Shown: in pieces, positions 1 through 64,000 of the stretch
How positions within the stretch are numbered: the first letter of the stretch is position 1
Layout of the letters: each line of letters opens with the position of its first letter
Source: Podarcis muralis
Lineage: Eukaryota
Length of the DNA: 64,000 nucleotides
Direction: 5' to 3'
Assembly (NCBI RefSeq): GCF_964188315.1
Contig: NC_135667.1
Location: 24,924,001 to 24,988,000, forward strand
Program-made: the position numbers and the translations under genes
Notes under the pieces: model-generated
The model's database searches: none
Seen by the model: only the letters and a program-made list of their open reading frames with translations
Told to the model about the DNA's origin: nothing

Positions 1-1689
1 TGTGATGCAAAATTACGGCCCATGCCTGGGGGAGAAATAGCTCTCAAGTGTGACTATTTCAGGATTCTTTTGATTGAGTTAGCACAATGGTTATTTCTCC
101 AAGCACATTAAAACTTAACTGGATTCCCTGTAAAAATACTTCAGCTAGAACAAATCATAGACACTTAGCTTGGAAAATATGTGAAGATATTTACTCATAG
201 AATTTCAAACCTTACAGCAAGCAAGTCTCTATCCATTGGCAGTACAAAAATTAAAGAAGTAAATGTGATCTCAAAAAGTGACTCGAAAAGAAAAGAGCTT
301 CATTTTCTTGCAAAAAGGAACATGCAATCTTTTGGTTGCATGTTAAGATCCCCAGGAGCTTCCCAATAATAAAGACACAATTGACAAGGAATTTAGCTTT
401 AGGTTATTGGCAAATTTTTGGCCACAATTTTATTGATTACAGATAGTGAGTGGTTTGTTTAGGCGTTGGTTCCTGACTAGCTGCACCTGACCTCAGCAGG
501 ACAAGACTGACGACTTGGCCCCACCATATCGTCAGTACAGGTAAACACCATGGGGGAGCATTGTTATGGTCATGTGACTCAAGTTCCCCAAAATGCTCCC
601 AGGGACTCTTGCGTGGTCCTACCCCCCCCCAAAGGTGTCGACAAAAGCATTAGGAGTCCATGGATTCCTTTAACGGAATACCTGTTGCGCATTGGAGGGG
701 CCAGGTTATCTGACCTCCCCTCCAGACCACCTTGAACCAATGCCTAACCGCCACAAAAGCACCTGCGCTCACCGCCAAAAATTACTCACACCTGCAACCA
801 AACCTTTAACCCCGCTGACACTTTAGTCAGCCAAACATCATTGCATGGACAGGCGGAGTCCCCCAAACCCTGGGTGGCCCCCTTGTGGAATAACGACTCA
901 AGACAACGTGCTATGGGATTAAAATTGGCCACAACTTAATTATGTTTCAGTTATGGGTAGACCTTGGCTTAGGCATTGGGCATTTATCCCTCCCAGTCCC
1001 CTGCCGGGGATATGGGAAACATCAGGGTTGGGGGGGGGGGAGAGATGGGCTGGCTCTGGAGAACATAGGTTCAATCAGAGAGAGCCCGCCCCTGTTAAGC
1101 TGCCATCGCAGGGGAGAGCAATGGCAACCTCTAGGCATACGGCCAAAGCCTCCCCCCAAACAACCACTTTAACGGGGAACCCTGGGATCGCCGCCGCAAA
1201 GAGGAGGGGGCGTGGGTCACCGCTGCACCCCCCCATTTAGGGAAGATAGATTAAAGGATTCCGCCCAAGGCCTGATACCGCCAAGGTTGTGATGTTTTGC
1301 TACAGGAAAGGCAAACATGCCAATGCAGGAGAATTCTTTCCAGCCCTCAACAGCAACCTTGACGTTGCAGTGCCCGCGTACCTGTGGAGAAAAGGTTAAC
1401 CTGCAGAAGAAGTCTTAACTGAGGATGGGTAGGGTGGGAGAAGCTCTGGAGCCAACTGACGATTCCCAGGTAAGATCCTCCCCCTATTGTGTGGGCAGGT
1501 AGTCCCTCTCCCTACCTGGTCTGATCACCTTGGCAACGCCTCCCCAGGCAGGATTGGGCAACTGGCTGAGGTAGGTGGAGACCTCCAGGTATCCCACCTG
1601 GAAAAGGCGAAGCCAAGCCTGTGCTAATGGTGCCGCATAGGGTCCAGGGGGTTGTGCACGACCACGCAAAGGGTGCCTCCCATTTAATG

Positions 1690-2215
1690 AGGTGAGTGGT
1701 CATTTCCAGAATCAGAAAGATGTACTCCATCTGACCTGTACAAAACCCCATCTTTGAAGGAAATGCCTGCATGGTGGATAACCGCACCTCCCAAGGCTAG
1801 GACCTTCTTGGCCGCTGCACCATCCATGCACTTTCTTGCCTTCTCGGTGGCAGCTGGGCAGTGGCTGCCGTGTCACACATGTCGCTGAAGCAATTGCAAC
1901 CAAAATATTTTGAGTTCAGGGAGAGCTGCCATCAACTCATCCAAGTCCTCTTGCACGCTGGAACGCAAACTTATGCTGAGGGAAGACGGCAAACCTTTTT
2001 GCGCAGCTGCACCACCAACACTGGGGGAAGACCTTCACAGGTCACACTTGACCTCACCAAAGGGAGGAACTCCTCCCAAAGCATTCCCTATCTGGACATC
2101 CAGGATACGTTCACATGGGCAGGAAGGCCATGATGGCACCCCAGTCCAGACTCGTCAGCGCGCTTGCCAGCCCAGTGCATGATGCTGTGGACAACAATCC
2201 AAATGGCATCATTGG
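1690..2215 (-). pseudogene. SGNH/GDSL-like hydrolase ORF remnant directly downstream of YR
   Basis: Manual translation: IWIVVHSIMHWAGKRA...VSWMSR*GMLWEEFLP...PPVLVVQL...KIFWLQLLQRHV*...YRSDGVHLSDSGND, including the terminal DGVH (DxxH) motif; several stops and a frameshift. Confidence 0.75.
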
Positions 2216-2921
2216 CGACGCTTCCTGATGTAACCCTTGTCAGCGTCAGACTTCCAACAAGCCTTATTCATAATCCTGTCCACTGACAGGCCCCAGTGTG
2301 CAGCCTTTGTAGCAGCACCTATTGGGAAGGAATTAGGCAGTAGGCAAGTCACAGGCTGCAATAACTGGCACACGACATGAGCAAATTGATGCCTGGCTAA
2401 CAGGGACCCGTTTTAGTGCTCTAGGAGTGGGCCAGCCCCCAGGGAGGTGAAGAGCCCTAGGCAAGGGCCTGCCTCACCAGTGACCGGAAGCCTGATGGTG
2501 GCACCCCTGCCCACTAGGTCTGTCTTAGAGCTCCTGACTCCAACAACAAGCTCCAAAGCAGATAATGAAAAGTCCTGAAGCAATAAGCCTCCAGACTCTC
2601 CACCCCGTGCTGGCTCCAACACAATTTCCCCAACTCTCAGTACACCAAAACTGCAATGGAATACTGAAAGAAGTCTCGCCTCGATCTTTAACCAGAGACA
2701 AGTCTTAACTTGTTGCGGATACTGCATAGAAGGTCAAAATTGACCGGTTTCCTGCCCGCTGTCCTGTGATGTTGGAGCCTATTCCCACCTTCCAAGGCCC
2801 TGTGCATGACAAACTTTTCACAAAGGTCTCTGGAAAAGAAAGCTTTATTATAACAGAAATTGCAGTGGACTGAAATCTGATAGTTTTCAGCACGTCCGAT
2901 CTGCAGCAGGTGGGCCAACAC
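2209..2921 (-). pseudogene. Tyrosine recombinase (YR) ORF remnant with frameshifts and stops
   Basis: Manual translation gives FGVLRVGE...VRSSKTDLVGRG (2413-2727 track ORF) and GSLLARHQF...NSFPIGAATKAAHWGLSVDRIMNKACWKSDADKGYIRK. This matches the Ngaro YR motifs F.ALR.GE, SKTD, HSFRIGAAT and GRW.S.AY..YIR. Confidence 0.88.
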
Positions 2922-3362
2922 TATGAACTGTGCTCAGAAACGTACTGGGAGGCAATGTTGGTCTTTCAAGACCAGTGTTGTCATTTCATCTAGGTGCTGT
3001 CACTCCTTTGAAAACCTGAATACTCTGTTAAAATGGCTCTTTGCATGATGTGGGGTGACAGAGTAGACAGGAAACATGACCTGTTACTATCCATAAACCA
3101 GAGGATTAAGTGCTACTGAGATGTGTTCAGCCTGTTGTAGGCCACTTTGAAAACCATGCAAGTGAACAATGGGGTATAAACTTCAACATACATACATAAA
3201 TGTATTATCAACATGCCATGAGATCTGACAAGCAAAAGTGTGATAGAGCTGAGCTGAAGGAATGCAAGATGACCATTTGAAACAAGGCAGATGTTGAGTT
3301 TGAATATCTGAATCTATTAGGAAAATTTAACTTGAAATGATACTGTGTTCCAGGAGCGCCCT

Positions 3363-4340
3363 TTAATTATACCTTTTCAAAACAAGCCTGGAAGATATAT
3401 ACAGAGGAGATTTCCTCAAACCCAACAGTTTTGATAATGCATTTTTTATCTCCTTATTTCTCATGCTATAGATTATTGGATTGAACATGGGTGGTACAAG
3501 ACTATACATCACAGTTAATGCAAAGTCCCCATCAGATGGAGTCTTAGAGGGAGGCCTAAGGTAAGCAAAACATCCTGTGAAACAAAATACGGAGAAGACA
3601 ACGAGGTGAGGTATGCAAGTGGAGAAGGCCTTTTTCCTTCCCTGTACAGAAGGGATTTTCAGAACTGCAGTAAAGATGTGCACATAAGTGACAACAATGA
3701 AGACAAAACATCCAAACACAACTATTATACTCACCACTATAGCTCCAATTTCCATTAGGTAGAAGTTTGAGCAGGCAAGTGTAAGTAACTGTGGGATCTC
3801 ACAAAAGAACTGATTGACAATGTTGGAGCAGAAAGGGGTTGCAAAAGTTGCACTTGTGTGCATGACTGCATACAAAAGGCCAGTGACCCACACGCCAGCA
3901 ACCATTTGTTTGCAGGCTGCCTTGTTCATCAACATTTCATATTGTAATGGATTGCAAATGGCAACATAGCGATCATATGCCATGACTGTAAGAAGGAAAA
4001 TATCAGATGATAAGAAGAAAAGAAACAAAAGAACTTGAGCAACGCATCCAGTGTAAGAAATGTGTCTGGTATTCATGAGAGAATTCACGATCGATTTGGG
4101 GATGGTGACTGAAACAACCCCTAGGTCCTGGATGGCCAAGTTCATCAGAAAGAAGTACATGGGAGTGTGAAGGTGGTGGTCAAAAGCTACAGCAGAGATG
4201 ATGAGAAGATTCCCCAATACAGTTGCCAGATACAATGCCAGGAACAGAGAGAAGTGTAGAATCTGCAGTTCTCGTATTGCTGAGAACTCCAAGAGCAGAA
4301 ATTCAGAGACAGAGGATTCATTACTTATTTTCTCCTTCAT
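3363..4340 (-). CDS. Olfactory receptor, class II, OR14-like (325 aa), intact
   Basis: LHTPMYFFL, MAYDRYVAIC, KAFSTC and PPMFNPIIYSMRN motifs. Start taken as MKEK (4340), just after a polypyrimidine/AG acceptor at ~4361, not the track start at 4412. Confidence 0.96.
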   Translation of the reverse strand: MKEKISNESSVSEFLLLEFSAIRELQILHFSLFLALYLATVLGNLLIISAVAFDHHLHTPMYFFLMNLAIQDLGVVSVTIPKSIVNSLMNTRHISYTGCVAQVLLFLFFLSSDIFLLTVMAYDRYVAICNPLQYEMLMNKAACKQMVAGVWVTGLLYAVMHTSATFATPFCSNIVNQFFCEIPQLLTLACSNFYLMEIGAIVVSIIVVFGCFVFIVVTYVHIFTAVLKIPSVQGRKKAFSTCIPHLVVFSVFCFTGCFAYLRPPSKTPSDGDFALTVMYSLVPPMFNPIIYSMRNKEIKNALSKLLGLRKSPLYISSRLVLKRYN

Positions 4341-5760
4341 TAATAAAAATCTTCCTGTCACTGGAAGAAAACAGAAAGATAAACATTGGTTTAAGTCCTC
4401 TTGTGATAACAAATATTTACTACATTGGAAGAGGTTTTTTGGATGTTGCAGGTAAAAGAAGTGAACAAAAAAGGAGAAACAATAAATATTTATTTAAATG
4501 AGAACATAGCCTTCAACTCCATATAGATAATATATCATTATTTTAAAATAAACTTCCCACTTTTTCAAAACTAGTAGATGTTCTCAAGCTCTTGAAGTTT
4601 AATGCTGCCACTGCTAGAGGAGGAACACAGGAGTCCTACTGCCATCATTGCCATACTTGCTTAGTATATGGCAATATGCAGAGGACAGATGTACCTTGAG
4701 AGAATTCCCATATTTACAAAAGGTATTTTGATATTGTAATTCAGCATCAAAACTGAAGTAACTCTCAAATATAAGGGGATAACTTGCTGCCTATATGATG
4801 CAGATTCAAAATCAAGTTTATTCTATTAAATGCAATGTCCATAACAATCTGAGTCATGGACATGTTAAAAGCTTGATTCCTAATATCCCTGTTCTTTCAG
4901 TGAGGTCTTTGGCAAGAGTCACTGATAATAGTTCCACATGTCTCACACACTTGGCACATACTCACCTATATTCTAAATTCTAGGCCTAATGTTTAGCTCT
5001 CCCTGCCAGTTAAGATCACACAGGTTTCAACTGTTCTTATCTTTGTTATATGTTTTTAACCTTAATGCATGCTGTGCACAAACCACATTGTTTTGCATGT
5101 AAAATGTATAGGTTCAAAGCTGCTTTGCTCTTCCCCAGACCTTTTTGCTACCTCATTATGCTAAGCCAAGAAAAGGCGCTTCAGCTCTCTCCTCACTCAC
5201 TTGGAGCTGCAGTGAAGGTTTGTTCTTGGGTGAAGTTCATGGTTGGTGAGGAGAGAGGCTAACCGCTAGTCCTGTTTTGGATGACATGCTGAAACAAAAC
5301 TTGGTGCAGCTTGAGCTGACAGTAAAAAGGATCATGGAGGAGTATAGCTACTGTGCTTTCCTCTCCATGAGGTTCAACATTTGTGCAGTCTTCCCAAGAT
5401 AATATTTGGTTTAGTATGTCATGGAAACCAGGTCATTGGGTATTCTATGCAAGTCTCAATAAGTTCCAGGAGAGACCCCAACAAGCAGGTTTCCTGATTC
5501 TACACAATACACTATAGAAATATTGTCTGTGTTTACTCCTCTGAAAACTACACAGGTATCACTAAAGTTATAAACTTATAAATATCTTACTTTTTTCCTT
5601 AATAGAAAGTTGATTTCCAGATGCAATTTCTTCATCACTTTATTTTCATCTTTTTAAATAATAATAATAAGCATCCCATCCTTTTCTTCTGGAACAGTGA
5701 ACCTATCTGTATACTCATGCAGAATGAAGCTTTTACCATGGGGTGGAAAATTATAACATG

Positions 5761-5763
<3 letters not shown>

Positions 5764-5806
<43 letters not shown>
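5764..5806. repeat. (CA)n microsatellite
   Basis: Direct reading. Confidence 0.95.
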
Positions 5807-5810
<4 letters not shown>

Positions 5811-6071
5811 AAACCCCCCCCCCCCACACTCCTCAGAGTTTGGTCTCAAGAGCCTAACACAAATGATCAATTGTGTCCCTGGAAGCTTGGACTCAGGAGT
5901 CCCACAAAAATTAAAGCAGTGTTTCTAAAGACTTGGCCACATGATTCTAACACAAATAATCAAGGTATTTAAATAGAAAGAAAGAAACAACTTCCTGTTT
6001 CAAAATAGCACACTACATAACATTTAAAATAATAATAATGCTATATAAGTCTCTCTAGAACCTTCTAGAAT

Positions 6072-6425
6072 CAGGTAGGTAGCCGTGTTGGTCTGCCATA
6101 GTGGAAATAAATAAATCTTGAAAAGATTATTAAAAAAACTATTCCAAAAAAATCCTTTAAAAGAATCAAGTCCTTAAAAAAAAAGGGCCTAAAACAGTCT
6201 TTAAAAGAATCCTTCCAATATATATATATATATATTAAAAATTGTCCAGTAGCAGCTTAGAGACCAACTAAGTTATTCTGGGTATGAGCTTTCGTGTGCA
6301 TGCACACTTCTTCAGATACTCTGAAACAGAAGTCACCAGACCCTTATATATAGTGGGAGGGTGGGGAGGAGTATTTCTCAGAAGGGTGGTGGGAATGGGT
6401 GCTTGGCTAATGGAACCTTCTGGTT
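6072..6425. mobile_element. Penelope-like element terminal-repeat fragment
   Basis: GTAGCCGTGTTGGTCTG...TTAGAGACCAACTAAG...GAGCTTTCGTGTGCATGCACACTTCTTCAGATAC is recognisable as the squamate Penelope-type terminal repeat (from recall, not searched). Confidence 0.65.
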
Positions 6426-9176
6426 TCAACTGGACTTTCTTACACTCATTTCTTTCTTTCTTTTTTGAATAACGTTTTTATTTAGTTTCATGATACAGAG
6501 AGTTGTGTGACGTACGACTGGCTCAGTATTCCCCGCTCCATTTCCCCCCTCTGCTGTGTTCCTCCCACTTCTGCCATTCTTTCTTCTCCTTTTCGATCTC
6601 CAGAAGAGTTGCTGTCTGTTGCATTGCAGTGCTTGCCTATCTGAGGTCACCTTTAGTTGTCAAGCTATCAGTGATATTATTTTTGTCTCAATCTCTGATG
6701 TAACCGAGACTGAACACCTTGTGTTACGTCAGAGTTATGCTGTTTCGCACATTGTAGTCTGGTCCTGACTTTTCCATGAAACAGAAGCTCAGCAGGGGAT
6801 CTTCCCTTTTCTAGTGATGTGACCTTGTAATTTAGTAATGCCAAATAAGAACCTGTGTTAGTCATAGGCTTTTTTTCAGCAAATCCTTTGCAATTTTCAC
6901 TTTGATTTATGCCAGCCCACTAGACTAAAGTCTCTGTATGTGGGACTAGAGGTAACATTGAAAATATATATATAGTAAACTTCTTAAATATTTGTGATGC
7001 AATCTGAGGGTCATTATCATTCCTGAAAATCTGAGGTAACCATGCCTGGGAAAAGATAGCTCTCAAGTGCTATTCTCAACTGTGACTATTTTTGTGTAAT
7101 TTTGTTGCAGAAAGAGGTTTGGAAGGGAGATTCTTCAACCTCTCATAGTAGAGCTGATACAATTGTGATTTCTCCAAGCACATTAAAACTTAGTTGGATT
7201 TACATCTGCCGCCCTCCACCTTCAAACAAACATTTTCCCTGAAAATACTTCAGCTATAATAAATGATAGACACTTTAGCTTAGCAAGTAGGTGAAGATAT
7301 CTACTCACATAGTTTCAAAAGTTGCAGCAGGTAAATCTCCATCCATTGGAAGTAAATCAAACAAAACAAAACAAAACAAAACAAAGAAGTAAAATGTTCT
7401 AAATGACTTAAAAGGAAAAGAGCTTGGTTTTGTTACAGAAAGGAAGATGCAGGCTGTAAAATCACATTTTGGGAAGATTCAGTTCACTTGGGCTCTTTTG
7501 TAGCTGGGAGCCATGCTACAACTGCAGCTTATTCCAGGAAGCAGCAGAGTGGAGGGACAGAGACTGCTTGGAGTCTGCTAACTCCACCTACCTAGCAACT
7601 TGATCTCTGTTGGATCTAGGAAGCTTTGGATCTAGGAATTCTTTGTGTGGAATTACTTCCCCATTGTGAACTTCCTGTCCTCTATTTTGTTTTCTAAAAG
7701 GACAAGGCTTTTTATTTTATTTTTAAGATTTTGAAAGATTGTGTCAGTGATCTCTGTGTCAGAGTCCCTCACCAAAGATAAGAGCTGGACAACATGATTC
7801 ATTTTCTAGGTGTTTAAACAATTCAACTCTCCCAAGTAACAGATTTAAATCTTTGTGGTAATGTGTGTTTATTTAAACTGCAGCCAGGTGTTCTACTTAC
7901 AGGTATGTGAAGGATGCCCTGTGTCCACTTATTGCCAACCCAGAGGTTCAAAGTAGTGAGAAGGAAGAAAAATAAACTTGTAATGTATTTAAACTCATTG
8001 TGGGTTCCAGTTTAATGATAGCTCTTTTAAGGCACAACACTTCATTTTAGACATGCTTATTTATGTGAGGCACAATATCTAGTTTCAAGCAGACACTATT
8101 TACAGAGAACTTTAAAACCCCAGTCAGCATTCTTACTGAAACCTCTTCTCGGGTTAGACAGTTTTCACCTATAATTGGCATTTGCCATAGCAAAAATCTC
8201 ACAGCCCCTTCTAGGATTTTTATTTCCCCCTCAGGTAATCAAATTGGTAATCCCTGTTTAACTAATTCCTAATCCCAATCAAGGCATGTCCATGTCTCCC
8301 TAGGTTCCTATCTAAATGACATACAATCCCATCTAGCCAATATGCAACCCTTCTATCTGTTTAACTGTCAAATTCTGCATTTGTGACTCCAGATTGGCTT
8401 TTGTTCTAAACAACTCTGACTAGTTGCTGACTCAAGGTCTGTCCATCACAATCACATTTGCCTGTGCTCCTGTGTCCAGCTCTTATACCCTCACATTTGT
8501 CTCTAAGGGAGTGGTCCATTCCCTTGCCCCCTGGTCTGTTTTTATTACAGTAGTGATGCAAAAGTCTGCCTCTGTGTTGTCCTGTATTTTCGTCTAATCC
8601 TGCCTTAGATGGCAACACACTTTTGTAGGTTGTATTTTTGCAAGCACTGTGACACTTCCTTATCAGAGGACAGTGTTTGTTTCTATGACTGCCTCCAAAC
8701 TGCATGCACTTCTCTTGTTGAGATGCTAATTCACATTCCAGTAAATCTGTGAATTCCTTCCCCCCACCTCAATATGTTCATCTAGGTGTCATCACTTTTG
8801 TGAAATCCTGAATACTCTGGTCAAATCACTGTTTGCATGCTGTTGGGGGACAGAGCAGACGAGAAATATGGCCTCTTACTATCCATAAATCAGAGGATTA
8901 AGGTCTGCTGAAATGTGTTCAGCCTGCTGTAGGCCACTTTTAGAATCATGCAACAGATCAGTGGGCTATAAGTAAGTACATAAATAGGTACATCAACAAG
9001 GCATGTGATCTGAAAAGCAAAAGTGTGAAAGATACAACTGAGCTGCATAAATGCAAGATAACCATGTGACACAGGGCAGATGTTGAGTCTGCATATCTAA
9101 ATTTATCTGGAAGCTGTAACTGGCAATGATGATGTGTTTCAGGAACTCCCTTTAATTATACTTACACATAGAGAGT

Positions 9177-10148
9177 TCACCTTTTCAGAACAATCCTGGA
9201 AGATATATCTAGAGAAGATTGCCTCAAACCCAACAGTTTCGATAAAGCATTTTTGATCTCCTTATTTCTCATGCTATAGATTACTGGATTGAACATGGGT
9301 GGAACAAGACTATACATCACAGTTAATGCAAAGTCCAGGTCAGATGGAGTTTTAGAGGGAGGCCTAAGGTAAGCAAAACATCCTGTGAAACAAAATACGG
9401 AGAAGACAACCAAGTGGGGTATGCAAGTGGAGAAGGCCTTTTTCCTTCCCTGAACAGAAGGGATTTTCAGAACTGCAGTAAAGATGTGCACGTAAGTGAC
9501 AACAATGTAGACAAAACATCCAAACACAAATGTTATACTCACTACTAAAGCTCCAATTTCTGCTAGGTATAGATTAGAGCAGGCAAGTATAAGTAACTGT
9601 GGGATCTCACAGAAAAACTGATTGACAATGTTTGAGCAGAATGGAGTTGCAAAAGTTCCACAAGTGTGCAGAACTGCATAGAGCAGACCAGCAACCCACA
9701 CACCAGCAATCAATTTTAGACAGGCTGCCCTGTTCATCACCATTTCATATTGCAATGGATTGCAAATGGCAACGTATCGGTCATATGCCATGACTGTAAG
9801 AAGAGCAAACTCAGATGAGATAAAGAAAACAAATAAGAGGATTTGAGCAACACATCCAGCATAAGATATGTATCTGGTATTCATGAGAGAATTGGCTATG
9901 GATTTGGGGATAATGACTGAAATAGCTCCTTGGTCTTGGATGGCCAAGTTCATCAGAAAGAAGTACATAGGAGTGTGAAGGCGGCGATCAAACGCTACTG
10001 CAGAGACAATGAGAAGATTCCCGAATATAATTGCCAGGTACAATACTAGGAACAGAAGGAAGTATAGAATCTGCATGTCTCGTATTGCTGAGAACTCCAG
10101 GAGTAGAAACTCAGACACAGCAGATTTGTTATCTATTTTTGCATTCAT
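9177..10148 (-). CDS. Olfactory receptor, class II, OR14-like (323 aa), intact; tandem paralog of 3363-4340
   Basis: Full OR motif set; C-terminal third almost identical in protein to the 3363-4340 gene; flanks homologous. Confidence 0.96.
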   Translation of the reverse strand: MNAKIDNKSAVSEFLLLEFSAIRDMQILYFLLFLVLYLAIIFGNLLIVSAVAFDRRLHTPMYFFLMNLAIQDQGAISVIIPKSIANSLMNTRYISYAGCVAQILLFVFFISSEFALLTVMAYDRYVAICNPLQYEMVMNRAACLKLIAGVWVAGLLYAVLHTCGTFATPFCSNIVNQFFCEIPQLLILACSNLYLAEIGALVVSITFVFGCFVYIVVTYVHIFTAVLKIPSVQGRKKAFSTCIPHLVVFSVFCFTGCFAYLRPPSKTPSDLDFALTVMYSLVPPMFNPVIYSMRNKEIKNALSKLLGLRQSSLDISSRIVLKR

Positions 10149-10572
10149 AACTAAAATGCTTTCTGCCTCTGAAATAAAACAGAGAGATGAACATTGATTA
10201 AATCCTGTTCTGATAACAAATATTTAATAAACTCTATCTTAAAAATGTATCACAGTGGTTTACAAAACTGTAAAAACATAAATGTTCTATCTCTTTCCTT
10301 GCTATACTTTATGCATATGCTAAATGCAGCAGAAACAATCTGCAGAGGTAAGATGTCTCTCTCCATAATCTCCATACTCACAAAACACATTTTTATATTG
10401 TAATTTAATATTAGAATTGAAAAACTAGCTCTTAAGTCTCACAAGATAACTTGCTACTCAAATCAAGTTCAAGGTTCTTGTATTAAGTGACTATGTCAAT
10501 AACAACTTAAGTCCAGGAGAGCTTAGGTGTCTGATTCCTTATATGCCTGTCTTATCACCAAGGTATTTGGCA

Positions 10573-11161
10573 CATAGCTGTAAACTTACAGATTTGAAAA
10601 TAAGGGACCAGCAGCCTTGAAAATAAGGGATCAGCAGCCAAAATAAGGGACCTGTGGCCTCACCTGCTCCAGGCACTCCAGTCTTCCTGTCCTCCTGCAG
10701 TCTGGTCAAACTCATGCTGGTAGCTTCAAGAACACTGTCCAACCAACTTTGTAACCAGAGGTTCAACTGAATAGAATCTGAATCACATGCACCACAAGCC
10801 CTATGCAGCCTCAACTTAAGATGGCTCCCCGGCCTAGCTTTGCACTGCAAAGTTTGCAGCAGCATGTGTAACAAAAACCCCCTCAGCTTGCATTAACTAG
10901 CCACACACAAGGCATGCAAGCTCCAACCCCACCAGTCGTTCTTAGTCTTCTTATTGGGTGAGCAACACAGCCAAGCAACAAAGTTGGAGCCTCCCTCCTA
11001 CCTGGCCAGCAGGGAGGGAGGGAGAGGAGCTGCTTCCTTTGAAATTTAAGGGACATCATTTAAGGGACATTTAAGGGACATCCATCAATAAGGGACAGCA
11101 GCGGGACATGGTGCTGGAATAAGGGACTGTCCCTTCAAATAAGTGACACTTGACAGCTATG
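10573..11161. mobile_element. Non-autonomous hAT transposon (MITE)
   Basis: TIRs CATAGCTGT(A/C)AA...TTGACAGCTATG; perfect 8-bp TSD ATTTGGCA (10565-10572 and 11162-11169); subterminal AAGGGAC repeats; absent from the paralogous position in unit 1 (~4950). Confidence 0.85.
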
Positions 11162-11336
11162 ATTTGGCATATTCTCATGGTTCACCCAAATGACTTGTAT
11201 CGTTATTCTGGGTCAAATTTTCAGGAACACCTTCCCAGCTAAGACCAGACAGAATTTAACCGGGGTTTTTTTAAAAAAATATTTTTTTAAAAAATGCCCA
11301 TTTTTAACCTTAATGCACACTGCACACAGAACATGT

Positions 11337-11503
11337 TTTTGTCGTTTAGTCGTGTCTGACTATTCATGACCCCATGGACCAGAGCACAGCAGACACTCCT
11401 GTCTTCCACTGCCTCCCGCAGCTTGGTCAAACTCAAGTTCATAGCTTTGAGAACACTGTCCAACTATCTTGTCCTCTGTTGTCCCCTTCTCCTTGTGCCC
11501 TCA
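11337..11503 (-). mobile_element. RTE-BovB LINE 3' fragment
   Basis: GTCGTTTAGTCGTGTCTGAC...CCCATGGACCAGAGCAC...GGTCAAACTC is the reverse complement of the BovB 3' end. Confidence 0.75.
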
Positions 11504-12652
11504 ATATGTTTTTAAGAATATACAAATGAATGGGCTCCCGGAGAGAAGCTCACAACTGTTCTACTCCTCCTCAAATCTTTTTGCAGCTACACTGTGTTAA
11601 ATTAAGCCAAGGTGATTAAGCTCTCTCCTCACAAATTAGGATCTGTAATCAAGGTTTGCTCTTGGTTACTGCTGGTGGTTACTGAACAGAGAGCTTAATC
11701 ACCAGTCCTGGTTTGGATGACATGCTAAGGGAAAGCTTGGTATAAGGACCAGGGAGGAGCATAGCTACTGTAGGTGTCTTTCCAGAAGGCTGCACAATTG
11801 TGAAACCTCACAAATCTAAGTTTTGTCTTAGCATGCTATGCAAAGCAAGCCATTGCGTATGCTGAGCACAGTATATATAGATATTAGGAGAGAACAATAA
11901 ACCAGCACGATAGTACTATTGTCTGCATTCAGATTTCAGGAAACTACCCAGGCAATAACTAAAATTATAAAAATGCAAATGCCTTACTCTTTTTCTTAGT
12001 AGATAATATATTTCCAGATGCAATTTCATCACTACTTTAGGGTGTTCTGTATTCTTCGATCCACTCAATGAGCTTTGTTAAGAAATCACACTCTCCATTT
12101 CTTTCTAAGGCAGTGAAATTGTTTGTCTACCCTCACATTTGAAAATGTTTGTATACCCTTGCAAAATGACGCCTTTACTATGGGGAACAGAATTATTACT
12201 ACAGTATTTATGTTCCTGGGAGTTTGATCTCAGGAGTACAAACCAAATTAGCAATTGTGTCCCTAGAAGCTTGTACTGAGTAGTCCAGAAAAAAATCAGC
12301 AATAGTGTTTCTTGTGACTTGGTCCCAGGAGTGCAACACAAATAACCAATCAAAGTATGTAAATAAATGTTAACAGTCTCGTCTATATTTCTGATAATGG
12401 GTCTCTTTAGGTACATGAGACTACATTAGCAAACATGAGCACTAATTTCTTCTTAACCACTAATTTGAATAATTCAGTGATCTGAACCAATAAAAAGTTT
12501 AAGATTACAATCATGTCAAGTTGGTATCATTCAAAGTACTGAATATCATGCTCTTGGAGGCTAGTGATCTGTTCCCAGCTAGTGCACTAAATCTAACTGT
12601 ATACATAAAATGTAGCACATGAAAGACACACACATTTTTAAAACTATGTATA

Positions 12653-13237
12653 CGTCAGGGACTGGCTGGATGAGGAGGTGGGGACCTCCCGGCCAGGAGC
12701 CCCCCAGGGACGTCAAGGGAGAGGAGCGCTTCGACCCCAGGTCCTGGTGCTGGGACAACTGGGAAAAGGCTGGGGAACAAGCTAGGAGATGATGGAAGCA
12801 GGAGGTTGGAGTGATCAGGGGATGGGGTGGGGGGGTCAGAAGAAGGCCCTTCCAGGACAGGGCTGGAGGCTGAGCATCTCAGTGTGAACACAGACACAAA
12901 CAGGGAGAAATCAGAGAGTACACACGCCATCCTGCAGCAGTCCTGCTGGCTCTCCTCCTCTCAAACCCAGATCTAGAGAGTCCTATGTGTTGCTGAGCAG
13001 CGGACCAGACAGGCCCAGAGCCCAGACAGGATCATCCCCATGTTTCCATCTGTTGGGAAAGGCTCCAGAGTGAGAAGCTAGAGGGGAGAGGTGGAGTCGG
13101 AGCTCAGCATCCAGCAACATCTCAAGCTGAAGGAGTCAAGCCAGGGAGACTTCCCTGTTATTTTATGTGAGCCCATTGCATTTCAAGCCTCTAGCCTTTT
13201 CTAGGGGCCCAGCACTTTCCTGTCAGCCCTCATGACA
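12653..13237 (+). mobile_element. Solo LTR, Gypsy-type
   Basis: Termini (C/T)GTCAGGG...CATGACA; perfect 5-bp TSD GTATA (12648-12652 and 13238-13242); purine-rich start resembling the LTR at 27899. Orientation inferred from that resemblance. Confidence 0.75.
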
Positions 13238-13822
13238 GTATATCCTTATGTACAGTCAGGATTGGTTGAAAACTCTAATGAGTACACTCATTTGCCTGCA
13301 TATACAGAAGGAAGACTCAGGAAGCAGTAATTAATTAGCTGCAGTCTGGTCAGCAGCAGCCTTCAGTGTCAATGAGACAGCCCAAATCAGGTGGCCACAC
13401 ACTGAAGCCAACTCCCTCTTTTTACTTTGCTGCCTCTTACTGGAACAAGATTTATTTTAGGGTTATGCACTGGATTCAGTCAAGGCCCAAGGCCTGAGCA
13501 AAAGTGGGCCTACTTGGACATTGGACAAGTTGGATTCACATACCCTCCAGCATGCCTCTGGTAAAAATAGGGACATTTTTCACTCCCCCTCAACTGACCC
13601 TCCTCAACCCCTCTTTTTCGTCTCCCACCCAGCAGAAGAAGGGCAGGCGCCACCACCACTATAACAATGGGACACAATGCACACCATCCTGGGGAAAAAA
13701 CCCTCTTAATCCCATTTTTACTCATTTTCTTCTTTGGTAGATTTACAAAAAGAAAATCGCACACCAATAAATAAATTTTAGAAGGGAGCAAATTCAGATG
13801 CAGACACACAAAGCATTTTTTA

Positions 13823-13856
<34 letters not shown>

Positions 13857-16467
13857 GACTCCTTGCACTCTGCTGCACTCCCTTTTCCTCCCCACCCAGG
13901 GTGGCCCTGCCTTCTGCCTGCATCTCAGAGTTGGCACATCACGCTAGGTTGGTGCTCAGTGGCAGCAGCTTCTCCTCCTCCTCACCTGCTCTCCAGCACC
14001 TGCTACGAGTTGCCCAAAGGAGGAGGCCCACAGTGGTGGCGATAGAGAGGCAACTCCCTTGACAGCCACCACTGCTGCCGCCACCACCGCTCGGCACAAG
14101 GGCTGGCTCCTCCTCCCCGGGCTTGGAGCTGGTGGCACTAGGAGGGGAAATAGGAACATTCTGGATTCAAATCAGAAGCTAGGATGGGTCAAGGTGGGTG
14201 GCTCAGGGTGATCCATGGCTGTCAGAGGGAGAGGCAAGCAGGTCAGGAAAACCCTGCCAGAGCCTCTTTTTGATAGCTGGTGGTGTCTTTTGAAAGAAGG
14301 GAGGCCCAACTAACTTCCTGCCTGACACACCCCTTTTGTCTGTTGAGCGGAGGCCTTGAACTTGCAGAGTGAAGGGAAAAGGAAAGACACTTTTGGAGCA
14401 TCACATGCACCCTGCAGGATCACCCTCTTAGCTGAAAATATGTCGAGTGGAGGGGTTGATCCTTTGGGGAGGCACCCTCAGCCTCTGTTGGAAGGGTGTA
14501 GGAGACGGAAAGTCTCCTTACCCCAACCTCTTTCTGGACTACATGTTTAATTAAGCATTAGCCCCCGCCCCTGAACTTATTTCTGACTGGATTTGGGACA
14601 AGGTGGAGGTCCCCAGATTGACCCACGGTATGTAATCTTGGCGCCTTCCCAGATTGAAGCCATGGAGGCGATGGGGGAGGTGCCAACAGTCCTAATTTAT
14701 TTTGCCACAATTTGAACTGGGGTGGGCTCACCTCTTTACGTGGGTGTCTGAAAACCTGCAGGAGTGGAGACTGCATCTGCTGTTGTTGTTAAAGTTCCAG
14801 CAAAGTCTGTAGGGTTTAACCCACTGGGACCTCTGACTAGCAGCAGTCAAGCTTTGGAGCAAGAGATCCTGGTGCTCCACATCTCAATGTAAAGAAAGGT
14901 CTAAGATGGCCCTTAGATGAGAATTATTGCCATACCTAACCCACGCAGTGCCAGAAAAGTCATAGAAAGCACAGGGGACAGTGTCCTGATATTTATTCAC
15001 AGACTGGTCCCACATACATGATGTATGTCTTCAGCCATTTAGGCCACTTTCAGTCCACCTTTTCTTTTCTTTTTCCTTAAGAAGTTATTTGTTTTAAGTC
15101 TCCTCCACTTCCTTCAGCTTGATTTCAGACTCCTAAAACCAATAAAGTAACCTTCCATTCAAATCTTCTCCTTGGTCATACACAGGGATAGACAGGCGCA
15201 TTTTATCATTTTTCACTGTTTTAACAAAACGTGATTAGTGGCCATTTGGAGTATGTGAATCAAACAGGAAAAAAAGAAGAAGGTAATGAAAGAGATGGGT
15301 TTAGCTCACATGAGTAATCATACTTTCTCCTTCATCATAACTCAGCTCATTTGTTACTAATTAAGTTCTTTTGGAAGCACAAAGCAAACTTTTAGACGTC
15401 AAGAACACATTTGCCTCATCTACGTAGTTATGCTGGACTCTTGAGAGCAAGACACCCCAAGCCCCAAAGCAACATAAATCTCCTTCATTTGCCAGTATTT
15501 TTAGATGCTCCTGGCAAACCTTGTGGCCGGCTCATAAACATTATAGTTACAGCATTTGCCAGCACAATATTCTTGAGTGCATAGAGAAGAATTTCATGCT
15601 AAGGGGAAATGACTCTATGAATGAAAAAGTAAGTCATTCTTTTAAGCTATTCCATTAGAAGTTTTCATGTTTTGCCTCATGCTCTGTCATCCATGAATCT
15701 ATTCTTTCTCCATTTGTCTATGGTGTGGTGTGGTGTGGGTAGGACTTGAGGAGTAAAGCAGATCATCTTCTCAGCCTAAAGATAACTAGAAGTATGATGT
15801 TAGTATATATAAATCCACATATCATTTCTTAAATAAGAATATTGTTTTCAATAAGATTCAAAACAAAATTATTGGCTCTAGGTCATATCTGAATTCCCCC
15901 CTCTCTCTTTCTTTCTCTCTCTCTATCTGTGTATGTATATGTCTGTGTGTGTACACACACACACACCACATTACATTACATCACATCACTGAAACCATAA
16001 GACACGTTCTTTCTTAGAACCACAAATACTGACTAAAAAAATGCTCAGCCTGAGAGCGTGGGGTAAAAAAAGAAAAGACTGAAACTATATTAAATCAAGG
16101 TGGTGTTTTTTCCGTTTGTTTGTTTGTTTGTTTTCAAATTTAGCAAGGAAAAGTGGGGAAGCATGTGGTGAATGTTTTTGGAGTTTGTAAAACTCCATAC
16201 CTGGGATTAAGAAGAAACCTGTGTCCCTCCAAAAATTTAAGTTTCATCATGCCTGTCGATTGGCTATGCTGCCTGGGGCTACTGAGAGTTGGTAAACAAC
16301 AATAACAGGAGAGCCACTGGTGCCTTATCCTTGGAGTAAATATTAGAGTTGGTTCAGATAAAATTTCAGGAGGCTTTTGGCACCAAACCTCACATCATCC
16401 TGGCTTCTCTTCTTCTTTGCAGTCACCCAGAAAGACATTCTGAGTAGGTGTTTGTAAATAAGAACTC

Positions 16468-16802
16468 CGGTTAAACCACAGAGCCTAGGACTTGCCTCGA
16501 CTTGCCGATCAGAAGGTCGGCAGTTCGAATTTCCGCGAAGGGGTGAGCTCCCGTTGCTCAGTCCCTGCTCCTGCCAACCTAGCAGTTCAAAAGTATGTCA
16601 AAGTGCAAGTAGATAAATAGGTACTGCTCCAGCGGGAAGGTAAATGGTGTTTCCGTGCACTGCTCTGGTTTGCCAGAAGTGGCTTAGTCATGCTGGCCAC
16701 ATTACCCGGAAGAACTGTCTGCGGACAAACTCCGGCTCCTTCAGCCAATAAAGTGAGATGGGCGCCGCAACCCCAGAGTCGGTCACTATTGGACCTAATG
16801 GT
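16468..16802 (+). mobile_element. Sauria SINE
   Basis: GGTTAAACCACAGAGCCTAGG...CTAGCAG...GTAGATAAATAGGTAC...CATGCTGGCCAC...CCCCAGAGTCGG; matches the other copies in the window. Confidence 0.9.
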
Positions 16803-17524
16803 TATTTCTACCCCACCCATCTGGCTAGGTCTCCTCAGACACTCTGGGCGGCTTCGAACAAAAGATTTAAAATACATTAAAACATTAGTCATTAAAAACT
16901 TCCCTAAAGAGGGCTTCCTTCAGATGTCTTTATTGAGCTGTTGCTTACTAGGCTAATGGGGAGGTGGGCAGGACAGTGGGGGGGGGGCTCACTGGCAGAG
17001 TCACTTTTTGCTGGCAAGTGGCAACAATGTCACTGTCAAAAAGTTGGCAGCAAGGCACAACTCCATTATACTAGCTACTCCTGCTCTGTTCTGTGTTCTC
17101 ATATATATCATTATTGTATAAATATTACGTATTATGTTACAATGATTACATCTTTATGAAGACTTTTACTCTCAAGTAATTCATATTTAATGTAAGCTTA
17201 ATGAAAGTACAATATACTGTATGCCAGGATCTATAGGAGACACAGTTATATGTTCTTTATCTCACACATTCTAGTTAACATGAGCAACTTATGGTTTCCT
17301 TAGTATTGTTATGTGAGAGGAGAACTTCATAGTAATAGGAAACCTACTGCAACACATTCTGCTCTCTGGCTTTTTTGAATCTCACCTGACAGACATTACT
17401 AAATTCAATTTGAATTAATAGCATTTGAGGTTAACTCTTCTTTAGACCATGCAATAATGTTAACAACTTTCTTCCTTTTTTTCCTTCCATAGAGCATTTT
17501 GCAATTTAAATCAGAGATGAAAAA

Positions 17525-18442
17525 ATGTCTAACCAAACTTCTGTGAACACATTTCTGCTCTTGGAGTTTTCTAATGTTCGAGAACTGCAGATAACACAAT
17601 TCTTTGTGTTCTTGCTTTTTTATTTGGCCACTGTCACAGGAAATCTTCTCATCATTTCTGCAGTAGCTCTTGATCATCACCTTCACACTCCTATGTATTT
17701 CTTCCTGATGAACTTAGCTGTGACCGATCTTGGCTCAGTTTCAGTCACAATCCCCAAATCGATGTCAAATTCCCTTTCAAATACTAGGGTGATTTCTTAT
17801 TCTGGATGTGTCACTCAGGTTTATTTCTTTCTGCTTTTTGCAGCATCAGATTACACCCTCCTCACTGTCATGGCACATGATCGGTATGTCGCCATCTGCA
17901 ATCCACTACGGTATGAGGCAATTATGAACCAAGGTGCCTGCATTCAGATGGCGGGCAGTGCATGGCTCAGTGGTCTTCTCTATGCTGTGTTGCACACTGG
18001 CAGCACTTTTGCCATGACATTCTGCTCCAATATTGTTGATCAGTTTTTCTGTGAGGTCCCTCAGCTTGTAAAGATCTCCTGCTCAAAGTTATACATACTT
18101 GAAAATGCACTTCTTTTCCTAAGTGTGGCTGTAGCATTTGGCTGCTTTATTTTTATAATTGTAACCTATGTCCAGATCTTCAGTACAGTTCTGAGAATGC
18201 CCTCATCACAGGGAAGGCAAAAAGCTTTCTCAACTTGCATTCCCCACCTCGTTGTTTTCTCCATGTTCCTGTTTGGTGGAGCACTTGTTTACCTAAGACC
18301 CATACAGCATGCCTCCTCACATACAAATATGGTCTTTGCCGTCATATATTCCGTGATTCCACCCATGATGAATCCAGTGATCTATAGCATGAGGAATAAG
18401 GAGATTAAGGTCGCTATGTCCAAGATTTTAGGATTGAAATAG
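17525..18442 (+). CDS. Olfactory receptor, class II, OR14-like (305 aa), intact
   Basis: LHTPMYFFL, MAHDRYVAIC, KAFSTC and PPMMNPVIYSMRN motifs. Confidence 0.96.
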   Translation: MSNQTSVNTFLLLEFSNVRELQITQFFVFLLFYLATVTGNLLIISAVALDHHLHTPMYFFLMNLAVTDLGSVSVTIPKSMSNSLSNTRVISYSGCVTQVYFFLLFAASDYTLLTVMAHDRYVAICNPLRYEAIMNQGACIQMAGSAWLSGLLYAVLHTGSTFAMTFCSNIVDQFFCEVPQLVKISCSKLYILENALLFLSVAVAFGCFIFIIVTYVQIFSTVLRMPSSQGRQKAFSTCIPHLVVFSMFLFGGALVYLRPIQHASSHTNMVFAVIYSVIPPMMNPVIYSMRNKEIKVAMSKILGLK

Positions 18443-19284
18443 CTTTCTAATGATACAATTTGTGGTGTTATTCTTTATGCAGGGTTTTGTATGTAATGAT
18501 GTTAAAGTGTACGAATGTTTTGATACACAATCAAAGTAGGGGAAGTTAATGTGGTTCCCATGTTGTTGGAATTCAACTCCCATCTGTCTCAGACAGCATG
18601 GCCAATGTGTGCTTTGTCCATTTCAGTCCTAAATATCTTTTCTTGTTCGTTATAGAAGAAAAATGTCAGCACAGAACTATTTCAAAGCATTAATCCTATT
18701 GTAATTTAAGTAAGCTTAGGGTTTTAAAGAAACAGAGCCATTTTTAATTGATCAATCATCCCGTTTTAAATTGGTTAAGCAATCTAGTGCATTTTCATGA
18801 ATGGGTGAGTCTATATATATATCTCACACTGAAACAATAATATTGGTTCTTTCTTAGATATTGAAAGAAATATGAGATAACTTACAACTGAATATAAAAA
18901 TCAGTCACTCATTGCTCAAATAAAAATATAAGCTTCAAACATTTTCTTCTACATTCCATCAATCTGGTTTGAGTAGTTAATGACACGTGTTGGGATTCAC
19001 CTAAAATTGGTGTGATACACCATTCATCTGAATAAGAATGGAACATTCTAACATCTTGATGTAGGCCTGATCTGCACAGATCCCCATTCCCCGCCCTCGC
19101 TTCTAATTCCCTTGATGTTGATGTAATGCGAGGTTTCATTCTGTTAAAATGCAAACAGATATAATTCTGTTCTTCTATGTTATACAGGTGTAATATCTTG
19201 TGCTATAGGATTGGAGGCTTTGTTTAGCTGATGCTTGTGGTTCTCAAACAAAACAAGGCTGTAATTTTGATATACAGTATGTAA

Positions 19285-20405
19285 TGTTGGAATCGAGCAG
19301 AGGGATCATGTCAGTCTCTTTGTTAAGATAAGAGACCTGGCTAACACTGTTAAACACCCTATTTGCATGACTAAAGAGCTGCACATGTTTCCATAGGAAC
19401 AACTAGCTAATGGTGCTTCCAGAAGTAGGGTGCAAGTCTTTGCCTCTCAACCGAATGGAGACTAGGTCATCTTGTAAGAAGGAGAATAGGCAGGGAACTG
19501 AAAACTAGAAAGACAGAGACTGGAAATGCTCACTGTGCTGAAACCAAAGCTATGGTTTTGCAGACCCATAGAGACATAATGGGGAAGCAAGGTATTGTTA
19601 TAAGAATTCTAAGGTCTCAAATATATAAGAAATATTCATAAAAGCATACATATCTAAATATATAAACCATGTGTCTGACATAGTACAGGAGAGCAATCCT
19701 GAAATCAGTTTGACTCTCCCAATGACCTGAAATATTCCTCTATAGTAAGGGAGGCAAATGGGGAAAGCCTTCTTACTGTCTTTTTGCTTACAAATTCTGT
19801 CTTAAGGGCATATTTATGTATGAATAGGGTGAGCCTGTGACCTAGATACAGGAACTAAAATATTAACCATCACAAAACCATCACAGTGGCCAGGCTGCCC
19901 AGGTAATGCAATCAGCGACAAATTATCAGATATCCTGGCAGACAGGATTTCTGCTGTAGACCACCTCCTAAGATGTATATATGATGATATTGGGGTGATC
20001 TTTGGACTAAGGGGGTTGGGCCATGTCAAAAGTCTTTAAAGGATGCACACTTTTGTTCAGGGAGGGGAGAGAATTCTGTTTCAACAGAAAAAATAAATAT
20101 CTACCTTGCTTTCCACTGGATCTAGCCTCTATCCGTTTTTTCTCTGACCAATCATGGACTTAGGGGATTCAGAGTCCCTTGGGGAGTTGGGCAGCAAAAA
20201 CTCCAATTTTTATATCAGTATGCCAGAGTGTTAATGCTGTGACTCTTCCCATCTTATGCTCAGATTGTATATATTTATAAAAATAAAACCATATATCCTG
20301 AAAACACCACAATTTCCAGTGACTTCATCCCAAGGAAACCAAACCTGGGACAGTTTTGGCACCCCTGGAGTCTCTCACCACTTAGAGACTGGAGCGCATG
20401 CAACA
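19285..20405 (+). mobile_element. Possible old solo LTR
   Basis: TGTTG...CAACA termini, CCAAT and AATAAA-like motifs near the right end; no TSD found. Confidence 0.35.
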
Positions 20406-21027
20406 CTAGCATAGTCATTCCTCTGATTTCATGGATCAGGAGTGTTCAGTACACCAGCCCTAGCCATCACTCCGTAAGGCAGTGAGATCAGAGGCGGAAT
20501 TAGGGGAGTGAAACTGGTTCGTCCACACTGGGTGCCAAGCCGAGAAGACGCCACAGCCATGATGAAGAACAGAAGTTGAGAGGTTGGGGGCGCTGAATTT
20601 TGGCATTGCACATGGTGCCACTGAAATTTTAAATCCCAAAGTCTGGCACTGGTGGGAAGTAGCTACACTCTGCCAATGGTCAGAAACTGATTCCTCTGTC
20701 TTGGTGTTGGCATTCTTACATAAACATACTCTGTCATCATAGCCTAGTTGCATCAATGGTTAGGTACTGTATTCTTCCTCTCAATTTTTTTTTTAAAAAA
20801 GACTGGTATGTGGCTGATGTAAATCTGATTAGCCAAGCAGCAGGAAATGGTGGGGGTTGAGGGTGTTCCAAATTGTTGTTGTGAGTGGGTGGGTGGGTGT
20901 TATGATGTGTCTGTTTGCACTGCCAGCATTCATGTATGTTCAGCTGTTCCACCTGGCCTTTGGTTTGGACTCAGTCTGACCCTTACGTTTCCCTCCCCTT
21001 ACTGTTTTGATCTATGGTCTACTTTTA

Positions 21028-21467
21028 TTTATTTATTTTTAAAAAAATAATATTTATTAAAGTTTCAAACAAAATTACAATAATACAAGAAAAAAAACAC
21101 AAAAATAAAAATAGAAAAAATAAAGTACAAAAAACAGAAAAAATAAAATAACAATTAAAAACAAACCAGTTTTTCCATATCTTGTCTTTCGTTCACTTGT
21201 TTCCCGGACCTCCTCACACCTCCCTTTTTTGCATCCCAGTTCAGTTAATTAATTCAGCAAATCATTTCCCTTTTTGTTCTTATCTTAATCCTTAATCTTA
21301 GTATATTATTACTTCAAGTTCCCATCTATTAACAATCCATTTTTACATAGACCTTAATAACATTGCTGCTAAAACCACTTAACTTCATTCCAACATCATT
21401 CTAACATTCATTAATTTTACAATATTTCTGTAAGTAGTCTTTAAATTTCTTCCAATCTTCTTCCACC
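21028..21467 (-). mobile_element. 5'-truncated L1/Tx1-type LINE (ORF2 C-terminus, 3' UTR and tail)
   Basis: Minus strand reads VEEDWKKFKDYLQKYCKINEC*; T-rich tail on the left; 19-bp TSD GATCTATGG(T/A)CTACTTTTA at 21009-21027 and 21483-21501. Confidence 0.75.
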
Positions 21468-21559
21468 TAATGGACTACTATGGATCTATGGACTACTTTT
21501 AAAATGAAGCTGCATTTTAAATTGCATTTTAACCTGTATTTTAATTTTTTCTGTATTAT

Positions 21560-21628
21560 GTTTTTATTGTAATTTTACTGGTGTTAGCTGCCCTAAGCCC
21601 AGCTCTGCCCGGGGAGGGTGGGGTATAA

Positions 21629-21685
<57 letters not shown>
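21560..21685 (+). mobile_element. L2-type LINE 3' tail ending in (TAT)n
   Basis: GCTGCCCTAAG...GGGTGGGGTATAAAT(TAT)n, a typical squamate L2 terminus. Confidence 0.55.
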
Positions 21686-22279
21686 TACATACAGCTGAGA
21701 AGTTTAGGATCTTTTGCTGGAGTTATGACGCGTTCTTGTGATGGATGTGTGTTAACCCCTAATCTTATGCCCACAAGAAGTTCTCACACAAAGAAACAAA
21801 GAAAGCTTGGTTTATTATATAAAATAGGAGTGACAGAATATATAAAAATGCTGCTTTAGATAGCAAAGTTACAATCTAGGAAGTAGCACATTACAATACA
21901 TGCACACTTTGATTAAACAACAAAAGATCCCCTAAGTATTCTAAAAGCCTACAGAACCAAAAATGGGGAGGAAGGGGGGAGTATGCCTGTCCTTAAAGTG
22001 AAACAGATATACAGAGTCCTAGGAATCACTGGGTTAAGTGCTGTCCTGTTAGAGCTGTGGGAGCTTTGCATCTATTTTTTTATATATATACATTTTGCCA
22101 AGGCATACCAGTAGACTGGAGGGGGTTGTGAAATGAGTGATTCCTACAATCTCTATAGTTACACTAGTGGCCAAAATTGTGGAAACCTTTTGGGAAAAAG
22201 TGTATTTCCAAGGTTTGATGGCTCATAACACCACTTTATTCTGGAGTAATACCATAAAATTATGTATCAATGGAAAAAC

Positions 22280-22480
22280 AATTTAATGAAGAATGCATTA
22301 AACTCAAGAGAGCAAATCTCTAGGAACACAAACCAGATATTACTGCACCCTCCTCCCCTTGCTGAATATATCTTTTTGGCCATCAATGACTGGTTGGGTT
22401 TCATATGCTTTTATGGAGGACTTTCCAAATGCACAGACAGCTGAAGTCCTTAGAGGAGAAAGCACATCTGAAGGTAAGAG
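22280..22480 (+). promoter_or_regulatory. Candidate OR promoter and 5'-UTR exon with splice donor (for the OR at 24272)
   Basis: TAATGA homeodomain-like site (~22284), O/E-like CTCAAGAGAG (22303) and TCTCTAGGAA, AG|GTAAGA donor at 22474; conserved in the paralogous block at ~41760-41980. Confidence 0.4.
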
Positions 22481-24271
22481 AAAAATATTACTAAATTAAT
22501 TCATATAGTTCAAACCTTACCTAACACCATATGAGTTACTTAATGGATCTCACATGTATATCCATTAAATCACTGGTTGCCAACTAATAGGTCATGGCCC
22601 GATTCAGTATAGGCTGCAACAGGAGCACCACCACCATGCAAATGTATAGTACAGGATTAATCAATTGTTCTCAACTTTATGTGTGGGTTAAAAGCAGGTC
22701 CTGAGTTGGAAAATGTTGAAGTTTGTTTATAAGAAAATCTTGATGAATGTGAGATTTTTTCCTGGGCGTGGGAATCCTTTTTTATTCTTCACACACACAT
22801 ACACAAAAAATGAGTTCTTTAAGTTTTAAAAACAGGGTGTTGTGTTGGCTATAATGCAGAACCACAATCAATAAAGCAAGAGCTGCCTTTAACATTTCAA
22901 ACTGAAGTGATTTTGGGGTTTTCTTCAGTGGCAAAACATCTGAGGAAAGTAGGAAGAGGAACTTAAGGAAAGATTGAATGAGTTTTTGCAAGCCTTCCAA
23001 AATTTATTTGACAGTTTCCATATGTATTGGGAAATTGAAAGGTTTTAACTAAGCTAGTGAAATTTCAGAGGAGGAAAGAGAGTTTGTGCTCCTTTCATAA
23101 TATACTGTGGCTTCTCTGATGCTTTGATTGCAGAATACTTATTACCTGCTGCATCTGAAAAAATCATTAACTTTCTTTTTATTTTCAAAGTGCCTGGTTC
23201 TCATGTAACAGATTTTATTACATTGTGGATCTATTCAGCTGCAGCCCCATGCACTCTTAACTGAAAATTACATCCAAATTGAACATAAGTAGGACAGGAC
23301 TGTATGTCAGTGAGTTGTAAGAACCACTTTCAATGTGTTTAGGTCTTTTACCCTCACTCTTCCAATTTTTCTCTCACAATTCTTTAAGCGCTTATTTATA
23401 TAGTATTTTTCCCAGTGTACTTTTGTTCCCTTCTGATATTGTCCCCCTCAAAAATGGCATCCTGTGGGGGATAGTAGGTGCTGATATTCAACAGGAGAAA
23501 GCTTAAAATCCTTTGGTGTGCAGGGTTAGGCTGTGTGCACAGTCCCCATTTCTCTGTGTGCTCCTATCACTGGTTTGAGAAGTGGTATACACACAGCATA
23601 AGCCACAAGCCACATGTCTCTGGTCATTTTTTAAGAACTGCTGCATTTCCTCCCAAACCACATTTGATCCAAGTTGTGAAGAGTGACCTAGCTACATTTC
23701 AAGCTGGTATTTAGTAGACATCCTTAGCTGTTCTAATCCCACACCCAAAATATCTATCCAGTACTATAACTTTTGTGGAAACTTTTTGGAAACTCCACCT
23801 AGGCATTGTTTCTTGTCTTACAGTTGAGTTTGTTACATATCTCCCTCAAAATTCTTCAGATGTTATTTTACATCACCCAAAATGCTGAAGTTACATCCAT
23901 GGGAGCTCTGAAGGCTGCTGATGTCCTTCGCAACTCATGGTGCAGGCAAGAGCAATGTGTTATTTTGTAATTGCAACTTTTGTTTTGCAACTATTTTAAG
24001 ACTGTTTCCAGTAAAAATTTGAAACTCATTCTTATGTTGGAGAGCAAATTCTTCTCTACTCTACACAAGGTCCAGATCGGGGACTCCAATGCACCATATT
24101 ATATATATTTTTTTTTTTTGGGGGGGGGGGTTTGGCATCCATCTGTCTTGGAGACAATGGAGTCCACCTCCAGGAGTATGAAATGTTAAATTCTCCAGGC
24201 TGAAGTGTTATATTACTAGAATATTCTGCTGTCATTAAAACTTTGTACTTCTGTTTCTTTTTGCAGAAAGC

Positions 24272-25249
24272 ATGGACCAAAGCAAAGACCAAACTATAGC
24301 TAACCAATCCTTTGTTTCAGAGTTTCTACTCCTGGAATTCTCAAAAGTTTGGGAATTTCAGATAATACACTTTGTAATATTCCTGGTATTGTACTTGGCA
24401 ATTGTAACAGGGAATCTTCTCATCATCTCTGTAGTAGCCTTTGACCATCGTCTGCACACCCCAATGTACCTCTTTCTAATGAACTTAGCCATGCAGGACC
24501 TGGGCCAAGTTTCAGTCATTATTCCCAAATCCATGGCCAATTCACTCATGAATTCTAGGCACATTTCTTATTCCGGATGCGTTGCTCAAGTCCTATTCTT
24601 CACCTTCTTCATATCTACTGATTTTTTCCTCCTCATAGTCATGGCCTATGATCGGTATGTTGCTATTTGCAACCCACTGCAATATCACATGGTGATGAAC
24701 AGGCGAGCCTGCTCTGAAATGATTTTTACTTCATGCGTCACTGGGTTTCTTTATGCAGGTTTGCACACTGTCAGCACTTTTGCAACTCCTTTCTGCTCCA
24801 ATGTTGTCAATCAGTTTTTCTGTGAAATCCCACAGTTAGTAAAGCTTTCCTGTTCTAAGAAAAATCAGATTGAAACTGGAGTTCTGCTCTTGTTTTGTCT
24901 CTTTGGGGTAGGCTGCTTTATATTTGTTCTTGTGACATATGTACAGATTTTTAGTGCGGTGTTAAGGATGACATCTGCACAGGGAAGACAAAAGGCCTTC
25001 TCTACCTGCCTTCCACATCTCATGGTATTCTCCACATTTATGGTCACAGGCTTGGTTTCCTATTTGAGTCCCATGACTAATACAGCAACACATTTAAATT
25101 TGTTTTTTACTGTGATATATTCTGTGGTCCCACCTTTGCTGAACCCACTGATTTACAGCATAAGAAATAAAGAGATCAAGGCTGTTTTGTCAAATATGTT
25201 AAGGTTGAAAACATCTTCAAATAAATTTGTTTTTAGTTTACTAATATAG
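24272..25249 (+). CDS. Olfactory receptor, class II, OR14-like (325 aa), intact
   Basis: Full OR motif set; acceptor TTTTTGCAG at 24266 just upstream of the ATG. Confidence 0.96.
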   Translation: MDQSKDQTIANQSFVSEFLLLEFSKVWEFQIIHFVIFLVLYLAIVTGNLLIISVVAFDHRLHTPMYLFLMNLAMQDLGQVSVIIPKSMANSLMNSRHISYSGCVAQVLFFTFFISTDFFLLIVMAYDRYVAICNPLQYHMVMNRRACSEMIFTSCVTGFLYAGLHTVSTFATPFCSNVVNQFFCEIPQLVKLSCSKKNQIETGVLLLFCLFGVGCFIFVLVTYVQIFSAVLRMTSAQGRQKAFSTCLPHLMVFSTFMVTGLVSYLSPMTNTATHLNLFFTVIYSVVPPLLNPLIYSIRNKEIKAVLSNMLRLKTSSNKFVFSLLI

Positions 25250-26195
25250 AAATTAATATAGTCATTTTCTTTAGGTATGGATATGAGTGTCACATGGATG
25301 TTTCATATTGATTTCAATGGGACCAAATAAAACTAAATCTGAATCCATCAATTGGTTGTTGTCTAACTATATGGATCTGCTAACATAAGGGTCTACATAA
25401 ACGAACTTCTACTACTTCTTGTCTTCCTGTGCATGCTTATGCCCTTCTAAATTTGTTCTTGGAGGTCCCCCAATGTCTCCAGAGTGGGAAAATGCATGCC
25501 TCCACCCTTCACTTCATCATAGACCACATTGTTCCCCAAGGTAGACTCCCTGAGCATTTTGTTGAAAGACCAGCCACACCACCACAGCTACTCTGCCATT
25601 GCTTTGCATCGTTCCCAGGTGTGCCACAACTGCAAAGTCACCGTCAACTGGCAGATCGATCTGGAGCTCTATGTCTCCTATGTGTACCTCAGCTTGTTCT
25701 ACTATTTTGACTATGATGATATGGCCCTGAATAGCATTGCCAAGTACTTCCTATTTCTTTTTGAAAAACAGCTTTGACATTTTGCAAACCTTTCTGAGGA
25801 TTTTTACAATCAAGTGGTGTATAAATTTTATGAAATAAATAAATTATTTATGCAAACACACATAACACAATCTAATTGAATATTTAGTGTACATAAGGAT
25901 GTTTATTTATTTAATGGATTTATACCCCTCCTTTTGGTGAGGGATTATACCAAGGTAGCAAACACAAATATATACATTGAATGTACAACAATATATAAAT
26001 TCATAATTAACATTAATGGTTTAAAGTATGTTTAATTCTTCATTGAATAGCAGCCACAAATTCTGGTACTCACTTGTGTATTGTTCTCAAGACTGTTCCA
26101 CAATAACTGCTCTTTGCAATCACATGCTTCCATTGACCTTCTATTTGAACATCTTTTTATTGAGATATAAGGAACTATATTATAAGTCCTATTTT

Positions 26196-26304
26196 TTGTT
26201 GTTGTTTAGTCGTTTAGTCGTGTCCGACTCTTCGTGATCCCATGGACCAGAGCACGCCAGGCACCTCTGTCCTCCACTACCTCCCGCAGTTTGGTCAAAC
26301 TCAT
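26196..26304 (-). mobile_element. RTE-BovB 3' fragment (duplicated at 33819-33927)
   Basis: TTGTTGTTTAGTCGTTTAGTCGTGTCCGACTC...GGTCAAACTCAT. Confidence 0.8.
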
Positions 26305-26887
26305 ACTCCTATTTTTACTCACCTGTAAATCCTGCAAACAAACAGAGCAAGGAGAGATAAGTGCAGTAAGCTCCACCCATCCCCAACATTTCTATCTTTT
26401 TACCCTCTGACTTGTCATGAAGGAATGGGACTGTTTAAAAAGAAATGAACATTTTGCAAGCAGTTGGGTTTGAGAATAATGGAGTTAATTTGCTTCCTGA
26501 AGTCAACCATGTATTGCAGGTGATCACTTCAGGAGATGTTAAAATGAGGAAGTAAAACATGGATTTGAGGCAGCCTGATCTATAAAGAGGATAAAGGACT
26601 CTAACTGAAATAATTTTGCTTAATGGAATTTTTGCAAATAGAAACCCCTTAGATAAGACTAGCAGGATGCTTTTATTGTGTTTGTACACCTAATTCAGCT
26701 GAATCCCAAACCAAGTGGAGTAATTGGGGGATACCATGGATTGCAACACTGAATGGAAAGGAAAGTTGGATGATAATGAAGGTGAGGAGGATAAATAGGC
26801 CAAACTTCACTCCAATTAACTCAATGTTTGCCTTAAAATTAAGAATTCCATTGTCTAGTCTATCCATGTCAATAATGTGTTCTAATT

Positions 26888-27860
26888 CAAGCTAAACAAA
26901 CCCAACTCCCTCAACTGTTCCTCATAAAGCTTCCTTTCCAGACTCTTGGTTATCTTGGCCACCATTCTTTGCACATATTCCAGCTTGTCATGATCCTTCT
27001 TAAATTGTGAAACCCAGAACTACACAATATTCTAGATGTGATCTGACCAAGGCAGAATAAAGTGATACTATTACTTCCCTTGATTGGGACACTATACTTC
27101 TGCTGATGCAGCCTAGAATAGCATTATATTTATTTTTTTGCTGTTAAAACACACTGTTGACACATCTTAAGCTTGTGGTCTTCTAAGACCCCTAGATCCT
27201 TTTCACATGTACTACTGGCAATCCAGTGATTTAGTGCAGTTGTTTCTTCCTGTCAAATGTGGAACCTTACATTTGTCCCTACTGAAATTCATTTTTTTTA
27301 GTTTGGGCCCAGGTCTGCAATCTGTTAAGGTTATATTGAATCCTGATTCTGTCTTTCATGGCATTAGCAACCCCTCCCAGTTTGGTGTCATCTGCAAACT
27401 TGATGAGCATCCCCTCAATTCCTTCGACCAAGTCATTTATAAAGACATTGAACAACAATGAGCTCAGGACAGAACCCTGTGGCACCCTACTTGTCACTTG
27501 TTTCCAGGATTAGGTGTACTCTTTGGATTGGGTCAGCCAGCCAGCTACAAATCCAACTAACAGTTACCCCACTCAACCCACATTTTACCAGCTTCTTCCC
27601 AAAAATATCACTTTGCCAAAAGTCTTACTGAAATCAAGTTACACTACGTCCACAGCATTCCCCTGATCCACCAAGCTTGATACTCAATCCATCAAAAAAA
27701 GAAAAGAAAAAAAGGAATAAAGAAATGAGATTTGTCTGGCATGACTTGTTTTTTAGAAACCCATGCTGGGTCTTGGTAATCACATCATCCTTTTCTATGT
27801 CCCCACAGACTGACTGTTGAATTATCTGTTCTCAAACTTTTCCTGGTATCAATGTCAAGA
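26888..27860 (-). mobile_element. CR1 LINE fragment, RT region (duplicated at ~34511-35483)
   Basis: VPQGSVLSSLLFNVFINDLVEGIEGMLIKFADDTKLGG is the CR1 RT PQG and FADD signature. Confidence 0.9.
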
Positions 27861-27898
27861 ACTTAGGCATGTGCCTCATCTGTTTTCCTTAAATATGA

Positions 27899-28655
27899 TG
27901 TCAGGGGTTCAGGAGCAGAGGGACAGGAGAGGGAGGAAGTAGAGACCGAGGGAGAGGAATCTGAGGGAGAAGTCAGCGAGGGTAGCCATCCGAGGTCTCT
28001 AAGTCTCTCCAGTGAATCAGAGGATTCACAGAAAGGGGCCCCAGTGGTCAGAGCCAGGGGGTTGCCAGAGGGAACACCCCAGGAAGGAGGGGCCAGAGGG
28101 GACTCAGAGAGCAGCAGCTGGAAATCGGGACCAACTTTCCCACCGGAGAGCAGTAAGGGGGAGGAGTCCCAAACATCGGCAGCAGGCAGCCTTCCGTCAG
28201 CGGAAGGACATGAGTCAGGGTTAGCCACGCCTGCATCAGAGAGCGAGGTAACGGTCAAAAGGAAGGTCAGGGGCAGCGCGCGCGCGCCAAGTTCAAATGT
28301 ACAGGAGGGGGGCGCAATGGGCAGTCCGGAGAGAGAGCCGGGTCCCAAAGCCCGCCGGAGAGAAGGGGAGGAGTCCGAAGGGTCCGCTTCCGAGGCATCC
28401 CGGAAAGAAGGCACCCAGGGGGGTAGTAGGACCCAGAGGAGGAAGGAGAAACGTAGAAGGTGGAGTAAGGCTAGAGTCTTAAGCTGGTGTACAGGGGGCG
28501 GAGACTCAGACGAGGCTTCGCTGGTCTAGGGTTTAGACGTAGAGACGCACGCTAGTGTTTGGAAATGGAAACTAAATGCCAATAAAGACTTCTGTACAGT
28601 TCTAATGGCTAGCGTTGGTCTTCTGTGAGCTGAGACCGGGAGGCAGTCTCTGACA
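27899..28655 (+). repeat. 5' LTR (757 bp)
   Basis: TG...CA termini; CTTAAG TATA-like element at ~28478; AATAAA at 28581. Confidence 0.95.
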
Positions 28656-28657
28656 GT

Positions 28658-28668
28658 AAGCCTCGTCT
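28658..28668 (+). promoter_or_regulatory. Self-priming primer binding site (Tf1 type)
   Basis: AAGCCTCGTCT is the exact reverse complement of AGACGAGGCTT at 28508-28518 inside the LTR; no TGG-initiated tRNA PBS. Confidence 0.8.
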
Positions 28669-28767
28669 CAAGTTACCATCGGTTTTCTTCGCCTCAAGCA
28701 TCGCTAAGGAAGCGAGGCAGGGAGGGTGGAAGACTGGTGCCTTGCGAGCTCACAAGAGTCAGGCAAG

Positions 28768-29844
28768 ATGACTACAGAACAGAAAATAGCTTCCCTGCAA
28801 GAAGCGGTGACGCTACTCAACGCTGAAATAATCGCATCCAGGAAGAGAGAGGAAGAAGCGGCAGCTGCATGCAGAGATCTTCAAGCCAGGTTGGAAGGGC
28901 TTGTAAAGCAGGGGATCCCAGCACCCAGGTCCGAGGGGATCGGTTTGGGGAAGAGAGGAGGCAGCATTGTATCTCATTTTGATGGGAATTTGCAGCAGTA
29001 CCCCAATTTCCGGGCAGATGTGCTGTTTGCGCTGCAGCTGCTGGAAAGAGACTTTAGAGATGAGCGGGAAAAAGTGGGGTTTATTTTGTCTCATTTGCAT
29101 GGGGACGCGAAATCATGGCTGCGCAACCTATGGAGAGATAAGGATCCGGCCCTCCAAAGCGCAGATGCGTTCATTAAGGCGATGGACTCCTGTTTCTTAT
29201 CCAAAATAGACCTGGACATTGCCCGGAGGGACATATTTGGGCTAAGACAAGGGAAAGCCAGCGTAAGGCAGTATCATTCCCGGTTTTTTGCATTGGTCAA
29301 CGCGCTGAATTGGGATAAGGATTCTCCGCCGGTTAGAGACCTTTTTTGGGAGGGTCTGAATGCACAGATCAAGGATGAGATGGCAAGGGGTGAGAGACCC
29401 ACCACCACTCAGCAAGTGGTTGAAAGAGCGTTATCTATTGGGGTGAGGCAGGAAGAACGTCCGTGGAGCAAAGAAGAAGGGCGTTGGGGACGTTCACCAG
29501 CGAGAGTGCCCTCCCTCTTGCCCAGAGAGGCAGCGCGTGCGCAGTCCACGCCTCCACAGGGAGGGGGCGAGGAGCAGATGGAGATTGGCGGTGCTAGGGC
29601 TCACTCAGCTACCAGAGCCTTAACGCCGGGAGCAGTAAAATCGAAGCTGCCTAGAAGGAACAGGAAGTGCTATATATGTGAGAGTGCAGAGCACATGGCG
29701 AAAGAGTGTCCCCAGAGGAGTTTCAAGCACACTGCAGCTTCAGTGACAGTATTGGAAACAACTCAGCAGAGAGCACCACAGCAGGGAAACGACCAGGTCT
29801 GGCTGGAAGAGGAGGTACTGGGGCCCAGCCAGACGAGTCAGTGA
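28768..29844 (+). CDS. gag: Gag (capsid-like domain plus CCHC zinc knuckle), 358 aa from the first ATG
   Basis: FDG motif, LRQG..SV..Y...F capsid motif, CYICESAEHMAKEC (CX2CX4HX4C). Confidence 0.93.
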   Translation: MTTEQKIASLQEAVTLLNAEIIASRKREEEAAAACRDLQARLEGLVKQGIPAPRSEGIGLGKRGGSIVSHFDGNLQQYPNFRADVLFALQLLERDFRDEREKVGFILSHLHGDAKSWLRNLWRDKDPALQSADAFIKAMDSCFLSKIDLDIARRDIFGLRQGKASVRQYHSRFFALVNALNWDKDSPPVRDLFWEGLNAQIKDEMARGERPTTTQQVVERALSIGVRQEERPWSKEEGRWGRSPARVPSLLPREAARAQSTPPQGGGEEQMEIGGARAHSATRALTPGAVKSKLPRRNRKCYICESAEHMAKECPQRSFKHTAASVTVLETTQQRAPQQGNDQVWLEEEVLGPSQTSQ

Positions 29845-32800
29845 GGAAGTCCCCAGAGATTTTGCAGCCCACAGACCCCCTCCCGCCCAAGCCAGTGGTG
29901 CAGCTAACCGCATCGCTTCAGCTGCCCAATGGACTCACCTTAGAAGTGCCTATTACAATTGACTCTGGCAGTAACGCAGACTTTATAGGATTGGAGTTCA
30001 TTCAACAACACAACGTAGCATTACTGCCAGCCACACTGCCCCTGAAGGTTGTCACGGTGGATGGCAGGGAACTGCTAGGGGGGCAGGTGGTGCAGCAGAC
30101 GCCGCCTATGGTGATGCAAATTGGGAATCACCGGGAAGTCATCAGTTTCAATGTCACCCAGCTGTCCGACACGCCTATAGTATTAGGCATGAGTTGGCTG
30201 CACAGGCACAGCCCAGCATTGGCGTGGTACCAGCGCCACCTGACTTTTGGCTCCTCCTACTGTGCAGAACACTGCATTATACCCAGCCCGGAAGGGGAAG
30301 AGGAGGACCCGCAGTTGCAGTTGGGCACGCTGCAAGCAGTACCCCACAAGTATGCGGAGTTTTTGGAGGTGTTCTGCGAGAAGGAGGCGGACAAGCTACC
30401 CCCTCACAGACCCTATGATTGCAAGATTGACCTCCTGCCGGGGGCGACGCTGCCTACTGGGAAACTGTACTCCATGTCTGAGGATGAACTGCAAGAACTC
30501 AGGGAGTTCATAGATCACAATTTGAAGCGTGGGTTCATCCGGGAGTCGAAAGCAGTGGGGGGCAGTCCCGTATTCTTTGTGAAGAAGCGGGATACGCCCC
30601 AAAAAAGACTGGTGGTGGACTTCAGAATCTTGAATTCGAAAACCAAGCCCTCAGCTTTCCCCATGCCCAAGATAGACGACTTGCTCGCGACGGTGCGGAA
30701 AGGACGCGTTTTCACCAAGCTGGATCTACGTGGCGCGTACAACTTGATTCGCATGCGCGACGGAGACGAGTGGAAGACGGCCATGTTCACGCCACTGGGC
30801 ACCTACGAATACAGAGTTATGCCCTTCGGATTACAAAATGGCTCTCACACTTTCCAAGCCTTTATGCATCACGTGCTGGCGGGGCTCCTTTACAAGAAGT
30901 GCGTATGCTTCCTGGACGACATCCTGATTTTTTCAGAATCGCGAGAGGCGCACGAGAGGGATGTCAGGGAAGTTCTGCAGAGACTGAAGGAGCACAGGCT
31001 GTACGCCAAACTGGAGAAGTGCCAGTTCGACGTGACGGAGGTGGATTTCCTGGGCTACAAGTTGTCGGACAAGGGGCTCGCCATGGACAGCGCCAAGGTT
31101 CGCGCAGTTTTGGACTGGAAGAGCCCACGCAATCGGAAGGAAGTCCAGCGGTTTGTCGGCTTTGCCAACTTTTACCGCAAGTTCATCAAGGGATTTGCCA
31201 TGCAGACAGCGGCCATCACCGACACGCTCAGCTCCAAGAAGAAGAAATTCATCTGGACGGAGCAAGCGGAGCAGTCCTTTCAGAAACTCAAGCGTCTCTT
31301 CGCGTCTGAAGAGCAGCTGCTGCATGTGAATCCCAGCAGACCCATGAGGGTGGAGACGGACGCCTCAGACAGAGCCGTGGGAGCTGTCCTGTTGCAACAA
31401 GACCAGCAGGGGGACTGGAGGCCGTGCGCCTTCTACTCGCGGAAGCTCAGCAAGTCGGAGCAGAATTACACTATCTGGGACAGGGAGTTGCTAGCCATAC
31501 ATGCAGCATTCAAGGCATGGAGGCACTTCCTCATCGGAGCCAGACATACAGTGCAGGTCCACACGGACCACAAGAATCTGGAGTACTGGCGCACGGCTAG
31601 GTTCCTCAACCAGAGACACATTAGATGGGCAGAGTTCTTCGCGGACTTCGACTTCAAGATAGAGTACATCCCAGGCGACAACAACGTGATGGCGGATGCA
31701 TTGTCCAGAAAGCCGCAATACCTGGAGGAGGCGGCACCGTCGGCGGCCAAGCACATTTTCGCACCGGAAGCGTGGGCATGCGCGTCGGCAACCGTGGACC
31801 TGGACGCCGTACGTCGCGCGCTGCGGGAAGACCCCTTCGCACGGGCCAAGATGGAGGAGGTGCACAGGGGCACAGCGAGGGCCGACGAGTTCCAGATCCG
31901 CGATGGGTTGCTCCTCCACAAGGGAGCACTCTACGTGCCGGGAGACGACCTCCGCGCAAGGGTCCTGCAGCAGCTACACGACGCTCCCACCGCAGGGCAC
32001 TTTGGCAAAGAAAAGACTGTCGAACTCGTAGCCAGAGACTTTTGGTGGCCCAAGATGCGGGGGGAAGTAGCGGATTACGTCTCGAGATGTGACACCTGCC
32101 AAAGGGCCAAGTCAGTTCACAGACCGCCGGCGGGATTGCTGGAACCGCTGCAGACACCGTCTGAACCGTGGGAGAGGGTGGCCCTGGACTTCGTCACGGA
32201 TCTGCCCAGCTCGAGGGGAAAGACAGCAGTGCTAGTGGTGGTGGACATGTTTACTAAGATGGCACACTTCATTCCGTGTGCGAAGGTAGCCACGGCAGAG
32301 CAGACCGCCAAACTGTTCATAGACCACGTGTTCAAGGTCCACGGTCTGCCACGGTCTATTCTTTCCGACCGGGGGCGACAGTTCATCTCGAACTTCTGGC
32401 AGAAGCTGATGGGCATTCTGAACGTCAAGGTCAATTTGGCGTCGGCGAGACACCCGCAGACCAACGGACAAGCGGAGAGGGTCAACGCCGTCATGCAGCA
32501 GTACCTAAGATGCTACGCCAATCAGCAGCCCACGACATGGGTGGACTACCTGCCACTCGCCGAGTTCGCTTACAACAATACGAAGCACGTGTCGACGGGG
32601 GTGACGACGTTCTTCGCCAACAACGGGAGGCATCCCAGAACCTTCCCGGGTTTAGAGAGAGTGGGGGAGGGGGAGCCACAGGCAGCGGAAGCCTTAGCGT
32701 CAGAGTTGCAGGAAGTCCACGAACAGCTCAGGAGGCAGCTAGAACTAGCAAAGCACGCATACAAGGTGCAGGCCGACAGACACAGAAGAGTTGGGGAAGA

Positions 32801-33860
32801 CATACAGGTGGGTGACTGGGTCTGGCTAGCAGCGCAAGCAGTGCCGACCAGATCATTAGCTAAGAAGAAGCTAGGACATAAGCAGCTAGGACCTTACCAA
32901 GTCCAGGCGCAGGTCAATCCAGTAGCCTTCCGGTTGGCTCTTCCGGAGGGTTCCAGAATGCATCCGGTGTTCCATAGATCGGTGCTCACGCCCTACAAAG
33001 CACCTCATAGGTTTCAGGAGCCGGACACAGCACCAGACCAGAGCAGTGAAGGGCCCAGAGTGAGGGGGCCGCCTAGGAAGGGACACATCAATGAGGTCAC
33101 AGAGATTTTGGACTCCAGATGGGGGGAAGAGGGAGTAGAATATTTTCTAGCCAGAGAGGGTACCCCGGCCAGTGCCAACAGCTGGGTACCGGACTATGCC
33201 TTGGAGGAACCGCTGCTCAAAGAGGAGTTTCATGCCCTCTTCCCGCACAGGCCCATGCCAGCAGAGTATTTCGATGACTGGCTTTTCACACCCACTCTTT
33301 CAGCCAGCACATTCCTGGGGTTCGACTCGGACGAGGAACAGGCACCAGTCCCCAGCTCTCAGGTGGGTTCGCCACCGGGGTCTGCCTCAGACCACTCGTA
33401 TTGGTGGGACGATCAACCAGAGGAGCAGTGGCGCAGGAAGTGGCTGAGGGGTCCTTGGATGGGACCACCCGAAGAGGGGGAGAGGGGCGAGACGGACATG
33501 GACGTGTTGGGGGACAACGTGGGGTTCGAGCATGAAGACAGAGAGATGGAAGCAGAGGAGAGCGACGTTGACGAGTACATGGGGGATGAACTGTATCCGG
33601 CAAGCACCCCCGCGACGACGGAGCACCCAGTACCCGCACAGGAAGGAGGGGAGGGGGGAAGGGGGGGCTTCGAGGGGGGGATGGATGTATTGTGTATTGT
33701 GTATTGTTCTCAAGACTGTTCCACAATAACTGCTCTTTGCAATCACATGCTTCCATTGACCTTCTATTTGAACATCTTTTTATTGAGATATAAGGAACTA
33801 TATTATAAGTCCTATTTTTTGTTGTTGTTTAGTCGTTTAGTCATGTCCGACTCTTCGTGA
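29706..33860 (+). CDS. pol: Pol polyprotein (protease, RT, RNase H, integrase, chromodomain), probably expressed as a -1 Gag-Pol fusion from ~29790
   Basis: IDSGS protease; KLDLRGAY, MPFGL and FLDD RT; TDAS...ELLAI...TDHKNL...ADALSR RNase H; HHCC, D-D-E and GPY integrase; EILDSR..EYF..SWV chromodomain; 1384 open codons. Confidence 0.97.
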   Translation: MSPEEFQAHCSFSDSIGNNSAESTTAGKRPGLAGRGGTGAQPDESVRKSPEILQPTDPLPPKPVVQLTASLQLPNGLTLEVPITIDSGSNADFIGLEFIQQHNVALLPATLPLKVVTVDGRELLGGQVVQQTPPMVMQIGNHREVISFNVTQLSDTPIVLGMSWLHRHSPALAWYQRHLTFGSSYCAEHCIIPSPEGEEEDPQLQLGTLQAVPHKYAEFLEVFCEKEADKLPPHRPYDCKIDLLPGATLPTGKLYSMSEDELQELREFIDHNLKRGFIRESKAVGGSPVFFVKKRDTPQKRLVVDFRILNSKTKPSAFPMPKIDDLLATVRKGRVFTKLDLRGAYNLIRMRDGDEWKTAMFTPLGTYEYRVMPFGLQNGSHTFQAFMHHVLAGLLYKKCVCFLDDILIFSESREAHERDVREVLQRLKEHRLYAKLEKCQFDVTEVDFLGYKLSDKGLAMDSAKVRAVLDWKSPRNRKEVQRFVGFANFYRKFIKGFAMQTAAITDTLSSKKKKFIWTEQAEQSFQKLKRLFASEEQLLHVNPSRPMRVETDASDRAVGAVLLQQDQQGDWRPCAFYSRKLSKSEQNYTIWDRELLAIHAAFKAWRHFLIGARHTVQVHTDHKNLEYWRTARFLNQRHIRWAEFFADFDFKIEYIPGDNNVMADALSRKPQYLEEAAPSAAKHIFAPEAWACASATVDLDAVRRALREDPFARAKMEEVHRGTARADEFQIRDGLLLHKGALYVPGDDLRARVLQQLHDAPTAGHFGKEKTVELVARDFWWPKMRGEVADYVSRCDTCQRAKSVHRPPAGLLEPLQTPSEPWERVALDFVTDLPSSRGKTAVLVVVDMFTKMAHFIPCAKVATAEQTAKLFIDHVFKVHGLPRSILSDRGRQFISNFWQKLMGILNVKVNLASARHPQTNGQAERVNAVMQQYLRCYANQQPTTWVDYLPLAEFAYNNTKHVSTGVTTFFANNGRHPRTFPGLERVGEGEPQAAEALASELQEVHEQLRRQLELAKHAYKVQADRHRRVGEDIQVGDWVWLAAQAVPTRSLAKKKLGHKQLGPYQVQAQVNPVAFRLALPEGSRMHPVFHRSVLTPYKAPHRFQEPDTAPDQSSEGPRVRGPPRKGHINEVTEILDSRWGEEGVEYFLAREGTPASANSWVPDYALEEPLLKEEFHALFPHRPMPAEYFDDWLFTPTLSASTFLGFDSDEEQAPVPSSQVGSPPGSASDHSYWWDDQPEEQWRRKWLRGPWMGPPEEGERGETDMDVLGDNVGFEHEDREMEAEESDVDEYMGDELYPASTPATTEHPVPAQEGGEGGRGGFEGGMDVLCIVYCSQDCSTITALCNHMLPLTFYLNIFLLRYKELYYKSYFLLLFSRLVMSDSS
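29784..29856 (+). promoter_or_regulatory. -1 ribosomal frameshift signal: slippery G GGA AAC plus predicted H-type pseudoknot
   Basis: Heptamer at 29784-29790 in the gag frame; stem 1 GTCTGGCTGG (29797-29806) / CCAGCCAGAC (29825-29834); stem 2 CTGGGG (29818-29823) / CCCCAG (29851-29856). Confidence 0.85.
33646..33685 (+). promoter_or_regulatory. Polypurine tract
   Basis: GGAGGGGAGGGGGGAAGGGGGGG-CTTC-GAGGGGGGGATGGA immediately before TGT. Confidence 0.8.
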
Positions 33861-36278
33861 TCCCATGGACCAGAGCACGCCAGGCACCTCTGTCCTCCAC
33901 TACCTCCCGCAGTTTGGTCAAACTCATACTCCTATTTTTACTCACCTGTAAATCCTGCAAACAAACAGAGCAAGGAGAGATAAGTGCAGTAAGCTCCACC
34001 CATCCCCAACATTTCTATCTTTTTACCCTCTGACTTGTCATGAAGGAATGGGACTGTTTAAAAAGAAATGAACATTTTGCAAGCAGTTGGGTTTGAGAAT
34101 AATGGAGTTAATTTGCTTCCTGAAGTCAACCATGTATTGCAGGTGATCACTTCAGGAGATGTTAAAATGAGGAAGTAAAACATGGATTTGAGGCAGCCTG
34201 ATCTATAAAGAGGATAAAGGACTCTAACTGAAATAATTTTGCTTAATGGAATTTTTGCAAATAGAAACCCCTTAGATAAGACTAGCAGGATGCTTTTATT
34301 GTGTTTGTACACCTAATTCAGCTGAATCCCAAACCAAGTGGAGTAATTGGGGGATACCATGGATTGCAACACTGAATGGAAAGGAAAGTTGGATGATAAT
34401 GAAGGTGAGGAGGATAAATAGGCCAAACTTCACTCCAATTAACTCAATGTTTGCCTTAAAATTAAGAATTCCATTGTCTAGTCTATCCATGTCAATAATG
34501 TGTTCTAATTCAAGCTAAACAAACCCAACTCCCTCAACTGTTCCTCATAAAGCTTCCTTTCCAGACTCTTGGTTATCTTGGCCACCATTCTTTGCACATA
34601 TTCCAGCTTGTCATGATCCTTCTTAAATTGTGAAACCCAGAACTACACAATATTCTAGATGTGATCTGACCAAGGCAGAATAAAGTGATACTATTACTTC
34701 CCTTGATTGGGACACTATACTTCTGCTGATGCAGCCTAGAATAGCATTATATTTATTTTTTTGCTGTTAAAACACACTGTTGACACATCTTAAGCTTGTG
34801 GTCTTCTAAGACCCCTAGATCCTTTTCACATGTACTACTGGCAATCCAGTGATTTAGTGCAGTTGTTTCTTCCTGTCAAATGTGGAACCTTACATTTGTC
34901 CCTACTGAAATTCATTTTTTTTAGTTTGGGCCCAGGTCTGCAATCTGTTAAGGTTATATTGAATCCTGATTCTGTCTTTCATGGCATTAGCAACCCCTCC
35001 CAGTTTGGTGTCATCTGCAAACTTGATGAGCATCCCCTCAATTCCTTCGACCAAGTCATTTATAAAGACATTGAACAACAATGAGCTCAGGACAGAACCC
35101 TGTGGCACCCTACTTGTCACTTGTTTCCAGGATTAGGTGTACTCTTTGGATTGGGTCAGCCAGCCAGCTACAAATCCAACTAACAGTTACCCCACTCAAC
35201 CCACATTTTACCAGCTTCTTCCCAAAAATATCACTTTGCCAAAAGTCTTACTGAAATCAAGTTACACTACGTCCACAGCATTCCCCTGATCCACCAAGCT
35301 TGATACTCAATCCATCAAAAAAAGAAAAGAAAAAAAGGAATAAAGAAATGAGATTTGTCTGGCATGACTTGTTTTTTAGAAACCCATGCTGGGTCTTGGT
35401 AATCACATCATCCTTTTCTATGTCCCCACAGACTGACTGTTGAATTATCTGTTCTCAAACTTTTCCTGGTATCAATGTCAAGAACTTAGGCATGTGCCTC
35501 ATCTGTTTTCCTTAAATATGATGTCAGGGGTTCAGGAGCAGAGGGACAGGAGAGGGAGGAAGTAGAGACCGAGGGAGAGGAATCTGAGGGAGAAGTCAGC
35601 GAGGGTAGCCATCCGAGGTCTCTAAGTCTCTCCAGTGAATCAGAGGATTCACAGAAAGGGGCCCCAGTGGTCAGAGCCAGGGGGTTGCCAGAGGGAACAC
35701 CCCAGGAAGGAGGGGCCAGAGGGGACTCAGAGAGCAGCAGCTGGAAATCGGGACCAACTTTCCCACCGGAGAGCAGTAAGGGGGAGGAGTCCCAAACATC
35801 GGCAGCAGGCAGCCTTCCGTCAGCGGAAGGACATGAGTCAGGGTTAGCCACGCCTGCATCAGAGAGCGAGGTAACGGTCAAAAGGAAGGTCAGGGGCAGC
35901 GCGCGCGCGCCAAGTTCAAATGTACAGGAGGGGGGCGCAATGGGCAGTCCGGAGAGAGAGCCGGGTCCCAAAGCCCGCCGGAGAGAAGGGGAGGAGTCCG
36001 AAGGGTCCGCTTCCGAGGCATCCCGGAAAGAAGGCACCCAGGGGGGTAGTAGGACCCAGAGGAGGAAGGAGAAACGTAGAAGGTGGAGTAAGGCTAGAGT
36101 CTTAAGCTGGTGTACAGGGGGCGGAGACTCAGACGAGGCTTCGCTGGTCTAGGGTTTAGACGTAGAGACGCACGCTAGTGTTTGGAAATGGAAACTAAAT
36201 GCCAATAAAGACTTCTGTACAGTTCTAATGGCTAGCGTTGGTCTTCTGTGAGCTGAGACCGGGAGGCAGTCTCTGACA
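33697..36278 (+). repeat. Right copy of the 2.58-kb direct repeat
   Basis: Offset of 7623 bp from 26074-28655; begins within (TGTATTG)3 at 33686-33706. Confidence 0.95.
35522..36278 (+). repeat. 3' LTR core (757 bp)
   Basis: Same sequence as 27899-28655. Confidence 0.95.
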
Positions 36279-36283
36279 GTTGA

Positions 36284-36750
36284 GTTCCATTGTAAAGCCC
36301 AAGGATATAATTGTCAGATTCACCTTTCACTTAATTAAGAGGAATTACTCAAGAGAGAGTCAAAGTGCTAAAATTCCAGGATCCCAAGACCATTGTTTTA
36401 CAAAATATACGTGGAGGCACTTTAGGGCACCACCACTACTCAGCCTTGTAATGGGGTATCTACACAAAGTGAAAATTCCATATAGATGAGGCTTCCCATT
36501 CAATCTCATGGTCACAGTGGATGGAATACTGCATTCGGCGATCTGCATTTGATTCATCCTTTAGGTGAATCCTAAATGTAATGTGACGATACTTTGATGG
36601 AACGTATGAGGGTTGGGAGACCCAAGCAAATGTAAAAGGGTAGCTGATGCTGTCCACGAGCACCACGAGCACCAGCCTAATGTTATCTGTCTCCAGGAGT
36701 CACACCATGTTGAGTCTGTTGTATGCCTACTAAAACACAAGTATTTTTAA
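36284..36750 (+). mobile_element. Old L1-type LINE relic (ORF1 C-terminus and start of the ORF2 endonuclease)
   Basis: KPKDIIVRF and IPYR*GFPFNLMV (ORF1); IL*WNV*GLGDPSKCKRV...PNVICLQESH (APE endonuclease N-terminus). Confidence 0.75.
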
Positions 36751-37546
36751 GACTGCTGTAAGGGGAATCCATTGATTCCCATTACCCAGATTGCACTAAA
36801 AATGTTGTTAGAATCAGCTTACTCATATTGTGCTAAGAATGTGTCAAGAATATTTGTGCAGGAATAACTCAGCCTTGAGCTAGCCTGATAACAAGTTCCA
36901 TCCTCTTCTTGCTGAACAAGGTTTCCAGCTCTGATAATGCCTGCTTTTCCTCTGTGAATGTCACTTAATTTCTACATCCATGTGTATAAAGCTAAGGAAA
37001 GGGCTCTATATAAGCCTGCGTAATTTATACATCTGTGGAATCGACCCTGGTGAACTCCCCAGTGACTGTTGCTTCTTGTCAAAATAAAACTGCATTAAGC
37101 TTTCCTTGCTGTGTTCATAAAATAATTCCAACACACTATTATATTGGACCCAGGACCAGAAGTTCAAGAGGGGTTGCCATAATCTTAAATGCTACTTTTC
37201 ATTCACCATAAGGTGAATGGTGACCCAGTTAGCTATTATGGCCCAAGTCCTTTCTATAAATTCTAACAGCACTTTGGATCACGGACAATCTAAGTTCACC
37301 ACCTGCACAACTCTCAAAATACACATCTGATTCAGTGTTGCTGAGCTGTACAAGACTCATGAGAATTAAACCTTCAGGGTGTGATTAGAAATGAGACATG
37401 AATAAACTCAATGCTGAAGCTTACCACTGTTAGAACAGATAGAGAGATGTTGAGAGAACATCACTAAGATAGTTACAGCTGAATAAGAAAGAAGTAATGT
37501 GATATATTTCTGTTCACAGGTACCAAACAAACATCAGAGAAGCACA

Positions 37547-38506
37547 ATGTCTAACCAGTCAAGAGTGAATGGATTCCTTCTTCATGGATTTGCTGAAATC
37601 CAGCAGTTGCAGATATTCCACATCATCATTTTTGTCATGATGTATTTGGTGGCCTTCATAGAAAACCTTCTCATCATTACAGTCATCATCTATAGCCACC
37701 AGCTTCATACACCCATGTACTTCTTTCTGGCCAACCTGTCATTCCAAGACTTTGGCTCCATATCCGTTACAGTTCCCAAGTCCATTGCAAATTCATTGAT
37801 GAAGACCCAAACCATCTCTTACTCTGGATGTATCTGCCAAGTCTCCTTCCTTGTCTTCTTCATGGTCTCCCACTTCATCATTCTTGGTGTCATGGCATAT
37901 GATCGCTATGTTGCCATCTGCAATCCACTGCATTATGAGACTGTTATGAACAAAAAAGCTTGCATTCAGATGGCAGCCAGTGCATGGATTGGTGGAGTTT
38001 TTTATTCAACTATGTACACTGGGGCTACATTCAGATTTGAGTTCTGTTCTAATGTCATCAATCAGTTCTTCTGTGAAATCCCACAACTGCTGAAAATCTC
38101 TTGCTCTGACTCATATCTCAATGAAATTTGGGTTCTGATTTTTGGGTCTTCTTTTGGCTTCCTTTATTTTTCTCTAATTATTTTTTCTTATGTTCAGATC
38201 TTCAGAGCTATTCTTAGAATCCCATCCAGCCAAGGGAAGCAAAAATTCTTCTCAACTTGCTTGCCTCACTTTATTGTTATTTCCCTGTTTGTGGTAAGTG
38301 GCACCTTTGTGTATTTCAGACCAAGTTCCAGTTCCCCATCAGCATTTGACCTCCTGGTTTCTATGTTCTACTGCATGGTGCCACCAGTAATGAACCCACT
38401 CATATATAGCATGAGAAACAAGGAACTGAAAGTGGCATTCTGGAAACTGATTACTAACATTTCTCCCCCAATCCTTCGGCAAAAACCGTTCTCCAGTGCA
38501 TTTTAA
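37547..38506 (+). CDS. Olfactory receptor, class II (319 aa), intact, more divergent
   Basis: LHTPMYFFL, MAYDRYVAIC, KFFSTC (variant) and PPVMNPLIYSMRN; start at MSNQ after the acceptor TTCACAG at 37519. Confidence 0.94.
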   Translation: MSNQSRVNGFLLHGFAEIQQLQIFHIIIFVMMYLVAFIENLLIITVIIYSHQLHTPMYFFLANLSFQDFGSISVTVPKSIANSLMKTQTISYSGCICQVSFLVFFMVSHFIILGVMAYDRYVAICNPLHYETVMNKKACIQMAASAWIGGVFYSTMYTGATFRFEFCSNVINQFFCEIPQLLKISCSDSYLNEIWVLIFGSSFGFLYFSLIIFSYVQIFRAILRIPSSQGKQKFFSTCLPHFIVISLFVVSGTFVYFRPSSSSPSAFDLLVSMFYCMVPPVMNPLIYSMRNKELKVAFWKLITNISPPILRQKPFSSAF

Positions 38507-38631
38507 AAAACAGTTTCTGTTGTCTATATGCCTTGCCCAAAATTTCCATTTATATGTTTGTTTACTCAGAATTAGGCAACACTGAACTCAATAGGAATTA
38601 CTCTCAGGTAAAGATTGTAGCCATATAGGGC

Positions 38632-38945
38632 TTTAGACTGATGTTGTACTAAAGCTTTGATCCTCCCTACCCATTACCCATGCTAGCAGAGGCAGACAGA
38701 AATTGGAGGACCAATATACAAGCCAAGCCTTATTTAGAGTGAATAAACTCCCAAACTGGGCAAATGTAGCTAGCTCACTGCTAGCATTTAGACTGATGTT
38801 GTACTAAAGCTTTGATCCTCCCTACCCATTACCCATGCTAGCAGAGGCAGACAGAAATTGGAGGACCAATATACAAGCCAAGCCTTATTTAGAGTGAATA
38901 AACTCCCAAACTGGGCAAATGTAGCTAGCTCACTGCTAGCATTTA
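38632..38945. repeat. 155-bp tandem duplication (two copies, no mismatch noticed)
   Basis: 38632-38786 repeated at 38787-38941, with TTTA at the junctions. Confidence 0.92.
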
Positions 38946-41552
38946 TATAATTGAATATAATTGAATATATACTCAGAAATAACCTCATTGAATACATTTA
39001 GAGTTTTTGGCTATTGTGTATTGGACTGCAGATTTAATCTTTCCCATTGAAATCAGGAGGATCTAAAGCTTATTTAATATAGATGATTGTGTTGACTGCC
39101 AGTTGACTGGTAAATTATCACATGTTAAAATTCATAACAATGTTCTCCTTAAAAGCTTATACAGTGGTACCTTGTTGTGTATGTCATTATAGGGATGTTA
39201 TAAATTTTTTTGTTTTCTTTTTATGTCACAACTTGCACATATGGCAATCAGCATTCAGAATGACCCTTGGGTAGCCACAAATTCCCTTTTGTGTTATGAT
39301 TTCACATCCCAGCACTTCTTTTGACATGCAGTCTCCATTTTGCAGATGTGGTATTGGAGCCAGAAGTGGAGGAATGGGAAGACTGGAGAGACAAAAGGTC
39401 ATTGGGAAAGAGCAGGTGTTTTCTATTGTGTTTAATTCCTTAAAAAATGAGGTGAAATGTTTTATCTATAGCCTTTATAAAGAAATGGGAAAGTGTGACT
39501 AGAATAAGCTTGCCATAGTCAAAATATATTAAGAGATAAAACAGTGCAACGTGCATTAGTACTCCAAATGAAGATGGGGGATTTTATACCAAGATTGGGG
39601 TGTCCCAACATGTAGCCTACAAGGCCATTTTTGGGAGTCCTAGGCAGGGCAGGTAACAGCAAGAGGGTTTGGGGGCAGGGTTGCTGGCATCCTGTGTGGG
39701 TGAACTGGTAGCACTGCTCTAAATCTGGTGCTGCCCCCCACCCACCAGTGTCAGGAAGGAGGAAGCAGAGAGCTAGGTGAGAGCTGCCCCCAAGTCCCCA
39801 GAGTGCTGCTTCTGGTAAGTTGGAGGCGCTCCTCATTGCCTCCTGTTCACACAGGTCAATGACCTGGCTGGGGGCTAGAAAAGGGGGAATCAGTGAGCTG
39901 GTGAGGAATGACAGTTTGGGGCAATCAGGCTAGGTAGATCTTGGCTGTGCAGAAAATAACTGCCTGGTGGGAAGAGCAAACATGGGCTCTTGTTTATAGA
40001 TTGGAAAGGGGGAATTTTTTTAGATACCCACCTCTAATGTCTCTCACACCCAAAGCACACACACATGTATCAATAAGGAAAGGGGTCCTTGGATTTGTGA
40101 CTTTCTGCCTCTTCTCTTCACCCTCAACAGGATGGACAGGGAGAGGGATAGTCAGGAGTGCAACTGCATGAGAGGGATGGATTGTGGTGGTAATTGTTTT
40201 GTGGTTACTTTGACTCCTGTTCCATATACTCAGATCTTTCAGGGGTTGGATTCTCTCTCTCACACACTGATCCTGGATTCTCCCACATTTTTGTGTTTTG
40301 CATCTATCTATTGGTAAGGGAGTCACCCTGAGTATGCAGATTAAATTTATTTAATAAATGAATAAATACATTAAACCATTAAATTGTGTGTGGCATATAT
40401 TAAATAGTATTAACTCTATTGTGAACACTTTAATTAATGACATGAAAATTTAATTCAGTGTGTGGTCTGTGGTTTCGGTATCAACTCTTGTGTCCCACTT
40501 GGTTTGAAAGGCTGGACTGCCCTGCTTTAGATCCTCAGTTGTGGGAGTCAAATGCAACCCCTTAGACTCCTCTACGTGGCTCTTGGGACACTCCACAGGC
40601 TACAAATCTTCACCAGTCACACAATCTCCCCATGCCTGCTTCACACCTTCCTGAATTGTTTTGCCTGACTGAAATGTGTCCTTGAGCTCTGTTAATGCCT
40701 CTCACTTGTCAGGATGGAGGATAGAGAGGGTAGTGTGAGTGTATAGAATCTAGCCTACTTTGCAAATGTAAAATTCACATTTATCCCTGCATCTAGTTTT
40801 ATCTCTGGCCCTGTCCAGCAGTGGTACCTGGTCCTGGTCCAGGATGTAATGTAGTCCTTGACTGAAGAAGGTTCCCAATCCCCTAGACATCCTCATCCTT
40901 TCAACACATAGTTGGGGAGTGGAGTTGCACTCCAGGACTGGCATCACATTTGCTGCATAGCCCCTCCTTCTGGCATCCATATGTACAGTGTGAAAATCAA
41001 CACCTTCACCACAATTGTGACTAGTAGAGGGGTCAGTCCTGGTTGGGGTTGGCAACATTGTCTTGGGTGGGAGGAGCGAAGGAGATACAAGTTCACTTTC
41101 CTTCACCCATCTCCTGAATATATATAGATAAATAGGGTTTTAAACCCCTAATTAGACATTGGCCCCACCCTGAGCTTATTCTGGACTGGATCCGAGGCAG
41201 CACAGGGCAGTGGTTCCCAGGTGGACACAGAGCAGGTCATCCTGATGCCCATATTGAAGCCATGGGGCAGATGGTATGGGGGGCGGGGGCGCTGTGGAGA
41301 GGCCTAATATATTTTGACAGTTCCTGCCACAACCTGCACTGTGGTGGGTCACCTCTTTACAAAAGTATGCTGCTGGGACTGGGTGAGTGGCCATTTCTGA
41401 TTCCACCCATTGCTGAAAGATTGCTCAGCAGGAGTCAATGGGGCAGCATGGTAGGATGGGGAAATTAGAGGTCTGCTGAGGAATGGCTGCAAATGCATAC
41501 AAACACAGGCAGAAATATTAGCAAACTAAAATTAGCTAATAGGTATGTGTCT

Positions 41553-41705
41553 TCTGGTTCACCAGAAGCGGTTTAGTCATGCCGGCCACATGACCCGGAA
41601 GCTGTACGCTGGCTCCCTCGGCCAATAAAGCGAGATGAGAGCCGCAACCCCATAGTCGGTCACGACTGGACCTAATGGTCAGGGGTCCCTTTACCTTTAC
41701 CTTTA
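41553..41705 (+). mobile_element. Sauria SINE 3' half
   Basis: CCAGAAGCGGTTTAGTCATG...GGGGTCCCTTTACCTTTACCTTTA tail. Confidence 0.88.
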
Positions 41706-43439
41706 TGTATCTTCTGTCCTCCATTTTTTCAAAAAAAATGTTGAACCAAATAACAAGTTGAATGCATTTCCTGAATGTCTCTATTGCTAGTCTCTGGTAA
41801 ACTCCAGGGAGCAAATCTCTAGGAACACAAAACAGATATTAGTATAATCTCCTCCCCATGTTGAAGAGGTGATTACTGGCATCAAAGCCTGATGGATTTT
41901 CATATATTTTCATGAATGACTATCCAAATACAGTTAGCTGAAGTCAATAGAAGAGAAAGTGCTTTTGAAGGTAAGAGGGAAAAAATTAATTTATATAGTT
42001 AAAATATTACCTAACACAATAGGAGTTACGTAATTGATCTCACATATATATTCTCTAAAGTTTCTATTTAGGAAAATACTGCATTGAATCTGTCCACACA
42101 CACCCTTCTTTCTGGACACTGGAATATTTTTGGTATTTTATTCTTCACGAAAATTGTGAAATCTTTTACTGAAAAAAAAAATAATGTGTTATACAATGCA
42201 GGACCACAATGAATAAAACAAAAGCTGTCTTCAAAATTCCAAACTAGATTTATATTCTCAGTGAATTTAGGGATTCCTCCAGAGATTTTTTTTTTTTTTT
42301 TTTTGAGAAATTTAGTGGGGAACAGTGGGGAAGATGAAATTGGTTTCCTTAAGATTTCCAACATTTCTTAGTAGCATTCCATAGACCACTTGCTTGTTTG
42401 CGGATTTTGCAAGCATAGCATTCAAAATTAATTCAAGGATTCTCCTCAGGCAAAATTTATAAGGAATGTAATAGGAAATCAAAATTTTTTTACATGGCTA
42501 GTGAAATTTCTGAGTATTAATTGGAGTTTATGCAACTTTTGTAACTACAGTATGACTGTGTACCTTAATTGCTTTTCTAGTGCTTTGATGCTAGGATGCT
42601 TATCATATGTAAAGCCTGAAAAATCATTAATTTTCAACGTATCTGGTTTCCATGGAACAGACCTTTCCCATTTTGGTTCTGTTGTAGTCTCATGCACAAT
42701 TAGCTGGAACTTAGAACTTATCCACACTTACATTTTGCCCTACTCTTTTCAGGAACAAGCCAACACTTTAAAGCTCCATGTCCAAGCACTCTCTCTTTTG
42801 CCCCTGAGCTTTGCCCATGAAAATCTACTCTTTAAAGCTGAAGTGCAACAAATGGCAATTTGGCTTTTCCATGGATTGCTGTTTACTCCTACTCAGCTTT
42901 ACAGAGCAAGTTTACATGGAGAATACTCCTGAGCAAAAAAAAAAAAAAGGGGGGGGGAGAATGCTCAGAGCTTTAAAGTGCAGATTGTGCCTGGAAAGAC
43001 TGGAGGAAAGTTAAGTGTGGATAAATCCTTACCTACAAAGTAAGCATACGTAGCTAACCACTGTATGTCATTCCGTTGCAAGAAACAGTTTCATCATGTT
43101 CAGAACTTTTATGCCTCATTTCCTCACTTTCCTTTGACTGTTTAACTGTCTCCATTCTTTGACCACAAATATGAAGTATTTTTTGCCAATGTAGTTTTCC
43201 TTCCCTCAGATATCCCCCCCCCCTCAGAAATGACTTGCTGTGGGGGATGGGAAGTGCTGATTTTCAACTGGGGGGAGATACAAATCATCCTTTGGTATGC
43301 AAATAGAGGCTGTGTGGGGTTAACAGCATAAATCTAAGGGGTCTTAGAGGTTTCACCATTTTGGGGGAGACAAATTATCTTTGACTGTGTTCAGTTCTTG
43401 TTTTAGGCATGTTATGGAGATGATGATGATGTTGTTGGC

Positions 43440-44330
43440 GATGATAATTATACCCTGCCCACCTGGCTGGGTGGAGAGAACCAGTGGCAGTCAACCAGCA
43501 ATTTGTCTACCTGAGTTAATGGAAGTGGTCTCAGATTTGGAGTTGGAGACCTCCAGGATGATTGTGCTAGGGGAATTCAATACCCATCAAAAGACTAGCT
43601 TGTTTGTGCTGGTTCAGGGCTTCATGGCCACTATGGCAGCTATGGGGCTGTTCCAATATGTCATTACTACATCACATGCATCAGGACATATGGGAGGGCA
43701 ATATCTTTTCCCTTATCATGGTCATGTCTTTTCTTGTTGAGATTAAACAATTTAGTAGCTCTTCCCCTTGGATAGGGGGGGAGGCTATTAAAATGTGCAC
43801 CCCCAAGAGTAGTGGTTTCTGGTGAATTTCTGAAGGCTTATGGGAACGATAGCTGCTCCTTCCAAAGCCATAGTTGATCTATGGAACCGAGAAATAACAA
43901 AGGCCTTTTCCAACGGGCAGAATTATTGTAGCTCCTTGGTTTACATTTGAGCAGAGGTATAGGTAGGTAGTTGCAAGGTAGATCAAATGTAAGTGAAGAA
44001 AATCTCATTATGACCTTATTGGACACAAATGCCTCTGCTGGGAGCCATAATTAGGAAATTTTGTGCCATTAGTATGTGGATGACACTTGGGTTTATCACT
44101 TTGTTCCATCTAAAACAGGAGATGTGGTTCAGGCTCTATACTGCTTCTTGGAGACAATGATGGGCTGGATGTGGGCTAATAAATAGAAGCTGAATCTTGA
44201 AAAGACAGAGGTGATATGTGCTCTGAGTTTGCAGAGTCTAGGAGATTGGGGAATGGCTTGTTCTGGAAGGAGGAGGTCTATAGCTTGGACATGAAGGTTC
44301 AGTTAGCCTCAATGATTAGGCACACCTATT
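43440..44330 (+). mobile_element. L2 LINE relic (endonuclease and RT fragments)
   Basis: LPELMEVVSDL...MIVLGEFNTH; YVDDT; MGWMWANK*KLNLEKTEV. Confidence 0.7.
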
Positions 44331-44439
44331 TCTAGCTCTGTTTTATTTGTCTCTTATAGCACTTCTTAGGCAGCATTGTATTATTACAATATTCTGTTGC
44401 AATTAAGAGATACCACTTCTGATTCTTTTTACAGATAGC

Positions 44440-45429
44440 ATGGATGTTAGCAAGGATCAAGCCATCGCTAACCAAACTACTGTTTCAGAGTTTCTGCTTC
44501 TGGAATTCTCAAAAGTTCAAAAATTACAAAGTCTACACAGCATCCTGTTCCTGGTATTGTATTTGGCAACTGTAACAGGGAATCTTTTAATAATCTCTGC
44601 AGTAGCCTTTGACCACCACCTGCACACCCCAATGTATATCTTCCTGATGAACTTGGCCATGCAGGACCTGGGCCAGGTTTCGGTCATTATCCCCCAATCC
44701 ATGGCCAATTCACTCATGAATACTACTCACATTTCTTATTCCGGATGTGTTGGTCAAGCCCTATTCTTCACCTTCTTCTTATCTACTGATTTTTTCCTCC
44801 TCATAGTCATGGCCTATGATCGGTATGTTGCTATCTGTAATCCACTGCAATACCAGGTGGTGATGAACAGGAGAGCCTGCACTGAAATGATCCTTACTGT
44901 ATGGATCACTGGGTTTCTTTATGCAGGTTTGCACACTGTCAGCACTTTTGCAACTCCTTTCTGCTCCAATGTTGTCAATCAGTTTTTCTGTGAAATCCCA
45001 CAGTTAGTAAAGCTTTCCTGTTCTAAGAAAAATCAGATTGAAACTGGAGTTCTGCTCTTGTTTTCTCTCATTGGGTTAGGCTGCTTTATATTTGTTCTTG
45101 TGACATATGTACAGATTTTTAGTGCGGTGTTAAGGATGCCATCTGCACAGGGAAGACAAAAGGCCTTCTCTACCTGCCTTCCACATCTCATGGTATTCTC
45201 CACATTTATGGTCACAGGCTTGTTTTCCTATTTGAGTCCCATGACTAATACAGCAACACATTTAGACTTAATTTTTACAGTGATATATTCCATGGTCCCA
45301 CCTTTGCTGAACCCACTGATTTACAGCATGAGAAACAAAGAGATCAAGGCTGCTTTGTCTAATTTGTTAAGACTAAGGACCACTTCCAATAATATATTAT
45401 TTAGTTTTCTTCTCTGTGTGTGGATTTAA
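44440..45429 (+). CDS. Olfactory receptor, class II, OR14-like (329 aa), intact; paralog of 24272-25249
   Basis: Full OR motif set; aligns to the 24272 gene at an offset of 20168. Confidence 0.96.
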   Translation: MDVSKDQAIANQTTVSEFLLLEFSKVQKLQSLHSILFLVLYLATVTGNLLIISAVAFDHHLHTPMYIFLMNLAMQDLGQVSVIIPQSMANSLMNTTHISYSGCVGQALFFTFFLSTDFFLLIVMAYDRYVAICNPLQYQVVMNRRACTEMILTVWITGFLYAGLHTVSTFATPFCSNVVNQFFCEIPQLVKLSCSKKNQIETGVLLLFSLIGLGCFIFVLVTYVQIFSAVLRMPSAQGRQKAFSTCLPHLMVFSTFMVTGLFSYLSPMTNTATHLDLIFTVIYSMVPPLLNPLIYSMRNKEIKAALSNLLRLRTTSNNILFSFLLCVWI

Positions 45430-46234
45430 GTGGCACCCTGATTTTTCACATTGGTATCAATAGGACCAAAGTGAAACTAACATAATTTATCCAATCAAAT
45501 TTCTCTAAATAATAATAATAATAATGCATGTCAACACTCTTCACTTCATCACAATTACAGATGGAGATTTAAAAAACATTTTTTTTACTAAGAAACTACC
45601 CAGGTCACACTTTTCAAACCAAAGTCTGGAATTAAATAAAGCTGTTGTTCAAAATGTGCACTTATTTTATTTTTTCATGCAGTTCTCAAACTCTATTTCT
45701 CCCACTAAAAAAAAGTAACCATAGGGCAAAAGTTGGAGCATCACCACTGACACTTATTTTGAAGAACAGAACATGACACTTAGGGCCAAACTAGTTGTGA
45801 TGCTAAATATGTATTAGGAATCAGTGTGTGTGTGTGTGTGTTTGTGTGTTTAATTAGTAGCATGGCAAATGTGAGGTCTGCTACATTTGGGGAGGGGAGT
45901 TTTAACTACCCATCCCCAGTGTTTCCCTTCCCCAAGTTGCTTTTGGCTTATAAAGGAACATTCTCATATATGCCAATGGAAACATTCCTTCCAGGTCTAA
46001 TGGCAAATTGGAGGGAGTAATTTTTATCAGGACCTTGACCTTTGATGAAAGACATTAACCCTCTCTTTCCTGTGTGTTGCAGTCCTAATGAAAACCATTC
46101 CCTTCCATACCTGCAATTAACAGCTGCTTGGTTCAGTGCTTAGATATAAATTTGAAATCATTAACTCTATTCAGTCATGTGTTGAAATGATTATTTTAGT
46201 ATTATGCTGCCTGTTATTATGCTTTTTTTAAAAT

Positions 46235-46600
46235 GTAAAGGTAAAGGACCCCTGACAGTAAAGTCCAGTCGCGAACAACTCTGGGGTTACAGCGCTCATC
46301 TTGCTTTACTGGCCGAGGGAGCCAATGTTTGTGTGTAGACAGTTTTTCTGGGTCATGTGGCCAGCATGACTAAGCTGCTTCTGGAAAAACCAGAGCAATG
46401 CATGGAAACGCCATTTTCCTTTCTGCCGGAGCAGTACCTATTTATCTACTTGCACTTTGGCGTGCTTACAAACTGCTAAGTTGGCAGGAGCTGGGACCGA
46501 ACAAAGAGAGCTCACCCCGTCGCAGGGATTCAAACTGCCAACCTTCAGTTCGGCAAACCCTAGGCCCAGTGGTTTACACTACAGTGCCACCCGCATCCCT
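46235..46600 (-). mobile_element. Sauria SINE
   Basis: GTAAAGGTAAAGGACCCCTGAC... reverse-orientation full copy. Confidence 0.9.
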
Positions 46601-47944
46601 TCATTATGCTTTTTATTATGTTTTTATTACTGATGCTCCGTAAAATGTGTTCTTAGTGCTATCCCTGGTCCTGAGATCTTTTGATAAAGGGTGTTATAAA
46701 CAGTAATATAATAATAATGTGTTCAATTCACTAGCTAGAGTGCACACATTATCTCTGTAGAAATATTAGAGCATATCTGTAGAAACATTCTATGACCAAC
46801 CACTTCCATTCAGTTTAAGGGGAAAGCTTTGCTGTTGGTGAATTGTGTTGACAAATGCAATGGTGTGATGGACATCTGCAGTTTGGTGAATGTTAACCTT
46901 CATTGACAATTGCAGCCATTTTAGGGGACAACATAAAATTTCAGAAATTTCTGCAACCTTGTAGGAAGTCACACTTCAACTAATTAAATAATTTTATAAT
47001 ATTTGTTTCTGGAAAAGGTAATGCACCTTTATAACATCTTGGTAAACAATGTAAACACACTTTGTAACATGCTCATTTCTTACATTAAGACTGCACTCTT
47101 ATGGACAGTTACCTGGGACTATTAACCATTGAACTGAATGGGACTGACTTCAGAGTAGATGCATATCGGATTGTGACATAATGCATTCCAAGAAGCACCA
47201 CTCCAGGAAAACAACAAAATGCATCCTCACTGCAATCATTTATGAGTCAGTGTCAATACATATCATACAAAAAGCAAGATTCAATGAAAATTTTCATTAT
47301 ATAAACAGCTGATTGAGAAACAATAGGACTACAGAACTGGATGGTTGCCTATGTTACAAACAAAACAGGAACCAAGAATATATATTAATTAAGAACAGTT
47401 ACTGATAAAATAATGACTTGTTTTATCATGTATTATTTGTGTTAGCTGTGTGGAACACATTCATAAAAATAAAATGGACTGGATTGAAATATATGGTAGC
47501 ACTGCAGTAAAACCACTGCCCCCATTTCAAATCCTAGTGTAGGACCACTGTCCCAACTCAATACATACCATAGTAGATACATTTTTTTTCTAAGGTTCTT
47601 GGTTGCTTCCATTATTTCGCTTTCTTAGCTGCTCCCTGTGATTCAGCTCAGGCTTCAGCAAAATAATATAGCATTTGGGAGAGCATGCTGGGTTTTACAA
47701 TGTTTTCATTGATTACAGTTGTTTGAAGTTTTATGTAAGTGCAGCCTAAACAACAGCAACAGCTGTTCTGCAATAGCGGAAGATGGGAAATGTACACTTA
47801 TTACTTGAACTTATATACTCTTTCTCCCCAAGTGGTGCTAAGTTTCAAGTAAAGGTCATCGGGGTGGTAGAGGTTGGGTGGCATGGTTTGCAAGTGCTGC
47901 TGCTGCTTACCCAGGTGGAAAAGAGGAAGAGTAAGGTGAGAGGA

Positions 47945-48301
47945 GGTCTAAACCACTGAGTTTCTTGGGCTTGCCGGTCAGGTCGGCAGTTCGAATCCCT
48001 GTGATGGGGTGAGCTCCCGTTGCTCAGTCCCAGCTCCTGCCAACCTAGCAGTTAAAAGCATGCCCAAAAGTGCAAGTAGATAAATAGGAACTGCTCCAGC
48101 GGGAAGGTAAACAGTGTTTCCGTGCGCTGCTCTGGTTTCTGTGTTCTGTTGTGCCAGTAGTGGCTTAGTCATGCTGGCCACATGACCTGGAAAAACTGCG
48201 GACAAACGCTGGCTCTCTCGGCCAGTAAAGCGGGATGAGCACCGCAACCCCAGAGTCGTCTGTTACTGGACTTAACTGTCAGGGGTCCCTTTACCTTTAC
48301 C
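47945..48301 (+). mobile_element. Sauria SINE
   Basis: Body matches the other copies; ends GGGGTCCCTTTACCTTTACC. Confidence 0.9.
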
Positions 48302-48396
48302 GTTAAACTAGTCATGTCTATTAATTTGAATGGGTCTACTCTGCATAGGATTATCACTGAATGCAACCAGCAGTAAATTAATTGTAGAAATGCTAC

Positions 48397-49248
48397 CTCC
48401 CAAGCCCCAAAATCTTGAAGACTTCTCTTCTTTCCTTTTATTCTGTGAATGGATCTTGATGAATACATTGCATGGAAAGAATGCATCACAGCATAAACAG
48501 CATTATAGATGCTGTAGCTGTGGCCAGTCACAGCTATTTCAAACAGAGATCCAGGAAGACTTTCTAGCCTCTCCTCCCCAGTACATTCACTACTATCCTC
48601 CATCAGATCCTGGGAATTTGGAAATGAGCAGCCAAATATTTGCTCACAGAAGTCCTTGAAAAAGCTGTTTTCTTGTGTCCTGCAAAGTTTTATATTCTGA
48701 AGAAATTCCTTAAAGCTTGGAAGCTTGTGTGAGTGCGCTGTGAACAAAATAGCACCTTGGAACGCTTGCAAATTTGCTTGGGCTTGAATGCTTGTTAATG
48801 CAACATCGATCTGGGCTGTCATGATCCACAGCTTTCTCCAAGACATCATATTTTCTTCATATACAAGATCTGTTATAAGAATTAACCATGAAATGATCAT
48901 AGTTTCTCCATAGACAATCAATGTATTAGCTGTGCTATTTGTCAAATGTTGGTTAATATTGAAGGCCATAGTGTTCATTTGGTTTCTTGTATGCCAAGAT
49001 GCTTGCTTTGGAATTCTTTCTGCAAAGGCTGAACAGATGCCATTCTGAGAAAGCATTGGTTCCAACACCTGCAAGAACTGTTCTCCACTATCATCATCCA
49101 CAGCAAATAGCCCAACCCACATCCATCCAAAATGCTGAAGTAATCGGAGAATCCCCAGGTACTGATGAGATTCATTTGGAATCATGCGGTAAAAGGAAGA
49201 TAGTTGCATTGTATCACTTTTCCCTGGGGCGAAGGAGCCATATGTCAG
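48397..49248 (-). CDS. V2R (class C GPCR) exon 3, Venus-flytrap domain
   Basis: Acceptor TAG|CTG at 49248; LTYGSF...SFYRMIPNESHQYLGILRLLQHFGWMWVGL...CTGEERLESLP...SYSIYNAVYAVMHSFH; donor GAG|GTAGCA at 48397; 852 nt open. Confidence 0.88.
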
Positions 49249-50063
49249 CTATAAAAAAATTAAAATGTTCTTATTTCAGTGGTGCCTTTGTGATGGAAAA
49301 CCTGTCAGTTTCAGTTTCTAATTTTTCCACTTTTAATATCAGTTCTTCACATTTCCACACCAGATTTTTTTAAAAAATAGTCCGCATGAAAATTCATCAG
49401 CAATTTAGTGACTTCTCTAATATACACATTTTTGTATGCAATGTTGCCTAATATAGCCAATTTTTTAAAAAGCAAATTCCCTTTAATTAATCATTTTTGT
49501 AAGCAACTTTCAGTAATATATGCATTTGTATGTGTGCACTTTGCTCTAGCATAGGCATATTTGAACACATTACTTTGCTGAAGAACTGCATTGCAAAACT
49601 TGCAGACGTGCAAATTTCAAAAGATGACTGTGTTTCAGTTTGCATATGGTTTCAGAAAGTGCAGATTAGGTAAGTTTGCTGTTAAATACAAATCAACAAA
49701 TTTTCTCCCCCATCACGAGCCATGCATTAATAGAGATGTGCATGGGACTGCTTTGAATGTAAAAGAATTTCCATGAAAACAATGCACTATCACTGTAAAA
49801 TAAAGCAACTTGAAATAACAGCAGCTATTGCAATAGCATAAAAGCAGACTGTGGGGTACAATTTTTTTTGGGGGGGGGGGAGAAGGAAGACTTCCAAGAT
49901 GTCAGATTCTATTCCATGGCACCTGTTTTCCTAGTCTGTCTGAAGACATGCCTCATCAGGATATGTTCTATAATCATCACACAATATTTTGTTTTTCTGT
50001 GAACCATGCCTCTATTTTTGTATGGTCTTTTAAAGTCCCCCAATCTCCATGCACAAATCCTAC

Positions 50064-50355
50064 CTGTGGAATCTTGTAGAGACCTAATATGTCTGATATG
50101 TGAAAGGAGATGTCTGAGCCAAGGCCACCAATGACAGCCATCAGGTTTTTTGGCAAGTCACACCTGTAGTTGGGGGGAAATCTACGCAAATTGAAAAGCA
50201 GGTCCAGAGTGGTACGATAGGTCATCATCAGGCTGTAATAGCTGTCATAGATGTGGAAACCAAGCGTGATATTATGCAAGATCTTTGGATCCTCATTGAT
50301 CTCATTCACAGCAAACGCCAAGGCTAGGATGTGCTGGTATAACTTTCCCACCACT
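50064..50355 (-). CDS. V2R exon 2
   Basis: Acceptor TGCAG|A, donor CAG|GTA; 292 nt; YQHILALAFAVNEINEDPKILHNITLGFHIYDSY...VIGGLGS...LYKIPQ. Confidence 0.9.
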
Positions 50356-50880
50356 CTGCAAATGGAGTTACATTCTCTTTCACAAGAGGATTCTACAATT
50401 CATATGAATCACTTTCGCACTGCGATGGCCCACACTACATTTCATTAAGACAAGTCTATACACACAAATGTCATAAATTTGTTAGAGGGGAGTAAACTTC
50501 AGAGAAAAACCAGAATGGTGATCAGAGGAAGAAAGATCAAATGATAACAAGATGGATGATAGAGCAGTGCAACACTGAGAGAATTGGTGAAGTACAACTA
50601 AAAAACTGCATTGAATTATTTAGTTGCAATGAATGTTTGGTGCTTTCTTATATGAATCAGAGCTTTGGTTTGCCTTCTCTACCTAGAGGTGATCCTCCAA
50701 GGTGTTAGACAATGATTTCTGTGAGCTTTGTTACCTGATAAGCTTTCAGCTGGAATTGCCTAGGATTGTACCAGAGACCTTTTCTATGTAAACAATGTGC
50801 ATCATCAGTGAGCTATTTCCAATCCACCCACCATGGAAATGCCCTGAGAGAGCTCTCCTCTACACAGCCAAATATATATA

Positions 50881-51122
50881 CAGTTGTACCTCGGGTTACA
50901 TACACTTCAGGTTACAGACGCTTCAGGTTACAGACTCCACTAACCCAGAAATAGTACCTTGGGTTAAGAACTTTGCTTCAGGATGAGAACAGAAATTGTG
51001 CTCCAGCGGCGTGGCGGCAGCAGGAGGCCCCATTGGATAAAGTGGTGCTTCAGGTTAAGAACAGTTTCAGGTTGAGAATGGACCTCCAGAACGAATTAAG
51101 TACTTAACCCTAGGTACCACTG
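50881..51122. mobile_element. Tc1/mariner (Tigger-like) MITE in V2R intron 1
   Basis: TIRs CAGT(T/G)GTACCT(C/A)GGGTTA; TA on both sides. Confidence 0.85.
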
Positions 51123-52317
51123 TATGGTGATTATTTGGCCTTCTATTGACTTGCTGCTTTTAACGACTACCATGAATACTGTGCCCTCTATTAGTTTGTA
51201 CTCTAGAAAATGCATTAAAATATACTACTCTGCAGAGCTTTTCTGAAGTAAATTATACCATACTGTCATTCCTAGCAAGGGCCATTTAAGGGAGAAGGAA
51301 AAACAAACAAAATCTTTCTCATCTTTTTCTACATAAGCTAGTCTCCTGATCTGACACTCAGTGTTTCCAAACATCTTTTTCAGGCTTGTCCAAAGTGGAG
51401 AAAAATCTGGATTTGCACCAGTCTGTCTCCCTATTAATATAAGGGAATCCATATGATGACCTCTACATCTGAGTGTTGTCCCAGACCTTTCCCTCTTTTA
51501 CTGTGGGCCTTTAAAATCCTTGCAAAGTGCAAAAAGTTTGAGATAAACACACAGACATGGACATTTAATGGAATGAAATATCCATTTTGTTCTGGTGTGG
51601 ACAAGTGCTTAGTTTATTTCCTTTTGAAATCTAAGTTCACTACTTTCTATATAACTTATTCCATCAGCTTTGCTATCTTCATGTCTGATTTTCCTCATGT
51701 CCGCATATCCTTGCAGGCAACATTTTCGAACATGAGGCTTTCTGCTTACTTATTTATTTAGGCTTTAATTTCTGAGATTCTTTTTAGATAAATACTATAC
51801 CTGGCTATATGCAAATGTGGTGTATGTAAAGAAAGCATTACCCTCTGATTCCAAGACAGGAAGAATTTTTCATCAAGGAGGAGGAAATGTGGATATACTG
51901 TGAAGAAGTGAGGGCGACAGAAGAATTAAAAAGTCAGTGATTGAGAAAGCTAGGAGCCCTCTTTGGCCATTCAGGCTAGACACATAAGCACAAAAGTATG
52001 TTGCTGTGTGAATGAGGTGTCCCTTCTCCAAAGGAGGCTGGGCGTGCAACCACTTCAGCACTGACATTTATATATTTAGCATGATGATCTGAAGGGGGCT
52101 TGCAAGTGTGTTTTCCTGAAAAGTAAGGGATCTTGATCCCAAAGAGGCTTTCAAATATATCAGACAAACATGCTAACAGGCCCACATTGGACCTTTTCAT
52201 AATATACATGGTGGTCAGGAAAGGAGGTTGTGTGCATTCCCTGTCCCTCTAAACTCATTTGCTGCAATTCACCCCCTACATACATTGTTTGAGAAGTCTA
52301 TTTCTTCCATTACTCAC

Positions 52318-52532
52318 ACTTGAACATCAAACTCATCCTGGGAAGGGTGTTTGCTGAAGAGAACATCTGAAGAAATGTAAATTATCTGAGAAGCAATTCC
52401 ACCAATGAGAAGGCTACCTGGTTGATACCACTCATGTGGAATATGGAGAGGATCGTTCATATGGCACTTCATGGTATCAACATTGAATATCATGTGAGAT
52501 AGCAGAAGCAGCAACACCACTGGTCTCACCAT
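52318..52532 (-). CDS. V2R exon 1 (signal peptide and N-terminus)
   Basis: MVRPVVLLLLLSHM...KCHMNDPLHIPHEWYQPGSLLIGGI; donor GT|GTGAGT at 52317; phase 2 joins exon 2 in frame. Confidence 0.88.
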
Positions 52533-52936
52533 TTTGACAGCAAGGCTGGTCTCTAGACACAAACTCTCCTGTGTCCTTCTGTAGCAGCAGCTTGTTACAT
52601 GGAAGAGGCTACAGTTTATGATGACTTATTCTGTCAATAGGCTTCCTGAAGATAATTTCTCCCCCCATTGGCAGCAGAATACTAGTACTTGAATTGTCAT
52701 GTCTCAACTATAACATAAAAAAGACAGACAGACACCCTGTTCTCAGTCCAAAAACAAAAAAACAAAAAACAAAAAACAAAAAAACACAACTTAGAGAGCC
52801 CGGAGCACAACTCCGAGATATCAATGGTATAGGAGTTTTTATAGGCTTTCTTATCGATTTTTCTTCTGGAAAGCCACAGGAGATGAGAAGTAATGATAAT
52901 GATTAGTGACTGTTAATTATAGGGGAGATAACAAAC

Positions 52937-53423
52937 TGTCAGGAGTCCAGGTTCCCAGCTTGACAACACAGTAAGCACAGCTAATTAGAAAGGAGGATTT
53001 ATTGCAAAAAAATATATCAACAGATAGCTCCGGACAGCTCTAACAAAGCCTCCGGCATCATTACTCAAGATGACCCTTCTAAAGAGTCCTTCTGGGATCT
53101 ACAGAAGATATTGAACTTACGACTCTCACGTCTCTTGTTTTGCTTCCTGTCTAACAACCCTCCCATTCAACAGCTTTTTGGACTAATTGTCTTAGCTCCA
53201 ACCTCTTCCCGTTCCGACAAACTATCTCCTTGCCTGTTTGTGCTAATTGATCTTCCAGAGAGCTTTGGCTGTGTTCTGGCTCACTCTCTGTTGTTCCCTT
53301 GGCAACCGGCATTCCAATGCCTGTGGGAGTTGCACTGGGCACTGTTCATCCTGCTGCAGATCTAACTCTCTCTGTTCTGCAGCAGGCTGTGGAGTTTCAC
53401 TAGGAGCTGGCTCATTCCTGACA
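52937..53423 (-). mobile_element. Solo LTR, Gypsy-type
   Basis: 8-bp inverted termini TGTCAGGA...TCCTGACA; perfect 5-bp TSD CAAAC; AATAAA on the minus strand at ~52998. Confidence 0.85.
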
Positions 53424-53831
53424 CAAACTCTGCAAAGGATGGGGTCTGAGTGACGCCACTGCTAGAAAACTCTCCCACTGCTTCCCACTGCTACCCTTTC
53501 AATTATATGAGAATTATTAATGGATGCCTCTCCTCCCCTCCCCCCCCCCCAGTCTTTCACTTGTCCCACTGCTTTTCCCTGAGAAAACACGAGCTTTACT
53601 GCTGAATCAGAGCAAACATTATTTGGGTTTTCCATAGATTGACATTTTATCTGTTTTAGTATCAAGGAACAGGTTTTCACATGGAAAGTGGCAAGGCAAA
53701 CAGAAAACTGCACAGGCCCATGCTTAGAAAGCAAAGGACAAGTGGAAAACCACTTGAACTCATGCTTCCTAGGCACGGGACAGGTGAAGTGTGGACAAGT
53801 GATAGGTCTCAATACAAGCCTTAGTCCATAC

Positions 53832-53955
53832 TGAATAGTGTTCTCGAAGCTCATGAATTTCACCAAACTGCGGAAGGCAAGACAGGAGTGCCTGGCGTGC
53901 TCTGGTCTGTGGGGTCACGAGAGTCAGACACAACTAAATGACTAAACGACAACAA
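53832..53955 (+). mobile_element. RTE-BovB 3' fragment
   Basis: ...GGCGTGCTCTGGTCTGTGGGGTCACGAGAGTCAGACACAACTAAATGACTAAACGACAACAA. Confidence 0.78.
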
Positions 53956-55029
53956 GATAGTGGTCATCATGATATCTTATGTTGAATCATTCTTTGGTGT
54001 AATAGATGGTAGACTTTTCACAGACCTGAGATTGTCTCAAGCTCCATGTCAAGCGTTCACTGAGTGACAAACCCAGGTTTGCTAAAGCAAATCAAAACAG
54101 AAAAAAGACCCTGGCTATTCAAACAAAAAAATAAAATAGAAGGGACTTGATAAATAAACTGCAAATAATAAATATGTTATCATTCAGCCTATTTATTGAT
54201 GAAACCTGGTGGTTACATTGCCAATTAATATTTAATATTTGCAGTATTTAATACAAACAATTCATAAGAAAAAAATGTTGTGCCTTGTCATAAGTGAAAG
54301 AAAAAAACAAGAGTAGAAAAATCAAGGAACCAGAAAAGTACAAATTTGACACAGTGGTATGAATGAGAAGGACGAAGTCAACACAGTACAGGAAATATTC
54401 TCAATGTTATTCAGGAGATTTCTATGAACACCTGCAATGTCAGTTGCATTATGCTTCATTGAACGATTAATATCATTTGCAATAATTTGGAAAATCACCT
54501 ATATTCAAATATGGGACCAATGCTTATAAACGACTTCTGTTTCCTTCTGCCATGTTGTTTGAGTTGAAGAAAGCTCAACATATACCAAGGATGCATATCA
54601 TAGTATCCCTGCAGACTGGGGGGGAAACAGAGGGGGAAAGCCCACAAATGTATCCAAAAAGAATTTCTGCTACTTGAACTAGGATTATAGAAATACCTAC
54701 TGCCTTCTCCAATTCAGTGGCATACTGCCTTTAAAACTTTTTAAAGAAATGTAAGTTGTTTCTTTCACCATATTTAGTGCACATTCATTCCATAGGTTAA
54801 CTATATACTGTGTGGTCCAGAAGGAGTTCTGGTATGCATCCTTTTAGGGAGCACTCTTATAGCAACATCCACCTGCATGAGTCAGGTTAGGATCCTACAG
54901 ATCTCCAAATGAGCCAGGAGGCTCTTTGTGCATCTATGTTATTACATCATAATTTCCTATCCTCTGCTGATCCACAGATATGCTGGTTGTGTCCTCCATC
55001 CCGGCTAATCCAGGCTAAACCTAACAGCC

Positions 55030-55117
55030 TGAGCCAAGCCCTGTGTATCTTAAGCTGGTGTAAGTACCCAAAACGAGTGGCTGGGGAAACCCAGCCAGAT
55101 GGGCAATGTATAAATAA

Positions 55118-55163
<46 letters not shown>
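55030..55163 (+). mobile_element. L2-type 3' tail ending in (TTA)n
   Basis: GAGTGGCTGGGGAAACCCAGCCAGATGGGC..TATAAAT(TTA)n. Confidence 0.6.
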
Positions 55164-55515
55164 GGATGGGGGTTGCAGACTAGAGATAAAGGACTTTGGT
55201 TGGAATGTAAGTATGGTCAGCTCAGTCACGTGACCTGATAGTCCAACATAAGCTAAGCCAGCAAAAATGATGCTGTGACTCAAACACTATTTTAATGGCC
55301 TATTTTCCCTCTGCTAGGCTTATGTCATCTAAACCAGCATTAGCTGTGCTCCTGAACAGCATTTGGATCTGACGTACTTTATGCTGACTTAGCATATGTT
55401 GGGTTTGCTTTATTTCACTTTCTTATGCTTAGGATGTTTTCCCCTTAAAGTACAAACTCAGTTTTTCATTTGGCCTTTCCAGATGTATTGTTTACAAAAA
55501 TGTGCCTGTGTTCCG

Positions 55516-56451
55516 TTACGCAATGAGACTTTTAATTTTTTTAGGTATTAGCCACACTGCGTTCTGTATGTCCTTGTTTCTGAAGCTGTAAATGATGGGA
55601 TTCAGAACCGGTGGCAACACTGTATACAATACAGCAGAAACCAAGTCCACAGCAGGGGACGAAAGTGATTTAGGTCTCAAGGTCGAAAACACAGCTGTGA
55701 TTATAAATAAAGAAAAGACTGTCAGGTGGGGAGTGCAGGTAGAGAAAGCTTTATACCTGCCTTGAGCTGATGGAATCCTCAGCACAACTGAGAAGATGAA
55801 GCCATAAGAAACAAAGATGAACACAATACAAAAGGAGGCCACAATGAGCCCAATGACAAATGGCAAAATTTCACTAACTTTAGTATCGCTGCAAGAAATC
55901 TTTTGTAACTGAGGCAAATCACAGAAAAACTGCCCAATAATATTTGAGTGGCAGAAGCTTAATCTAAATGTGACCGTGGTTTCCAATATTGCATTAACCA
56001 TGCTGCTCAGCCAGGAAGCAGCTGCCATTTGGATGCAGGCCTCCCAGTTCATGATTAGACGATATTGAAGTGGGTAGCAGATTGCTATGTAGCGGTCGTA
56101 AGCCATGACTGTGAGCAAGGCAATCTCAGTTCCAGCAAATGTGATCACTAAGAAGACCTGTGTGACACATCCAGCGAAAGAAATCAGTTTGTTGTTTGTC
56201 AGTGAAATGGCTATGGATTTGGGTACAGTGGTAGAGATATAGCAAACATCTAAAAATGACAAGCTTGTCAAAAAGAAATACATGGGGCTGTGTAGGTGGT
56301 GGTCTAAGGCCACAGTAGTCACGATGAGAAAATTCCCCACTAAGGCTGTTAAGTAAATGAAGAGAAACACCACAGAATGCAAAACCTGCACATCACGATC
56401 ATCAGAAAATGCCATAAGAAGGAACTCTGTTGCAGTAGTTTGGTTGTTCAT
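55516..56451 (-). CDS. Olfactory receptor, class II, OR14-like (311 aa), intact
   Basis: LHSPMYFFL, MAYDRYIAIC, KAFSTC and PPVLNPIIYSFRN. Confidence 0.96.
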   Translation of the reverse strand: MNNQTTATEFLLMAFSDDRDVQVLHSVVFLFIYLTALVGNFLIVTTVALDHHLHSPMYFFLTSLSFLDVCYISTTVPKSIAISLTNNKLISFAGCVTQVFLVITFAGTEIALLTVMAYDRYIAICYPLQYRLIMNWEACIQMAAASWLSSMVNAILETTVTFRLSFCHSNIIGQFFCDLPQLQKISCSDTKVSEILPFVIGLIVASFCIVFIFVSYGFIFSVVLRIPSAQGRYKAFSTCTPHLTVFSLFIITAVFSTLRPKSLSSPAVDLVSAVLYTVLPPVLNPIIYSFRNKDIQNAVWLIPKKIKSLIA

Positions 56452-59400
56452 TTACTTTCTTTCTGATATTCTGCGGAGTGAACGGTAAACTTGTTTAAGA
56501 TGGAGATTCTGCAAAGGGGAAGCATTTGTTCATGATTATAAAATCATAATGTGCATATTGAAGTTCAATTGTCATTTTTATTGCCCTTAGAAATATCAAG
56601 CATAATTTAACAATTTTAAGTAAAACAGGTGACATAATATTATGGAATGTAAGTTATTATTTGAGCTACCAAAAAAAGAAAAAAGAAAAAGGAAAAACCC
56701 CAACAAACTTTAAGAGAGAGCATAGGTTGTATGATATCATACAGCAAAATACCACAGAAGTGTGTGCAACCTACTCCACTCTGGATATTGTTGACAGCAG
56801 CTCTCATCCACTCCAGTGCTCATCCCCATTATATGAGATTACGTGGAAGACCACAAATTTTGCACTCTGCAGCAAAATATCAGCTACTATGCTAACAATG
56901 AAGCCACTAAGTGTTAATAACGTCTGGAATGGTTTATCAGTACTCACATGTTGTGGTTGAGAAGAAGGAAGGGGAAGACTCAGTAGCTTTGAATGTTACA
57001 ATTGGATTAAAATGGATACAAATGAAAGCATTTTAACCCTTGAAAGCATTGGGTTAAAAAATAAAAATCTGATAACAGTTCAGACCATGGTTCTGTCTAG
57101 CTCATCTGCAATGATTAGCACCAGTGCTCCAGAGATTTAGACGAGAATCTTTCTCATGCTTTGCTGAAAATACCAGTTTGTGCTCCATCACTAAATAGCA
57201 ATCTCAGCCCATTGCTGTTGAATGGGCCCAGTTCTTTTCATAAAGAAATCAAGGCAAAGATGTTGAAAGCTTCAAAGTTCTTGTCATTTAAAGCTATATT
57301 TTGGTTCATCTACACAGTTCTATGTGTCTGAGTCTGTGTGTGAGCCCCCCCTTTTTTTGCCCCACTGCTTTCCCCAGAAAAACTTGTCCTCAATTTGGGT
57401 TTTCCATAGAATGTTGTTTGCTCTGATTCAGTGTCAAAGAGTGGGTTTTCTTGGGGAAAGTGTTGGAGCTGGAAAGGCCAGGCTTGTGCCTACAAATGTG
57501 GAGCAAAGGTAAGTGTGGATGAGCCCTTTTTTGTGTGAAGGTGTTTTAACTGCAACAACTTTGAAGTTAAAAATTAAGAGGCTTACTGCCATGTTTTTAT
57601 TTCAGTGGTGCCTTTGAGCAAACAACTGGAATTCTCTTTCTCTAGAAGTGAAACATGCTCCAACATTGGTATGTTATCATTGTTTATGGGAAATTCTTAT
57701 TTTGTCCCATACCGGTCAAATTAATTAATAAATAATCTGGTGCTTATGGATATACCAGATTCATTTATTTTATGTTTACTTTATACTGCATAAACTGCTG
57801 TACAATTTTTAAAAAGTCAGAGTGATGTAAAAATAGACTAGGAAACATAATATGTATCATAAAATAATGTTGAAAACATGAAACGAAATGGAATTACCAG
57901 TAAAAGCTTCAGAAATAAAATGGAGTAATTTCAGAAAGCTTGGGAATTTTAGTTGTCTATTGACTGCAGTAAGCATCTTAACTGCTAACTATAGCTACGT
58001 TCTAACTGTAAATGTTATATGCTTCTTTTGTTAGTGAAAGAGGTATGATTGTTTAGGGTGCAAGCCACAAACTTTTGTAAAACTCATTTCCCATGGCTTA
58101 TTCATAGCTGACTTACATGAGGCAAGTAGATACAATTTATTATGCCAGGCTTGTTGTAAAAGACATTGATAGTTGAAAGCTGGGTGGATTCATGAATGAA
58201 CATAGGGTTGATTCTGAGGGTGGTCAGGGTCTTTCCATCTTTAGCAAAGGATAGGAATTTGGGAGTCCGATATTGTATTGCTGTTTCACTTTGAAATAAT
58301 CAGACCCCTCAAGAAACCTGGTTAAATATCAAATCCTTCAAAACAGCTCTTTATGCTCAGTGAGTTGCCTTAAGGGACTTGATCAGTATCATGATGAGTG
58401 ATAGCTGGACTATTCTCTTCTTGGCCACCAATGGGCAGCAACTAGGACAATTGATACTGCTGGCCAAGAAGGACAAGAGATTTGCATTTCATTTAAGAGA
58501 AGATCCATTTAAGCAACATCCATTAAAATGAAAGGGGTCCAGATCAAAAAGATTTCTGGCCACATCAGAATGGTCCTGGCATAGCTGGAATTTGACAGTT
58601 TAGCTCCCACATGGGAAGCTGCACACACCTCCTCCATGCCGGAAGGAGCACTGGAAATAGCGTTTGTGCATGCATGCGTGCGTGCACTCTCACAATTGCA
58701 CTCCGACCCACCACAGCATCTGTAGGACCGTGAACTGACCCAAGCCACAAAAACTTTGCCGACACCTGTGCTTAGATATAACCCAATCCCTTTGACTTCA
58801 GTGGGAGTTACTCCCAAGTAAACATGCACTTGTTTGCAGCCCAAGGTCTAATCTTATGCAGATTTACCTGGTAGTAAGCAGAATTGAAGACAGAGAGGCT
58901 TGTGTAGGAGTTAACCTGCAAAGGATTGTGCTCTAAATCAGGGGTGGAGAAACTATGACCATTTATAATTTTTTGAACTGCAAGTGCCATCAGCCCTGAT
59001 CATCGACCATCCTGACTGGAGTGATGAGAGGACCAGAGGTTCTCACTCACAACATATATTGTTTTTAATGTTACAATGAAAATCTCAATTTATGCCTAAT
59101 GTGGGTACATGCTTATAAGCAAATTTATTTAATGCTTCTTATGCAAAAAATAAATCCTAAATCAGACTTGTGTACGTTAAATGTAAAGCTTGTGTGTGTG
59201 TGTGTGTGTGTGTATGTAATTTTCCTTTCCTGAAAGTTACAAACACAATTCAGTGCTGTTGTCATTCTTCAACAGGAGTGTGCAAACAAATTTTACATTT
59301 TTTCCCTATCAGAAAAAGCAAAGTGGTCATAACTTGAGAAATGCATTATCGTGATAGTGATGAAATATTATCAGATTAATACGAAAGTTTCAGACATGTT

Positions 59401-61299
59401 ATACCATTGTTAGAAGTGAAAATTTGAACTTGTAGTGTTGTAACCAGACTTAGACATGCTTAGTGCAGATCTATTGCAATCAATGTGACAGTCATTAGTC
59501 ATGGCTAACAAAAACAATTTCTTTTTAAATGGCTCTACTCTTAGTATCATTAAATTTTGATCAGACCTTTATTTCATTCTGGACATAATTTATTAAAATG
59601 CTCACCTCAATCTGAAGTTGATTCTCTTTGAATATGGCAGTGCATGTATGCCTGAGACTAAATTTTATTTGCAGAAGCATGTGCTTTGAACAGCAGTGTG
59701 TTTCATCTCTGCTCCCAATAATGGTCATAAAGCTGTGAATCACCAAGGTGATCCATAGCTTGCATCATGGAGTTGTACCTTGGAGATTTACAATGTCTTA
59801 ACTTACAATCCTTTCTCTAATTCACCAAAAGAGGCAGAAGATGTAATCTTTTCTTTTTTAAAAAAGCCATTCACTTCATGCTTAGGAGCTTTAACCATTT
59901 CACTCTCATTTTTAAGAATTATTTAGCTTACGTAACTCAGCTGTGAGAAAACAAAGTTGGACTTACTGTGAAATGTCCTTCTAGTCAGTGGAGTGTAGAT
60001 CATAGAGGCAAGGGATGCTTCCTCCTGGAGGCAGATTCAAACAGTTTTTGCAAATAACTAGTGTTGGCCAGCCATATGGGGAGGGAAGCTTCTGCTAACT
60101 TACAATTCCTACCTAACTTGAACAAATAACCTGAACAGTGGCCTCCAAGTGCAACAAAAATGCCAGGATCAGCAAAACTCTTCAGCCATGACAGCTTCTC
60201 ACTTGGTCATGGAGAGTCCTCAAATGGGAAGGAGATGTGAGGACTCCTTCTCAAAGCCTAGTAAGCACTTACTAGGCATTGGGAAGAAGGAGGGTGGATT
60301 CTAGGGCCCTGTCAGAGCCCTCACACCCCTTCCCAAAGGGCTTGTTGTTTGGTTTCATTGCCAGGTACTGGCTGGAAGGCAGTGGAAAACTCTGCCCATT
60401 GAGTGTCCTCCCCATGGGGCTCCATCTTGGCCAGGGAAGAAGTATGGTCTTTTTCTGGCTTGCCACCATCTTTTCTTCTCTTTTTCCAAAACTATTTTGA
60501 TTCTGCTCCACTCCTCCACTGATCAAGCAATAAGTATTCTGAACTAATCTGATTTCAAGGGGTACTTCCTATTATAAACAGTTGTTCTCAAAGTTTATTC
60601 TCCATAAAACACTTGAAAATGTGTGTAGGTCTTGGTAGACAACTCCCCCCCCCCAAATGCTCTTATAGCAATTGTAATGTGCTGTGGTAAATGCTGTATG
60701 TTTTTAATTGTATTTTTATTCCTTTTATTTCTTATCTTCCATTCTATTATATTGCATTTTCAGTGCCATAGAATTCAGATGACAAGCATTCTTCTCAGAA
60801 ACACTTTGGAGTACTTCAATGAAGCTCACAGACAACTAGTGGTCTGCACAACAGAGTTGAGGAACCCTGTTCTAAAATGAATCAATTTATTTAATACTGG
60901 CTTCTAAAGCAGCTTTCAATTAAATACACACAAACTCTCATTTTTCAGGCTCTGCTCCTTTCATTGTTCTTTACAATAAATGAATTGGCTAGAAAAAATA
61001 AACTAGTCCAATTAGCTTCAGTATTCTTCCAGCAATATTCTGCTCTCTACTATCAAATGACTATTCTTAGAATTATAATACACTCTGGCATCCTCCAATA
61101 TGTTGCCAGTGACCTTGTAGAATAATTTAACAGTTGCACAGCCCTACTAAATACATCTGGTGAATTCAAAAGCAAGTCATCAATCAATAGCCCTATCCTA
61201 CTGAGACTCCCCACTAATCTGGTTATTAAAAAGTATATTACTCCTCTATATCTATTCTGATTGTGATCCCTTAATAAATTGGCATCTATTTATCAATGT

Positions 61300-61700
61300 G
61301 TCAAGATAACTTCTGAAGCTTTATAAAATAGAGTCCATCATCATAGCTTATATTGTATTGTATTATATTGTGTTGTGAATTCTGGATGATAGGTTTTTCA
61401 AAGAAACAGGATTGCCTGGAGCTCTTTATCAAAAGACTTGTTTGCTTGTGTTTATGTTTACATATTTTACTGTATTTAATATAATATAATATTTCCTTGA
61501 GTTTCCTTGAATTCAAAACAGAAATAATATTCCTTACTGTTAAAGCAACATAAGACACAAGAATCAAGGTAAACATACTATTTATAATAAATATGCCATA
61601 ATTCAACCTCTTTATTGAAGAAACCTGGGCTCTATTGCCAATGAATACATTTGAAACATTTAACACAAACAATTCAGCAGAATAGTGTCTTTAAACCTAA
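61300..61700 (-). mobile_element. Highly decayed L1-type RT relic
   Basis: SSRQSCF (cf. GTRQGCP) and ISYDDGLYF (cf. SLYADD) in the expected order. Confidence 0.4.
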
Positions 61701-62439
61701 ATGTAGCATAATGATAGCCATTGATGAGTATTGAGCATGACAGTCATTGATAATCTCATTCTCCAGCATTAATTCTAATTTCCATTTTAAGACCTTCTAA
61801 ATTGGTGGCCATCACCACATCCAATGAATTCTACAGGCTACCTAAGTATTGTGTGACTGATCTCCCCACCAGAAATTCTAGATTGTAGCCAGTTTAATGA
61901 GCAAACTTACAGCAAGATCCACTTGAATGACTAGGGTTAGAACCTGTGATTGAGTCAAGAGGTTCCTTATGCAACTAAACCATGCCAGCATGACTACCCA
62001 TCACCTGCTGTGCCAGAAGAATACTGGCTTATCCCTACCATTCTGGCTGAGCTGGGACCAGGTAATCTGAGCTGAGCATGGCGAATCATAAACCAACATA
62101 AAGCCTCAAAAAGGGGTGTTCTGGGACCATAGCTGGACAACAGATGTAGGACTTAGGATGGAGCCTAGCCATGGTCATCTGGATCATGTTACCTGGAAAT
62201 TTGACATAAGTTTAGTAGGGGAAAAAAGGATCATGTGAGACAAAAACAAGTTTTGCTCTGCCTGTCTTAAGCAGCAGTAGCACAGATTCTGAATGGACTT
62301 TGCATCTAATGTGGTTTACACCAGAATAGCTGAGACTGGGCTTGATCAGTATAAGGTTTCCCAAAAAAATATCAAACTCAGTCCTTATTAAGTCCTTCCC
62401 AACATAATGTTTACAAGAATGTTGATGTGTTCAATTAGG

Positions 62440-62700
62440 CAATGAAGCTTTTTAATTTTGAAGGTATTAGTTACACTTCTTTCTGAATGTTTATTACAGC
62501 ATCCAGACACTGATCCAATGCTTTATCTGTCCCTTCTGAGTCAGATGTTATAGAGAAGTAGAGCTGTGTATAATCAGTGAATGGGTGGCACCTTGTTTCA
62601 AAACTCCTAACGACCACACTAAACAGCTTGCATTAAATAGCACTGAGGAAAGACCAGTATCCTGTGGAATCCCATTGTACAAATGCCAGGGGATACAAGA
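62440..62700 (-). mobile_element. L2 RT relic
   Basis: GIPQDTGLSSVLFN...VVRSFETRCHPFTDYTQLYFS...ALDQCLDAV. Confidence 0.7.
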
Positions 62701-63154
62701 TTCATATTTCTACCAAACATATGAAATAATCATTAATGTTGTCAAATAAACTCATATTTAGTGGGAATGTGACATCCATGTGATTGTTTGCTAATATAAA
62801 TCACAAATGCCCTGAAGCAGAAGCCAAGTTAGATGGTCCTTCAGATTTTTGGAAATGGTAAAGAACATGACTGTTTTTAACCACAGATGCATAGAATAAC
62901 AATATGTATCACTTGCATCCAACATACATCCAAAACATTTCTCCAAAAACCTTTCAGAAAAGGAATTCTGAAATACAACAAAAGAAATTACAACATTCAT
63001 GTAGTCATTATCACTTAATCCATTAATATGACAAAGAGCCTAGGAGTGTGATAAATAAATAAAAATGAGACGGGTCCTATTTTAAGCAGAAGGGAATATA
63101 CCTAATATGAACATTTAGTTTCTCCATGTTTTTCAAATATCTGGAAATGATGAA

Positions 63155-64000
63155 TCATGCAATGAGATGTTTCAGTTTTCTGGGTATTTTCCACACCGCC
63201 AGTTGGATGTCCTTGTTCCTGAGACTATAAATTATGGGATTAAGAACTGGTGGCAAAACTGTATATAATACAGCCGCAACCAAGTCCACAGTGGGGGAAG
63301 AAAGTGCTTTTGGCCTCATGTATGAAAACACACCTGTGGTGATGAATAAAGAAAAGACAGTCAGGTGAGGAGTGCAGGTAGAGAAAGCTTTATATCTGCC
63401 TTGGACTGATGGGATCCTCAGCACAGCAGAAAATATGTAGCCGTAGGAAGTAAAGATGAAGGTAAAAAAGAAAGAGTCCGGAATAAACCCAAAGACAAAA
63501 ATAAGAATTTGATTCACTTTTGTATCACTGCAAGAAATCTTTTGCAATTGAGGAATGTCACAAAAATATTGCTCAATCATATTGGTTCCACAGAAATTTA
63601 GTATGAAAGTAAAACTGGTTTCCAGTACAGCATGGATCAGGCTGCCTATCCAGCAAGTAGCTGCCAATTGGATACAGGCATCCCGATTCATGATTAAGGT
63701 ATATTGTAGTGGACGGCAGATTGCTACGTAACGGTCATATGCCATAACAGTGAGCAAGGCAAGCTCCCCACCAACAAATGTGACCACTAAGAAGACCTGT
63801 GTGACACATCCCGCAAAAGAAATCATGTTGTTGTTTGTCAGTGAAATGGCGATGGATTTGGGCACAGTAGTGGAGATGGAGCAAACATCAAACAATGACA
63901 GGTTGGTTAAAAAGAAGTACATCGGGCTGTGAAGGTGGTGGTCTAGGGCCACAGCTGTGATGATGAGAGAATTTCCTAATAAGGCTGTTAAGTAAATGAA
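63155..64000 (-). CDS. Olfactory receptor, class II, OR14-like; 5' end outside the window; paralog of 55516-56451
   Basis: Frame is open from the window edge (FIYLTALLGNSLIITAVALDHHLHSPMYFFL...) to the stop at 63155. Confidence 0.93.
   Translation of the reverse strand, partial: FIYLTALLGNSLIITAVALDHHLHSPMYFFLTNLSLFDVCSISTTVPKSIAISLTNNNMISFAGCVTQVFLVVTFVGGELALLTVMAYDRYVAICRPLQYTLIMNRDACIQLAATCWIGSLIHAVLETSFTFILNFCGTNMIEQYFCDIPQLQKISCSDTKVNQILIFVFGFIPDSFFFTFIFTSYGYIFSAVLRIPSVQGRYKAFSTCTPHLTVFSLFITTGVFSYMRPKALSSPTVDLVAAVLYTVLPPVLNPIIYSLRNKDIQLAVWKIPRKLKHLIA

Follow-up and report, generated by a model that had tools for sequence, protein, structure and literature searches.

In C. elegans, theta-mediated joining of aborted homologous-repair (SDSA) intermediates gives rise to duplications of 0.1-10 kb with templated "patchwork" insertions (Kamp et al. 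2021, PMC8654963). The duplication that we describe here, from the lizard Podarcis muralis, is similar: the tract is kilobase-sized, one border is set by homology, and the other has microhomology and a templated, repeated filler. It differs in that the invading end would have used a non-allelic but identical LTR, and in that the copy lies inside a retrotransposon, displaced by 7.6 kb, instead of being head-to-tail. Also, no repair-deficient background is known here. Another relevant process is ectopic LTR-LTR recombination, which yields solo LTRs and recombinants without matching target duplications. There too, the identity of the LTRs drives the rearrangement, but LTR-LTR recombination deletes or exchanges DNA, whereas here flanking DNA was added by the 3' LTR, and both LTRs and the internal region were kept.

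When an insert lies in U3 of the 3' LTR, as in double-copy retroviral vectors and retroviral transduction, both LTRs end up carrying a copy. Our locus likewise has foreign DNA between the polypurine tract (PPT) and R of the 3' LTR. In working double-copy vectors, U3 holds the insert at a point past the integrase attachment site; here, in contrast, the added DNA starts 3 nt into U3, displaces the attachment site, interrupts the tail of pol, and adds two poly(A) signals, and no progeny are known. As for the element itself, it resembles self-priming Ty3/gypsy elements of the Tf1/sushi type: R opens with 11 nt complementary to the element's primer-binding site, and the two covary; a Tf2-type SH3 domain follows the integrase. 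As in chromovirus-like elements whose pol extends into the LTR, pol continues through the PPT into U3. Unlike either group, the lizard family has a 209-codon LTR-encoded tail, and the copy studied here has no Pfam chromodomain match. In a limited literature search, we found no described precedent for a flank duplication at a 3' LTR.

We analyzed a 64,000-nt stretch of the P. muralis genome (the window), which contains no N runs or gaps. Self-BLAST of the window showed that 26074-28657 and 33697-36280 form a direct repeat of 2,584 bp, with 99.96% identity, 1 mismatch, 0 gaps, and an offset of 7,623 bp. This agrees with an earlier sequence-only reading, which had reported a constant offset and one substitution. 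The sole mismatch (26220 G vs. 33843 A) is at a CpG. The LTR proper (757 bp, TGTCAG...CTGACA) is just the final third of the repeat; at 27899, where it begins, the G+C content rises from about 40% to about 60%. The rest of the repeat is a 1,825-bp segment, which we call X (left) and X' (right); the two are 99.95% identical, with that one difference. We did not find further copies of the LTR or of X elsewhere within the 64-kb window. The overall order is X-LTR-gag-pol-PPT-X'-LTR, and the features are:

26074-27898, plus strand: X, ancestral host DNA to the left of the insertion and donor of the copy; contiguous with both flanks at empty sites
26197-26306, plus strand: 110-bp retroposon-like insert in X with a 10-bp target duplication (TCCTATTTTT); lineage-specific
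27279-27494, minus strand: LINE-type reverse-transcriptase fragment in X (Pfam RVT_1, E = 4.1e-7)
27894-27898, plus strand: left copy of the target site, TATGA (5 bp), from the empty sites
27899-28655, plus strand: 5' LTR, 757 bp, TGTCAG...CTGACA; boundary set by the empty site and by a relative from Podarcis lilfordi
27899-28507, plus strand: U3 of the 5' LTR, with R from about 28508 and AATAAA at 28581
28508-28518, plus strand: start of R (LTR position 610), 11 nt complementary to the primer-binding site
28658-28668, plus strand: primer-binding site, AAGCCTCGTCT, 2 nt (GT) past the LTR
28768-29844, plus strand: gag, with capsid and CCHC knuckle (Pfam Retrotrans_gag, Ty3_capsid, zf-CCHC)
29706-33860, plus strand: pol, with protease, reverse transcriptase, RNase H, integrase, and Tf2-type SH3; continues past the PPT and stops 55 codons into X'
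33648-33680, plus strand: PPT, also a G-quadruplex-type motif (G4 A G6 AA G7 N6 G7); conserved in the P. lilfordi relative
33681-33696, plus strand: new junction, ATGGA + TGT + ATTGTGTA
33697-35521, plus strand: X', the duplicated X between the PPT and the 3' LTR, from the self-comparison
35522-36278, plus strand: 3' LTR, 757 bp, identical to the 5' LTR; AATAAA at 36204
36279-36283, plus strand: right copy of the target site, GTTGA rather than TATGA

The element has the hallmarks of Ty3/gypsy (Metaviridae): LTRs that begin with TG and end with CA, with short inverted termini; a CCHC-containing gag (gag domain at residues 120-211, CCHC at 313-330); and protease, reverse transcriptase, RNase H, and integrase in that order in pol (RVP_2 at 83-183, RVT_1 at 292-453, RNase H at 517-648, and integrase at 747-917). 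An exact look-up of gag found no record, and a search for gag homologs returned only short Logan contigs. The P. lilfordi relative (L004) has the same LTR ends. It also has the 11-nt perfect complementarity between the primer-binding site and R, at the same position and with two compensatory changes; the complementarity is present as well in one of those Logan contigs (L005, 93% identical), which we used for this comparison alone. Given that the primer-binding site is complementary to the predicted 5' end of the element's own transcript, we predict self-priming of the Tf1/sushi type. There was no Pfam Chromo match at E <= 0.01 after the integrase core of the window's pol, and by this search the copy does not classify as a chromovirus. 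A 43%-identical protein from P. lilfordi carries PF00385, and thus a degenerate chromodomain in the window's pol is possible. The element is very young.

The orthologous site is empty in Podarcis raffonei and in Lacerta agilis. In both genomes, X continues from the left flank and meets the right flank directly: the sequence reads AAATATGA|GTTCC (...TATGA|GTTCC) in P. raffonei and AAATATGA|ATTCC in L. agilis. The point at which the flanks join corresponds exactly to 27898|36281 in window numbering. X is 98.2% identical to the P. raffonei sequence (19 mismatches and 4 gap openings in 1,601 aligned columns), so the donor is ancestral and in cis, and the copy, with 1 difference in 1,825 bp, is younger than the split of the species. 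The 110-bp insert is present in X and X' alike but is missing from P. raffonei and L. agilis. It includes the only X/X' mismatch, and it has relatives at 11334-11435 and 53853-53955 of the window. The sequence-only reading described X as BovB and CR1 fragments plus unique DNA. We did find a LINE-type reverse-transcriptase fragment and a retroposon-like insert, but the family names are that reading's alone. An Rfam search of 25300-28700 gave no match.

Because X is present at the empty sites of two lacertids, there is strong support from these sequence comparisons that X is ancestral host DNA in place and that X' is a local copy of it. A local, templated duplication at the DNA level, by way of microhomology or a template switch, had been only slightly favored before these comparisons.

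The two borders of X' are quite different. The right border, between X' and the LTR, is seamless and has no scar, because X and the LTR were copied as one unit. The left border has microhomology and templated filler. In the related P. lilfordi element, the normal junction is PPT-ATGGA|TGTCAG, so the start of X' is at most 3 nt from the start of U3, the break fell within the same 3 nt, and the internal region is complete. In the window, ATGGA (the usual final 5 nt ahead of U3) is followed by TGT, which is common to the start of U3 and to a heptamer and so is a 3-nt microhomology. The next 8 nt, ATTGTGTA, are filler for which the TGTATTG unit of X served as template. The earlier description of this junction as (TGTATTG)3, versus one unit in X, is right about the three units (33686-33706), but X has one full unit plus a partial TTG (26074-26083). 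Both outgroups carry the short form, as in X. The string PPT-ATG-GATGT-[1,831 bp]-GATGT-CAGGGG from the same account is exact, with the bracketed part at 33689-35519. We rejected the idea that GATGT is a 5-bp, integrase-type target duplication of X': the right GATGT is host GA plus LTR TGT, and it occurs at the 5' copy as well.

At the right end of the element, the target copy keeps the 5-nt spacing, but its first 2 nt were swapped for GT. The same GT stands behind the terminal CA of the 5' LTR; in the one relative that we examined, whose target-site duplication is 5 bp (GCGGC), it is missing after the 3' LTR. The retained GT shows that the right end, too, was irregularly repaired after integration.

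The best reading of this locus, to which we assign a probability of roughly two in three, is that the end bearing the 3' LTR primed on the 5' LTR and copied X, and that microhomology-mediated end joining then completed the repair. A self-priming Ty3/gypsy element would have inserted very recently at TATGA, between two olfactory-receptor genes. (An exact look-up of the left olfactory-receptor protein found no record.) At or soon after insertion, the duplex would have suffered a break, or not been sealed, where the PPT meets U3 of the 3' LTR. The 3' LTR-bearing end may then have paired not at its own position but with the 5' LTR, an identical sequence on either the same molecule or the sister chromatid, and synthesis leftwards beyond the 5' LTR would have copied 1,825 bp of host DNA. 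The released strand probably joined the PPT-side end via TGT, and priming that twice started and aborted on the TGTATTG/TTG motif would account for the filler. The product would be the observed arrangement.

That X is ancestral and in place, that X' was copied from this genome's own X, the exact position, and the anatomy of the junction are observed. What we infer is in which order the steps took place, which enzymes acted (polymerase-theta-like end joining), and why the break occurred. The repair reading is supported by the lineage-only insert in X' and by the single CpG change, as compared to 1.8% divergence from P. raffonei. Also, the PPT/U3 border is the only site at which a break makes both LTRs equal templates and leaves a visible scar. 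The sequence is compatible with a DNA or an RNA template, and with a synthesis-first or a microhomology-first switch, and cannot distinguish between them. A G-quadruplex-induced break normally deletes the G tract. The tract is intact here, which counts against this version of the repair reading, and we rejected a classical G-quadruplex gap scar. Our preferred guess is that a plus-strand discontinuity at the PPT was left unsealed after integration and that replication turned it into a two-ended break. More specifically, the duplication might be a by-product of integration, with the unsealed PPT/U3 discontinuity and the unremoved GT at the right end as joint remnants and the break at first replication repaired on the 5' LTR; we consider this version rather doubtful.

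Several other explanations would also place X' next to the 3' LTR. It is established for retroviruses that reverse transcription places whatever lies between the PPT and R at both ends. X could therefore have been captured elsewhere, and the whole unit retrotransposed, so that both nearly identical 2.58-kb repeats are true extended LTRs. But the extra DNA of an extended LTR should be missing from an empty site, and in two outgroups X is joined to both flanks, which is the outcome that had been named beforehand as the one to refute this idea. Furthermore, the 11 nt directly after ATGGA in the right repeat have no counterpart in the left one, and there is no target duplication around 26074/36280. 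We consider capture elsewhere to be refuted and give it almost no weight. An RNA-mediated route would begin with a host-started transcript near 26074 that reads into the element; its cDNA would gain X in front of U3 by aberrant strand transfer at the PPT and then convert the resident copy through homologous recombination. The family looks active (identical LTRs and open gag and pol), reverse transcriptases slip on short repeats and switch templates at microhomologies, and the PPT border is a natural landmark of reverse transcription. Still, this route depends on three rare events: transcription that starts upstream at the right place, synthesis that extends from an unpaired tail of 1.8 kb, and conversion of the donor locus by cDNA. 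X' is fully colinear with X, with nothing that demands RNA. Also, a free cDNA with extended LTRs is expected to start its 5' copy directly after the PPT, but the X at the 5' side is plain host DNA. We think that this route is unlikely.

The structure with X' is known from one assembly, so we considered whether X' was made by the assembler, with the real locus being a plain insertion (X-LTR-internal-LTR) or another array. A run search with the 60-nt junction listed zero runs, but just 2 sampled words underlie that search. The top shares among the listed individuals were 0.77, near the 0.74 expected for X' plus the right flank; these individuals seem to lack the entire insertion and hence to be uninformative about X'. 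The lone X/X' difference could be a heterozygous site. On the other hand, the junction is not a simple overlap or collapse but novel sequence that combines 3 nt of microhomology with 8 nt of templated filler; the window is gap-free; and the block, of a size that single long reads can span, is located within a long contig. An artefact thus seems quite improbable. Deletion by LTR-LTR recombination is common for LTR elements, and the offset of the repeat is one 7,623-bp unit, so a tandem duplication of the X-LTR-internal unit could have occurred first, with the second internal region then lost through LTR-LTR recombination. This requires two independent rearrangements within the time that allowed a single substitution in 2.6 kb, and a single repair event yields the same product; we regard it as very unlikely. 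Two other candidates fail on orientation or order: half-site integration with strand displacement predicts LTR-X' instead of the observed X'-LTR, and a long read-in RNA as self-primer predicts an inverted X.

Could X' be mobilized? The sequence-only reading called this copy ORF-intact and forecast progeny with LTRs of about 2.6 kb. Although gag and pol are open, pol is severed from a conserved tail: in this family, pol normally reads through the PPT and for 209 further codons inside the LTR, and this tail is under purifying selection (dN/dS of 0.20). X' swaps it for 55 unrelated codons. Furthermore, X' begins after 3 nt of U3, which shifts the TGTCAG inverted repeat 1.83 kb inward; the new left end would start with TGTATTG. 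There are also two sense-strand AATAAA motifs in X' (34679 and 35339). Because the U3 end is displaced, pol is cut from its tail, and X' contains the two AATAAA, the transduction forecast is weak, and weaker than was claimed.

X' looks like the scar of mis-templated DNA repair rather than captured cargo. This natural rearrangement can be read to the nucleotide at every border, and there are empty sites, a relative with the canonical structure, and, within the copied DNA, a marker specific to this lineage. It suggests that the identity of a fresh insertion's two LTRs can misdirect repair and duplicate host flank into the element. Annotators should be cautious, as very long "LTRs" from repeat detection may be an LTR plus duplicated flank. 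As a single case, this is mainly a well-documented repair scar. The copied flank does sit at the one position from which mobilization is possible in principle. If the duplication is indeed a by-product of integration, then a recurrent route inherent to young LTR insertions would place their own 5' flank at the start of U3, from where reverse transcription can copy it to both ends; LTR elements would in this way have a means of transducing 5' flanks. Should other young insertions prove to have this architecture, a link between unfinished integration intermediates and the capture of flanking DNA would be indicated.

Comparing the window with itself, we identified one long direct repeat: 26074-28657 and 33697-36280, offset by 7,623, align gap-free across 2,584 bp with a single mismatch. 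The mismatch (G at 26220, A at 33843) lies within a CpG. This bears out the sequence-only reading that X, the host DNA to the left of a gypsy element, recurs at a constant offset of 7623 with one substitution, as X'. The PPT-ATG-GATGT junction string, the 1,831-bp spacing, and the three TGTATTG units that it described are all exact in the sequence. At 27899 the G+C content jumps from ~40% to ~60%, and in each repeat the 757-bp LTR (TGTCAG...CTGACA, with 6-nt inverted ends) begins at this step. Two reading frames, gag and pol, lie between the repeats. There are no runs of N in the window, and within its 64 kb we found no further copies of the element.

Features of the locus, in order
24272-25249: olfactory-receptor gene, left of the element
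26074-27898: X, host DNA
27899-28655: 5' LTR
gag, with capsid and CCHC domains
pol, with protease, reverse transcriptase, RNase H, integrase, and Tf2-type SH3 domains
33648-33680: polypurine tract (PPT)
33697-35521: X', the second copy of X
35522-36278: 3' LTR
37547-38506: olfactory-receptor gene, right of the element

A short way downstream of the right-hand receptor gene is a perfect tandem repeat (38632-38945; 159 bp at offset 155). Also, 24208-25203 and 44376-45371 are olfactory-receptor paralogues (89.8% DNA identity, 20 kb apart), and this pair is found in P. raffonei as well.

Orthologous loci from Podarcis raffonei (L002) and Lacerta agilis (L003) were taken from the 90% cluster of the right-hand receptor protein.

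Alignment of P. raffonei (L002) to the window
L002 2489-7157: window 21483-26196, crossing 26074 unbroken
L002 7148-8747: window 26307-27898
L002 8745-11152: window 36281-38697

At the empty site, P. raffonei reads ...AAATATGA/GTTCC... and L. agilis reads ...AAATATGA/ATTCC..., which places the insertion of the gypsy element at TATGA. Both outgroups keep X joined to its flanks, so X is host DNA that was ancestrally at this site and has not moved. This refutes the proposal that X was captured elsewhere and that both repeats are true extended LTRs; an empty site with X is the outcome that the sequence-only reading had set against that proposal. Its other model, a local templated duplication of DNA (by microhomology or template switch), is supported and can be made more specific. 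A 10-bp target duplication, TCCTATTTTT, marks a retroposon-like, lineage-specific insert of 110 bp within X (26197-26306). The insert is present in X' and absent from both P. raffonei and L. agilis, which implies that X' was templated by the X of the same lineage. X differs by 1.8% from P. raffonei and by 0.05% from X'. Presumably, the insert resembles the 3' region of BovB/Sauria-SINE; related copies are at 11334-11435 and 53853-53955. The L. agilis orthologue of X holds a 5.3-kb insertion (L003 1987-7295), and ~45 bp to the left of its TATGA site are a (GAA)n microsatellite and a SINE-like block (L003 ~7890-8230).

When the C-terminal third of pol served as query, a Podarcis lilfordi protein was retrieved whose contig (L004) contains a complete related element (~80% DNA identity).

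Borders of the P. lilfordi element
Left flank: ...GCGGC/TGTCAG...
End of 5' LTR: ...CTGACA, then GT, then AAGC...
PPT junction: ...GGGGGATGGA/TGTCAGGGG...
End of 3' LTR: ...CTGACA/GCGGC...

The LTRs of this element are bounded by TG...CA, and its target duplication is 5 bp long. GT (2 nt) separates its 5' LTR from the primer-binding site and does not follow its 3' LTR, and PPT-ATGGA abuts U3 directly. Two more LTR-like stretches on this contig (1393-2188, minus strand, and 14070-14845), ~66% identical to the LTR in the window, suggest that several related gypsy lineages lie close together there.

In the window, ATGGA is followed by TGT, then ATTGTGTA, and then X from 26074 on. No more than 3 nt separate the start of X' from the first base of U3, and no internal bases are missing. 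Across 26074, both outgroups read CACTTGTGTATTGTTCTC, so the three-unit heptamer is new to the X' junction. By sequence, this junction would amount to a 3-nt microhomology plus two abortive rounds of templated synthesis: GGATGT would pair with the TGT of X and be extended by ATTG, re-pair via TTG and be extended by TGTATTG, and then re-pair once more before lasting extension. On its right, X' runs into the LTR without a scar, since the two were copied together as a single unit; on its left, it is bordered by a microhomology junction.

One repair event is enough to account for both borders. An end whose outermost bases were the first of the 3' LTR would invade the identical 5' LTR, synthesis would leave this LTR and proceed 1.8 kb into X, and microhomology-mediated joining would link the freed strand to the end on the PPT side. 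In C. elegans, aborted homologous repair that is closed by polymerase-theta joining yields duplications of 0.1-10 kb, with templated and sometimes repeated insertions (PMC8654963). This product requires a break at the LTR border. A break within the LTR would heal invisibly, and one further left would favour the allelic template.

As to the cause of the break, one candidate was the PPT itself, as a strong G-quadruplex motif. Scars of that kind normally lose the G tract, but here it is intact, and we rejected this candidate. Our favoured cause is a plus-strand discontinuity at the PPT that stayed unsealed in a fresh integrant and that replication would convert to a two-ended break. This would fit the precise place where the break lies, the preservation of the PPT, and a second sign of irregular repair after integration: the right target copy (36279-36283) is GTTGA, versus TATGA on the left (27894-27898), with the 5-nt spacing kept. 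Its two odd bases equal the GT found next to the terminal CA of the 5' LTR; in P. lilfordi no GT follows the 3' LTR. This suggests that an end was left unprocessed, or a 2-nt flap left in place in the course of gap repair; the 5-nt stagger was preserved.

Positions 28658-28668 (11 nt) perfectly complement LTR position 610 (28508-28518); by our own estimate, ~0.006 such matches are expected by chance. In P. lilfordi the complement (L004 6014-6024 and 6163-6173) occupies the same place in the LTR and shows two compensatory changes; a 93%-identical relative (L005) also retains the complement to the primer-binding site. The element's predicted mode of priming is Tf1/sushi-type self-priming, which would place the start of R at ~28508 and give a U3 of 609 nt, nearly all of it coding. 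In this family, pol normally runs past the PPT into the LTR for 209 codons (window 27900-28529, L004 5406-6035), with its stop at 28527-28529; in the 5' LTR of the P. lilfordi element this frame is likewise open and ends at the identical stop. Between these two elements, dN/dS is 0.20 for this tail, versus 1.68 and 0.83 in the other two frames.

In principle, DNA from the PPT to R is copied to both ends, and the copy had been forecast, as ORF-intact, to give progeny with ~2.6-kb LTRs that carry host DNA. We consider such transduction doubtful. X' pushes the terminal TGTCAG of U3 1.83 kb away, and the new end would share only TGT with it; X' bears two AATAAA signals on the sense strand; and X' severs the pol tail, replacing it with 55 unrelated codons. 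"ORF-intact" thus holds for the gag and pol frames with their domains, but not for the LTR-encoded end of pol.

In the best sequencing runs, the fraction of the query matched was 0.77, versus 0.74 for X' plus the right flank. These values are close, so the animals among the runs listed probably lack the entire insertion. This would be in keeping with an allele that is very young and rare, and it lends the X' junction no support. The structure was read from a single assembly, and we still think it quite unlikely that an assembly artefact created it, because the junction is new sequence with a biological pattern. X' may instead have arisen by an RNA-templated route or by a two-step DNA route. 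Aborted repair from the LTR border, our preferred reading, would make the X' structure a new variant among the known repair-generated rearrangements at LTR elements. As a single case its interest is moderate, and it would be higher if recurrence were proven.
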